Source: Flavobacteriales bacterium
GTDB lineage: Bacteria > Bacteroidota > Bacteroidia > Flavobacteriales_F > PHOS-HE28
DNA: 46,978 nucleotides
Direction: 5' to 3'
Assembly: GCA_040383865.1 (NCBI GenBank)
Contig: JBEICT010000001.1
Span: 1 to 46,978 of the forward strand
In this document: piece after piece, positions 1 through 46,978 of the stretch
How positions within the stretch are numbered: position 1 is the stretch's first letter
Layout of the letters: each line of letters opens with the position of its first letter
Position numbers and translations under genes: made by a program
The notes under the pieces: generated by a model
The model's database searches: none
What the model was told of the DNA's origin: nothing
What the model saw: the letters and a program-made list of their open reading frames with translations, nothing else

Positions 1-1012
1 CCTGGTCGAGGGGTCGTTCGTCGGTCAAGCTTTCCAAAAAGGCGATGAGATCGGCCTTGTCCGCATCAGAGAGCGCGAAGGTCCGCATTTCGGGATCGAG
101 GTTGGTGTGCGGCAGCCCACCACTGGCAAAGTGATCGATGACGTGCTTGAGGCTTGGCATGCGCCCATCGTGCATGTAAGGAGCGGTGAGCGCAACGTTT
201 CGCAGCGTCGGTGTCTTGAACTTGCCTATGTCACCGGGCTGCAACGTGATCCGCTCACGACCGGGATCGGTGCCATAGTCCAGATACTGGCCCACGTTGT
301 GGTAGGCATGGTCGCTCAGGTCGAAGCCGCTGTGGCAGGACGTGCAATTGAGCTCGGCACTGGTGAACAACTGAAGGCCCCGTAGTTCCTGGTCCGTTAG
401 GGCGTTCGCATCACCTTGGAGAAAGCGATCGTAACGTGACCAGCCGCTGATCAGGGTGCGCTCGTAATTGGCGATCGAACGCGTGATAACCCATGCATCC
501 AAGGTGCGGCCGTAGGCCTGTTGACTTAGCCGCTCATAGGGCTCCACATCCCGCAGCATGGAGGCCACCAGGTTGATGTCGTGGTCCATTTCCACCACAT
601 CATGTATGGGGGCGATCACTTGTTGCTCCAACGTAGGCACCCCGCCATCGCGGAAGAACGCGGTGTGGTAGGCCAGGTTGGCCAGTGTTGGCGAATTACG
701 GAAACCCGTGCGGCCTTGAAAACCACTGCTCACACGCGCCGGATCGCTGAATGCCAACGCAGGCAGGTGGCACGATGCACAGGAAATGCTGCCATCGCGT
801 GAAAGGCGGGGATCGAAGAAGAGCGCCTTCCCCAATTGCACGGAGGCCGTGGTGAGCGGGTTATCCGCAGGTGTGACCGGCACCGGGAACCCTGGCGGCA
901 ATTGCAGCGCAAAAGGGGTGTTCGCGATCGCGGACACCTCAACACCAGCCTCCTTACGACAGGACGCCAAAGCGAGCATGGCCAATACCCCTATGCCCGC
1001 CGCTCGCCTCAT
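1..1012 (-). CDS. di-haem cytochrome c peroxidase family lipoprotein (MauG/MbnH-like); C-terminus lies beyond the left edge
   Basis: Absent from the ORF track because it runs off the window. My manual minus-strand translation from ATG 1012..1010 stays open to position 1. It gives MRRAAGIGVLAMLALASC (lipobox), two haem-c motifs CASCH (767..781) and CTSCH (332..346), and FKTPTLRNVALTAPYMHDG (164..220), all in one frame. The start overlaps the stop of the upstream gene by 4 nt (1009..1012). Confidence 0.85.
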   Translation of the reverse strand, partial: MRRAAGIGVLAMLALASCRKEAGVEVSAIANTPFALQLPPGFPVPVTPADNPLTTASVQLGKALFFDPRLSRDGSISCASCHLPALAFSDPARVSSGFQGRTGFRNSPTLANLAYHTAFFRDGGVPTLEQQVIAPIHDVVEMDHDINLVASMLRDVEPYERLSQQAYGRTLDAWVITRSIANYERTLISGWSRYDRFLQGDANALTDQELRGLQLFTSAELNCTSCHSGFDLSDHAYHNVGQYLDYGTDPGRERITLQPGDIGKFKTPTLRNVALTAPYMHDGRMPSLKHVIDHFASGGLPHTNLDPEMRTFALSDADKADLIAFLESLTDERPLDQ

Positions 1013-1761
1013 TGCACCTGGAAGGAATCCTTTACGTGACGCGTGAACTTCAACGCCAGCGGCACATTGTTGCCGTGCGCCGTATTCTCGGTGGCGAGGT
1101 CGATGGTGCCGGTAGGTGAATGGAAGAACCGGTCGACCGCAATACGCACCACCACCTCCGTGGTACGGCCGCCCTCGATCACGATGGGTGTGGCAGGCGT
1201 CAGATCAAGCTCGGTATAACAGGTATCCATACCGGTGTGGATCGCGAACGAACTGATGAGCGTGGCCGCGCTGGCCGGGTCCGGATCATAGCGACCCTCG
1301 AACATCACGAACCGATAACCCGTGGCCCAGTTCCAGTAGGTGCCATTGCTCACGTTCAACGGATGGCCGGGACCATAAGCCGCTGGATCCGCGTAATTCA
1401 ACTCTGGCCGTATCCCCAAGGCGGCCTGGAACGCGGGCCATGTGCCCTTGGCCACGGCCCACTCCTGCGAAACAGGACCATTACCAAGGTCCCAATAGGT
1501 GGCATCGGCCAGAAAGGCCTGGGCATCGCCATTGGTCAACCGGATCTCGCCGAGGTGCATTTTCAGCAGTTCGATGGTCATGCGGTAATCGGAGATGTTT
1601 CGATACTCCGTGAAACGCTGCATGGGCTGCCCTTCCCATTCGGGCACCAGGGTAAGGCGAAGTGTACCGGTCGCGGGCTCGGGCTTTACGGATTCGTCCT
1701 TGCGGCAACCAGCGAGGACCAGGATCACCAGAACGAGGGAGACTAAGTGGATGTAACGCAT
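1009..1761 (-). CDS. MbnP-like lipoprotein (putative copper-binding partner of the adjacent di-haem peroxidase)
   Basis: 250-aa ORF with lipoprotein signal MRYIHLVSLVLVILVLAGC. A 4-nt overlap couples it to the downstream peroxidase gene, as in mbnP-mbnH pairs. Segments YRMTIELLKMHLGEIRL and NGTYWNWATGYRFVMFEGRYD resemble what I recall of MbnP-family proteins. The family call comes from memory and context and was not searched. Confidence 0.55.
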   Translation of the reverse strand: MRYIHLVSLVLVILVLAGCRKDESVKPEPATGTLRLTLVPEWEGQPMQRFTEYRNISDYRMTIELLKMHLGEIRLTNGDAQAFLADATYWDLGNGPVSQEWAVAKGTWPAFQAALGIRPELNYADPAAYGPGHPLNVSNGTYWNWATGYRFVMFEGRYDPDPASAATLISSFAIHTGMDTCYTELDLTPATPIVIEGGRTTEVVVRIAVDRFFHSPTGTIDLATENTAHGNNVPLALKFTRHVKDSFQVQ

Positions 1762-1816
1762 GCAGGAAGAATGCCCCCCGGTATCGCTTTGTTCACGACG
1801 AAGGGCTTCATGCTCA

Positions 1817-1824
1817 CAAAGTTA
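1817..1824 (-). promoter_or_regulatory. Bacteroidetes-type -7 promoter box TAACTTTG (exact TAnnTTTG) upstream of the mbnP-like gene
   Basis: The plus strand reads caaagtta, so the minus strand reads TAACTTTG. It lies 55 nt upstream of ATG 1761 in the 136-bp divergent intergenic region. This is a motif match only. Confidence 0.3.
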
Positions 1825-1897
1825 CAGCATCCGAGGGCCGGCCATAGTGACGCACATCACTCATCCGCAGTGGAACATCCGGGGCTAACTTCCGCCC

Positions 1898-4800
1898 ATG
1901 TTCGCGGTCCTCCATTCCTCGGCCGGTGCCGGCAAGACCCACGCCTTGGTGAAGCACTACCTGACCCTTTGCCTGTCCGAGCAGGAACCGGGAGCGTACC
2001 GGCAGGTATTGGCGCTGACCTTCACCAACAAGGCGGCCGGCGAAATGCAGGACCGGGTGATGGGTTACCTGGAAAAGTTGGCCGCGCGCAGGACCGATGA
2101 TGGCGCCATTGCCGACGTCATGGGACACTTGCAGGTCAAGACCAAACTTACCCCAGAGGCCATTGCAGAGCGGGCCAGCGTGGTGCTGCGCCATATGCTT
2201 CACCATTGGAGCGATGTGGCGATCGGGACCATTGATGCCTTCACGCGACGTGTGGTACGCCCGTTCGCAAGAGACCTGCAACTGGACCACGACCTGCGCA
2301 TGACCACGGACCAGGAGCACTACCTGAACGCCGCTGTGGAAGCGCTGGTGGCTGAAGCGGGCAGCGACCCCAAGGTGACCGCCATACTGACCGAGGCCTG
2401 CCTTCAACTGCTGCACGAGGAAGGCAAATGGGACCCAGAGAAACCCCTGAAAGCGCTGAGCAACGAACTTCAGAAGGAAAGTGCGTTGAAGCCACTGCAG
2501 AGCCTGCGGGAACTGGATGCGGACCATATCCTTCGCTTGACCGCACGCTTACGCGAACAGGAGAACGTGTTCCGCAAAGCGGTGCAGGCCATTGGCCGCG
2601 AAGCCTTGGAGCTGATCGCTGCGGAACGACTGACCGAAGCCGATATCGCCCATGGAAAAGGCGGTATCCTGGGCTATTTCCGAAAGCTTGCCAGCTTCAC
2701 CCACGAATGGGAGCCAGCAGGACCCAACGCCCGGAAGCCGATCGAGACCGGGAAATGGCATTCCACGAAAGCCGACACGCAGACCCGGTCCACCTTGGAG
2801 CGCATTGCACCAGAGCTTGCCGACCTGTTCCATAAGGCCGAGGATCTATGTGGGCAGGGCCATGCCTCCTTCCTCCTGCGCCGTGGCGTATCCCGCGAAT
2901 TGCCCGCCGCCTTCGCCCTGCACGAACTGGACCGGCACTTGGAGCGACTGAAACAAGCGGACGCGGTCGCCTTCTTCAGCGACCTCACGCGCAAAGTGGC
3001 GGCCGTGGTGCAGGAAGAGCCGGTGCCATTCATCTACGAGCGGATGGGCGAGCGCTACCGGCACTTCCTCATCGACGAGTTCCAGGACACCTCCTTGCTG
3101 CAATGGACCTGCCTGCTTCCGCTGATCGACAATGCCTTGGGTAACGGCGGAAGCGCCCTGCTGGTGGGTGATGCGAAACAGGCCATCTATCGTTGGCGCA
3201 ACGGCGAAGTGCGGCTCTTCGTGGAACTGCCAAAGGTCTTCGGACGGGGAGATAGCGAGGCGGAGCATGAACGCGAACAGACCCTTCAGCGTACGTTCGT
3301 CAAACAGGAACCCCTCGCGTACAACCGTCGATCCTCCCCGGTCATCATCGCGTTCAATAATGCGCTCTTCGGGGAGCTTTCGAAAGCCCTCGCCCCGTCG
3401 CTATGCAGTGTTTATCAGGACCATGCCCAATTGACCGCTGGCGACCGGCCCGGACTGGTGGAACTGCAGCGCCTGCCCAAGGACGTGAAAGGCGCGGCAC
3501 GGGACGAAAACCAACAGGCCTTCGTTCTCGAGCGGTTGCAACAGGCACTGGCCGATGGCCATCGTCCGGGTGATGTGGCCGTGCTGGTGCGCACCGGCAA
3601 CCAAGGGCGCATGATGGCCGAACACCTGCTGCGCGAAGGCTATTCCGTAGTCTCTCCGGACGGCCTGAAACTGGCCGGCGATCATGGCGTTGAGCTTTTG
3701 GTGGACCTGTTGCGGTTCATGCATGATGGCGACCCCACCGCTGCGGCACGAACAGCCCAACGCCGGGCCCAGCTTGATGCCGCTCCGGACCAGGAGGCCG
3801 CCACACCGTTCACCTCCGGGAGCCGGCTGCCCGACCCGGCCGCTCAATTGCGCACCTGGCTCGAGGAACATGGGCTCACCACGATCCGAAGCACCTTCAC
3901 GGAACTGCTTGGTCGACTATGCGCTGCGGTGAACATACGACCAGCGGAAGAGGCGCAGGTGCTTGCCTTTCTGGACGAGGCGCATTCCTGGAGCACCTTG
4001 CATGGTCCGGATATTGGCGGATTCGTGGAACATTGGGAAAGCGCAGGAGCAAAGCGCGCCGTGGCCCCGCCGGCCAACGGCCAGGCCGTGCAGATCATGA
4101 CCGTGCACAAGGCCAAGGGGCTCGAGTTCCCCGTGGTGATCATGCCTACGGGGAGCATGGCGACGGCCGGCAATCACACCGAACGGTTCTGGATCGATCC
4201 ACGACCGGCCATACCCGAGCTGGAACATGCGCTGGTCGTCGATGGTAAAGCATTGCGCGAAAGCGGCATCCGGGAACTACAGACCGAACACGAACTACAG
4301 GACCTGGACCTGCTCAACATGCTCTACGTGGCCTTTACACGACCCGTGAACCGCCTGCATGTACTGGTGTCCGAGAGGTCCCTTGATGTGGTGACGCGTG
4401 CATTGCTCGCCTACATGGACCAGCATGGCAGGGATGGGAACATCCTGCTGGGGGAACGAACACTAATGAGCGCACGCACTGCACGAACCACACCTCCGGA
4501 ACTGCGTGATGTCTCGACACCGGAGGATGCTCCAAGCCTGACCTTGCGGTTGGAGAAACCGGACGACTGGGACCCAGCGGACCCGGACCCGTTCCGTTCG
4601 TTCGGCGAGGCTGTGCACGAGGTGCTGGCGCGCGTTGGCACGCTGCACGAACTGGACCCTGCCATGGACCGAGCCATGCAAAGCGGCCGCATCGACCGGC
4701 ACAAGGCGACCGCTTTGAAGCAACGGCTCGGCACCCTGCTCTCAGATGAAAGGCTGGCTCCCTGGTATGGTCCAGGATTGGTGGTTCGCAACGAAGCCAC

Positions 4801-5017
4801 GATCATTGACCGGGCAGGCCGATCGCACCGGCCGGACCGCGTGGTGGAAGAGGGTGATCGAGTTCGTGTACTGGACATCAAGACCGGCCTTTCACGCCCT
4901 GAGCATCATGAGCAAGTTCGCGGCTATATGGACCTCCTGCGCGAACTGGGCCACTCCAAGGTGGAGGGGGCGCTGTTGTATGTTCGCGATGGGACCATTG
5001 AGACCGTGAACGGATGA
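1898..5017 (+). CDS. addA: AddA/RecB-like ATP-dependent helicase-nuclease (UvrD-type helicase plus C-terminal PD-(D/E)XK nuclease)
   Basis: 1039 aa. It has Walker A SSAGAGKTH at the N-terminus, motif II FLIDEFQDTS, and VHKAKGLEFPVV. The C-terminal nuclease-like segment is RPDRVVEEGDRVRVLDIKTG. Confidence 0.8.
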   Translation: MFAVLHSSAGAGKTHALVKHYLTLCLSEQEPGAYRQVLALTFTNKAAGEMQDRVMGYLEKLAARRTDDGAIADVMGHLQVKTKLTPEAIAERASVVLRHMLHHWSDVAIGTIDAFTRRVVRPFARDLQLDHDLRMTTDQEHYLNAAVEALVAEAGSDPKVTAILTEACLQLLHEEGKWDPEKPLKALSNELQKESALKPLQSLRELDADHILRLTARLREQENVFRKAVQAIGREALELIAAERLTEADIAHGKGGILGYFRKLASFTHEWEPAGPNARKPIETGKWHSTKADTQTRSTLERIAPELADLFHKAEDLCGQGHASFLLRRGVSRELPAAFALHELDRHLERLKQADAVAFFSDLTRKVAAVVQEEPVPFIYERMGERYRHFLIDEFQDTSLLQWTCLLPLIDNALGNGGSALLVGDAKQAIYRWRNGEVRLFVELPKVFGRGDSEAEHEREQTLQRTFVKQEPLAYNRRSSPVIIAFNNALFGELSKALAPSLCSVYQDHAQLTAGDRPGLVELQRLPKDVKGAARDENQQAFVLERLQQALADGHRPGDVAVLVRTGNQGRMMAEHLLREGYSVVSPDGLKLAGDHGVELLVDLLRFMHDGDPTAAARTAQRRAQLDAAPDQEAATPFTSGSRLPDPAAQLRTWLEEHGLTTIRSTFTELLGRLCAAVNIRPAEEAQVLAFLDEAHSWSTLHGPDIGGFVEHWESAGAKRAVAPPANGQAVQIMTVHKAKGLEFPVVIMPTGSMATAGNHTERFWIDPRPAIPELEHALVVDGKALRESGIRELQTEHELQDLDLLNMLYVAFTRPVNRLHVLVSERSLDVVTRALLAYMDQHGRDGNILLGERTLMSARTARTTPPELRDVSTPEDAPSLTLRLEKPDDWDPADPDPFRSFGEAVHEVLARVGTLHELDPAMDRAMQSGRIDRHKATALKQRLGTLLSDERLAPWYGPGLVVRNEATIIDRAGRSHRPDRVVEEGDRVRVLDIKTGLSRPEHHEQVRGYMDLLRELGHSKVEGALLYVRDGTIETVNG

Positions 5018-5493
5018 GCATACACTGGAAGGTCCGATCATTCGGTGAGCTGAGCACGATCGAGCTCCACGATATCCTTCGCCTGCGGGTGGATGTGTTC
5101 GTGGTGGAGCAACAATGCCCTTACGCGGAAGTGGATGGCCAGGACCCGACCGCCTTGCATGTGATCGGCACCGATGAGCGAGGTGCGGTCGGTGCCTACG
5201 GACGCATTCTGCCCGCATTGCCGGATGAATTACCGCACATTGGCCGGATCGTGATCCACCCGGACCACCGTGGCAAAGGCCTTGCGCACCAGCTCATGGA
5301 CAGGATGCTCGCGGAACTTCGTTCACGATATGGAAGCGACCGGTCCATGCTTGCGGCACAGGCCCACCTGGAGGGGCTCTATGCGAGGCATGGATATCAT
5401 CGTATCGGCGACATCTATGTGTGGGATGGAATACCCCATGTGGACATGGAGCGCTTGGCCGGGGGAAGGACCCACGTCAGCGGAGCAACGTGA
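5014..5493 (+). CDS. elaA: GNAT family N-acetyltransferase, ElaA-like
   Basis: 159 aa. LRLRVDVFVVEQQCPYAEVDGQD, AAQAHLEGLYARHGY and WDGIPHVDM are colinear with E. coli ElaA as I remember it. An ATGA overlap joins it to the addA stop. Confidence 0.75.
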   Translation: MSIHWKVRSFGELSTIELHDILRLRVDVFVVEQQCPYAEVDGQDPTALHVIGTDERGAVGAYGRILPALPDELPHIGRIVIHPDHRGKGLAHQLMDRMLAELRSRYGSDRSMLAAQAHLEGLYARHGYHRIGDIYVWDGIPHVDMERLAGGRTHVSGAT

Positions 5494-7588
5494 AGTGGCC
5501 CGTGTACTCGGCGCGATAGGCGCCGAACTCGGCCAAGCGAATGGTGTAATTGTACACGCCTTGCGGATAGCCGGACCCATCCCATGCCGCTTTGGGGTCC
5601 GTGGAGCGGAACACTTCCTGCCCCCAGCGGTCGAACACCACCAGATCATACAAACGTGCACCGCGCACCGATGGCGCCCATAGGTCGTTCAATCCATCGC
5701 CGTCGGGAGTGAAAGCGTTCGGCACATAGATCAGGTGGTCGCTCACGGTGACCATCCGCGAGGTGGAATCCACGCAACCCTCGCCCGACATCACGGTCTG
5801 CGTGATCAGGAACTGACCGCCGTCGGTGAATTCGTAAGTAAAGTCGGGGGTGCTTGTGACCAGGTCCTGTACGGTGTACTCCAACTCCGTGGCCGAGGCC
5901 GAGTAGTCGACGATCTCCACCACGGGATCCATCAGGCTCACTTCCGTCGGCAAAGCGGTGAAGGCGGCAACGGGGTTCGGGAAGATCTCGGCCGCTCCGG
6001 GCCGTGCCAGAGTGACCGTTGCTATACAGCCGCTGTCCGTGGCCACGGTGAGCGTAACAGGATAGAGCCCCGGTGTTGTGTACGCATGGATGAAGCTACT
6101 GTCCTGCGAGGTGGTCCCGTCGCCGACCGACCACTGGTATTGCATGGGCGTCCAGGCCGTGGAGAGGCTTGCGAAGGTCAACTCCTCGCCCACACAACCG
6201 TTCGGATCGTTCACGAAGTCCACCACCGGACGCGGGAACACCACCACCGAATCCGTAAAGGAGTCCGAACAACCGTTCTCCTCGGCAAAAAGAGTTACTG
6301 CATGGATACCTGGCTCGGAATATCCTGCGTTGACATTACTACCCGTGGCTGTAGCTGGTGAGGCAAAGGGTCCAAGGTCCCAAGTGAAGACCACATCAGC
6401 ACCGAACACCCCTTCCGCGACCAGTGAAGCACCCTCGTCCGGGCACCTGATGGGTGGCCGTTGAAAAGAGACATCCAGCACAGGGAACACGCTGAACACG
6501 CTGGTGCTCGTGTCCGCACAGGGCCAACCCGGATTGGCGATCAACGTGACCGTATAAAGCCCGGGCGTGGTGTAGGTCCATTGGGGCGATGCCTCGGACG
6601 ATGTATCGGCCAGGGTTGCGGGGTCTCCGAAATCCCAGTACCAGAACGTCCCATTGATGCTCTCATGCTCGAAGGCCTGCATGAGGCCTGAACAGATGTC
6701 ATCCTGCTCCTGAATGGAGGAAATGATGGTCACATCACAGACCACCACCTTGAACATGAAATCGCGGCGAACAGTGCTCAAGAGCTCGCCATTTCGATAT
6801 TCGGTAACACACACGCCCACCGTGAAGGCTCCCTGGAGCGTGGGATGCACCGTGATGGTCCCCGTGGCCGCATCGATGGCGATCGGCGGTGCCGAGTTGA
6901 TCGGGGATGTGGCGGAGTAACCGGCCGCGTAGTTGACGAACGGGTAAGGGGGTGCCGTGGGAGGCTGAGGCATGGGCTGAATGGCATCGGCTCCCTGGTA
7001 AGGGGCGCAGAGCGAGTACACCAGCTCATCCCCATCGGGATCGGTGGCCGATTGATCGATCACCATATCGCGGCCGAGACACAGCGCCACCGGTGGATAT
7101 GCATTGAACCGCGGGCTGCTGTTCACTGCGTTCGGTGGCGATGGCACCTGTATGGTGCTTGTGAGCCCCTGCTGGCCCTGGAGGTTCACCAGCGCCGGGG
7201 TACGACAACACCGTTGGTAGGCGATGACATAGCCCCCATTGATCGGAGGCAGGTTCAGTATGGCCTCGTAGCGAGTAGTGGCCACACAGACCTCGGGAGG
7301 TGCGGCCAGGCAGGGATCGTCCAGGTCAACTGGAACAATGGTCTCGCCCGGGTCGGAGATATCCTGCGTGAACAATAGAACTCCTGCGGAGTTGAAGACA
7401 CCCAGCTGTGCCGAAAAGTCGAAGCCGGTCCCGTTCTGGTTATCCGGTCCACAATCACGGTAGAGGTCCAACGTAATGCGGTACTGGTTACCTCCCAGAT
7501 GATCATAGTACATTTCTCCACCAATGATGTGGGTGGCTCGGGCTTGGACCACCGTCAGGAACATAAACAGGAGCAGCAGGCGACGCAT
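5477..7588 (-). CDS. T9SS type-B (gliding motility-associated C-terminal domain) adhesin-like protein with PKD-like repeats, paralog 1
   Basis: The ORF track gives 5477..7753. I start at internal ATG 7588 (MRRLLLLFMFLTVVQARA signal peptide) because the extension runs into the neighbouring gene. The N-terminal Cys-rich domain reads ATHIIGGEMYYDHLGG..LYRDC..YQRCCRT. PKD-like WYWDFGDP repeats follow. The C-terminus is PNAFTPDGDGLNDLW...GVYNYTIRL...GHFTLLR. Confidence 0.85.
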   Translation of the reverse strand: MRRLLLLFMFLTVVQARATHIIGGEMYYDHLGGNQYRITLDLYRDCGPDNQNGTGFDFSAQLGVFNSAGVLLFTQDISDPGETIVPVDLDDPCLAAPPEVCVATTRYEAILNLPPINGGYVIAYQRCCRTPALVNLQGQQGLTSTIQVPSPPNAVNSSPRFNAYPPVALCLGRDMVIDQSATDPDGDELVYSLCAPYQGADAIQPMPQPPTAPPYPFVNYAAGYSATSPINSAPPIAIDAATGTITVHPTLQGAFTVGVCVTEYRNGELLSTVRRDFMFKVVVCDVTIISSIQEQDDICSGLMQAFEHESINGTFWYWDFGDPATLADTSSEASPQWTYTTPGLYTVTLIANPGWPCADTSTSVFSVFPVLDVSFQRPPIRCPDEGASLVAEGVFGADVVFTWDLGPFASPATATGSNVNAGYSEPGIHAVTLFAEENGCSDSFTDSVVVFPRPVVDFVNDPNGCVGEELTFASLSTAWTPMQYQWSVGDGTTSQDSSFIHAYTTPGLYPVTLTVATDSGCIATVTLARPGAAEIFPNPVAAFTALPTEVSLMDPVVEIVDYSASATELEYTVQDLVTSTPDFTYEFTDGGQFLITQTVMSGEGCVDSTSRMVTVSDHLIYVPNAFTPDGDGLNDLWAPSVRGARLYDLVVFDRWGQEVFRSTDPKAAWDGSGYPQGVYNYTIRLAEFGAYRAEYTGHFTLLR

Positions 7589-7656
7589 GGGGCGACCTTG
7601 ATGATCTGAAGATAGTTGTTCGGTGTTCGCCATCATCGTCTGTACGAGGAACGGGG

Positions 7657-9516
7657 TCAGCGCAACAGGGTGAGGTGACCGGCGTAATCCCTTCCATCCT
7701 TCAACACCAGCACATAGTAATAGGTTCCATCGGGCGCATCGCCACCGTTCCATTGGTTCCGGTAGTTGCGTGTGTTGTATACCACCGTGCCCCAGCGGTT
7801 ATAGATGGTCAGTTCGTTATCGTAGTAACCGATGTTCGTGATATCGAAGGTCTCGTTCTCTCCATCGCCGTTCGGGCTGAACACGTTGGGGATATCGATC
7901 TCGCCGGCAAGCACCACGTACACCATGCTGTAGGTGGAGGTACATCCCGCGTCCGTAACAAGGGTCAAGGTCACCAAATAAGTACCCGGCAGCCAATCCT
8001 CCGCAACAAGGCCCGGTCCTGACACCGCCACAGGCGCCCCGTTCACTGTCCATGTGCGGGAAACAATGGCGGCACCATTGCTCTGCGATGCATCGGTGAA
8101 CGTGAACGGAACACCCACCCCTTGAGGCGATGCCGGGACCACGGTCAGGAAGGCCTCCGGTTCAGGGCTGACGACCACCGTGCCCGATGCAGAGCCAAAA
8201 CAACCGTTGTCATTCACGATCAATGTGACGGTCTGCGGATCGGCCGCGGAGTAGAGCACCGTTACCGGTGAACCCGTGGCCGTGGAAGGTTCAGCAGATG
8301 TTCCAAGGACCCAATTGAAGGTGGCGTCCGGTCCGTACTCGCCCTCCGCCTGAAGCACCACGGTGGTATCACCACAAGCGGGAGCGGGCGGAACGAAGGT
8401 GGGGCGCGGTGCAAGGAATGCCTGGAACTGCACCAAGGCCGTGTCGGCGCAGATCTCACCGGGGGCTGCGATCACCGTGACCGTATAAATCCCTGGCGCG
8501 GAATAGGTCCAGGAGGGAGCGAACAGCAACGACGTATCGGCATCAGTAGTGGGATCACCGAAGTCCCAGGACCATGCTTGGGCGCCAAAGCTGGTGTTGC
8601 CGAATTGGAACCCAAGGCCCGAACAGAACTGGGCCTGCGGTTGAATACCAGCGCTTACCACCGCATCGCAAGGCACTACGCTGAACATCAGATCGCGGCG
8701 TGACGTGGAGAGCACCACGCCATCGCGTACTTCCTGCACACAAACGGCCACCACGAAGTTGCCGATCAGGGTGGGCGTCAGGGTCAACACGCCGGTCACC
8801 GGGTCGATCTGGATCGCGGGGTCCGAATCGATGGGATAGCCGGAGGAGTAGCCCGTTCCCCACGGAAGAGGGGTGTATGGCGGAGCACTGGGAGGCACAG
8901 GCTGTGGCGCCAACGATGTCCCCCCGTTGTAAGGGGTGCAAAGACTGTAGGTCAACTGATCGCCGTCCGGATCGGTGGCGGAATGATCGAACACCAGTGG
9001 CGCACCCAGGCAAAGCGCCACCGGAGGAATCTCATTGAACCGGGGGGAGCTGTTGTTCGAGAAAGGGATGCCCGGAACTTCCACGGTGCAGGTGAGCCCA
9101 AGATCACCCGGGTTCGGCAGGTTCACGATCTCATCCGTACGACAACACCGTTGGTAGGATAACACGTACCCATCCGCACGGGCCGGCAACGTGAACACCC
9201 CGGTGTAGGATGCGGTCTCCACGCAGATATCGGGCGGAAGCGTCAGGCAGGGGCTATCGAGCGCGATGGGCACCAAGGACCCACCGGGGAACGGCAGGCT
9301 TTCCTGGAACTGGAATTCGCCCAGCCCGGAGAAGACCCCGATCACAGCACTTTCATCAAAGGGGATACCACTGCAATCCCTGTAAAGCGTAAGGGTCACC
9401 TGATACTGATCGCCGCCCAGATGATCGTAGTAGATCTCTCCGCCGATGATGTGCGTGGCCCCGCATACAAGGCTCAGGAACAGGCCAGACAAAAACGAGC
9501 AGGAACGGATGATCAT
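7657..9516 (-). CDS. T9SS type-B (gliding motility-associated C-terminal domain) adhesin-like protein, paralog 2
   Basis: The ORF track gives 7657..9555. The likely start is ATG 9516 (MIIRSCSFLSGLFLSLVCGA signal peptide). It has the same N-terminal domain (ATHIIGGEIYYDHLGG..LYRDC..YQRCCRT..NSSPRFN..PPVALCLG), a WSWDFGDP PKD-like repeat, and the C-terminus PNVFSPNGDGENETF...GTYYYVLVL...GHLTLLR. Confidence 0.85.
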   Translation of the reverse strand: MIIRSCSFLSGLFLSLVCGATHIIGGEIYYDHLGGDQYQVTLTLYRDCSGIPFDESAVIGVFSGLGEFQFQESLPFPGGSLVPIALDSPCLTLPPDICVETASYTGVFTLPARADGYVLSYQRCCRTDEIVNLPNPGDLGLTCTVEVPGIPFSNNSSPRFNEIPPVALCLGAPLVFDHSATDPDGDQLTYSLCTPYNGGTSLAPQPVPPSAPPYTPLPWGTGYSSGYPIDSDPAIQIDPVTGVLTLTPTLIGNFVVAVCVQEVRDGVVLSTSRRDLMFSVVPCDAVVSAGIQPQAQFCSGLGFQFGNTSFGAQAWSWDFGDPTTDADTSLLFAPSWTYSAPGIYTVTVIAAPGEICADTALVQFQAFLAPRPTFVPPAPACGDTTVVLQAEGEYGPDATFNWVLGTSAEPSTATGSPVTVLYSAADPQTVTLIVNDNGCFGSASGTVVVSPEPEAFLTVVPASPQGVGVPFTFTDASQSNGAAIVSRTWTVNGAPVAVSGPGLVAEDWLPGTYLVTLTLVTDAGCTSTYSMVYVVLAGEIDIPNVFSPNGDGENETFDITNIGYYDNELTIYNRWGTVVYNTRNYRNQWNGGDAPDGTYYYVLVLKDGRDYAGHLTLLR

Positions 9517-9561
9517 GATGTGTAGACCGAAGAATGCGATCCGGCGTTGCCCCAAGGTAGC

Positions 9562-9837
9562 TTATACGGGGCAAATGGCCTCCCATTCCGCTCTATCAAC
9601 GATCTGGTAAACGCCTTCTCCTCCGTTCAACATCTCCTGGATACGGAGCATCTCGGGGTACATGGTGGCATGCACAGCGTATAAAAGCCATCGGGCCCCG
9701 ACCCGCTGAAGCTCCGTGAACCGGTCCGGCCCTTCGATCCGGTAATAGTGCCGCCCGTCCGCCATCCGCCGGTACTGCGGCCATGCGGCTTCTGCCAGGT
9801 CAGGCCCGGCTCCGTTATCTTCCGCCCACTTGCTCAT
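9562..9837 (-). CDS. small hypothetical protein (91 aa; alternative start ATG 9765 gives 67 aa)
   Basis: This is the tail of ORF 9562..10050. The upstream part is antisense to the AddB-like gene. Composition is protein-like (MADGRHYYRIEGPDRFTELQRVGARWLLYAVHATMYPEMLRIQEML...) and third codon positions are G+C-rich in this frame. There is no signal peptide and no family I recognise. It stops 6 nt from the longest ORF of adhesin paralog 2. Confidence 0.45.
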   Translation of the reverse strand: MSKWAEDNGAGPDLAEAAWPQYRRMADGRHYYRIEGPDRFTELQRVGARWLLYAVHATMYPEMLRIQEMLNGGEGVYQIVDRAEWEAICPV

Positions 9838-12562
9838 GAACACCTTTCTCGATCGCCTTGCCCAAGCCTTGCTGAAGCGCCATGGCCCACGACTTTCCGA
9901 AGTGGCCGTGGTATTGCCTGGACAGCGTGCCGGCATGCACCTGCGAAGATATCTCGCGCAACACACCGGCCACGCACTCTGGAGCCCGGAGGTGCTCGAC
10001 ATGGGCGGATGGATGCAACGGTATACCGGCCTCTCCCAATTACCCACCATGGACGGCCTGTTGTTGCTCTATGAGGCGCACCGTGAATGGGCGGGCGGGC
10101 GGGCCGAATCGCTCGACTCCTTCCTGCAATGGGCGCCGATCGCGCTGCGTGACATGAGCGAGGCCGATGCACACCTGCTCGACCTGGACGACCTGTACCG
10201 GGACCTGCGGGCCTACCACAACATCGACCAGTGGAGCTTCACCTTGGGCAAGGACCTCAGCGCAGGCCAGCTACGTGCGCTGGACCACTGGCAAGCAACA
10301 GGCGAACTGCATCGTAAGCTCAGTGAACTGATGGCTGAACGGTCACTTGGCACCTCCGGGTGGATCGCCCGACAGGCCGCCACCCGTGAACTGCCGGTTC
10401 CACTGCCCTGGACCTGCACCTGGTTCGCCGGCCTGAATGCTTTGGACCCTGCCTCCACCGCCGTGATACGCAAACTCGCAGGGGCACAAGCGGCCGTGCT
10501 GGCCTGGGACAGCGACCTCTATTACCTGAATGACCCGAAGCACGAGGCCGGAAGGTTCCTCCGAAGGTCCATCAGCGACCTCGGGCCTGGAGTACTTGCC
10601 CCGATCGATGACCTGCGGACCAAGGAGCGCAGGATACGCGCTGTGATGGTGCCTGACCGCATCACACAGGCCCGTTCGGCCGCGCAGGAACTGGCAGCAC
10701 TGGATGCCGGGACACGGGCACGTACGGCCGTGGTCCTGGCCGACGAGGACCTGCTGATGCCATTGCTGGAAGCCCTGCCCAGCGATATCGGTCCGGTGAA
10801 CGTGACCATGGGGCTTCCTACCACAGTGCTGCCCATCAGCGCCCTGGTGACCTTGTTCCTCAACCTGCAGGTAAACCAGGAAGGCGGGGCGTTCCGGGTG
10901 GAGGATGTGCACCGGCTGTTGCTGCACACGTTCATTCATCGGGGAAAAGCCACCCAAAGCGCCCTGGAGGCCATCACGGCCCTGCAACGACCGCGTGTCC
11001 GGCATAACGTGCTGCTCGGGATGCTCAAGGACCACGGCCTTGGCACCGACCCCAACATGGAGCTGGCCCTCGCTCCAGTGGAAAGCGCGATGGACGTACC
11101 AACCCGCATTGTTGCCCTGTTGCACTGGGTGCGGAACCTTCGCGGTCATGATCCACTGATCGAGGAGCAACTGTTCCGCATGGCGCGTATGCAGCATCGG
11201 TTGGACCAGGCCTTGGAACGCTGTGGTGCGCTGTCGATGGACATCCGGGCCTATTCCAGGGCACGCGAACGCCTGTTTCGCGAGGAACGCATCGGGTTCT
11301 TCGGTGAAGCGCTGGAAGGGGCACAGGTGATGGGCTTTCTGGAGACCCGTTCGGTGGAACTGGAGCGCATCATCCTGCTTGGCGCCAACGAAGGCACGCT
11401 CCCCCGATCATCCACGCAACAGAGCTTCATCCCCTTTGAGGTCCTCCGTGCCTATCACCTGCCGCTGCGTGCGGATACCGAGGCCATCACCGCATACCAC
11501 ACCTATCGGCTGTTGCACGGCTGTTCGGACCTGCTTGCCATCTCGGACCAAGGGGGGGCGACCGAAGGAGACCGGGCATCGCGCTTCATCGCCCAATGGG
11601 AACACGAGCTCGTACCCTGTTCCAGAACATCGGTCATAGAGGAACATGTCCCCGTACACTTTGCCACGCGTTATTCCCCGCAATTGCAGGTGCACAAGGA
11701 TGCCGCTGTCATGGAGCGCCTTAACGCCATGGCTGAGCGAGGCTTCTCCCCATCTGCACTGGGCACTTGGCTGCGCTGCCCGCTGGACCTCTACTTCACG
11801 CATTTGCTGCGTATTCAGCCACCCGATGAAGTGGACCACAAACTGGGCAGCGATGTCCTGGGCGAAGCCGTGCACGGTGTACTACAGGACCTGCTGACCC
11901 CGCGATTGGGCAAGGAACTTGACCCCGACGAAATGCGGCTTTGGGCGGAACGCGTAAAGACGATGCTGGTCGCACGCCTTGCACAAGACTTCCCGGCTGA
12001 TGTATTGGAACGGGGACACTTCCGCCTCCGCATTGAAATGGCCGCGGCAGCCACTGCTGAATTCCTCCGAAGTGAGGCCGACCATTGCGCCCAAGGAACG
12101 CGCATCGTGCCGTTGGCATTGGAAAAGGAGCTCAGCGCCGTGCTGCCGGATGGCACCCGGATCCGTGGACGCTGCGACCGCATTGAGCGGAGGAACGGCC
12201 TTGTTCACATCCTGGACATCAAGACCGGCTCCGTACCGGACCATGGACTAAAACTGAACGCACTGGAGCGAAGTGCGCTGGACGCCGACCAACGATACGC
12301 ACTACAGTTGCTGATCTACGCATGGCTTTATCTCATGGAACATCCGGCGGAGCCGAGCGTGAAGGCCGGCATATTGCCGCTGCAGAAGGCCTCCCAGGCC
12401 GAAGGCACGTTTCTCCGCATCGGCCACAACGAGGTCATTGACCGTACGATGTTGCCCGCCCTCACTGATCTGCTTTCGGAACTGGTCCGAGAACTGAAGG
12501 ACCCGGAACGGCCTTTCATGCACGACCCCGAGAGCCGCTACTGCACCTGCTGTGTACCCTGA
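9836..12562 (+). CDS. addB: AddB-like PD-(D/E)XK nuclease family protein (inactive-helicase scaffold plus C-terminal nuclease)
   Basis: The ORF track starts at TTG 9830, and the first ATG is 9836 (MNTFLDRLAQALL...). About 908 aa. The C-terminal nuclease motif is VHILDIKTGS. Cys residues that could form an AddB-type Fe-S cluster are LRCPLDLYF upstream and YCTCCVP at the extreme C-terminus. The size and architecture match the partner of AddA-type enzymes in Bacteroidota. Confidence 0.7.
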   Translation: MNTFLDRLAQALLKRHGPRLSEVAVVLPGQRAGMHLRRYLAQHTGHALWSPEVLDMGGWMQRYTGLSQLPTMDGLLLLYEAHREWAGGRAESLDSFLQWAPIALRDMSEADAHLLDLDDLYRDLRAYHNIDQWSFTLGKDLSAGQLRALDHWQATGELHRKLSELMAERSLGTSGWIARQAATRELPVPLPWTCTWFAGLNALDPASTAVIRKLAGAQAAVLAWDSDLYYLNDPKHEAGRFLRRSISDLGPGVLAPIDDLRTKERRIRAVMVPDRITQARSAAQELAALDAGTRARTAVVLADEDLLMPLLEALPSDIGPVNVTMGLPTTVLPISALVTLFLNLQVNQEGGAFRVEDVHRLLLHTFIHRGKATQSALEAITALQRPRVRHNVLLGMLKDHGLGTDPNMELALAPVESAMDVPTRIVALLHWVRNLRGHDPLIEEQLFRMARMQHRLDQALERCGALSMDIRAYSRARERLFREERIGFFGEALEGAQVMGFLETRSVELERIILLGANEGTLPRSSTQQSFIPFEVLRAYHLPLRADTEAITAYHTYRLLHGCSDLLAISDQGGATEGDRASRFIAQWEHELVPCSRTSVIEEHVPVHFATRYSPQLQVHKDAAVMERLNAMAERGFSPSALGTWLRCPLDLYFTHLLRIQPPDEVDHKLGSDVLGEAVHGVLQDLLTPRLGKELDPDEMRLWAERVKTMLVARLAQDFPADVLERGHFRLRIEMAAAATAEFLRSEADHCAQGTRIVPLALEKELSAVLPDGTRIRGRCDRIERRNGLVHILDIKTGSVPDHGLKLNALERSALDADQRYALQLLIYAWLYLMEHPAEPSVKAGILPLQKASQAEGTFLRIGHNEVIDRTMLPALTDLLSELVRELKDPERPFMHDPESRYCTCCVP

Positions 12563-12572
12563 AACGGACAAA

Positions 12573-12588
12573 GGAGGCCGAAGCCTCC
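12573..12588. terminator. short GC hairpin between convergent genes (possible bidirectional terminator)
   Basis: GGAGGC-cgaa-GCCTCC is a perfect 6-bp stem with a tetraloop. It lies in the 53-bp gap between the addB-like stop (12562) and the stop of the minus-strand T9SS gene (12616). Confidence 0.4.
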
Positions 12589-12615
12589 CTTGCACAGCCG
12601 TAGTATCGATGTTCC

Positions 12616-13395
12616 TTACTTGTACACCACCTTGTGCGTGGTGATCTGTTCGCCACGCTTGATGCGCAAGTAGTAAGCACCGGTGCTCATCGCGGTCAGG
12701 TCCATCTCCTTGCGGAAGTTGCCTTCAAAGCCTGTACGGCTCTCGGTGTACACGGATTGACCCAAACTGTTCAACACATCCACCGTAAGGTCGGTCGGTC
12801 CGGCGACGGTGAAACTGAAGGTGAACTGGCCATTGTTCGGGTTCGGCTGGATAAGCACACCGTTGTCCTCGTCGGCGGTGGTCATGCTCTTGAAAATGAC
12901 CCCGGTACGATCTGCACCGCCCAGTGCCACATAATAGTTCGCATTGTTCGCTGCCTCGTTCGTGAACGCATCGTTCACCAGTTCGAAATCAGCCTTACCC
13001 GTGACCGGAATGGTCGCGATGACGACCTCCTCCCCTGCACGCCAACGTGCACTGTGGGAAGCCATTGCGGACATGCCGAACCCAGCGTACACCTGATAAT
13101 TCGTTGACCCTGACTCGCGCACATTGCCGGAGCGCATGATGGGAATGTACTGGCGGGCAGGATCCTCCTGCAGCATGTCCCCCAACGTGGCCCCCGAGCT
13201 ACGGTCCCAGCGGATGGTAAAGACCAACGACGAGAAGATACCGTCAAAGTCCGCCTCCGGACGAACACGCACCTCAAGGTTGCCACCAGCCCGGTAGAGG
13301 CCGATATCCACACGACCTTGAGCCAATGCACTGGGAACGAAGGCGACCAACGCCAGTGCGGCGGCAAGCAGGATACGGGTCAAACGCTGTTTCAT
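12616..13395 (-). CDS. small secreted protein with T9SS type-A C-terminal sorting domain, function unknown
   Basis: 259 aa. The signal peptide is MKQRLTRILLAAALALVAFVPSALAQ. The C-terminal ~80 aa read VLIQPNPNNGQFTFSF...LTVDVLNSLGQSVY...STGAYYLRIKRGEQITTHKVVYK, which is typical of a Por secretion tail. Confidence 0.8.
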   Translation of the reverse strand: MKQRLTRILLAAALALVAFVPSALAQGRVDIGLYRAGGNLEVRVRPEADFDGIFSSLVFTIRWDRSSGATLGDMLQEDPARQYIPIMRSGNVRESGSTNYQVYAGFGMSAMASHSARWRAGEEVVIATIPVTGKADFELVNDAFTNEAANNANYYVALGGADRTGVIFKSMTTADEDNGVLIQPNPNNGQFTFSFTVAGPTDLTVDVLNSLGQSVYTESRTGFEGNFRKEMDLTAMSTGAYYLRIKRGEQITTHKVVYK

Positions 13396-13506
13396 GACAG
13401 GGGAAGATAGGGATGGTTCGTCTGTTTAACGTGTGCAAGTTAGATCGTTCCGGATCGATGAGCAAGCCCCCGACCGGGGTATCCGGGGAGTCCTATGAAA
13501 CCGAAC

Positions 13507-13529
13507 AGGGGTCCTGTTGAAGGACCCCT
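13507..13529 (-). terminator. hairpin downstream of the response-regulator gene (possible intrinsic terminator)
   Basis: AGGGGTCC-7 nt loop-GGACCCCT forms an 8-bp stem. On the minus strand it is followed by GTTCGGTTTC, which is only moderately T-rich. It lies ~110 nt after the stop at 13640. Confidence 0.4.
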
Positions 13530-13639
13530 GCGCGGTAACCTGCAAGGAAAATGGAACCAATCAAGGCCAGGAAGATCGGCCCTGATACGTTGAAGACGGG
13601 GGCAGGAACAAAGGGTTGCCGCCTTACCGAAAAAAAAGA

Positions 13640-14344
13640 TCACGCCACAAACTTGTACCCCACCCCTCGTATGGAGTGGAAATACCGGGGGGTGCGCGCA
13701 TCCGGCTCGAAATACTTGCGGAAAGAGACGATGAAGTTGTCCACTGTGCGTGTGGTGGGGAACACATTGTACCCCCAGACCTTCTGCAGGATCTCCTCCC
13801 GGCTCACCACCTCACCCTCTCGTTCGATCAGCAGCCGGAGCAGCATCATCTCCCGCTGGCTCAGCGTTCGCCGTTCGCCATCCTGGCCCACCACCTCATA
13901 CTTGGTGAAGTCGACATGGTTGCCACCGAAATCGAAACTGGTGATCACGGCCGAGGTACCACCCTTGACGCTGCGCTGAATGAGGTTGGCAATGCGCAAT
14001 AGCAGCTCGGCGAGGTCGTACGGTTTTGCCACGTGATCGTCCCCTGCCTTCAAGCCCCTCAGGCGGTCCGCAGGCGTGTTCCGGGCCGTGAGGAACAATA
14101 CCGGAGTGGCATCCCCTTCCAGCCGTATGGTCTCCACCACGGTGAAGCCGTCCATGCCGGGCAACATGACATCCATCAGCACCAGGTCGAAGCGTGCACC
14201 GCGCAGCCGTTCCAATGCCTCGGGGCCGGTTACAGCGGTGGTAACGGAGTAGCCCTCCATCTCCAGGTTCAACTTCAGGGTCGTGCGCAGCGCTGCCTCG
14301 TCCTCCACGAGCAGTACCCGGTACTTTGGCCGTTCGGCTTCCAT
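13640..14344 (-). CDS. OmpR/PhoB-family response regulator (receiver plus winged-helix DNA-binding domain)
   Basis: The ORF track gives 13640..14842, but the family-typical protein starts at ATG 14344 (MEAERPKYRVLLVEDE). Receiver motifs are DLVLMDVMLPGMDG, LTAR and KAGDDHVAKP. The winged helix reads LSQREMMLLRLL...RTVDNFIVSFRKY...IRGVGYKF. 234 aa. Confidence 0.9.
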   Translation of the reverse strand: MEAERPKYRVLLVEDEAALRTTLKLNLEMEGYSVTTAVTGPEALERLRGARFDLVLMDVMLPGMDGFTVVETIRLEGDATPVLFLTARNTPADRLRGLKAGDDHVAKPYDLAELLLRIANLIQRSVKGGTSAVITSFDFGGNHVDFTKYEVVGQDGERRTLSQREMMLLRLLIEREGEVVSREEILQKVWGYNVFPTTRTVDNFIVSFRKYFEPDARTPRYFHSIRGVGYKFVA

Positions 14345-14364
14345 GTGCACAAAGATGGGGACGG

Positions 14365-14372
14365 TAACTTTG
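14365..14372 (+). promoter_or_regulatory. -7 promoter box TAACTTTG (exact TAnnTTTG) for the men operon
   Basis: It lies in the 33-bp divergent gap (14345..14377), 5 nt upstream of ATG 14378. An opposing one-mismatch box, CATCTTTG (minus strand, 14357..14350), sits 5 nt from the response-regulator ATG 14344. Confidence 0.35.
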
Positions 14373-14377
14373 CCGCG

Positions 14378-14797
14378 ATGCGATTCACCGCCGAACACGC
14401 TGAACAGGCCAATGCTCTTCGCCATGGCACCTTGGTGGCCCATTTGGGCATGTCCTACCATGTGGACGACCAAGGGCGGTTCTGCGCCACCATGCCTGTT
14501 GACCATCGAACGCACCAACCCATGGGCCTGCTGCATGGTGGTGCCACAGCAGCGCTTGCCGAATCCCTGGGCAGCATGGCCTCGGCGCTTCTCATCGACC
14601 TGACCACCCAGGGCGTGGTGGGCATCGAGGTGAATGCCAACCACCTGAAGGGCGTCCCATCGGGCACGGTGACCGCCACAGGCAACTTGATCCATCACGG
14701 GCGCACCACCCATGTGTGGAGCATCGAGGTACACAACGATGCCGGAGAGCTTTGCGCCGTGTGCCGCCTGACGAACCTGGTGATCCCCCGGCGCTGA
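14378..14797 (+). CDS. PaaI/YdiI-type hotdog thioesterase, probable 1,4-dihydroxy-2-naphthoyl-CoA hydrolase
   Basis: This is the tail of ORF 14033..14797, starting at ATG 14378. 139 aa. It carries the hotdog-thioesterase core PMGLLHGGATAALAESLGS...GRTTHVWSIEV. It is the first gene of a tightly packed men gene run, 3 nt before menF. Confidence 0.7.
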   Translation: MRFTAEHAEQANALRHGTLVAHLGMSYHVDDQGRFCATMPVDHRTHQPMGLLHGGATAALAESLGSMASALLIDLTTQGVVGIEVNANHLKGVPSGTVTATGNLIHHGRTTHVWSIEVHNDAGELCAVCRLTNLVIPRR

Positions 14798-14800
14798 ACC

Positions 14801-15901
14801 ATGGCCGCTCCCTTGGACGCCGTGCGGACCTGCCTGGAACACAGCCTCACCTTCGCTGCATTCCGCTGGAAAGGACGCACGCAGCTATGGGTCCAACAAC
14901 GACCGCCCCTGGCTTCCGTGGACCTTGCGTCCTTGGACAGCTTGAAGGACCGGTTCGTGGTCGCGCCATTCCATAGTAACGACCTGCAGTGCTGGGCATT
15001 ACGGCCCGATGTGCGACTGGACCTGAACGACCATGAGGTGTCCATGGCAGCGCTGCGGACCTGCCTTGGAGCGCCGCATATCCAGCCCGGACAACGCGTG
15101 CATTGGGACCGGGCCGGACACACCAAGGCGATCACCGATGCCAAGGCGGGCTTTGCCACAGGCGTGCTGAAAAAAGTAGTACTGGCCCGAACGATACCGA
15201 TAGACCTCCCATCCGACAGGATACCCGAACTGTTCTTCGCGGCCTTGCACGAACTACCGAACGCGTTCGTGTGCCTGTTCAATGGTCCGGAACACGGCAC
15301 CTGGCTGGGCGCTTCGCCCGAACGCTTACTGCACGCCTCGAACAACAGGGTACGGGTGGATGCCATTGCCGGCACCATGCCTGCCGTATTGGCGCCACCA
15401 TTGGCAAAGGATTGGGGGCCAAAGGAGCGCGACGAGCAGCGATGGGTCACAACAGCGGTGAAGGAGACCTTCGTTTCCGCCGGCATGAGCGATGTGACGA
15501 TGGAAGGCCCTGACGTGCTGAACGCAGGCCCCGTAGCACACCTGCACACCACCCTTACCGGGCGGACCACGGCCGGTCAATTGGGTAAGCTGGTGAGGAT
15601 GCTCCACCCCACACCCGCCGTCTGTGGCACGCCTCGCAACGAGGCCATGGAGTTCATTCTTGCCCACGAACCAAAGGACCGCGGGCTGTATGCGGGGTAC
15701 TGGGGCCCATGGATGGTGGACGGGGAGACCGAACTGTTCGTGAACATTCGCTGTTCACAAGCCATCAACGATGAACTGGAACTGGCAGTGGGAGGAGGAA
15801 TAACCAGCGGCAGCAACGCCTCGCATGAATGGGAGGAGACCGCGCACACGGCGCGCACCTGGACCAGGATCATTGAAGCGTTGCCGAGCCGGATATCTTA
15901 G
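14801..15901 (+). CDS. menF: isochorismate synthase
   Basis: 366 aa. Chorismate-utilising motifs are GASPERLL, LHPTPAVCGTP and RGLYAGYWG. It sits in men context. Confidence 0.9.
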   Translation: MAAPLDAVRTCLEHSLTFAAFRWKGRTQLWVQQRPPLASVDLASLDSLKDRFVVAPFHSNDLQCWALRPDVRLDLNDHEVSMAALRTCLGAPHIQPGQRVHWDRAGHTKAITDAKAGFATGVLKKVVLARTIPIDLPSDRIPELFFAALHELPNAFVCLFNGPEHGTWLGASPERLLHASNNRVRVDAIAGTMPAVLAPPLAKDWGPKERDEQRWVTTAVKETFVSAGMSDVTMEGPDVLNAGPVAHLHTTLTGRTTAGQLGKLVRMLHPTPAVCGTPRNEAMEFILAHEPKDRGLYAGYWGPWMVDGETELFVNIRCSQAINDELELAVGGGITSGSNASHEWEETAHTARTWTRIIEALPSRIS

Positions 15902-15931
15902 CGCCGACCGTGCCCCTACTGCGTTCCGCAC

Positions 15932-17659
15932 ATGCCCACAAGCGATCACTTTTCCGCGGCCGAACTCGCCCGCCTTTGTTTCGAGAAGGGCATCCGACAT
16001 GCCGTCATCAGTCCTGGCTCACGCAGCGCTCCCTTGGTGATCGCGTTCAATGCCCAGGAAGGCATGAACTGTATGCAGGTGATCGATGAGCGCAGCGCTG
16101 CGTTCTTCGCCATGGGCATGGCCCAGCAGTTGCATGCGCCCGTGGCCTTGATCTGCACCAGCGGCAGTGCGGTATTGAACTATGGGCCGGCCATTGCCGA
16201 GGCCTACTACCAGCGGATCCCCTTGCTGGTGATCACGGCCGACCGCCCGGAGGAATGGGTGGACCAGGGTGAAGGGCAGGCCATTCGGCAGCAGGGCGTC
16301 CTGTCCATGCACATGCGTAGAAGCGTGCAGTTGCCCCGGATGCTGGGTGATGACCTGGCCCGCTGGCAGTGCAGCCGCTTGATCAACGAGGCCATTGATG
16401 CCACGCTGCTGCCTGTGGCCGGTCCGGTGCATGTGAACATCCCCTTTGCTGAACCGCTTTATGGCCAACAGGAAACCCATGATGGCCAGGGGCGCTCCAT
16501 TGCACAGGTGCTTACCGAATCCTTCATTCTCCCGGAACATGCGCGATGGCTGATCCAGCAGCTCTCCACCTCGCGCAAGGTCCTGGTGCTTGCCGGACAA
16601 GGGGTGTGGAGCAAGGAACTTCAACAGCAATTGGCACACCTGGCCAAGCTGCCCCAGTTCGCTGTGCTGACCGAGGCCACCTCCAACCTGGACGACCACA
16701 GCTTCATCTCCTGTATAGACCGCGTGATCGAGGCTGTTCCGGTCGCCCCCGATCCGGTACCGGGCGAGGACCCCGGTATTGTCCGGGGACCGGAGTTCAT
16801 CCCGGACATCCTCATTACGTTCGGCGGTGCGGTGGTCAGTAAACGGGTGAAGACCTTGCTTCGTAAATGGCGGACACCACAACACTGGCATGCGGATGCA
16901 GGTCAACGGCACTACGACACCTACCAGAGCCTTACACACGACATCGCGGTAAGCCCCGAGATCTTCTTCGCGCAGATCGCCCCGCATGTGCAGCCCATCG
17001 AAAGCGGCTATGCCTACATGTGGCAGTACATGGACCAGGAGACCACCAGCAAGCACCATGCGCTGTTGAACGAAGCCCCCTATTGCGACCTCACTGCCTT
17101 TGAACAACTGTTGCAACGCATACCTGCCGGAAGCGATGTGCACCTGGCCAACAGCACCCCGGCGCGCTACGTTCAGCTCTTCGAACGTGGACAAGGCCTT
17201 CGCTACTTCAGCAACCGGGGCACGAGCGGGATCGATGGATGCACCAGCACCGCCGTGGGAGCGGCATACGCCACGCAACGACCCACCACGCTGATCACCG
17301 GCGATGTGGCCTTCCTTTACGACAGCAACGCGTTCTGGAACGCGCACCTCAGCAAACACCTGCGGGTGATCGTGATGGACAATGGAGGCGGCAACATCTT
17401 CCGCTACATCGAAGGACCCGACCGCGATCCCGCCCTGTTGAAATGGTTCGAATCGCCGCACGGCCGGGACCCGCTGGGCTTGGCACGAAGCTTCGGACTG
17501 CCCAGTTACGAGGCCTTCGACCGCGCCTCGCTGCGGAACGGATTGGAACAGTTGTATGAACCGCATGACGGCCCGGCGGTGCTGGTGGTGCGCACCGATG
17601 CAGAGCTGAGCCCCAAAGTGCTGCGCAACTACTTCAGCGCCTTGCGCCCCACCGCTTGA
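15932..17659 (+). CDS. menD: 2-succinyl-5-enolpyruvyl-6-hydroxy-3-cyclohexene-1-carboxylate (SEPHCHC) synthase
   Basis: 575 aa. ThDP-enzyme motifs are ISPGSRSAPL, TADRPEE and GTSGIDG...ITGDVAFLYDSN. It sits in men context. Confidence 0.92.
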   Translation: MPTSDHFSAAELARLCFEKGIRHAVISPGSRSAPLVIAFNAQEGMNCMQVIDERSAAFFAMGMAQQLHAPVALICTSGSAVLNYGPAIAEAYYQRIPLLVITADRPEEWVDQGEGQAIRQQGVLSMHMRRSVQLPRMLGDDLARWQCSRLINEAIDATLLPVAGPVHVNIPFAEPLYGQQETHDGQGRSIAQVLTESFILPEHARWLIQQLSTSRKVLVLAGQGVWSKELQQQLAHLAKLPQFAVLTEATSNLDDHSFISCIDRVIEAVPVAPDPVPGEDPGIVRGPEFIPDILITFGGAVVSKRVKTLLRKWRTPQHWHADAGQRHYDTYQSLTHDIAVSPEIFFAQIAPHVQPIESGYAYMWQYMDQETTSKHHALLNEAPYCDLTAFEQLLQRIPAGSDVHLANSTPARYVQLFERGQGLRYFSNRGTSGIDGCTSTAVGAAYATQRPTTLITGDVAFLYDSNAFWNAHLSKHLRVIVMDNGGGNIFRYIEGPDRDPALLKWFESPHGRDPLGLARSFGLPSYEAFDRASLRNGLEQLYEPHDGPAVLVVRTDAELSPKVLRNYFSALRPTA

Positions 17660-17676
17660 ACCCTGAACGTAAACCC

Positions 17677-18135
17677 ATGCATCGCATCCTGCTCGTCCTC
17701 GCCTTTGTAGTCGCAACGATGTTCGAAGCCATGGCTGGATCAGGAACGGCCACGCTCACCTGTCGATCCGCTTCGGGCAGGACCGTGTTCAAGGCCCAAT
17801 TACAGGACATTTCCGGACTGTTCGAAGGAGGTACCTTGATCATTGATGGCGACTCGTTGATATTCCCGGAGCAAAATGGCGACATCGAGCACCACGCCAT
17901 CTGGGACCCGAAGAACGGTGTGTTCACCCTTTCCTATTTCAAGCCTGGGATGAATGATATGCGCTTCATCCGCCTCTGGGCCATTCCCTCAACGTTCAAG
18001 ACCGTTGAAGGGAACGGCAACGTTGGCGCTGTGTACGAGTTCGAAGCGTTCCTCGAGGCCACAGAGCCGCGACCGGGCAAGGGGCACGCCACATCGACCA
18101 TCCGCCTCCAATGCACACTGACGTACCGCATCTGA
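17677..18135 (+). CDS. secreted hypothetical protein embedded in the men operon
   Basis: The ORF track starts at TTG 17656, and the first ATG is 17677 (MHRILLVLAFVVATMFEAMAGSG signal peptide). There are two Cys, one near each end of the mature part. I recognise no family. G+C is lower than in the flanks (hand count 94/180 over 17821..18000, against 39/60 in menD and 41/60 in menA lines). Confidence 0.6.
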   Translation: MHRILLVLAFVVATMFEAMAGSGTATLTCRSASGRTVFKAQLQDISGLFEGGTLIIDGDSLIFPEQNGDIEHHAIWDPKNGVFTLSYFKPGMNDMRFIRLWAIPSTFKTVEGNGNVGAVYEFEAFLEATEPRPGKGHATSTIRLQCTLTYRI

Positions 18136-18157
18136 CCTGTGCACCGGCAACCCACGC

Positions 18158-19066
18158 ATGAACCCTTGGATCCACGCCTTCCGCCTGCGTACGCTGCCCT
18201 TGGCGGTGAGCAGCATCATCGTGGGCAGTGCGCTGGCCATTCCATACAGCCGGATCAGTGCAGAGATGACCTTTCGTGTGGAAGTGCTGGTGCTTGCCCT
18301 GCTCACCGCGATACTCCTGCAAGTGCTGAGCAACCTGGCCAACGACCTCGGCGACCACCAGCACGGCACCGACAATGAAAAGCGCGTGGGTCCGCAACGG
18401 GCCGTGCAGAGCGGGGCCATCTCCCCCGCCTCCATGAAGCGGGCCATGGTCATCTGTGGCACGCTGGCCTTGGCCACTGGCACCACGCTCATCATCGTGG
18501 CCTTGGGGTTCCGGCTGATGACACTGCTGTTCCTGCTGACCGGCCTGCTCGCGATCGGTGCCGCCGTGAAGTACACCTTCGGTAAGAACCCCTATGGCTA
18601 TGCCGGACTGGGCGACGTGAGCGTGTTCCTCTTCTTCGGGATCGTGGGGGTGATGGGTACGCACTACCTGCATGCACGTTACATCGACTGGCTGCACCTG
18701 CTGCCGGCTGCCGGTCTCGGGCTGCTAAGTGCCGGCGTACTGAACGTGAACAACATGCGCGACATCCGGAACGACAAGGCGAGCGGCAAGATCACATTGG
18801 CGGTGCGCATGGGCTTCGATCGCGCCAAAGGCTATCATGGCCTGTTGGTGATCGGGGGATTGAGCTGCCTGATGCTTTACACCTCACTGACCTTCCGGGG
18901 CATGCCGCAATGGGGCTTCCTCATCGCCGCACCGGCGCTGGCCTCGCACCTGAAGACCGTGATGGGCACCTTCGACCCAGCAGCACTGGACCCACAGCTC
19001 AAGAAACTGGCGCTGGGTACATTCGCCGCGGCACTGGCCTTCTCCATCGGACTGGTGCTGGCCTGA
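18158..19066 (+). CDS. menA: 1,4-dihydroxy-2-naphthoate polyprenyltransferase
   Basis: 302 aa polytopic membrane protein. It has the UbiA-family motif NDLGDHQHGTD and a second Asp-rich region NNMRDIRNDKASGK. Confidence 0.9.
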   Translation: MNPWIHAFRLRTLPLAVSSIIVGSALAIPYSRISAEMTFRVEVLVLALLTAILLQVLSNLANDLGDHQHGTDNEKRVGPQRAVQSGAISPASMKRAMVICGTLALATGTTLIIVALGFRLMTLLFLLTGLLAIGAAVKYTFGKNPYGYAGLGDVSVFLFFGIVGVMGTHYLHARYIDWLHLLPAAGLGLLSAGVLNVNNMRDIRNDKASGKITLAVRMGFDRAKGYHGLLVIGGLSCLMLYTSLTFRGMPQWGFLIAAPALASHLKTVMGTFDPAALDPQLKKLALGTFAAALAFSIGLVLA

Positions 19067-20131
19067 ATGATCAACGCGCGTTGGATCGAACACACCCTGC
19101 AACCCCACTTTGAGCTGGGGACGAGCAAAGGCACCATCAGCGCTCGCCAGGTGTGGTACCTCATCGCCTGGGACGACGAGCGGCCCGGCATACAAGGCAT
19201 CGGCGAAGCAGCGCTCTTCCCCGGCCACAGCAAGGAATTCCCTGCGGATGTGCGCACCAAACTGCTAGAGCTGTGCGCGAACACGAGTGATTGGAAAGAG
19301 CGTCTCTCAGGAGACCTCGTGGACGTACCCAGTGTGCGCTTCGCTGTAGAGCAATGCCTGCGCGACCTGGAGGCCAGCGGCACCAAGGTGCTCTTCCCTT
19401 CCGCGTTCACGCTGGGTCAGCAAGGCATCCCCATCAATGGACTGGTGTGGATGGGCGATAAGGAGACCATGCGGCAACGCATCAGGCAACAGATCGACGC
19501 GGGGAACACCTGCGTGAAGATGAAGATCGGGGCCATTGGCCTGGAGGATGAGCTGGAACTGTTGCGTGCCGTGCGGAACGCGTACAACGCCAAGGACCTC
19601 ACCCTGCGCGTGGATGCGAACGGCGCCTTCGATGCGCGGAACGTCGGGTCCGTGCTGGACCGACTGGCCGAACTGGAGGTGCACAGCATTGAACAACCCG
19701 TGGCGCCCGGACTGTACGAGGTAATGGCCGACCTGTGCGCCACCACGCCCGTACCCATTGCCCTGGATGAGGACCTCATTGGGCTGAACCGTACCGACCT
19801 GAAGCGGGACCTGCTTGACCACGTGAAACCCCAGTACATCGTGATCAAGCCGAGCCTCGTGGGCGGATGGGACGCCACGCGCGAGTGGATCGACCTGGCC
19901 ACGGCTCGCAACATCGGCTGGTGGATCACCTCGGCCCTGGAGAGCAGCATTGGGTTGAACGCCATCGCGCAATTCACCGCCACACTGAACGTGACCGTGC
20001 CCCAGGGGCTTGGTACGGGCAAGGTGTATGCGAATAACATCCCTTCACCGCTGCTGGCGGAAGGCGGAACCCTCCATTATCGTCCGGAAGGGGCCTGGGA
20101 CCTCTCCCGCTTCGAACCTGCACGCCCATGA
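19067..20131 (+). CDS. menC: o-succinylbenzoate synthase (enolase superfamily)
   Basis: 354 aa. Motifs are KMKIG, LRVDANGAF, IEQP, LDEDL and IKPSLVGG. Its ATG immediately follows the menA stop, and an ATGA overlap joins it to menE. Confidence 0.85.
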   Translation: MINARWIEHTLQPHFELGTSKGTISARQVWYLIAWDDERPGIQGIGEAALFPGHSKEFPADVRTKLLELCANTSDWKERLSGDLVDVPSVRFAVEQCLRDLEASGTKVLFPSAFTLGQQGIPINGLVWMGDKETMRQRIRQQIDAGNTCVKMKIGAIGLEDELELLRAVRNAYNAKDLTLRVDANGAFDARNVGSVLDRLAELEVHSIEQPVAPGLYEVMADLCATTPVPIALDEDLIGLNRTDLKRDLLDHVKPQYIVIKPSLVGGWDATREWIDLATARNIGWWITSALESSIGLNAIAQFTATLNVTVPQGLGTGKVYANNIPSPLLAEGGTLHYRPEGAWDLSRFEPARP

Positions 20132-21204
20132 CCACGGCGGCTGCCTGGGACAGGCTCACCATTGATGGGCGCCTCCTGGAAGGTTCTGAACTGATGGCCT
20201 TTGCCGCAGCGCTGAGACACCAGGAGGACACAGCGGAATGGAGCGCACCATTGTCACAGCTGATCATGGAGCTCGCTGGGCATCAGCGGCCACTGACGAT
20301 GCACACCAGCGGCACCACCGGAGCACCCAAGCCCATTCGCATCGGCAGGCGCGACCTGAAGGCCAGTGCCATGCTTACCGCCACAACGTTCGGCCTGAAG
20401 GCCGGTGACCGTACGCTGCTTTGCCTGCCCTGCGATTTCGTAGCGGGCAAGCTCATGGTGATCAGGGCCATGTTGCTTGGCCTCGACCTGCACATCGCCG
20501 ACCCGCGCGGCAGCGTACTGCACAACCTTCGCACCAACGACCGGTTCCGCTTCACCGCCATGGTGCCGCTGCAACTGCATCGCGCCTTGCAGGAGAACAG
20601 GTCGCGCGTTGAGGAACAGTTCGACACCATCCTGCTCGGCGGAGGACCGGTGAGTGACACCCTCACCGATGACCTGAAGGAACTGGGCACCAAGGTCTAT
20701 CAAGGCTACGGCAGCACCGAGACCGTGACCCACGTGGCCATGCGCCGCCTGAACGGCCCGGAAAGCCAGACATCGTTCCATGCCATTGGCAACGTGCATT
20801 TCGGACGCGACCCGCGAGGTTGCCTGGTGGTGTACACGCCGCACCTCTCCACCAAGCAGCACGTGACGAACGACCTCGTGGAACTGTTGGATGACCACCA
20901 CTTCAACTGGATGGGCCGGTACGACAATGTGATCCTGAGCGGCGGCAAGAAGATCTTTCCGGAACAGCTTGAGGCACGCACGGCAGGCCGGATACCCTTC
21001 CCGCACTACTTCACCGGCGTACATGACGACGTGCTGGGACAGGCCGTAATGCTGGTGATCGAGACCGAACTGCCGCAGGGCGAGGTGCTGCCCGAGATAC
21101 TGGACAACCTGATGACGATCCTGCATCCGCATGAACTGCCCCGCAGGGTGCAGGCCCTGCGGCGCATCCAGCGCACCAGCGGCGGAAAGATCATCCGCGG
21201 CTGA
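20128..21204 (+). CDS. menE: o-succinylbenzoate-CoA ligase (short adenylate-forming enzyme)
   Basis: 358 aa. AMP-binding motifs are HTSGTTGAPKPI and QGYGSTET, with a terminal GGKI. It sits in men context. Confidence 0.85.
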   Translation: MTTAAAWDRLTIDGRLLEGSELMAFAAALRHQEDTAEWSAPLSQLIMELAGHQRPLTMHTSGTTGAPKPIRIGRRDLKASAMLTATTFGLKAGDRTLLCLPCDFVAGKLMVIRAMLLGLDLHIADPRGSVLHNLRTNDRFRFTAMVPLQLHRALQENRSRVEEQFDTILLGGGPVSDTLTDDLKELGTKVYQGYGSTETVTHVAMRRLNGPESQTSFHAIGNVHFGRDPRGCLVVYTPHLSTKQHVTNDLVELLDDHHFNWMGRYDNVILSGGKKIFPEQLEARTAGRIPFPHYFTGVHDDVLGQAVMLVIETELPQGEVLPEILDNLMTILHPHELPRRVQALRRIQRTSGGKIIRG

Positions 21205-21209
21205 AAGCG

Positions 21210-22301
21210 CTATTTCATGTTGTTGACGGCCTCCTTGTCCAAGGGGTCCTCATCGCCATCGTCGAAGGGCTTGGCCACCACGTAGGTCCGCCAGCGATCC
21301 AGCACCACCTGCATGTCCGCAGGCAAAGGGCTCTCGAAGTGCATGCGCACCCCCGATATGGGATGGTCGATATCGAGGGTGCGGGCATGAAGCGCCTGTC
21401 GAGGCAAGGCGCGGAAGCAATTCTCAACGTACTGCTTGTACTTGGTGAAGGTGGTGCCCTTCAGCACGCGGTCACCACCATAAGCCGCATCATTGAACAA
21501 CGGGTGGCCGGTCCATTGCATGTGGACACGGATCTGATGTGTACGGCCCGTTTCCAGCTTGCATTCCACCAACGTCACGTAACGGAACCGTTCCAGCACA
21601 CGCCAACGGGTCGTGGCGGGCTTGCCCTGCTCGCCTTCCGGGAACACGGATTGCACGGTTCGGTCCCTCACGCTTCTGCCGATATGCCCTTCGATCACGC
21701 CCTCATCCTCCGCGAAGTCGCCCCAGACCAGTGCATTGTATCGCCGGTCGCTGGTACGGTCGAAGAACTGCCGGGCCAGGTGGGTGAGCGCCTCCTCGGT
21801 CTTGCCCACGACCATGACACCACTGGTATCCTTGTCCAGCCGATGCACCAATCCCGGTCTCGGGATCTCCGCCCCGGGCGTGGAAGGCAGCTTGCCGAAA
21901 TGGAACAATAGCGCGTTCACGAGCGTGCCGGTCCAGTTGCCATGACCGGGATGCACCACGAGTCCCGCCTGCTTGTCGATGACCAGGATGTGCTCATCCT
22001 CGTACAGGATGTTCAACGGGATGTCCTCGGGCACCAGCTCAAGCTCGCGCTGGGGATAAGGCAGCACGATGCTGATCTCATCGCCTGGCTTCACCTTCTG
22101 GCTCGGCTTCGCTGCCTTGCCGTTCACCAGGACATTGCCTGCCCTGGCCGCCACCTGGACCCGGTTCCGCGATGTGTTCGCCAACCGATCGAACAGGAAC
22201 TTGTCCAGCCGGATCAGCGACTGCTTGGGGTCGCAGACAATCCGATGATGTTCATACAGTTCCTGCTCATCGACCAGGCTAACGGACCCTTCGTTGTTCA
22301 T
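21210..22301 (-). CDS. rluD: RluA/RluD-family 23S rRNA pseudouridine synthase with S4 domain
   Basis: 363 aa. The catalytic motif is HRLDKDTSGVMVVGKT, followed by RRYNALVWG and THQIRVHM. Confidence 0.88.
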   Translation of the reverse strand: MNNEGSVSLVDEQELYEHHRIVCDPKQSLIRLDKFLFDRLANTSRNRVQVAARAGNVLVNGKAAKPSQKVKPGDEISIVLPYPQRELELVPEDIPLNILYEDEHILVIDKQAGLVVHPGHGNWTGTLVNALLFHFGKLPSTPGAEIPRPGLVHRLDKDTSGVMVVGKTEEALTHLARQFFDRTSDRRYNALVWGDFAEDEGVIEGHIGRSVRDRTVQSVFPEGEQGKPATTRWRVLERFRYVTLVECKLETGRTHQIRVHMQWTGHPLFNDAAYGGDRVLKGTTFTKYKQYVENCFRALPRQALHARTLDIDHPISGVRMHFESPLPADMQVVLDRWRTYVVAKPFDDGDEDPLDKEAVNNMK

Positions 22302-24550
22302 CAGCGTTGGATGAGGAGCTTTTCCTGGGCCACCAGGTTGCCGGATGCATTGAGGACCCGCACGATATGCAGGCCTGGAGCAAGGCCTGTCGAAGAGATC
22401 GGCGCTCCGGAGCGGTACGGGGCGTGCAACACCTCGCGCCCCAATGCATCCATCACCACCACATGGCCAGCGGCAAGTTCCTCCGTGGTGCGGATCGTGA
22501 ATTCTCCGTCCGCCGGGTTCGGGTACAGCGACGTGTCCTCCTCCCGGGAGGGCTCTTCAACACCGGCAAAAGGGTCCAATGCGGCCACGAACACGGGTCG
22601 CATCATCAACGAACCACTGAACGAGGTATTGGTGAACGCCCCTGTGGTGCGGTAGAAAATGCGGCTGGCGTTATCCCGGTTACGATCGAAGCCCAGGTTC
22701 ATCACCACATCGTTGGTCTGTGTCCATCCTATGTAAATGGTCCCTTCAACGTAGATGGTCGAGTCGAGCGGATACTCCACAAATCGATCGAGGCCGTCCA
22801 CCTTGTACTCGGGCGCGGAAAAGGAGAAGTTCTGGTGCTGTATCACCTCTGGTGAAAGGCCTTTCCAGACGGTGATCAGGAAAGAACCGTCCGCGGGCGG
22901 GGCGCTTGGCGGCGGGTTCAACGAAGGGCTGAAATACATGCGGATGGCCCGAAGCGAATCACCCTGGGCCAGATCGAAGCGGTAGGCCAGCTTGCCCCCC
23001 GAACTGTTCAGGCCATAGGTCTGTTCCGCCGAGCCATCGTCATAGGCGTAGTAGTTGCTGATCTCCTGGATGAAGGTGATGGTATCATTGTACCGATTGA
23101 TGTCGGGCGTGGTATTGGCCCAATACTTCACGCGCCAGAAAGCCGCATCCGTGGACAGCGACGGTTCGTACTCGAAGTTGTTCGTGCCCGAGTTGATGGG
23201 GTGCGTACTGGCGAAGGTGCTCGACGCATTGCCCGAGGTGTTCAACCCGTTCTCGAAATTCTCAAAGCCACTGCCGTTCTCCTCCCTGGCCTGCATGCCG
23301 AAACGGATGAAGCGGTCCTCCACGTCAAGGTTCTTCAGATCTACATTCGTCTGTTCCAGCATGAACGAGGCCGGTGACAGGCCGTAGGTAGTGAACGGCA
23401 TCGACGTGTAGTTGGAGAGCAATGTGCTCTCGGGCATCACGTAGGCCACGTCCACCAATCGGGTGTCGTCGAAACTGCGCTGCGCCGCCAAGCGCACATA
23501 GTCGATGTGCCAGTGATCGAAGGCTCCGCTCAGGGTGGCGTAGTTCAGGAAGCGCATTCGGAATCCGTTCTTGAGATACCTGAACTGCTTGATGGGGATG
23601 AGCACCTGCTGGAACGGGGCCTGGGCCACATAGGGAGTGCGCCACACGCGGTACCACGTGTCCTCCTCAGGAGCATAGAACTCCAGCACCAGGCTGTCCT
23701 GCGGTTGAATGAACGAATCACCACTGCGCCCCTGAGCCTGGTAGAAGAAGCTCAGGTAAATGGAATCGCTTGCCGGGAATTGTAGATCGATGGGCACCGA
23801 CGTGAGGCGGTCGGCAATCCCATAACTGGTGTAGGTAATGAGATCGTACGGAGCGCCAGTACGAGAGAGCCCATCGAACGTGGCCACCCCGATGGTGGGT
23901 GGGTCGATGGGAAAAGTGCCGTTCACATGCACATTATCATCCTCCCAGAGGATCAACGGGACCACTGAATTGTCCGGCCTGATGTAAGTGCGCGTATCGG
24001 CAGGCACCGCATAAACCAGCAAGGAGTCCTGCAACAACAGAGGCGGTAAAAGGTCCAACGTATCCGGCGACGGGGACTGGATGGTATCGAAGATATTGTA
24101 GGGCGGCCAGGCATCAACGACAGTCTCTGTTGGCGGATACACGGCCAGATCGCGCTCCGTGAGAACGATCAACGGCAGCGGGGTACGCACCGTGACCGGA
24201 GGCTCCTGCATGTCAGTGACATACAGGAAGGTGGTATCGGTGGCGAAGCGCATATCGGGTTCCGATACGCCCAGCGCCTCAAGCCTGTAAATGGTCTCCG
24301 AGAGCGTGACCCCGAGGTCATCAGGCTGGGCCCAGCGCTTGCGGGTCCGGTCCACGGAAAAATCATCCGCTATGGGCAGGGTCTGCGGAAGGTACTGGTA
24401 GATGTAGTGCGTGTTCAGCCCATTCGACTTGGCAGCCTCGTCGACCATGGCCACGCCGCCGCGTATGGCACGCACCACCTCGCCCTGTGCTTGCGAAGCG
24501 ATCGGGCCCAGCAGGGATGCCAGGAAAAGCAGGGTCCTATTCAATGACAT
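22301..24550 (-). CDS. large secreted protein of unknown function with T9SS type-A C-terminal sorting domain
   Basis: The ORF track gives 22301..24646. The likely start is ATG 24550 (MSLNRTLLFLASLLGPIASQAQ), 12 nt after the PASTA-gene stop. The C-terminus is SLYPNPADGEFTIRT...VVVMDALGREV...GLHIVRVLNASGNLVAQEKLLIQR. Its stop overlaps the rluD ATG by 1 nt (TGATG). Confidence 0.8.
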   Translation of the reverse strand: MSLNRTLLFLASLLGPIASQAQGEVVRAIRGGVAMVDEAAKSNGLNTHYIYQYLPQTLPIADDFSVDRTRKRWAQPDDLGVTLSETIYRLEALGVSEPDMRFATDTTFLYVTDMQEPPVTVRTPLPLIVLTERDLAVYPPTETVVDAWPPYNIFDTIQSPSPDTLDLLPPLLLQDSLLVYAVPADTRTYIRPDNSVVPLILWEDDNVHVNGTFPIDPPTIGVATFDGLSRTGAPYDLITYTSYGIADRLTSVPIDLQFPASDSIYLSFFYQAQGRSGDSFIQPQDSLVLEFYAPEEDTWYRVWRTPYVAQAPFQQVLIPIKQFRYLKNGFRMRFLNYATLSGAFDHWHIDYVRLAAQRSFDDTRLVDVAYVMPESTLLSNYTSMPFTTYGLSPASFMLEQTNVDLKNLDVEDRFIRFGMQAREENGSGFENFENGLNTSGNASSTFASTHPINSGTNNFEYEPSLSTDAAFWRVKYWANTTPDINRYNDTITFIQEISNYYAYDDGSAEQTYGLNSSGGKLAYRFDLAQGDSLRAIRMYFSPSLNPPPSAPPADGSFLITVWKGLSPEVIQHQNFSFSAPEYKVDGLDRFVEYPLDSTIYVEGTIYIGWTQTNDVVMNLGFDRNRDNASRIFYRTTGAFTNTSFSGSLMMRPVFVAALDPFAGVEEPSREEDTSLYPNPADGEFTIRTTEELAAGHVVVMDALGREVLHAPYRSGAPISSTGLAPGLHIVRVLNASGNLVAQEKLLIQR

Positions 24551-25364
24551 CCAACGTATCATTCGTGATGTAGCGGGAAGGGTCGTTCCATCCGCTCTGG
24601 GGGCGAAGGCCGGCCGTATCAGTGGTAAGCCAGAGGTCGATGACACTTCCCATGGCGATGCGATTGTTCGGGTCCACGGCAGGTGATTGCCGGTACACCC
24701 TCGCCAACGTGGAATCGACCTTGCTATTGCACCCGTTGCAATCGACCACTATGCCCGGGTTCAGCGAGGCCATGTTAAGCACCAACGAGACATCGGCCTG
24801 GGTAAGTCCGCGGAGATCAGGCACAGGGACTCGTTCTCCTTTCTCTCCACCTCCCAGCACCAAGGTAATGGCCTCTCCCCTACGGATCTTGTCATTCGCT
24901 GCTATCGGCAAGCCCTTGTAGCGCTGTTCGATCACACAATCCAAACAGGGGTCGGGACGATACTGGAGCTCCTTCACCTTCAACCCTACGATCTCCAGCA
25001 CGGACATCGCTTGCCGCTTGGAAAGGTCCACAAGCCCCGGCATGTCGATCATCTTGGGCTGGTTGGCATTCAGCACCAGGTACACCTTGCGTCCGGGCTT
25101 CACGTCTATTCCGGGATCGGGGTCCTGGTCCACCACACTGCCTTTGGGAAGGTCGTCCGTGTACACCGAGTCGATGACCAAGGCCCTGAGGTCGCGCTTC
25201 TCCAACATGACCGTGGCCTCCTCCAGGGTCAACCCTTGCAGTTCGGGGACACGCATGGCCACGCCATGTCTGGTATAGAGCCGCAACCAGCTCCACCCTC
25301 CGAACAGGAGCACGGCCACCACGAGCAGTGGGAGGATCAGGCTGATGGAACGACGCTGGGCCAT
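24537..25364 (-). CDS. PASTA domain-containing membrane protein (no kinase or transpeptidase domain)
   Basis: 275 aa. The N-terminal TM segment is ISLILPLLVVAVLLFGGW. Three PASTA-like repeats follow (VPELQGLTLEEATVMLE.., MPGLVDLSKRQAMSVLE.., VPDLRGLTQADVSLVLN..). Confidence 0.8.
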   Translation of the reverse strand: MAQRRSISLILPLLVVAVLLFGGWSWLRLYTRHGVAMRVPELQGLTLEEATVMLEKRDLRALVIDSVYTDDLPKGSVVDQDPDPGIDVKPGRKVYLVLNANQPKMIDMPGLVDLSKRQAMSVLEIVGLKVKELQYRPDPCLDCVIEQRYKGLPIAANDKIRRGEAITLVLGGGEKGERVPVPDLRGLTQADVSLVLNMASLNPGIVVDCNGCNSKVDSTLARVYRQSPAVDPNNRIAMGSVIDLWLTTDTAGLRPQSGWNDPSRYITNDTLDVIE

Positions 25365-25527
25365 GGAACAGGGAGCCCCGATCAGGATGGGAGCATGAGA
25401 GGCGGCGCTAAGATAGCCGCACCGCCCATGGTGTGCCGTTCACGATCGGCGGTTCACAGTGGCCGGCCATCGTAGTGTAGAGGAACTCAGGCAACGACCA
25501 CCTTTGCCGGACCACGAACAAGTGATC

Positions 25528-26523
25528 ATGACCAAACCCCTCATTGCCATTCTGCGCGGCGGTTACACCGGCGAATCGGTGATCAGCATGCAGAGCGCCC
25601 GCACCATGATGGAGGCCGTGGACACACTACGCTTTGAGGCTCTTTATGTCACGGTGGACAGGGACGGCTGGACCAGTGAGCGAGCGGATGGCGGCATGGT
25701 CCCTTTCGACCGCGGGAATTTCACGGCTGACCTTGGAAATGGCCCCTTACGGTTCGCAGCGGCGTTGATCGCGATCCATGGCTCGCCTGGTGAGGATGGA
25801 CGGATGCAGGGCTATCTGGACATGCTGGGGGTGCCCTATGCAACGGGAGGGGTGCGCAGCATGGCCATTGCCATGAGCAAGTTCAGCACCACCGGTCTGT
25901 TGCGGCAGATGGGCTTCCCGGTGGCCGCTTCCATCGTTCTGAGAGGACGCGATGGGCACACACGGGAGCGGGTTCTCGCTGAAGTGGGCCTCCCCTGCTT
26001 CGTGAAGCCCGATGGCAGTGGCAGCAGCCTTGGCATCAGCAGGGCCGACACGCCGGAACAACTGGATGCCGCATTGGAGCTGGCCTTTGCAGAGGATGAT
26101 ACGGTGATGTGCGAAGCCCTGGTCACCGGCCGCGAACTGACATGCGGTGTGATGCGGCTACAAGGCCATGTGCAGGCCATGCCGGTATGCGAGATCCGCA
26201 CCAGCCGGCCCTTTTTCGACTACGAAGCGAAGTATCATTCAGCCGACACGCAGGAACTGATCCCCGCTCCGATCCCCGACGAGGTGACCAGGACCGTGCA
26301 GGACCGTTCCATGTCCATCTACAAGGCTCTGGGCTGTGATGGCATGGTGCGTATCGACCACTTTTGGACAGGCCAGGAAGTGATCACCATCGAGGTGAAC
26401 ACAACGCCCGGCTTCAGCGGTGCGAGCATATTCCCCAAGATGTTGGCCGTGGCGGGAATTGGCGTTCCCGCCGCCATCAACGGGCTGATCGAGGCCTGTC
26501 TTCAGCGCGTTCCGGCCAGATAG
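25528..26523 (+). CDS. ddl: D-alanine--D-alanine ligase
   Basis: The ORF track starts at 25459, and the family-typical start is ATG 25528 (MTKPLIAILRGGYTGESVIS). ATP-grasp motifs are HGSPGEDGRMQG, PCFVKPDGSGSSLGIS and IEVNTTPGFS. Confidence 0.9.
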   Translation: MTKPLIAILRGGYTGESVISMQSARTMMEAVDTLRFEALYVTVDRDGWTSERADGGMVPFDRGNFTADLGNGPLRFAAALIAIHGSPGEDGRMQGYLDMLGVPYATGGVRSMAIAMSKFSTTGLLRQMGFPVAASIVLRGRDGHTRERVLAEVGLPCFVKPDGSGSSLGISRADTPEQLDAALELAFAEDDTVMCEALVTGRELTCGVMRLQGHVQAMPVCEIRTSRPFFDYEAKYHSADTQELIPAPIPDEVTRTVQDRSMSIYKALGCDGMVRIDHFWTGQEVITIEVNTTPGFSGASIFPKMLAVAGIGVPAAINGLIEACLQRVPAR

Positions 26524-27080
26524 GTCACCAGGGCCTGTACCGCCCTGGCCCGATGGCTTATCGCGTTCTTCGCAGTCGGGTCCATTTCGGCAAAGGTCAG
26601 GTCGCTCCCATCGGGCACGAACACGGGATCATACCCGAACCCCTTGGTACCACGTGGCGCATGGGCGATGATACCTTCCACGGTACCCACGAAGGCGCGC
26701 GCCCCATCAGGGCCCACCAAGGCCACAACGGTGCGGAACCGTGCAGATCGGTCCGAGCGCCCATGCAACTCAGCAAGCAAGCGTTGCATGTTGGCCTGCG
26801 GATCCTTGTCCATGCCTGCGTAACGCGCGGATCGCACGCCGGGACCGCCACCCAGTGCATCCACTTCAAGACCAGTGTCATCGGCAATGCAGGTAAGTCC
26901 TGTGCGCTCGAAGACGTACGTGGCCTTCTGGACCGCATTGCCCTCCAGGGTCTCCTGCGTTTCCGGAAGGTCACCAGGCATGCCCACATCCTTAAGCCCC
27001 ACCAGTTCGATCTCCGACGGCAGAAGGGCCAACAACTCGGACACCTTGCCCGGATTGCCCGTGCATAACACCATTCTCAT
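26502..27080 (-). CDS. rdgB: RdgB/HAM1 non-canonical purine NTP pyrophosphatase
   Basis: The ORF track gives 26502..27551, and the real start is ATG 27080 (MRMVLCTGNPGK). Motifs are DDTGLEVDALGGGPGVRSARYAG, GFGYDPVF and ISHRARA. 192 aa. It overlaps the ddl 3' end by 22 nt (convergent). Confidence 0.9.
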   Translation of the reverse strand: MRMVLCTGNPGKVSELLALLPSEIELVGLKDVGMPGDLPETQETLEGNAVQKATYVFERTGLTCIADDTGLEVDALGGGPGVRSARYAGMDKDPQANMQRLLAELHGRSDRSARFRTVVALVGPDGARAFVGTVEGIIAHAPRGTKGFGYDPVFVPDGSDLTFAEMDPTAKNAISHRARAVQALVTYLAGTR

Positions 27081-27122
27081 GCAGCGAAGATGGGCAGTGA
27101 CAGGCAATGCGACGCACGGGGG

Positions 27123-27130
27123 TACATTTG
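27123..27130 (+). promoter_or_regulatory. -7 promoter box TACATTTG (exact TAnnTTTG) upstream of the probable flippase start
   Basis: It lies 33 nt downstream of ATG 27090 and 19 nt upstream of in-frame GTG 27150. If functional, it argues for the GTG start and a 69-bp divergent intergenic region with rdgB. Confidence 0.3.
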
Positions 27131-27149
27131 GCCGATCCATCCGACCATC

Positions 27150-28562
27150 GTGCCGATACGTCGTTCCATCAACAAGGTCCGCGAGGACGTACGTCGGATA
27201 CGCACACCGGGCAGCTTTGCGCGCAACTCGTTCCATGTGCTTTCGGGCAATGCGCTGGCCATGGCAAGCCAGCTCATTCTCACCCCGCTCATCGCCCGTA
27301 TCTATGGGCCGGAGGCGTACGGTCTGTATGCCTTGTACATGGCCCTGTCCATGAACCTGGCCGCCATGAGCGACCTGGGTTATGCGACCGCCTATGTGCT
27401 GCCACGGGATGAAGAACGCTTCCTGCACCTGGTACGGTTCAATATCGGCCTCGCACTGGTACTGGGGTTGCTTGCGACCGGCCTCTCCTTCATGCCCGGC
27501 CTGGTCTATTCGGTGTTCCCCGACTGGCAGGTACTGGGAGGATGGTTGCATTGGGTCGGCCCCGCGTCCGCCTTGTATGCACTATCCGTGTTCTTCACAC
27601 AATGGCTCACACGCGTCAAGGAGTTCAAGCGCAGTGCGTTCACAGGGGCCGCCATCGACCTTTCCATGCGCCTGTTCAACGTGGGGTTCGGCTGGCTCGC
27701 GAAGGCCCCGAGCTACGGCCTCATGCTTGGCGACCTGCTGATCCGCGCACTGATCATTCCGGTCTACCTCTGGTCACTTGGGCCTCACGGCCTTGGCCGC
27801 CTGTTCGCATGGCGACCATGGCGAGAGTTGCGCTCTGTATTGTTCGAATACAAGCGCTATCCGCTCCTCGTGTTCCCCGAACGATGGGTCAGTCTGCTCG
27901 GCATACAACTACCCACCTTCCTGCTGGCCGCTGACCTTTCCATGGTGGGCCAGTATGGGCTCGGTGCCAGTTTGATGTTGATACCGCTCAGATTGTTGGG
28001 GTTTTCCTTCAGCACAGTGTACCTGCAAAAGGCGGCCGAGATCGTACATCATGCCCCCGATGAACTTCGCCGCCTGACCCATGGATTGTACAACCGGCTT
28101 TTTTGGGTGGGGCTCGGCCCATTCCTGTTGCTCACCTTCTTTGCCGATGAGGCCTTTGCACTCCTGTTCGGTGAGGAATGGCGAAATGCGGGCGTGATCT
28201 CCGCATTCATCGGCGGCTATTTCTTCTTCCGCCTGCTCACCGACCCCATGGCCTCCTTGTTCAACGTGAAGAGAAGGGAGCATGTGATGTTGATCTTCGG
28301 AATGGTGATGCTTGGTGTACGGGCGGCGGCCATGTTGGCGACCGCTGCAATGGGCCATGGTTCGGAGGTGGTCATTCTCGTGTACGCCTTGCTCAGTTGG
28401 GCAGGCCAGCTCGTGCTCTCCGTGGTGCTGCTCAATACGGCCGGCATTGCCGGGTTCAGGGTCACACTGCGGTCGCTTGGACTTGTCGCGCTGTTCTCGT
28501 TCCTGCTCGCACTGGTGAGGTTCGCGATACTAGGTACCTGGTGGCCTTGGTTCACCAACTGA
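27150..28562 (+). CDS. Wzx-like oligosaccharide/polysaccharide flippase (MOP superfamily)
   Basis: The ORF is 27090..28562 (490 aa). It is polytopic, with about 12 or more hydrophobic segments. The N-terminal FARNSFHVLSGNALAMASQLILTPLIARIYGPEAYG is typical of polysaccharide-biosynthesis flippases. I prefer GTG 27150 as the start because ATG 27090 lies only 9 nt from the divergent rdgB ATG and a -7 box sits at 27123. The start is uncertain. Confidence 0.75.
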   Translation: MPIRRSINKVREDVRRIRTPGSFARNSFHVLSGNALAMASQLILTPLIARIYGPEAYGLYALYMALSMNLAAMSDLGYATAYVLPRDEERFLHLVRFNIGLALVLGLLATGLSFMPGLVYSVFPDWQVLGGWLHWVGPASALYALSVFFTQWLTRVKEFKRSAFTGAAIDLSMRLFNVGFGWLAKAPSYGLMLGDLLIRALIIPVYLWSLGPHGLGRLFAWRPWRELRSVLFEYKRYPLLVFPERWVSLLGIQLPTFLLAADLSMVGQYGLGASLMLIPLRLLGFSFSTVYLQKAAEIVHHAPDELRRLTHGLYNRLFWVGLGPFLLLTFFADEAFALLFGEEWRNAGVISAFIGGYFFFRLLTDPMASLFNVKRREHVMLIFGMVMLGVRAAAMLATAAMGHGSEVVILVYALLSWAGQLVLSVVLLNTAGIAGFRVTLRSLGLVALFSFLLALVRFAILGTWWPWFTN

Positions 28563-28592
28563 ACCACATCCACGGCCACCGCCTGCCCCCGC

Positions 28593-28600
28593 TACTTTTG
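28593..28600 (+). promoter_or_regulatory. -7 promoter box TACTTTTG (exact TAnnTTTG)
   Basis: It lies in the 44-nt gap after the flippase stop, 6 nt upstream of ATG 28607. Confidence 0.3.
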
Positions 28601-28606
28601 GGACAC

Positions 28607-29806
28607 ATGACAAAACCCAGCGCTGAACCCAAGGCCCGAATGCCACGCCAAGAGGGACCGGGCGCTGGCCAACAGCTGAAGGTCCTGCACATTGCGCAAT
28701 GGCTGCCACACCCCGAATTGCCACTGGAAGGTCTCTTCGTGCAACGTCACATTGCAGCTGCAGCACCCTATTGTGGCGACCGGACATGGCAGATCGATGT
28801 ACGCCCGGGTGCGCATTGGCACAAACTGAAGGGTGGTCGGTATGCCGAACGCACGCTGCTCTTCCGCACCCGGATAAAGCAATGGTACGTGATCGAATGG
28901 ATGGCGACCATGCTGATACTCTGGGCATGGTTCACCCGCGACCGATCGCAGCGCGTGGACCTGATCAACTTCCACATCGCCTACCCCAATTGCTCCCGCA
29001 TCCGTCTACTCAGGACCATCATCCGCAGACCCATGGTGATCACGGAACACTTCAGCGCCTACCGCGTTGGCTTCAATGCGAAAAGCCGTGGGGTGGACCG
29101 CATCCGGAGGATCTTCCATGCGGGCGTGCCGGTGATCGTTGTTTCACAGGCACTGGGTCGGGACATCAGCACGTTCGCCGGGCCACCTGCACCGCAACTG
29201 CATGTGGTGGACAATGCGGTCGATATGCGCTTGTTCCACCCCGACGGAGATGCTGCACCGCGGCAGGGCGTCTTCTTTGCGATCGCCGGCTGGCGCAGCC
29301 CCAAGCGTCCCGACCTGCTGATCGACGCGCTCGCACGTATGTTGGACATGGGCTTCGAAGCACATCTGCGTATCGCTGGCGATGGGCCTTACATGGAGAA
29401 CATGCAAAAGCGCATTGCGGAACACCACCTTGGATCGCGGGTGACACTATTGGGCCCACTTTCTCCGGAACAAGCGGCCATCGAGTTCAGGGCGGCACAT
29501 GCCATGCTGCATGCTTCGGACTATGAAACGTATTGCGCCGTATGTGCCGAATCACTCTGTTGCGGAACACCTGTCATCGCATCGGCCGTTGGTGGCATTC
29601 CCGAGTTCATGACCCCCGAGCTGGGCTTGCTGGTAGGCGAGAACACCGTGGAGGCATGGGTAAAGGCATGGGTGACCGGATGGACCACAGCGTGGACCGC
29701 TGACCGCAGATCCATAGCGGCCCGCATGGGCGAACGGGCCTCGTTCGAAAGCGTGGGCCATCGCTATGCCGGCATCCTTCGCTCGGTGGCAGAACGTAAC
29801 GCATGA
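28607..29806 (+). CDS. glycosyltransferase family 4 (GT-B fold)
   Basis: This is the tail of ORF 28178..29806. The first ATG outside the flippase gene is 28607 (alternative 28640). The C-terminal half, GDGPYMENMQKRI...LLGPLS...MLHASDYETYCAVCAESLCCGTPVIASAVGGIPEF, is the GT4/GT1 nucleotide-sugar binding signature. Confidence 0.8.
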   Translation: MTKPSAEPKARMPRQEGPGAGQQLKVLHIAQWLPHPELPLEGLFVQRHIAAAAPYCGDRTWQIDVRPGAHWHKLKGGRYAERTLLFRTRIKQWYVIEWMATMLILWAWFTRDRSQRVDLINFHIAYPNCSRIRLLRTIIRRPMVITEHFSAYRVGFNAKSRGVDRIRRIFHAGVPVIVVSQALGRDISTFAGPPAPQLHVVDNAVDMRLFHPDGDAAPRQGVFFAIAGWRSPKRPDLLIDALARMLDMGFEAHLRIAGDGPYMENMQKRIAEHHLGSRVTLLGPLSPEQAAIEFRAAHAMLHASDYETYCAVCAESLCCGTPVIASAVGGIPEFMTPELGLLVGENTVEAWVKAWVTGWTTAWTADRRSIAARMGERASFESVGHRYAGILRSVAERNA

Positions 29807-29898
29807 AAAGCCACAGGGCGTTGTGCATCTTTGCCCTGACCACCCATTGCCGCGCCGGCACAGGCCACCCTTTGCCCAACACTGCGTCCAGATAGACC

Positions 29899-30990
29899 AT
29901 GCGCCTTCAAGGGAAACGGATACTCCTGATCAGCCCGGAACCGTGGCAAGGCCTGCACATGAGCAAGCACCACCTGTCCCAGGCGTTGGCCGCCCGGGGC
30001 GACCAGGTGTATTTCCTTGACCCACCGGCCCCCGGCACGCGTGGCATCACCAGCACACCGGTGGATGGCGTCATGGTGGTGCGCTACCACCATTGGCTCC
30101 GCGGGGTCAATCGACTTCCGCTGTGGGTGAACCGCTGGTATTACGGGGGCCTTATCAAGCGCATTGCGGCCAGCACCGGAGGCCCGTTCGATATCATCTG
30201 GTGCTTCGATACGAGCCGGATGCAGGTTTTCCCGGATGGCATTGGGTTGAAACTGTTGCACCTGGCCGACTACGATATCCTGTACACCGGTCAAGGCCTC
30301 ATCACCAGTGCGGACATCATCTTCACCACTTGTCAAGTGGTGGCCGATGAGGTGGCCCCCCGGAGCAAGGCCCGCACCATCAACATCGGCCATGCCTTGG
30401 ACGCCCGGTGGACCAAGGGGATCGAGAGCCAACAGGTGCGCTCGAACAACACGGTGCGCGACGTGGTCTTTACCGGCCAGTTGGCCAACAGCTACAACGA
30501 CTGGGAGGGCTTCCTGCGCATCGCCTCAGGACATCCGGAGATCCAATTCTCATTCATCGGACCCTACGACCCGGCCTTCCCTGAACCCGCCTTCAAGGCC
30601 CTGCGTGAATTGCGCAACGTCACCTTTACGGGTCTAATGACCAAGGATGAACTGATCCCCAGGGCCCGATCCGCGGACCTGCTGCTGTTCGGTTTCCGCT
30701 CAGCGTTGAGGGCGAAGGAGCGCGCCAATCCGCACAAGGTGCTCGAGTACCTGAGCACCGGCAATGTGATCGCAGGGTCGTACACCATGGAATACGGCAC
30801 CGGGCAGGACATGATGTGCCTGGCACCGGAAGGTGGGGATCTGAAGGAGACCTTCGACCTGGCATTGGCGCACTATGCCGACCTCAACTCGGCGCCGGAA
30901 CGTATGAAGCGGATCGCCTTTGCAACACAGCGCACCATGGACCGGCTCATTGCACGGATCGATCGTGAACTGGACGGAATGAGCGCATGA
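29899..30990 (+). CDS. putative glycosyltransferase (GT-B, family 1/4-like)
   Basis: 363 aa. The N-terminus is KRILLISPEPWQGLHMSKHHLSQALAARGDQVYFLDPP. The C-terminal KVLEYLSTGNVIAG resembles the GT1 acceptor/donor helix motif. The call is weaker than for the neighbours. Confidence 0.55.
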   Translation: MRLQGKRILLISPEPWQGLHMSKHHLSQALAARGDQVYFLDPPAPGTRGITSTPVDGVMVVRYHHWLRGVNRLPLWVNRWYYGGLIKRIAASTGGPFDIIWCFDTSRMQVFPDGIGLKLLHLADYDILYTGQGLITSADIIFTTCQVVADEVAPRSKARTINIGHALDARWTKGIESQQVRSNNTVRDVVFTGQLANSYNDWEGFLRIASGHPEIQFSFIGPYDPAFPEPAFKALRELRNVTFTGLMTKDELIPRARSADLLLFGFRSALRAKERANPHKVLEYLSTGNVIAGSYTMEYGTGQDMMCLAPEGGDLKETFDLALAHYADLNSAPERMKRIAFATQRTMDRLIARIDRELDGMSA

Positions 30991-31790
30991 GGCCGCTGGT
31001 GAGCATCATCATGCCGGCATTCAATGCCGAACGGTTCATCGGCGAAGCGATCATTTCAGTGCTTGCTCAGACCTATGACAACTGGGAACTGCTCGTTGTC
31101 AATGATGGAAGTACGGATGCCACTGCTGCGGTCATCGCCAGTTTCAGGGACCCGCGCATCAGGGTCTTCCATCAGATCAACAAGGGCATTGGCAGTGCAC
31201 GCAATCTTGGGCTTGACCATGTACGAGGCTCACTGCTCTGTGGACTTGATTCGGACGACAAGCTTCCCTCGGACAGTCTCGAGTGCAGGGTGAGCGTGTT
31301 CGAAGCGGAACCACATACTGATATCGTGGATGGCCGTGTGCTGTTCATGGATGGCGAGCTGAAGAACACGGTCCAGGTGTTCGTGCCGGACTTTGAAGGG
31401 GACCCTTTCGCGGACCTGATCGCATTCACTGGCAAGAGCTTCATGGGATTCAGCTGGATGATCCGCTGGGGGCCCGAACACCGGGAACGGTTCCCGGTGG
31501 ACCTGACCCATGGCGAGGACCTGTTGTTCTACATGCAGTACGCCAATGGCAAGCATTATAAAGCAGTGGACCGGACCGTGCTGATCTATCGCCGCACCGG
31601 CCATAGCACCATGACCAACCTGCGCGGATTGGAGCGGTCCTACATCAAGATCGGCAAATGGCTGGCCGACTCGCACAGGGCTTCCCGGTCGGAACTGCAC
31701 AACTACCTGCGTAAACGCAAGCGCATCATGGCGGGCAGCTATTGGAAGGCGGGACAACCCTTATTGGCCCTGCGTGCTCTGTTCATTTAA
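30987..31790 (+). CDS. glycosyltransferase family 2
   Basis: 267 aa. It has the classic GT2 N-terminus VSIIMPAFNAERFIGEAIISVLAQTYDNWELLVVNDGSTDAT and a DSDD motif. An ATGA overlap joins it to the upstream gene. Confidence 0.88.
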   Translation: MRPLVSIIMPAFNAERFIGEAIISVLAQTYDNWELLVVNDGSTDATAAVIASFRDPRIRVFHQINKGIGSARNLGLDHVRGSLLCGLDSDDKLPSDSLECRVSVFEAEPHTDIVDGRVLFMDGELKNTVQVFVPDFEGDPFADLIAFTGKSFMGFSWMIRWGPEHRERFPVDLTHGEDLLFYMQYANGKHYKAVDRTVLIYRRTGHSTMTNLRGLERSYIKIGKWLADSHRASRSELHNYLRKRKRIMAGSYWKAGQPLLALRALFI

Positions 31791-32748
31791 GCGCCTGCAC
31801 ACTGACGATCCTCTGCCAGAGCGACGCCACGCCCGCCTCCAATCCCACGCGTGCTCGGAATCCTAATAGTCCTTCCGCACGACCAGGGTCCAATACGTTG
31901 ACCGGGATGATCGCTGGCGAAGCACCGCGCAATTCCGTAACGACCGACTTACCGGTAATGCTTTGCATCACCTCCAACAACCGGCCCAACGAAGTACCCT
32001 TGCCCGTACCCACATTCACCAAGGCGTCCGAGGCGGGTATGAAAAGCGACCGCATAACGGCATCGACCATGTCATCAATATGAATGAAGTCCCGTGTCAC
32101 TGCCAGGTCGCTCCAGAGTTCGATCGGACGATCCGCCAGAATGCACGCCAACCAATGCTCGACCACCCCCTGCGGCCTGCTGCGTGGCCATGGATCACCG
32201 TACACATTTCCAGGACGCAGCACGATGCTCTCCATGCCGTTCCGCTGTGCATGAAGCCTCACGTATTGCTCGAACAGGAGTTTCGATATGCCATAGGCCG
32301 TATTCGGCCGGGCGATCGTATCCTCCACGATGGGTCCATCGGACACAGGTCCATAGACCGTGCCACCGGATGACAGGAATACCACCCGCCGCACCTTGGC
32401 GTTCGAGAGTGCTTCCAGTAGTCGCAGACCTGCAGCCACGTTCTGTTGCTGGTCCTTCTGTGGATCCCGTTCAGCCACCGCAGGGACCGACGACCAGCCC
32501 AAATGCACCAATACATCGACATCCTCCAACGCGTCCTGCATCACAGCGCCCCAGGCATCATAGAGCATTACGCTCTCCACCTCGGGCCACCATTCCTTAC
32601 ACCGGGCCAGACCTGCGTCCGAGGAGGCTAATGCCCGAACGATCAAAAAGGAACGGTCGCTGAACGATGAGCGGCCAACCTCTTCAAGGATATGCTGGAC
32701 CACGTGCCTGCCGATGAACCCGGACGCACCAGTGATGGCCACTCTCAT
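31783..32748 (-). CDS. NAD-dependent epimerase/dehydratase family protein (SDR)
   Basis: The ORF extends to 32757. ATG 32748 gives MRVAITGASGFIGRHV (Rossmann GxxGxxG) and an ATGA overlap with the upstream gene. The catalytic motif is YGISKLLFE (YxxxK). Confidence 0.85.
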   Translation of the reverse strand: MRVAITGASGFIGRHVVQHILEEVGRSSFSDRSFLIVRALASSDAGLARCKEWWPEVESVMLYDAWGAVMQDALEDVDVLVHLGWSSVPAVAERDPQKDQQQNVAAGLRLLEALSNAKVRRVVFLSSGGTVYGPVSDGPIVEDTIARPNTAYGISKLLFEQYVRLHAQRNGMESIVLRPGNVYGDPWPRSRPQGVVEHWLACILADRPIELWSDLAVTRDFIHIDDMVDAVMRSLFIPASDALVNVGTGKGTSLGRLLEVMQSITGKSVVTELRGASPAIIPVNVLDPGRAEGLLGFRARVGLEAGVASLWQRIVSVQALK

Positions 32749-33980
32749 CGCAAGCAACTTTGTAGCAATGATACCATGGCACCGGAATCACGATGGGTCC
32801 ATGCCGCCTTCATACACCGTTCCCGAAGGGCATCCACACCATCGCGGAGAAGGTGTTCATAGGCTGCACGAAGCGTATCGGCCTCTGCCGTGGTTATATC
32901 CTCCACCACGATACCCACCTCCTCCGACGCGGCGACCACATGGTCATCGGAAACCCCGAACGGAACCAATATCGGAAGGCCTGCAGCCCAGTAATGGGCG
33001 GTCTTTACGGGAGTGCGGTAGGCCTGCGCTGGAGTAGGCGGAACGGCCAGCACACCAACATCTGCAGCGGACAGGTGCTCATGCAACCGCTCCACGGGCA
33101 CCGGACCCTGAAGTCGCAAGCGGCCCTGCAGTGATGTGTAAAGTACATGGCCCCGGATGCGGTCCAACTCCCGCTCATTCGCGATGATCAAGGCCCGTGC
33201 TCGTGCCCATCCATCGAATAGCCGCTGAAGAAAGGAAAGGTACTGGTCGATGCCGTGGTAGATGCCACCGAACTTGCCCGCGTAAACGAACACCACATCC
33301 TCCTTGGACCACGCCCCATCCCGGAGCCGAACACGGGCTTCTGGATCATGAAGTGCGGCACCAACGTTGATGGCAATGGGCTGGAGCATCATCCTGCCCC
33401 GGGGACCAAGGCGCGTGGCATAGCGTTGTACCGCAGTGGTGGGCACCACCAACAGTTCGCTTCGCCGCACCTGTTGGTGTTCCAGCCAGCGCATGAACCG
33501 TGCCTTCAGCGAGCCAGCGCGCCATATGCCCAGGTCCACCATATACTCCGTATGCGGCTCGAAACAGACAGTGGCCGTTCGGAGATGAAGGACCAAGCTC
33601 AACAACATGGCGTACGCACCGCCATAGGATAAATAGCCCACCAGCCAGGGCTCGGGCCGTCCGCGAACGAATTTCCGTGCGAGACGGTACATCCGCCAAG
33701 CATTGCGCAAGCGCTGCATCCATTGCCGACCTTGCACATCATATCGCAAGGGCTCCCATTGAATGCCATGCTCCAGCAATTGCTCATACGGTCCCTCCAC
33801 AGGCTTGTGACCGGGTGGTTCCTCCGTGATAAAAAGGACGCGACGACCAGCGGACATCGACTGCATGCGCCGCACATAGTCCAACATGAGCTGTGACACG
33901 AGCGGATCAGCGATGCCGTGGTTGCAAATGACCACCATGTCCGGAGGGAACTCAGCGGGCGTATTCCTGTTTTCGGCCAT
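32745..33980 (-). CDS. putative glycosyltransferase (GT-B, family 1/4-like)
   Basis: 411 aa. The C-terminal half reads VFVYAGKFGGIYH...LIIANERE...PVKTAHYWAAGLPILVP, which is GT1-like. The call comes from weak motifs and context. Confidence 0.5.
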   Translation of the reverse strand: MAENRNTPAEFPPDMVVICNHGIADPLVSQLMLDYVRRMQSMSAGRRVLFITEEPPGHKPVEGPYEQLLEHGIQWEPLRYDVQGRQWMQRLRNAWRMYRLARKFVRGRPEPWLVGYLSYGGAYAMLLSLVLHLRTATVCFEPHTEYMVDLGIWRAGSLKARFMRWLEHQQVRRSELLVVPTTAVQRYATRLGPRGRMMLQPIAINVGAALHDPEARVRLRDGAWSKEDVVFVYAGKFGGIYHGIDQYLSFLQRLFDGWARARALIIANERELDRIRGHVLYTSLQGRLRLQGPVPVERLHEHLSAADVGVLAVPPTPAQAYRTPVKTAHYWAAGLPILVPFGVSDDHVVAASEEVGIVVEDITTAEADTLRAAYEHLLRDGVDALRERCMKAAWTHRDSGAMVSLLQSCLR

Positions 33981-34049
33981 GGTCCAGAGCGCGCGGTGAA
34001 GCTACGGCGCACGGGTGGCTCCAAAGCGCACGCACCACGTTCCTGCACC

Positions 34050-34057
34050 TACTTTTG
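34050..34057 (+). promoter_or_regulatory. -7 promoter box TACTTTTG (exact TAnnTTTG)
   Basis: It lies in the divergent gap after ATG 33980, 11 nt upstream of ATG 34069 and 41 nt upstream of ATG 34099. Confidence 0.3.
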
Positions 34058-34068
34058 GCCATCAACCC

Positions 34069-35214
34069 ATGGGCAGTGATCAGCGCTCAAGGGCCTGTAT
34101 GATCCGCATGAACCGGTCCACCAAACAAACCCTATCGGACCTGCGCTGGTACTTGGTCAATGGACTGCACTGGCTTCGGAACCGAGAACACCAGGACCAA
34201 GCGGACGGACCCTTGGTCCTGGTCGATATCCGGGACAACGTATGGCACCGATACCTGCACATCCTTCTGATATTCCTCCACTCCAGCGGATCTACCGTTC
34301 ACATCCGGCACCGTTATCGTTTCATCGGCAGTTGGGCCTCTCACGATCTATTCCGCAGATCGGCGTTCTTCCGGATCGTGTTCCGCCCTTTACCGCCTGA
34401 CGCGTATCAACTGGTGCTCACGGACAGGCCGATGGACGGACCACATGTGCTATTGGACCCGGATTATTTCGACCTGCCCGAGGCACCGCGCGAAGGCATG
34501 CGCCTGCCGATGACCATGGCAGACACCTTATACATCCAAGGCCTTCACAGGCGTTCCGACCCGGACCCTGAGGCCGAAAGGGAGCACTGCCTGTTCTTTT
34601 TCGGCAACATGGACCGCGCGGCCTACGACCGCCCAGAGCCCCGGAGCGCATTCGGTTGCTACACGCGGACGGCGCTGTTCGACCTGCTGAAGGATGGTTA
34701 CAAAGAGCGGATATTCGAACCTTCACGACTTTCGGAAGTTGCGCTCCGTGGGAAGCGTGACATTGTCCTGCTCGGTCGCCAGTGTGAATACATACCGCCA
34801 GCAAGACTGCTCCAGGTCCTTTCCCGGTTCGACCTGTTCCTGGCACCCTCGGGCGTGGTCATGCCGCTCTGCCATAATGTGGTGGAGGCCATGGCCGCCG
34901 GCTGCATACCCGTGCTCCAGTATCCACATCTGATGGAACCTCCATTGGAGCATGGCATCAACTGCCTCGCGTACGGGAACAAGGAGCAGTTGCACACGAT
35001 ACTGGATCGCTTCCTGGACCTTCCGGCTACGGATGTCGTGGCCATGCGACGTCGTGTGCTTGCCTATTACAAGGAACATTTGGCACCAGAAGCCGTGGTC
35101 GAAAAGTTGCGCACACTTGCCGGAAAGCAGGCACGCCTCAGGGTCAATGCTGAAATGCTCAGCACGCAGTTGCTCCTAAAGCAGCGCACAGACCGGGTCG
35201 GGATAGACCGGTAA
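34069..35214 (+). CDS. putative glycosyltransferase with exostosin/GT1-like C-terminal motif
   Basis: The ORF track starts at GTG 34015. ATG candidates are 34069, 34099 (MIRMNRSTKQ) and 34108. FFFGNMD...LFLAPSGVVMPLCHNVVEAMAAGCIPVLQYP resembles the exostosin-type or GT-B C-terminal motif. The function is uncertain. Confidence 0.45.
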   Translation: MGSDQRSRACMIRMNRSTKQTLSDLRWYLVNGLHWLRNREHQDQADGPLVLVDIRDNVWHRYLHILLIFLHSSGSTVHIRHRYRFIGSWASHDLFRRSAFFRIVFRPLPPDAYQLVLTDRPMDGPHVLLDPDYFDLPEAPREGMRLPMTMADTLYIQGLHRRSDPDPEAEREHCLFFFGNMDRAAYDRPEPRSAFGCYTRTALFDLLKDGYKERIFEPSRLSEVALRGKRDIVLLGRQCEYIPPARLLQVLSRFDLFLAPSGVVMPLCHNVVEAMAAGCIPVLQYPHLMEPPLEHGINCLAYGNKEQLHTILDRFLDLPATDVVAMRRRVLAYYKEHLAPEAVVEKLRTLAGKQARLRVNAEMLSTQLLLKQRTDRVGIDR

Positions 35215-35250
35215 ATGGCCGAGCGGAACCGGTGCAATGGCGGTCCTTGA

Positions 35251-36762
35251 TCAAGGTTCTTGTGAACGCCCCTGCCACATGGCAGGAACGCCTGCAGCAC
35301 GCGCCTTGGTCGCAGAAGACCCTTTACGCACCTTCTCGGCAGGCGGTCCTGCGTCTCCCCAGAGGTAGTCCTGGATCCTGAACCGCCTGTTCATCATGGC
35401 GCAGTACAACCGCTTCCTGTTCAGATGGTCCATGATGTACAGACCGGCGACAAGGAACGGCACGAAGGGGATCTTGAACCGCACCAATGCGCCGAAATTC
35501 GGCGTCGAGATGCCGATCATGAACCCAAGCAGCATGGCGAACAGCATGCAGGTAAGGATGAGCGGATTACCGTACAATGCACGCAGGAAGAACCAGATGC
35601 GCGTTCGCCACAGTAACAGAAAGGTCATCACGAGCAACCAGAAATTCTCCAGACCGCTCAGCGCCGTGACCACGCTCCGGGTCTCCCACAGATAAGGTCT
35701 GAAAAAGGCGGCGTTCACCGCACCGGGGAACTTGCTCAACAAGTTGGGCATCGTGCCGTCCAGTTCCCCGATATCGAAATAATTGCTGCCGTATTGCTCG
35801 GAACGCTTCATATCGGATTGAATCACCACGACGGTCTGCCCGGCCTTCTCGAGGGAGAACTTGTCCAGCTTATCACCCAGCGAGGAAAGCACGAAGAACG
35901 AACCTCCCAACATCACCACGAGAACCGCTGGTAGCAAAATGAACTTGAACAGTACGTTCTTCAACCGCGCCACCCGGAAATACAATACCCAAAGCATGGT
36001 GACGGGGATCACCGACATGAAGATGTACGGCTTCATAACAATGAGCAAGGTCGCGCTGAGGAGGAGCCCGATGATATTGAAGACGTAGTTCCGCTTCTTG
36101 AAAAGCACTTCGTCAGCACAGTGGAACCACCAACATGCAGCGCTCAAGGTGAAGGTGTCCTTCATGATGGCGGAGCCCCAGAACACCACGGATGGCATGT
36201 ACAGGAAGGCGATCGCGAACTTCCCTGCGAGCTGCGGATAGTAGGAAACAAAGGTCCGGTAGCAACGCCAGATGCCAATGTACCCAATGCTGGAGAGCAT
36301 CAGGGTGGTGATGAGGTAACTATTGAACGTGAAAAGCACGATCGGGCTGATGAGCCGTATCACGAAGAACGACCGGCTATCGAAGTACATATAAGCGTAG
36401 GGATAGCCCGTTTCCAGATTGAACTTGTTCAGGTTGGCCTGGTCATTGGGGCCGAAGAGAATGCTCAGGAAATCGAACAGGTCGTATCTGGCCATGTTCC
36501 CCATGGAAACGGCCGAATAGAAGTACATAATGGTATCTCCACCCCGGTAGTAGTAGTAATAGATCATGCTGAAGGCGATCCCCCCCAACACCTTCGCGAA
36601 CAACCCCCAGAGGAAGTACTTGTATTCTGGGGCCTTCTTGATCGCCAGGTTCTTCTGTCGGGCGAAATAGATGTACATCAAGATGAGGTACACCGCACCC
36701 AGCACCCACTCCCAGTAGGCAATGTCCACTTCCCCGTAATGGTAGACCCAGATCAAGGGCAT
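35251..36762 (-). CDS. polytopic membrane protein, candidate Wzy/EpsG-type polysaccharide polymerase
   Basis: 503 aa with many hydrophobic segments. A Tyr-rich first loop, YYYYYRGGDTIMYFY, resembles the EpsG-type R..G.D...Y motif as I recall it. There is one large hydrophilic loop (DKLDKFSLEKAGQTVVVIQSDMKRSEQYGSNYFDIGELDG). G+C is clearly lower (31/60 and 29/60 in lines 35881 and 35941). It sits in the polysaccharide locus. Confidence 0.5.
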   Translation of the reverse strand: MPLIWVYHYGEVDIAYWEWVLGAVYLILMYIYFARQKNLAIKKAPEYKYFLWGLFAKVLGGIAFSMIYYYYYRGGDTIMYFYSAVSMGNMARYDLFDFLSILFGPNDQANLNKFNLETGYPYAYMYFDSRSFFVIRLISPIVLFTFNSYLITTLMLSSIGYIGIWRCYRTFVSYYPQLAGKFAIAFLYMPSVVFWGSAIMKDTFTLSAACWWFHCADEVLFKKRNYVFNIIGLLLSATLLIVMKPYIFMSVIPVTMLWVLYFRVARLKNVLFKFILLPAVLVVMLGGSFFVLSSLGDKLDKFSLEKAGQTVVVIQSDMKRSEQYGSNYFDIGELDGTMPNLLSKFPGAVNAAFFRPYLWETRSVVTALSGLENFWLLVMTFLLLWRTRIWFFLRALYGNPLILTCMLFAMLLGFMIGISTPNFGALVRFKIPFVPFLVAGLYIMDHLNRKRLYCAMMNRRFRIQDYLWGDAGPPAEKVRKGSSATKARAAGVPAMWQGRSQEP

Positions 36763-36826
36763 GGCCCAAATGTCGGGGTTCCAGCAGCGTCATGGATATA
36801 CCCACCCATGTGCATGATCGCGGCGC

Positions 36827-37726
36827 ATGGTACTTTCACCACCGATGCCCCTTCCCGGAAAACGTCCCTGCCCGCTTTGCGGATCCACTGACCAACGCGA
36901 ACAAGCCCTGCATGCCGACCACCATGTGGTCCAATGTGCGGACTGCGGTCTGGTGTATACCGGCATTGCGCCAACACAGGAAGAACTTCAGACCTACTAC
37001 GGGGACTATCCGGTGCATGACCAGGTCTCCCCGATCACGTTGAAACGGTATGATGAGATCCTGGTCAGCTTTGAGCGGTTCCGCAGGACCAACCGGATCA
37101 TCGACGTGGGATGTGGAGCGGGGCTTTTTCTGGAACGGGCCGCTCTGCGGGGGTGGGAGGTGCATGGCACCGAATTCGGCCAGCACGCCCTTAACGCCTG
37201 CCGTGCCCGAGGCATCAACATTATTGAAGGCACCCTGGACCCGGCCAACTATCCCCCTGGCCATTTTGATGTGGCCTGCTCCTTCGAAGTGATCGAGCAC
37301 CTGCCCTATCCTGGACCTGAGATGGAGAACATGGCCCGGTTGCTGCGGCCGGGTGGCGCACTGTATGTGACCACGCCCAATTACCGAAGCGTCGGCCATT
37401 GGCTCACCGGTCGCGACTGGACCGTGGTGAACTATCCTGAACACCTCAACTACTTCACCCCAAGAACCCTGCGGAAGCTGATCACCTCCAAGGGTTTTCG
37501 CGCTTACCGGGTCCGTACCACAGGCATCTCGCTGAACCGGATCAGGGCCCGGCATGGCCACGACCGATCCGAAAAAGAAGCCGTACGAACCTCACAGGAG
37601 GACCTCAGGGCAAGACTCGAGCACAACCCGATGCTCAACCTGGTGAAACGCACGTTGGACGCCCTGCTCGACCTGCTCGGCATTGGCGACAACCTGAAAG
37701 CCACCTTCGTTAAGAAGGATCAATGA
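36827..37726 (+). CDS. class I SAM-dependent methyltransferase with N-terminal Zn-ribbon
   Basis: 299 aa. It has CPLCGS..(15)..CADCG, SAM motif I IIDVGCGAGLFLE, and a post-I acidic HGTE. Confidence 0.8.
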   Translation: MVLSPPMPLPGKRPCPLCGSTDQREQALHADHHVVQCADCGLVYTGIAPTQEELQTYYGDYPVHDQVSPITLKRYDEILVSFERFRRTNRIIDVGCGAGLFLERAALRGWEVHGTEFGQHALNACRARGINIIEGTLDPANYPPGHFDVACSFEVIEHLPYPGPEMENMARLLRPGGALYVTTPNYRSVGHWLTGRDWTVVNYPEHLNYFTPRTLRKLITSKGFRAYRVRTTGISLNRIRARHGHDRSEKEAVRTSQEDLRARLEHNPMLNLVKRTLDALLDLLGIGDNLKATFVKKDQ

Positions 37727-38181
37727 TGGTAGGGACTGCCTTGCAGTATGGCCGTGGCCCGGTAAAGTTGTTCGGCAAATAGCAACCTCACCAGTTGGTG
37801 TGGGAAGGTCATTGGCGAAAGCGAGAGCACCAGATCGGCACGTTCGCGCACTGAAGGGTCCAAGCCATAGGCGCCCCCCACTACGAAGGCCACTTGCCGC
37901 GCACCTTGGTCCCGCCAAGTCCCCAGTTGGGCGGCGAACTGCCTGCTATTCAACAATTTACCACGCTCATCCAAGGCAACCACACGTTCTCCGGGCCTTA
38001 GTGCCGCAAGAATGCGTTCGCCTTCCACCCGTTGCTGGTGTGGCGGATCGCCGCGGCCGGCCTCGGGCAGCACCACCTCTTCCACCGGCCAGACCCGGCG
38101 CACCCGGCCCAAATAATGCTCGAGGCCTTCCGGCACATACCCCCTTTCGGTGCGCCCTACCCACACCAATCGTACCTTCAT
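37720..38181 (-). CDS. rlmH: 23S rRNA (pseudouridine1915-N3)-methyltransferase
   Basis: 153 aa SPOUT protein. Motifs are VALDERGK, FVVGGAYGL and LSLSPMTFPHQLVRLLFAEQLYRA..ILQGSPYHH. It overlaps the methyltransferase 3' end by 7 nt (convergent). Confidence 0.9.
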   Translation of the reverse strand: MKVRLVWVGRTERGYVPEGLEHYLGRVRRVWPVEEVVLPEAGRGDPPHQQRVEGERILAALRPGERVVALDERGKLLNSRQFAAQLGTWRDQGARQVAFVVGGAYGLDPSVRERADLVLSLSPMTFPHQLVRLLFAEQLYRATAILQGSPYHH

Positions 38182-38256
38182 GATCCCTTGTTTGTTGGAA
38201 ATTCGTCCGGGCGGTCCGGAACATCATGGCCCGGTATTTGCCAAATTTCGGCACAA

Positions 38257-38667
38257 ATGACCCTTGCGATGAACCGTATCACTGTTCTGCTTATTGGCAT
38301 GCTGCTCGTTCTGGGCCTGCGCGCGCAGGATGCCGTGAAGGACCAGGTGGTGCAGGCCATGAAGGCCGGCAATCCCAAGGAACTGGTGGCACAGTTCATA
38401 CCGAACATCGACCTTACCGTAAAGGAAGCGTCCGATGTATACAGCAAGGCACAGGCCGAACAGATCCTGCGCAAGTTCTTCAATGAGAACCAGCCGGTTG
38501 ACATGGTGATCGAGCACAAAGGCGAAAGCAAGTTCGGCGACAAGTACTACATCGGCATCCTGCGTACACGCACCGGATATTTCCGTGTGACCTTTTTCCT
38601 GAAGCGGACGGAAGACACGTACCAGGTGAAGCAATTGCGGATCGAGAACAGCAAGAACGACCTCTGA
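38257..38667 (+). CDS. DUF4783-like secreted protein
   Basis: This is the tail of ORF 38032..38667, starting at ATG 38257 or 38269 (MNRITVLLIGMLLVLGLRAQ). YSKAQAEQILRKFF...KYYIGILRT..GYFRVTFFLK matches my memory of DUF4783, a family usually found next to nadC in Bacteroidota. Confidence 0.65.
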   Translation: MTLAMNRITVLLIGMLLVLGLRAQDAVKDQVVQAMKAGNPKELVAQFIPNIDLTVKEASDVYSKAQAEQILRKFFNENQPVDMVIEHKGESKFGDKYYIGILRTRTGYFRVTFFLKRTEDTYQVKQLRIENSKNDL

Positions 38668-38669
38668 CC

Positions 38670-39512
38670 GTGCTGCCCACAGGAACGGATGCGCTCATCG
38701 ACCTCGCCCTGCGTGAGGACATCGGAGACGGGGACCACACTACGCTTTCCACCATACCACCTGATGCCCGAGGTGCGGCCCGTCTGCTCGTAAAGGACCA
38801 GGGTGTCCTTGCCGGTGTGGAACTGGCGCAGGCCATCGCCCACCGGTTCGACCCCGACCTCCATTTCAAGTTGTTCCTCCAGGACGGTGCGACCATTTCA
38901 AAGGGTGATGTGGCCTTTACCATAATGGGCAGTTCCCGCTCCATCCTCATCGTGGAACGCCTGATGCTGAACTTCATGCAGCGCATGAGCGGCATAGCGA
39001 CCTTGACCCACCGCTTCGTGCAGGCCATAGAGGGCACTGGCTGCCGTATACTCGACACCCGTAAGACCACGCCGGGCCTGCGGGCCATTGAGAAATGGGC
39101 CGTTCGTATCGGAGGCGGCCACAACCACCGCCATGGGTTGTACGACATGGTGATGATCAAGGACAACCATGTGGACATGGCCGGTGGCATCCCGCAAGCG
39201 ATCGCTGCTGCACGGGCCTACCAGGTCCAACATGGAATGGATCTGCCCATCGAAGTGGAAACACGCTCCATGTCCGAAGTGGAACAAGTGCTCGCCACGG
39301 GTGGTGTGCAGCGCATTATGCTGGACAACTTCACGCCGGAACAGTTGCGCACCGCCGTCCAGCGTATCGCAGGGCGCTTTGAGACCGAAGCATCGGGAGG
39401 CATCACGTTGGAAACGGTCAGGGCCTATGCCGAGACCGGTGTCGATTTCGTATCGGTGGGTGCGCTAACACATAGTGTACCGAGCCTCGACCTGAGCCTG
39501 AAGGCCCTTTGA
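38670..39512 (+). CDS. nadC: nicotinate-nucleotide diphosphorylase (carboxylating)
   Basis: 280 aa with a GTG start. Motifs are ALREDIGDGDHTT, LDTRKTTPGLRAIEKWAVRIGGGHNHRHGLYDMVMIKDNH and MLDNF. Confidence 0.92.
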   Translation: MLPTGTDALIDLALREDIGDGDHTTLSTIPPDARGAARLLVKDQGVLAGVELAQAIAHRFDPDLHFKLFLQDGATISKGDVAFTIMGSSRSILIVERLMLNFMQRMSGIATLTHRFVQAIEGTGCRILDTRKTTPGLRAIEKWAVRIGGGHNHRHGLYDMVMIKDNHVDMAGGIPQAIAAARAYQVQHGMDLPIEVETRSMSEVEQVLATGGVQRIMLDNFTPEQLRTAVQRIAGRFETEASGGITLETVRAYAETGVDFVSVGALTHSVPSLDLSLKAL

Positions 39513-39514
39513 CC

Positions 39515-40477
39515 ATGGTGCAGCGGTACAAACGCAAGCTGCTCTATTCCCGCATGTTCCGCAGGCTGCTCGGATGGGCCAAGCGGATCAAATTGCCCGG
39601 CTTCGAGGGCTTCAGCCTCTACGAGATCTCCCGGTTCTTCTTCTCGGCCTTGTTCACCGGCCGACTTGTGGACCGCGCTTCGGCGATCGCGTTCAAGGTC
39701 TTCATGTCCTTCTTCCCGGCCGTGATCGTGCTGCTCACGCTCATTCCCTACGTCCCCATCCCCGACTTCCAGTTGCGCTTGTTGGAGACCTTCCAACAAA
39801 TGCTGCCGAACGAGGTGTACCAGTTCATCGAAGGCACCCTGCACGACCTGCTCGTGAAGAAACACGGCACGCTCCTCTCTGTGAGCTTCATTGTGGGCAT
39901 TTACCTGGCCAGCAACAGCATCGATGCCGTTCTCGACGGATTCAGTGGCAGCACCAACCTTACCAAATGGCATAGCGCATTGAAACAACGCCTGCTCAGC
40001 CTGGGCCTGTTGTTGTTGCTGACCTTGCTCGTGGTGCTGTCCATTCCAGTGCTGGCCTTCAGCGGCATCATCATCGGCAAGCTCCATGCAATAAGGTTCT
40101 TCGCCAGTGAGCTGGAGGTTTGGGCCGCATTGGCCATCAAATGGTTCGTGTCCATCCTGCTGGTGATGGTGGCCGTATCGCTGTTGTACACCGCCGGTGA
40201 TCCAGCGGCCAAGCGGTTCAAGACCTTTACCCCGGGTTCCATCCTGGCGGTGTTCCTGATCCTACTGGTCTCACAGGCCCTCGCCTTCGTATTCGACAAC
40301 ATCACGGACTACAACGCCCTGTACGGCTCCATAGGCGCCATACTGGCCGTGCAGCTATGGATCTATTTCAACATGATCGCGCTGCTGATCGGTTACGAGT
40401 TGAACACCAGCATCGCCATCGCCCGGCACCACCGGAGCAAGCACCTGCATGTGCCCGTGGTGAACGAGACAGTGTAA
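39515..40477 (+). CDS. YihY/BrkB family membrane protein
   Basis: The ORF track starts at TTG 39509, and the first ATG is 39515 (MVQRYKRKLL). RASAIAFKVFMSFFPAVIVLLTLIPY, YGSIGAILAVQLWIYFNMIALLIGYELN and six hydrophobic segments fit YihY. Confidence 0.85.
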   Translation: MVQRYKRKLLYSRMFRRLLGWAKRIKLPGFEGFSLYEISRFFFSALFTGRLVDRASAIAFKVFMSFFPAVIVLLTLIPYVPIPDFQLRLLETFQQMLPNEVYQFIEGTLHDLLVKKHGTLLSVSFIVGIYLASNSIDAVLDGFSGSTNLTKWHSALKQRLLSLGLLLLLTLLVVLSIPVLAFSGIIIGKLHAIRFFASELEVWAALAIKWFVSILLVMVAVSLLYTAGDPAAKRFKTFTPGSILAVFLILLVSQALAFVFDNITDYNALYGSIGAILAVQLWIYFNMIALLIGYELNTSIAIARHHRSKHLHVPVVNETV

Positions 40478-40499
40478 CGAAGGGATAACTTGGGCTCCC

Positions 40500-43400
40500 A
40501 TGCGGCCCCTGCTCACCTTCCTGCTGATCGCGCACATCCTGCCTTGCCTGGCACAACGGTTCGATGCCAGGCATCCGCCGAACACCTACCGCAATGCCGA
40601 CAACCCCCACTACTGGAAGAACCGGCCACCTTATGCGAACTATTGGCAACAGGATGTACACTACCTGATCAAGGCGCGCTTGGACGATGAGCGGGATGTG
40701 GCCAATGGCGAGCTCACGCTCTACTACCACAACAACTCGCCCGACACGCTCCGGCACGTCTTCTTCCATCTCTACCAGGAAGCCTACAATGCAGGTTCGT
40801 ACGCCGACCTGATGGAGAACGGCACCAAGGACCGAGGAGGCCGTGACAGTATTGAGGCAGGCACGGACATTCACCAGCTGCAGGCCAATGGGTCCGAGGT
40901 GCGAACGGAACAGGACAACACAGTGCTCAAGGTCTGGCTGAACGACCCCCTGCCCCCCGGCGAAAGGGTCACCTTCCGCATCACCTTCACCACGCACTGG
41001 TCAACGCGCGTGGACCGGCGCATGAAGTTGTTCAAGGCATGGGGGACGAAGCATTACGACGGCGTGCACTGGTATCCCCGCATGGCCGTGTACGACCGGA
41101 AATTCGGATGGGACACCCAGCAGCACCTGGGAAACGAACTATACGGCGACTTTGGCACCTTCGATGTGGAACTGGACCTGCCGCACCACTACGTTGTGGA
41201 GGCCACCGGATGGTTGCAGAACCCGGACGAGGTCATGCCGCCCGACCTGCGCAAGCGATTGGACATCGTAAACTTCAAGGACAAGCCCTGGAACGAGAAG
41301 CCCTCCACCGTGATCGCACCAGACAACACCAAGCGCAAGGTCTGGCGCTACCACGCCGAGAACGTCCATGACTTCGCCTTCACGGCCGACCCCACGTACC
41401 GAATTGGCGAAGCCGAGTGGAACGGCGTAAAGTGCGTTGCCGTGGTTCAGGAACCGCACGCCAGCGGTTGGCAGAACGCCGCCGACTACTGCGCCAAGGT
41501 CATTGAGGCGCACAGTACCTCCTTCGGCATGTACGCCTACCCGAAAATGGTGGTGGCCGATGCGCGCGATGGCATGGAATACCCCATGCTCACCCTGGAC
41601 GGTGGACGCGACCCCGACTATCGCGGGCTGTTCGTGCACGAGATCGGCCACAACTGGTACTACGGCATGGTGGGCAACAACGAGACCTACAGGGCCTTCC
41701 TCGATGAAGGATTCACGCAATTCCTGACCAGCTGGGGACTCGAACAGATCGATGGCGATACCCTGGTGAGCGACCCGCCCCGTAACACCTACCAGGCCCG
41801 ATACACGAAACCGGAACTGGTGCGTGAGAGCGAGGTGTATAACAGCTACCAGTACGACGCAGTGCGCGACCGACTGCCCCCGTTGAACACCCATAGCGAT
41901 GAGTTCGGATACTGGCAGGCCCGTGGATACGGCGGCTACGGCCATGCCTACTCCAAAACGGCCACCATGCTGTACAACCTCCAGTATGTCGTGGGCGACT
42001 CGCTGTTCCTCTCGGCCATGCAACACTACTTCGACCAATGGCGCATGTGCCACCCGTATCCGGAGGATATGCGACAGAGCTTCATCGACCACACGGGCAT
42101 GGACCTAAATTGGTTCTTCGACCAATGGCTGGAGACCGGCAAACGCATCGACTATGCGGTGAAAGGCGTCAAGAACCGCTACCGAAACGGGGGACAGGAG
42201 ATCCGCCTGCGACGCAACGGCGACCTTCACATGCCCATCGACCTGCGCGTGATCGCCAGGGATGGCAGCGTACTTGACCTCTACATCCCCAACACTTGGG
42301 ACCAGAAACGCACCAATGCCGTTGTTCTTCCCCGATGGATCGGCTTCGACGACCTGCAACGCGACCACATCGTTCGTGTGGACATCCCCTCGGGCATTGA
42401 GCAGGTGATCATTGACCCCACCGACCGCCTGGCCGATGCGTACAAGGTCAATGACCGTTTGGGCCTGCCCATCAGCGTGGACCTGGACCACCACGTGCGC
42501 AACAGTCCCGACCGACGCACCTATGAGGCCTTCATGCGCCCCGACCTCTGGTGGAACGGATACGATGGGGTGAAAGCCGGTGTGCACTTCAACAGCAGCT
42601 ACATGAAGTACAAACACCGCGTGCATTTCAGTGCGTGGCTGAACACCGGCATGGGACAGTATCTGCCACCAACGAACACCTCGGCAGCGGTGGACAGTAT
42701 TCCAGGCAACACGGACACCGGTTTTGACGCGCTATCGTTCAACTTCCGCTATGAGAACGGCATTGAGAAGGTGCTGAAAGGCGCATCCGTGTTCGTTCAT
42801 GCCCGTGCCTTGGACGGACTGCAGCGATACGGTGGCGGCTGGCGGTGGGAAATGCCCAATGGTCGGACCACGGCCCAGGCGGAGCTCCTGTACTTCATCC
42901 GACGGGATAGTGCGGACCTGACCTACCTGCTGTATCCCGAACAATGGGAACTGGACCGCACCAACGGGGCCATTGACCTGAGCGTACGCCACCGCTATTC
43001 CCATGACCATGGCACAGGCGACCTGAAACTGGAAATGCGCAGCAGTGCGGTAGGCAGTGCCGCAGGGTATGGCCAGGTGCGGCTTACTGCGGTGAACGTG
43101 AACGAACTGGGGCCCATCCAAGTGCGGACCCGGGGCTTCGGCCAGTACGGTACTGGTGCCACGCCCCGCGAAAGCGCTCTGTACATGGCCGGTGCATCGC
43201 CCGAGGAAATGATGGAGAACAAGTATGTGCGCAGCATCGGCTTCGTACCATACGACTGGCTGGGCTATTCCGACGGCCTCAACCGTTTCCAACAGGGCGG
43301 TGGCCTGGGCTTGCGCGGCTATGCCGGATACCTCGCTCCCGAAGTGGACCCCTCGAACGGGCAGACCGTGTTCACGCACTTCGGCAACACCGGTCTTTCG

Positions 43401-43721
43401 GCCAGTGCGGAGATCGACCTCGACGGATTGGTTGATTGGCGCCCGCGCAAAGTGGCGCGCTACCTGCACTTGGACATTTACCTGTTCGGCGATGCGGGCA
43501 CCATGGGTTACCGCAACAGCAAAGGCCACTTGGAACTGGCGCCCATACGTGCCGATGCCGGTGCAGGTGCCGCGTTCACGATCAAACGGTTCGGTCCGCT
43601 GGTCGATATCAAACCGCTGACCATCCGTTTCGACGTACCGTTCCTGATCACCGCCCTGCCCGCCACCGAACAGGAACATATGGCCTTCCGCTATGTGGTG
43701 GGCATTGGGCGCAGCTTCTGA
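40500..43721 (+). CDS. M1-family zinc metallopeptidase fused to a C-terminal Omp85-family-like outer-membrane beta-barrel
   Basis: 1073 aa with signal peptide MRPLLTFLLIAHILPCLAQ. Peptidase motifs are GMEYP (GxMEN-like), HEIGH (41637..41651) and the third-ligand Glu 18 residues later (41706..41708). The C-terminal ~400 aa carry GGGLGLRGY (43311..43322 = LRGY), FGDAG (43485..43499), ADAGAGAAF and a terminal FRYVVGIGRSF ending in Phe. Confidence 0.8.
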   Translation: MRPLLTFLLIAHILPCLAQRFDARHPPNTYRNADNPHYWKNRPPYANYWQQDVHYLIKARLDDERDVANGELTLYYHNNSPDTLRHVFFHLYQEAYNAGSYADLMENGTKDRGGRDSIEAGTDIHQLQANGSEVRTEQDNTVLKVWLNDPLPPGERVTFRITFTTHWSTRVDRRMKLFKAWGTKHYDGVHWYPRMAVYDRKFGWDTQQHLGNELYGDFGTFDVELDLPHHYVVEATGWLQNPDEVMPPDLRKRLDIVNFKDKPWNEKPSTVIAPDNTKRKVWRYHAENVHDFAFTADPTYRIGEAEWNGVKCVAVVQEPHASGWQNAADYCAKVIEAHSTSFGMYAYPKMVVADARDGMEYPMLTLDGGRDPDYRGLFVHEIGHNWYYGMVGNNETYRAFLDEGFTQFLTSWGLEQIDGDTLVSDPPRNTYQARYTKPELVRESEVYNSYQYDAVRDRLPPLNTHSDEFGYWQARGYGGYGHAYSKTATMLYNLQYVVGDSLFLSAMQHYFDQWRMCHPYPEDMRQSFIDHTGMDLNWFFDQWLETGKRIDYAVKGVKNRYRNGGQEIRLRRNGDLHMPIDLRVIARDGSVLDLYIPNTWDQKRTNAVVLPRWIGFDDLQRDHIVRVDIPSGIEQVIIDPTDRLADAYKVNDRLGLPISVDLDHHVRNSPDRRTYEAFMRPDLWWNGYDGVKAGVHFNSSYMKYKHRVHFSAWLNTGMGQYLPPTNTSAAVDSIPGNTDTGFDALSFNFRYENGIEKVLKGASVFVHARALDGLQRYGGGWRWEMPNGRTTAQAELLYFIRRDSADLTYLLYPEQWELDRTNGAIDLSVRHRYSHDHGTGDLKLEMRSSAVGSAAGYGQVRLTAVNVNELGPIQVRTRGFGQYGTGATPRESALYMAGASPEEMMENKYVRSIGFVPYDWLGYSDGLNRFQQGGGLGLRGYAGYLAPEVDPSNGQTVFTHFGNTGLSASAEIDLDGLVDWRPRKVARYLHLDIYLFGDAGTMGYRNSKGHLELAPIRADAGAGAAFTIKRFGPLVDIKPLTIRFDVPFLITALPATEQEHMAFRYVVGIGRSF

Positions 43722-43726
43722 GCATC

Positions 43727-44146
43727 ATGTGCCGGCTGGCGCTCCTTCCCTTTCTGATGCACGCGTTCATTCTCTGTGCACAGCCGCCCGATGCCACCGT
43801 GCTGGGTCGTTGGACCACGGTGGACGACAACTCCGGAAAACCTCGCAGCGTGGTGGAGATCACCATCACCAACGGCATGCTCAGCGGTCGCATCCTGGAC
43901 CTTTATGACAAGACACATTTGCAGAAGGTGTGCGACAAATGCCCGGGCGACCGCAAGAACGCACGGATCGTCGGCCTGGAGATCATCCGTGGCATGAAGG
44001 CCGATGGAAACGCCTGGGCGGAAGGCACCATACTGGACCCCGAGACCGGTAATGTCTACGACTGCAAGATGTGGTTGGAGAACGGAAAGCTGATGGTGCG
44101 CGGCTACGTGGCCTTCTTCTTCCGGACGCAGGTCTGGGTGAGGTGA
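43727..44146 (+). CDS. DUF2147 domain-containing secreted protein
   Basis: This is the tail of ORF 43436..44146, starting at ATG 43727 (MCRLALLPFLMHAFILCAQ). GRWTTVDDNSGKPRSVVEI...CDKCPGDRKN..IVGLEII.G...GTILDPETGNVYDCKMW...LMVRGYV..FFRTQVW follows the DUF2147 pattern. It starts 5 nt after the peptidase stop. Confidence 0.75.
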   Translation: MCRLALLPFLMHAFILCAQPPDATVLGRWTTVDDNSGKPRSVVEITITNGMLSGRILDLYDKTHLQKVCDKCPGDRKNARIVGLEIIRGMKADGNAWAEGTILDPETGNVYDCKMWLENGKLMVRGYVAFFFRTQVWVR

Positions 44147-44169
44147 ACGAATGGCATGAACAAGGTGGT

Positions 44170-45228
44170 TCAGCCCTTGGCCACACGACCGACCAGTTCC
44201 AGCAGTTGTCTGCGGACCGCGCGCGGATAAAGCCGAGCAATACGTTCCCTGGCCCCCATGGACAAAGGCTCCAGGTCGATGTGCAACGCGCGCTGCACGA
44301 GCGACACGAGCTCATCAACTGACCGGCGCTCCAAATAAAAGCCCTGATCACCGACAATGTCCGGCAAGGCAGCAACCCTGCTGACGATGGGCACACACCC
44401 GCATAACATGGCCTCGCACGGCGCGCTCGGGAAACCCTCCCACACGCTCAACTGCAGGTAGAACGTGTGCCTGGAATAGACCGCAGGGAGCTCCTCATAG
44501 GCAACGAAGCCGAGCAGTTCAACGTTCGGTGGCACACGTTCATAACGCATGGCCGGTGTATTACCCACCAACGTGAAATGCTGGTCCGGGAACCGGTCCG
44601 CGAGCGCGAACAACAGGTCGACCCCTTTCCGCGTGAAGTTCGAAGCGTTCATTTGCGCCACGGTGAGGAATGACCCGGGGACCCTGCCTCCCATCGGCCG
44701 GAAACGTTCCGCATCATACCCATAGGGGATCACCGTACAGGGTGTTCTCACATTGGGGTCGAATGCCTGATAACCCTGATGCAACGGGTCTCGTTGGTCA
44801 GCGGAGAAATGCTGTTCGCTCCGAACAAGATTGGCGCTGCACGGAACAAGATGTGATGCCCATCGCATCGAGGCCCTGGTCATGGCACCCATGGGAAAGC
44901 GATGCATGGCCCCGTACCGGAAGGAAGGGAATGAGGCACAATCGAACCCACCGAGCACAATGAGTGATGGAACGGTGAAGAGCCGTCCGAAAGCAACCGG
45001 CAAAAAGGAATGGAAGCCGCCGAACTGGGTCACGCTCACCGCAGCTCCAGGCAGATGACGAACTAGAAAGAGGGCCTGACGCAGCAGTTCGAACGGGGTA
45101 GCCCACTTGCGCTTCGGTGAGAAAACGAATGAGACCACTTCGTACCGCTCGTTCAACAAAGACACATCATGGCGAGCGAACGAGGCCATGATGGTGGTGC
45201 AGTAGACGAGCCGTGGCTTTCCGGGCAT
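44170..45228 (-). CDS. glycosyltransferase family 4 (GT-B)
   Basis: 352 aa. The GT4 signature is LVGNTPAM...LGFVAYEELP..YSRHTFYLQLSVWEGFPSAPCEAMLCGCVPIVSRVAALPDIVGD. Confidence 0.8.
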   Translation of the reverse strand: MPGKPRLVYCTTIMASFARHDVSLLNERYEVVSFVFSPKRKWATPFELLRQALFLVRHLPGAAVSVTQFGGFHSFLPVAFGRLFTVPSLIVLGGFDCASFPSFRYGAMHRFPMGAMTRASMRWASHLVPCSANLVRSEQHFSADQRDPLHQGYQAFDPNVRTPCTVIPYGYDAERFRPMGGRVPGSFLTVAQMNASNFTRKGVDLLFALADRFPDQHFTLVGNTPAMRYERVPPNVELLGFVAYEELPAVYSRHTFYLQLSVWEGFPSAPCEAMLCGCVPIVSRVAALPDIVGDQGFYLERRSVDELVSLVQRALHIDLEPLSMGARERIARLYPRAVRRQLLELVGRVAKG

Positions 45229-45282
45229 GGCGTGCGAAACTAACCTGATACCAGCAAGGCTGGTGTTTATCTTGGTAACATC

Positions 45283-46491
45283 ATGAGAGCGTTCGTCATC
45301 CTGACCATATCCCTGCTCGTCATTCGAACATCAGCGCAGACATCATGGGAGCAACAGGCATCATGCCCAGGGTACCCACGATGGGGAGTTGTCTGCTTTG
45401 ACATCAATGGGATCGGCTACATGATCAGCGGGAGGAGCAGCACCATTGACCTGGATGAGGTCTGGGCCTACGACCCATTGTCTGATTCGTGGACCGAACG
45501 CGCATCGCTGCCAGGCGTTCGTCGTGTTGCCTGTGCATTCTCCATTGGCGGCAAAGGGTACGTCGTGGGCGGCCTGTTTGGATCCTCCAGTATCAGGGAC
45601 GACCTATGGGAGTACGACCCCATCTCGGACTCCTGGACCCAGAGGACAGGTCTTCCCGGACCACCTCGGTATGGATCCACTGCATTCGTTCAGAATGGGA
45701 TCGGCTATGTCCTCGGCGGAGGCACAGGTGGCGGGGACGGCCCCTTCATTTCCGAACTATGGGCCTATGACCCTGTAACGGATGAATGGTCCCCCCGCGC
45801 TCCTATTCCCGATCAAGGCCGGGTTGGAGCCTCATCATTCACCGCGAACAACACATGCTACGTGTTTGGCGGTCGGCAGGAGGATCAGTCCATGTCCAAT
45901 GAGCTCTGGGCTTATTACCCGGGCACGAACTCGTGGGAGATGCGGGAGCCTCTACCAGCTGATGGCCGCCATTATGCACGGGCATACTCCGTGTTGGGTC
46001 GCGGAGTGATCCTATCCGGGCAGAACGGCACTGGCTCGTTATCGGATGGATGGGTCTATTCACCTTGGTCGGACAGTTGGTTGCCAATAGAGGACTATCC
46101 CGGTGATGGAGGCTGGAGCGGCGCTCAGTTCGCGCTGAATGAACGGATCTTCGCAGGGCTGGGGCAGACCAGCGGCTCCTCCTTTATCGATCTATGGGAA
46201 CTGAAGGAAATTCCGATCGGTGTTTCGGAGAACCATACGCCGTATGAGCTCGAGGTGTATCCAACAGTGTTAGCTGGCGGTGGATCAGTGACTATTCGAT
46301 GTACTTTCTCCAAGAACCAAGACATCGCGATGATGCTCACCGACACACAAGGTCGGCGTGTGGCCTTCCCGCTCAGATCGTTCGACCAGAACACTTTCCA
46401 GCTTCCTGCCGTGACACCAGGGACCTATCTACTGATAATCTCCATCGACGGATATTCCACTCGAAGCCAAAAGATCCTGGTCATTCCCTGA
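45283..46491 (+). CDS. Kelch-repeat beta-propeller protein with T9SS type-A C-terminal sorting domain
   Basis: 402 aa with signal peptide MRAFVILTISLLVIRTSAQ. About six Kelch-like blades are visible (VWAYDPLSDSWTERASLPG, LWEYDPISDSWTQRTGLPG, LWAYDPVTDEWSPRAPIP, LWAYYPGTNSWEMREPLP, each followed by G.GYV.GG-type strands). The C-terminus is LEVYPTVLAGGGSVTIR...MMLTDTQGRRV...GTYLLIISIDGYSTRSQKILVIP. Confidence 0.8.
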   Translation: MRAFVILTISLLVIRTSAQTSWEQQASCPGYPRWGVVCFDINGIGYMISGRSSTIDLDEVWAYDPLSDSWTERASLPGVRRVACAFSIGGKGYVVGGLFGSSSIRDDLWEYDPISDSWTQRTGLPGPPRYGSTAFVQNGIGYVLGGGTGGGDGPFISELWAYDPVTDEWSPRAPIPDQGRVGASSFTANNTCYVFGGRQEDQSMSNELWAYYPGTNSWEMREPLPADGRHYARAYSVLGRGVILSGQNGTGSLSDGWVYSPWSDSWLPIEDYPGDGGWSGAQFALNERIFAGLGQTSGSSFIDLWELKEIPIGVSENHTPYELEVYPTVLAGGGSVTIRCTFSKNQDIAMMLTDTQGRRVAFPLRSFDQNTFQLPAVTPGTYLLIISIDGYSTRSQKILVIP

Positions 46492-46571
46492 TGACCTCAA
46501 TACATGGTGAACCGATGTGCGAACTGAACACGCCCGTACATTCGCCGTCAAGCAACTGATCAAGATCACTC

Positions 46572-46976
46572 GTGAGCGCCGTGTTGAAGAAGATCGCAAA
46601 ACCTGCCTACCGTGCATTGAACGGTCTGTTAGGAAAGGTCCGCGCAGCCCAGAGCCGGGCTATTCCCAAGGTCGAGCTCCAGCAAAGGCACCTTCGCAGC
46701 TTGAAGGTGGTTGCTGACAGGACCGCATTCCTGGAAGCGATGCCCAAAGGCGGAGTCGTTGCGGAGGCAGGTGTTGATCATGGCGATTTCTCGGCCCGGA
46801 TCCTGTCCATTACGCGGCCGGAAAGGCTCCACCTGATCGACATGTGGTCCAGCGCCCGTTATCACGGCGGCTTGGAGAAGATCGTACGGGACAAGTTCGC
46901 AGCAGAGATATCAGCTGGACAGGTGAAGATCGATCTTGGTCTTTCAACGGCAATCAAGATTAGCATCAATTATTAA
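46572..46976 (+). CDS. short class I SAM-methyltransferase-like ORF, possibly truncated
   Basis: 134 aa with a GTG start. VVAEAGVDHGDFSARIL resembles SAM motif I, and LHLIDMW a post-I strand. The ORF ends after only ~60 further residues, in an abruptly AT-rich tail (ISINY-stop), 2 nt before the window end. Confidence 0.4.
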   Translation: MSAVLKKIAKPAYRALNGLLGKVRAAQSRAIPKVELQQRHLRSLKVVADRTAFLEAMPKGGVVAEAGVDHGDFSARILSITRPERLHLIDMWSSARYHGGLEKIVRDKFAAEISAGQVKIDLGLSTAIKISINY

Positions 46977-46978
46977 CG

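Follow-up and report, generated by a model that had tools for sequence, protein, structure and literature searches.

The window analysed here is a stretch of 46,978 nucleotides from a Flavobacteriales bacterium, and at coordinates 40500..43721 (+ strand, the end coordinate including the stop codon) its list of open reading frames contains an intact, uninterrupted frame of 1073 aa. This single gene combines a complete M1 zinc aminopeptidase with an outer-membrane barrel that has 16 strands and is of the BamA/TamA (Omp85) type. A BrkB/YihY-family inner-membrane protein is encoded immediately upstream (39509..40477, +; Pfam Virul_fac_BrkB, E 4.8e-48), and a DUF2147 protein gene (43727..44146, +; Pfam DUF2147, E 1.4e-28) begins 5 nt past the stop codon of the fusion. 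Several neighbouring genes carry a T9SS C-terminal domain, which is absent from the fusion protein.

A motif resembling the Bacteroidota -7 promoter box, TAACTTGG (40486..40493, +), can be read directly in the sequence and ends 6 nt upstream of the ATG, with one mismatch to the consensus TAnnTTTG. Exact consensus matches are present in the window at chance frequency (6 found, 6.3 expected), such that support for a promoter-like motif comes from conservation and not from the match itself. Of 51 homologous loci, 36 have TAnnTTnG within the 45 nt that precede the start codon, as against 85 of 2550 control windows (3.3%) in the same loci, bearing out the motif as a conserved one. The protein begins with a predicted signal peptide (residues 1–18; 40500..40553, +), in which the N-terminus MRPLLTFLLIAHILPCLA, followed by Gln19, resembles a signal peptidase I substrate with cleavage predicted at CLA/Q and Gln19 as the mature N-terminus. 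The full-length AlphaFold2 model has a helix at residues 2–17, and among 54 homologues Q19 is invariant and A18 nearly so. Gln19 fits the ‘Q-rule’ for Bacteroidota signal peptidase I substrates (PMC10653852).

Residues ~20–650 are an M1 gluzincin peptidase by both Pfam and fold. Pfam Peptidase_M1 (PF01433) matches residues 378–543 with 49.2 bits (cut-off 27.7; E 6.8e-13), the PDB alanine aminopeptidase 7v9n is matched at E 7e-4, and Foldseek aligns the model over ~650 columns with IRAP, ERAP1, ERAP2 and F3 (IRAP/ERAP1 at E about 1e-20; 2e-20). The module is very divergent in sequence, and the NCBIfam equivalog M1 models score 14–23 bits against cut-offs near 600–760. Three domains can be recognized: an N-terminal beta domain (~residues 50–317; 40647..41450, +), which is all-beta in the AlphaFold2 model and lies within the Foldseek alignments; a thermolysin-like catalytic domain (~residues 318–545; 41451..42134, +), identified by Pfam, PDB profile and motifs; and a beta-sandwich (~residues 552–652; 42153..42455, +) in the position of M1 domain III, with model strands at 552–558, 566–572, 580–586, 591–596, 622–627 and 633–638 (pLDDT >90). 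The AlphaFold2 model predicts no helical M1 domain IV past residue 545. The catalytic set comprises GMEYP (residues 358–362; 41571..41585, +), HEIGH (residues 380–384; 41637..41651, +) and Glu403 (41706..41708, +), a zinc ligand separated from H384 by 18 residues; all of these motif residues are invariant in 54 homologues, in agreement with the M1 identity proposed in the initial annotation.

The rest of the protein (residues 675–1073; 42522..43718, +) is modelled as a 16-stranded beta-barrel of the Omp85 superfamily on the basis of AlphaFold2, Foldseek and covariation. Sixteen strands are predicted both in a model of the C-terminal part alone (pLDDT 93.4, pTM 0.89) and in the full-length model, and covariation yields in-register antiparallel ladders for 12 neighbouring strand pairs. 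When the barrel model is searched against the PDB with Foldseek each of the top 50 matches is a BamA or TamA entry (E 3e-9 to 2e-7, probability 1.00), with no other type of 16-stranded barrel among them; TM values are moderate overall (0.44–0.59, or 0.51–0.59 against barrel-only entries), identities are 10–15% and the rmsd is large. The barrel has no significant match to any Pfam or NCBIfam model, including the Omp85 and POTRA models by which the initial annotation had proposed to test it; a PDB profile search with E values allowed up to 10 comes back empty, and the hhalign comparison with a TamA profile falls short of significance (E 0.25). The Omp85 assignment therefore rests on fold and motifs, and on these we classify the modelled C-terminal domain as a POTRA-less barrel of the Omp85 (BamA/TamA) superfamily. 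It had also been described as rich in Gly and aromatic residues, which is correct for Gly (11.6%, versus 6.8% in the M1 part) but not for aromatics.

The motifs are placed on the barrel as in other Omp85 proteins. Loop 6 (residues 887–963; 43158..43388, +), a 77-residue segment between strands 11 and 12 that includes FQQGGGLGLRGYAGYLAP, contains LRGY (residues 938–941; 43311..43322, +), and strand 13 (residues 989–1005 in both models; 43464..43514, +) contains FGDAG (residues 996–1000; 43485..43499, +), corresponding to the FxDxG ‘lid-lock’ partner motif. Hhalign aligns the loop-6 LRGY block with TamA, FGDAG aligns with TamA FVDSG and BamA FWDMG, and loop-6 residues covary with strands 14–16 and with loops 2 and 4. 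Across 105 homologues R939 and D998 do not vary; F996 is also invariant, and G940, Y941 and G1000 are invariant or nearly so. ADAGAGAAF follows at residues 1018–1026, and the protein closes with strand 16 and the beta-signal, FRYVVGIGRSF (43686..43718, +), in which R1071 and the terminal F1073 are invariant; [RK]xF is the ending of every one of 77 complete C-termini among the homologues, supporting the C-terminal Phe noted initially. Strand 16 is short and has a conserved Gly ahead of the terminal Phe, similar to the TamA C-terminus (IGLG). Every motif quoted in the initial annotation is found at its position when the coordinates are recomputed, and these are not chance matches because the key residues (H380, E381, H384, E403, G358–M363, R939, G940, F996, D998, G1000 and F1073) are invariant or nearly so across 54–105 homologues, reaching down to 33–40% identity in the barrel region.

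The barrel could in principle be only Omp85-like, i.e. a plain membrane anchor or peptide pore that has converged on 16 strands, with LRGY and FGDAG arising by coincidence. The lack of significant matches to Omp85 families by any sequence method and the low Foldseek identities with TM values of about 0.45–0.59 would be compatible with this, but we regard it as highly improbable. Four motif blocks, FxxGGxxx[LIV]RG[YF]..P (loop 6), FxDxG (strand 13), GxGxG (strand 14) and IGxG..F (C-terminus), occur in the Omp85 order and on equivalent structural elements with invariant key residues, the leading structural matches are exclusively Omp85 proteins, and one family member matches the ShlB/FhaC Pfam model (E 0.0096).

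The two modules are connected by a conserved junction (residues 655–674; 42462..42521, +) consisting of a short strand (658–662) and a linker of ~12 residues (663–674; pLDDT 91–94 in the full-length model) leading to strand 1. Strand 658–662 appears in the barrel-only model too, and the junction segment is retained in stand-alone barrel homologues. Covariation ties the junction to the start of strand 1 (couplings 660–677 and 658–674, both mid-ranked and ambiguous in register) and to the catalytic domain (448–669). No POTRA domain is found by Pfam search or in the full-length model, in which no pore-spanning helix is predicted either. In the barrel-only model the connections on the loop-6 side are 3, 29, 2, 21, 7, 78, 11 and 15 residues long and those on the opposite side 3, 7, 5, 2, 2, 15 and 11, a parity by which strand 1 starts on the side with the short turns (the periplasmic side). 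From such topology rules we infer that the M1 module would be periplasmic. In extended form, ~17 residues would in principle be long enough to cross a pore, a consideration against that placement, as is the N-terminal enzyme and C-terminal barrel layout, which is that of type Va and Vd systems as well.

The initial annotation suggested a type Vd-like arrangement. In such type V-like self-export, a BAM-assisted Omp85 barrel would translocate its own M1 passenger for surface display or release, feeding peptide and amino-acid uptake. Besides the shared order of passenger and barrel there are precedents in PlpD, where an Omp85-type barrel exports the fused enzyme (PMC4104836), and in AaaA, a surface aminopeptidase autotransporter (type Va) of Pseudomonas aeruginosa (PMC3426542). 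The organism is a T9SS-bearing member of the Bacteroidota that secretes many proteins, and an M1 cleft without the capping domain IV may admit larger substrates. Nonetheless, self-export seems rather unlikely to us. A zinc enzyme of three domains and ~630 residues would have to be exported as the passenger, the linker from beta-sandwich to strand 1 is neither helical nor long but short and well ordered, and the couplings hold the junction to the beginning of strand 1. The loop-6/strand-13 lid-lock residues, which close the BamA and TamA barrels, are invariant, and barrel-only homologues with signal peptides exist, whereas a barrel dedicated to autotransport would be left idle if it had no passenger. 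The analogy to type Vd also fails on two defining features, as there is neither a patatin passenger nor a POTRA domain, and self-export is not supported, given the ~12-residue linker, the periplasmic junction indicated by loop parity, and the barrel-only homologues.

Those barrel-only homologues (~410–440 aa, each with its own signal peptide) form at least six clusters (P0142, P0145, P0215, P0216, P0340 and P0365). They have only ~40 residues ahead of strand 1, and the barrel would accordingly be an autonomous module, either fused or alone. Full-length homologues of the fusion are 1055–1103 aa with 59–97% identity, and 80 genomic loci cover the whole protein at 47–91% identity, in all of which the fusion is full-length apart from truncations at contig ends. 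The fusion is present in more than 120 protein clusters and is kept full-length in hundreds of Bacteroidota metagenome-assembled genomes, where database annotation refers only to an “M1 family metallopeptidase”. The family is small, with only 336 clusters (50% identity) reaching E 1e-3, and all named matches are to Bacteroidota. The M1-Omp85 barrel architecture is conserved in uncultured Bacteroidota yet undescribed, and it is widespread, not rare.

By tblastn, the BrkB gene is the immediate upstream neighbour, in the same orientation, in 47 of 80 loci, and by iterative HMM search in 36 of 47. At two barrel-only loci included here (L083 and L084) its stop codon overlaps the start of the barrel gene by 4 nt, and barrel-only P0340 sits in the same nadC-BrkB gene order; a partnership with the BrkB/YihY protein is possible. 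The DUF2147 gene was initially offered as a candidate partner on the basis of its 5-nt spacing, which is correct, but it lies within ~130 nt downstream in only ~22 of the 80 loci, nearly all of them close relatives (≥57% identity), and is ruled out as a conserved partner, being a neighbour in one clade only.

These stand-alone forms and the BrkB linkage, together with the TamA-like short strand 16 and its conserved Gly, would also suit a protein in which the barrel is the working part, i.e. a POTRA-less (‘noNterm’-like) insertase or translocase with the M1 module as an accessory that degrades or trims stalled or unfolded clients. The outcome might be a form of quality control in the envelope, with the BepA protease at BAM as a parallel and the BrkB/YihY neighbour as partner; periplasmic quality control was proposed by Heinz and Lithgow for another enzyme-Omp85 fusion (PMC4104836). 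We find this distinctly unlikely: an aminopeptidase, which takes off single N-terminal residues, is a poor tool for clearing stalled proteins, and most periplasmic proteins of Bacteroidota are thought to carry a pyroglutamate that blocks their N-terminus (PMC10653852). The housekeeping gene nadC belongs to the gene order as well, which may thus reflect lineage history only.

The protein resembles an enzyme tethered beneath the outer membrane more than one that exports itself, and we lean towards an integral outer-membrane zinc aminopeptidase whose M1 module is docked periplasmically on a POTRA-less Omp85-type barrel acting as its anchor. The Sec signal peptide is predicted to be cleaved ahead of the invariant Gln19, and the three-domain M1 module has H380, H384 and E403 as zinc ligands and E381 as general base. 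The BAM machinery would presumably insert the barrel with both termini facing the periplasm. As only ~12 ordered residues join it to strand 1, the M1 module would stay docked at the periplasmic mouth. The tethered, periplasm-facing enzyme would then remove residues from the free N-termini of oligopeptides that have been imported, or of unfolded polypeptides reaching the barrel, which would serve as an anchor and possibly a substrate-engaging platform rather than as a dedicated exporter.

The closest structural relatives, BamA and TamA, share the 16 strands, a long loop 6 that connects strands 11 and 12 and bears (L/V/I)RG(Y/F), FxDxG in strand 13 and an aromatic C-terminal beta-signal, but differ in that the fusion has a ~630-residue N-terminal M1 peptidase in the absence of POTRA domains, and its barrel escapes the Pfam Omp85 and ShlB models and every other Pfam model. 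Stand-alone forms of the barrel resemble the POTRA-less ‘noNterm’ Omp85 proteins (PMC4104836), including those of Leptospira (PMC11358297), in having few residues before strand 1; as no Pfam model recognises the barrel, the noNterm-associated DUF5982 is not found either. The type Vd proteins PlpD of P. aeruginosa and FplA of Fusobacterium likewise combine an N-terminal enzyme with a C-terminal 16-stranded Omp85-type barrel, but their passenger is a patatin-like lipase rather than an M1 peptidase and is separated from the barrel by one POTRA; enzyme export is demonstrated for PlpD, whereas here topology arguments point the opposite way. Heinz and Lithgow (2014; PMC4104836) catalogued ‘Metallo’ and WD40-like Omp85 fusions, which share a non-POTRA functional domain N-terminal to the barrel but carry PF00149 or WD40 in place of M1, and did not decide between a periplasmic enzyme (quality control) and one at the surface. 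Their survey relied on Pfam Omp85 matches, which miss this barrel, and so does not include the family; the word ‘peptidase’ does not occur in the article. Like PepN, ERAP1/ERAP2/IRAP and tricorn factor F3, the M1 module has the domain I-II-III fold, an HEXXH-X18-E zinc site and, in GMEYP, a GxMEN-like motif. It differs in having Tyr for the Asn of GxMEN, and a membrane barrel where those enzymes have their helical C-terminal domain IV, the cap over the active site. The covalent link of an aminopeptidase to a C-terminal outer-membrane barrel is shared with AaaA, which has a classical 12-stranded autotransporter barrel, a pore-spanning linker and an M28-family passenger, and is shown to be exposed on the surface.

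The M1-barrel gene (40500..43721, forward strand) is an uninterrupted frame encoding 1073 residues, with a signal peptide followed by an M1 peptidase, a beta-sandwich and a C-terminal barrel (residues 675–1073). The motif coordinates of the initial annotation were recomputed and are all correct: on the forward strand, GMEYP lies at 41571..41585, HEIGH (residues 380–384) at 41637..41651, Glu403, exactly 18 residues past His384, at 41706..41708, LRGY (residues 938–941) at 43311..43322 and FGDAG (residues 996–1000) at 43485..43499. ADAGAGAAF occupies residues 1018–1026, and the C-terminus reads ...GIGRSF. The N-terminus (MRPLLTFLLIAHILPCLA, then Q) resembles a signal peptide cleaved by signal peptidase I, and among 54 full-length homologues Gln19 is invariant, Ala18 nearly so, and Cys16 variable. 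This pattern marks the protein as a predicted substrate of type I signal peptidase whose mature form begins with Gln, as is usual in Bacteroidota; a lipoprotein reading based on Cys16 was rejected, since Cys16 is not conserved whereas Ala18 and Gln19 are. One study (PMC10653852) describes an N-terminal Gln as typical of Bacteroidota signal peptidase I substrates. Antisense ORFs of 209–317 aa run across the gene (40368..40997, 41139..42092 and 42732..43679, reverse strand); these are shadow ORFs expected at 60% GC and are no evidence of genes.

Pfam Peptidase_M1 matches residues 378–543 with 49.2 bits (gathering score 27.7), and the nearest solved sequence is alanine aminopeptidase 7v9n (E 7e-4). 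A full-length AlphaFold2 model built from 54 sequences (pLDDT 82.8, pTM 0.82) was matched by Foldseek to IRAP, ERAP1, ERAP2, Toxoplasma APN and tricorn factor F3, with E-values down to 2e-20 over ~650 columns covering the beta, catalytic and beta-sandwich domains; this search listed M1 enzymes only, and a barrel-only model was needed for barrel matches. The HEXXH-X18-E zinc motif is present (H380-E-I-G-H384 and E403), and H380, E381, H384, E403, the G358-M-E-Y-P-M363 block and Tyr484 are invariant in the 54 homologues. Invariance of all the catalytic residues suggests that the enzyme is probably active. The GxMEN position reads D-G-M-E-Y-P (residues 357–362), in which Gly, Met and Glu are invariant and Tyr replaces Asn, making aminopeptidase (exopeptidase) rather than endopeptidase specificity likely, though not certain. 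A C-terminal helical cap over the active site is usual in the M1 family, if not universal; here no helical domain IV (ERAP1_C or ARM-like cap) is predicted past residue 545, and in the full-length model the beta-sandwich (residues 552–652) runs directly into the barrel.

The barrel-only AlphaFold2 model (residues 654–1073; pLDDT 93.4, pTM 0.89) was built from 105 alignment rows with identity down to 32%, in which the C-terminus of the window protein was aligned to full-length homologous proteins. DSSP assigns 16 long antiparallel strands in both models, and the prediction agrees with the expectation of the initial annotation that the C-terminal region forms a 16-stranded barrel with LRGY in loop 6. 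A loop of 77 residues (887–963) between strands 11 and 12 carries FQQGGGLGLRGYAGYLAP, including LRGY at 938–941, and in the barrel-only model FGDAG lies in the middle of strand 13 (residues 989–1005). Omp85 proteins have (V/I/L)RG(F/Y) in loop 6 and an FxDxG lid-lock motif in strand 13 (PMC11358297), and the modelled layout of the two motifs is exactly this arrangement. Spacing from RGY to FxDxG is 58 residues and from FxDxG to the C-terminus 77, compared with 43 and 58 in TamA and 78 and 72 in BamA. Alignments of 73 and 105 sequences show no variation at R939, F996, D998 or F1073 and little or none at G940, Y941 and G1000, and all 77 complete relatives (77/77) end in ..[RK]xF. When the barrel model was searched against the PDB with Foldseek, the top 50 matches were all BamA or TamA (E 3.2e-9 to 2.3e-7, probability 1.00, 412–492 aligned columns), with TM-scores of 0.51–0.59 when normalised to entries that contain the barrel alone (among them 4n74, 8us4, 9cs0 and 7r1v).

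Mean-field direct-coupling analysis of 288 barrel sequences (effective number 196) provided a partly independent check on the fold. Antiparallel, in-register ladders were recovered for 12 strand pairs (1-2, 2-3, 3-4, 4-5, 7-8, 8-9, 9-10, 10-11, 11-12, 12-13, 13-14 and 14-15), as in the couplings 793-828, 794-827, 796-825 and 798-823, each of which sums to 1621; no coupling was seen between strands 1 and 16 in these sequences. Loop-6 residues 907–949 couple with strands 14–16 and also with loops 2 and 4, which fits a loop tucked against the C-terminal wall beneath the dome; we infer its position in the lumen from these couplings rather than from the coordinates. No POTRA domain is matched by Pfam, and in the model the ~100 residues ahead of the barrel form an all-beta sandwich and lack the beta-alpha-alpha-beta-beta order of a POTRA domain. 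POTRA domains are also absent from the noNterm subgroup of Omp85 proteins.

Sequence methods do not detect the resemblance to Omp85 proteins. Comparison with Pfam Omp85 and POTRA models, which had been proposed as a check, gave no significant match for the barrel: the C-terminal 433 residues (641–1073) have no Pfam or NCBIfam match at E up to 1 and no Pfam match up to 10, and a ShlB/FhaC match was found in one of 73 family members (E 0.0096), along with noise such as Nanovirus_C8 (E up to 10). PDB sequences searched with the barrel-alignment profile gave nothing at E up to 10. Global and local hhalign comparisons of the barrel profile with single sequences of E. coli BamA, TamA and a Bacteroidota Omp85 were not significant (E 0.06–0.9), nor was that with a 90-sequence TamA barrel profile (E 0.25), and phmmer, run exhaustively over 1.84 billion representatives, found only 336 clusters, all from the barrel's own family. 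Within the non-significant hhalign alignments the conserved blocks nonetheless align in order, with NRFQQGGGLGLRGYAGYLAP opposite the TamA loop-6 block, YLFGDAG opposite VFVDSG of TamA and FFWDMG of BamA, DAGAGAAF opposite GTGVGVRW of TamA, and VVGIGRSF opposite YIGLGPEL of TamA. The barrel thus has the structural and motif features of Omp85 proteins and fails the sequence models (PF01103, PF03865), and we conclude that by fold and motifs, not by sequence score, it belongs to the Omp85 superfamily as a highly divergent member; convergence towards an Omp85-like form is a minor alternative. The initial annotation was right, on fold and motifs, in calling an M1 peptidase joined to an Omp85-type barrel.

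Full-length searching returned at least 120 clusters among the matches listed (947–1103 aa, 59–97% identity), all but one of them at least 1055 aa and nearly all spanning the whole query; where these homologues have a name, it is "M1 family metallopeptidase" or "aminopeptidase N". When genomes were scanned, one for each species, the M1 part proved to have at least 587 relatives, and the best 80 loci were fetched. These 80 are all from metagenome-assembled genomes of Flavobacteriales, Bacteroidia or Chitinophagales, and save for a few truncated at contig ends they cover residues 1–1073 at 47–91% identity; the fusion is therefore ancient and widespread among uncultured Bacteroidota, with its barrel unannotated. 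Hundreds of these bacteria, sampled in wastewater, freshwater and soil metagenomes, have the conserved family.

The question raised earlier of whether the barrel also occurs unfused can be answered in the affirmative, as there are homologues of ~410–440 aa that have their own signal peptide and all of the Omp85-like motifs. Cluster P0340 (441 aa, 16 member sequences, five contigs read) and cluster P0365 each have a signal peptide (…ALFA-QD and …SASA-QD, the hyphen marking cleavage) followed by ~40 residues and a barrel that has every motif, and clusters P0142, P0145, P0215 and P0216 are likewise barrel-only. In two fetched loci (L083, 5001..6326; L084, 4452..5777) the P0340 gene directly follows a BrkB gene with a 4-nt overlap, leaving no room for an M1 module, and the barrel-only homologues are natural forms lacking it. 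Two apparent two-gene versions were rejected, L082 because of a scaffold gap of Ns at 4953..4962 and L081 (2823..6182) because of what is probably a frameshift. Gene calls in public assemblies sometimes split the fusion for such reasons, giving misleading stand-alone 'hypothetical protein' barrel entries. About 2 kb past the barrel-only gene, L083 (8287..9672) and L084 (7738..9123) encode a conventional Omp85 paralogue of 461 aa, which Pfam matches weakly to POTRA and Omp85 models; no significant sequence match was found between it and the barrel of the M1-barrel protein.

Upstream of the M1-barrel gene are nadC (quinolinate phosphoribosyltransferase) and a gene for a BrkB/YihY inner-membrane protein (Pfam E 5e-48), at 38670..40477 in the window and at 3471..5004 and 2625..4455 in L083 and L084. 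By tblastn the order nadC, BrkB/YihY, (M1-)barrel is present in 47 of the 80 loci, and an iterative HMM search found it in 36 of 47 loci with enough flanking sequence, down to ~48% identity. It holds in barrel-only loci, where the BrkB stop overlaps the barrel start by 4 nt. A functional link to the BrkB-family protein may underlie this order, or the order may simply be inherited; we know of no established function for BrkB-family proteins. The DUF2147 gene begins 5 nt past the M1-barrel stop codon and had been put forward as a candidate partner, but it lies within ~130 nt downstream in only ~22 of the 80 loci, nearly all closer relatives, and is a clade-specific rather than a conserved neighbour; its 139-aa product falls below the 180-aa ORF cut-off of the iterative HMM neighbour search. 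The −7 box proposed earlier (TAACTTGG, ending 6 nt ahead of the ATG) fares better than its one-mismatch match would suggest: 36 of 51 relatives have TAnnTTnG no more than 45 nt ahead of the start codon, compared with 3.3% of control windows, while the flanking intergenic sequence is unconserved. As a promoter in this window, the −7-box-like motif would give an mRNA with no leader or almost none.

The window encodes several proteins with T9SS tags (CHU_C, Por_Secre_tail), and the host is confirmed as a T9SS-bearing member of the Bacteroidota; the M1-barrel protein has no such tag. Three large secreted proteins with T9SS C-terminal domains are on the reverse strand (5477..7753, 7657..9555 and 22301..24646), two with PKD repeats and CHU_C and one with a Por_Secre_tail match below the Pfam cut-off. 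A secreted 402-aa Kelch-repeat beta-propeller (45283..46491, forward strand) has a signal-peptide-like N-terminus and matches several Kelch Pfam models (E down to 2e-28), and may have been counted among the T9SS cargo in the initial annotation. At 1898..5017 (forward strand) is a UvrD-like helicase that has a PD-(D/E)XK nuclease domain at its C-terminus, and at 9830..12562 (forward strand) a second PD-(D/E)XK protein, of 910 aa; the two resemble an AddAB/RexAB-type helicase-nuclease pair, and their genes flank two genes for T9SS cargo. Two other ORFs, of 490 aa (27090..28562, forward strand) and 503 aa (35251..36762, reverse strand), have no Pfam match at E up to 1e-3.

Indirect topological arguments bear on which side of the outer membrane the enzyme lies. 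In outer-membrane barrels long loops face outward and short turns are periplasmic, and in every Omp85 protein known to us the strand-1 N-terminus and the barrel C-terminus are periplasmic. In the barrel-only model the connections of loop-6 parity are 3, 29, 2, 21, 7, 78, 11 and 15 residues long and those of opposite parity 3, 7, 5, 2, 2, 15 and 11, which by the loop-length rule would make both the strand-1 N-terminus and the C-terminal Phe periplasmic. In the full-length model the sole stretch from a conserved short strand (658–662) to strand 1 is linker 663–674 (pLDDT 91–94), and the junction has no POTRA, helix or long pore-crossing linker; type Va autotransporters and FhaC have a long linker or helix that crosses the pore. 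Residues 660 and 658, in the short strand, couple with residues 677 and 674 at the beginning of strand 1. Residue 669 in the linker and 448 in the catalytic domain form the sole interdomain pair above noise in a reduced-alphabet full-length run, so covariation does not decide which barrel face contacts the M1 module.

Parity, the short ordered linker, the couplings, the barrel-only forms and the invariance in this family of the lid-lock residues (loop-6 Arg and strand-13 Asp), which hold BamA and TamA closed, together make docking of the M1 module at the barrel's periplasmic mouth the favoured placement. We give this docking model slightly better than even chances, and with a quality-control variant included periplasmic-mouth docking becomes quite probable. 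Display of the M1 module on the cell surface, which would make the protein a new class of autotransporter in a phylum otherwise using T9SS, appears rather unlikely on the same topological evidence, and the existence of a barrel without any passenger makes a dedicated self-exporter unlikely. A more speculative and improbable reading is that barrel and enzyme form one coupled machine, in which the barrel would cap the active site in place of M1 domain IV and pass polypeptide straight to or from the cleft, whether through the outer membrane or at its face, either for import-coupled N-terminal peptide trimming or for POTRA-less self-export (a new type V subclass), possibly with a BrkB/YihY partner; in either variant this would be a new functional class in the Omp85 superfamily. 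We retain docking at the periplasmic mouth as the preferred reading.

Outer-membrane biogenesis centres on Omp85 proteins (BamA, TamA), as does secretion of types Vb and Vd, and the N-terminal domains of these proteins set their role. The M1-barrel feature is real and is a new form inside this superfamily, which gains a divergent branch. Because sequence models miss the barrel, databases name these proteins only "M1 family metallopeptidase", and hundreds of proteins so named would be integral outer-membrane proteins, shifting their predicted location from soluble to the outer membrane. The family is moderately to highly interesting for outer-membrane biology and has a direct bearing on annotation, and its fused and barrel-only forms, both natural, can readily be compared to learn the role of a POTRA-less Omp85 barrel.

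Known enzyme-Omp85 fusions are the patatin type (PlpD, type Vd) and the 'Metallo' type (PF00149), and a WD40 type is known too (PMC4104836); POTRA-less noNterm Omp85 proteins have been described (PMC4104836; PMC11358297), and AaaA is a type Va autotransporter aminopeptidase (PMC3426542). No description of an M1-Omp85 fusion was found in literature searches, and the 2014 survey of Omp85 fusions was seeded with Pfam Omp85 hits (PMC4104836), so the barrel described here could not be found there. The initial annotation had likened the protein to type Vd self-export, a label that is probably wrong: type Vd proteins carry a patatin-like lipase passenger and a single POTRA between passenger and barrel, whereas the M1-barrel protein has an M1 peptidase with no patatin match and no POTRA, and is therefore not classed as type Vd, and the topology arguments favour a periplasmic junction. 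Relative to these systems, the M1-barrel family has the POTRA swapped for a complete, apparently active M1 aminopeptidase, and the M1 cap swapped for a membrane barrel.
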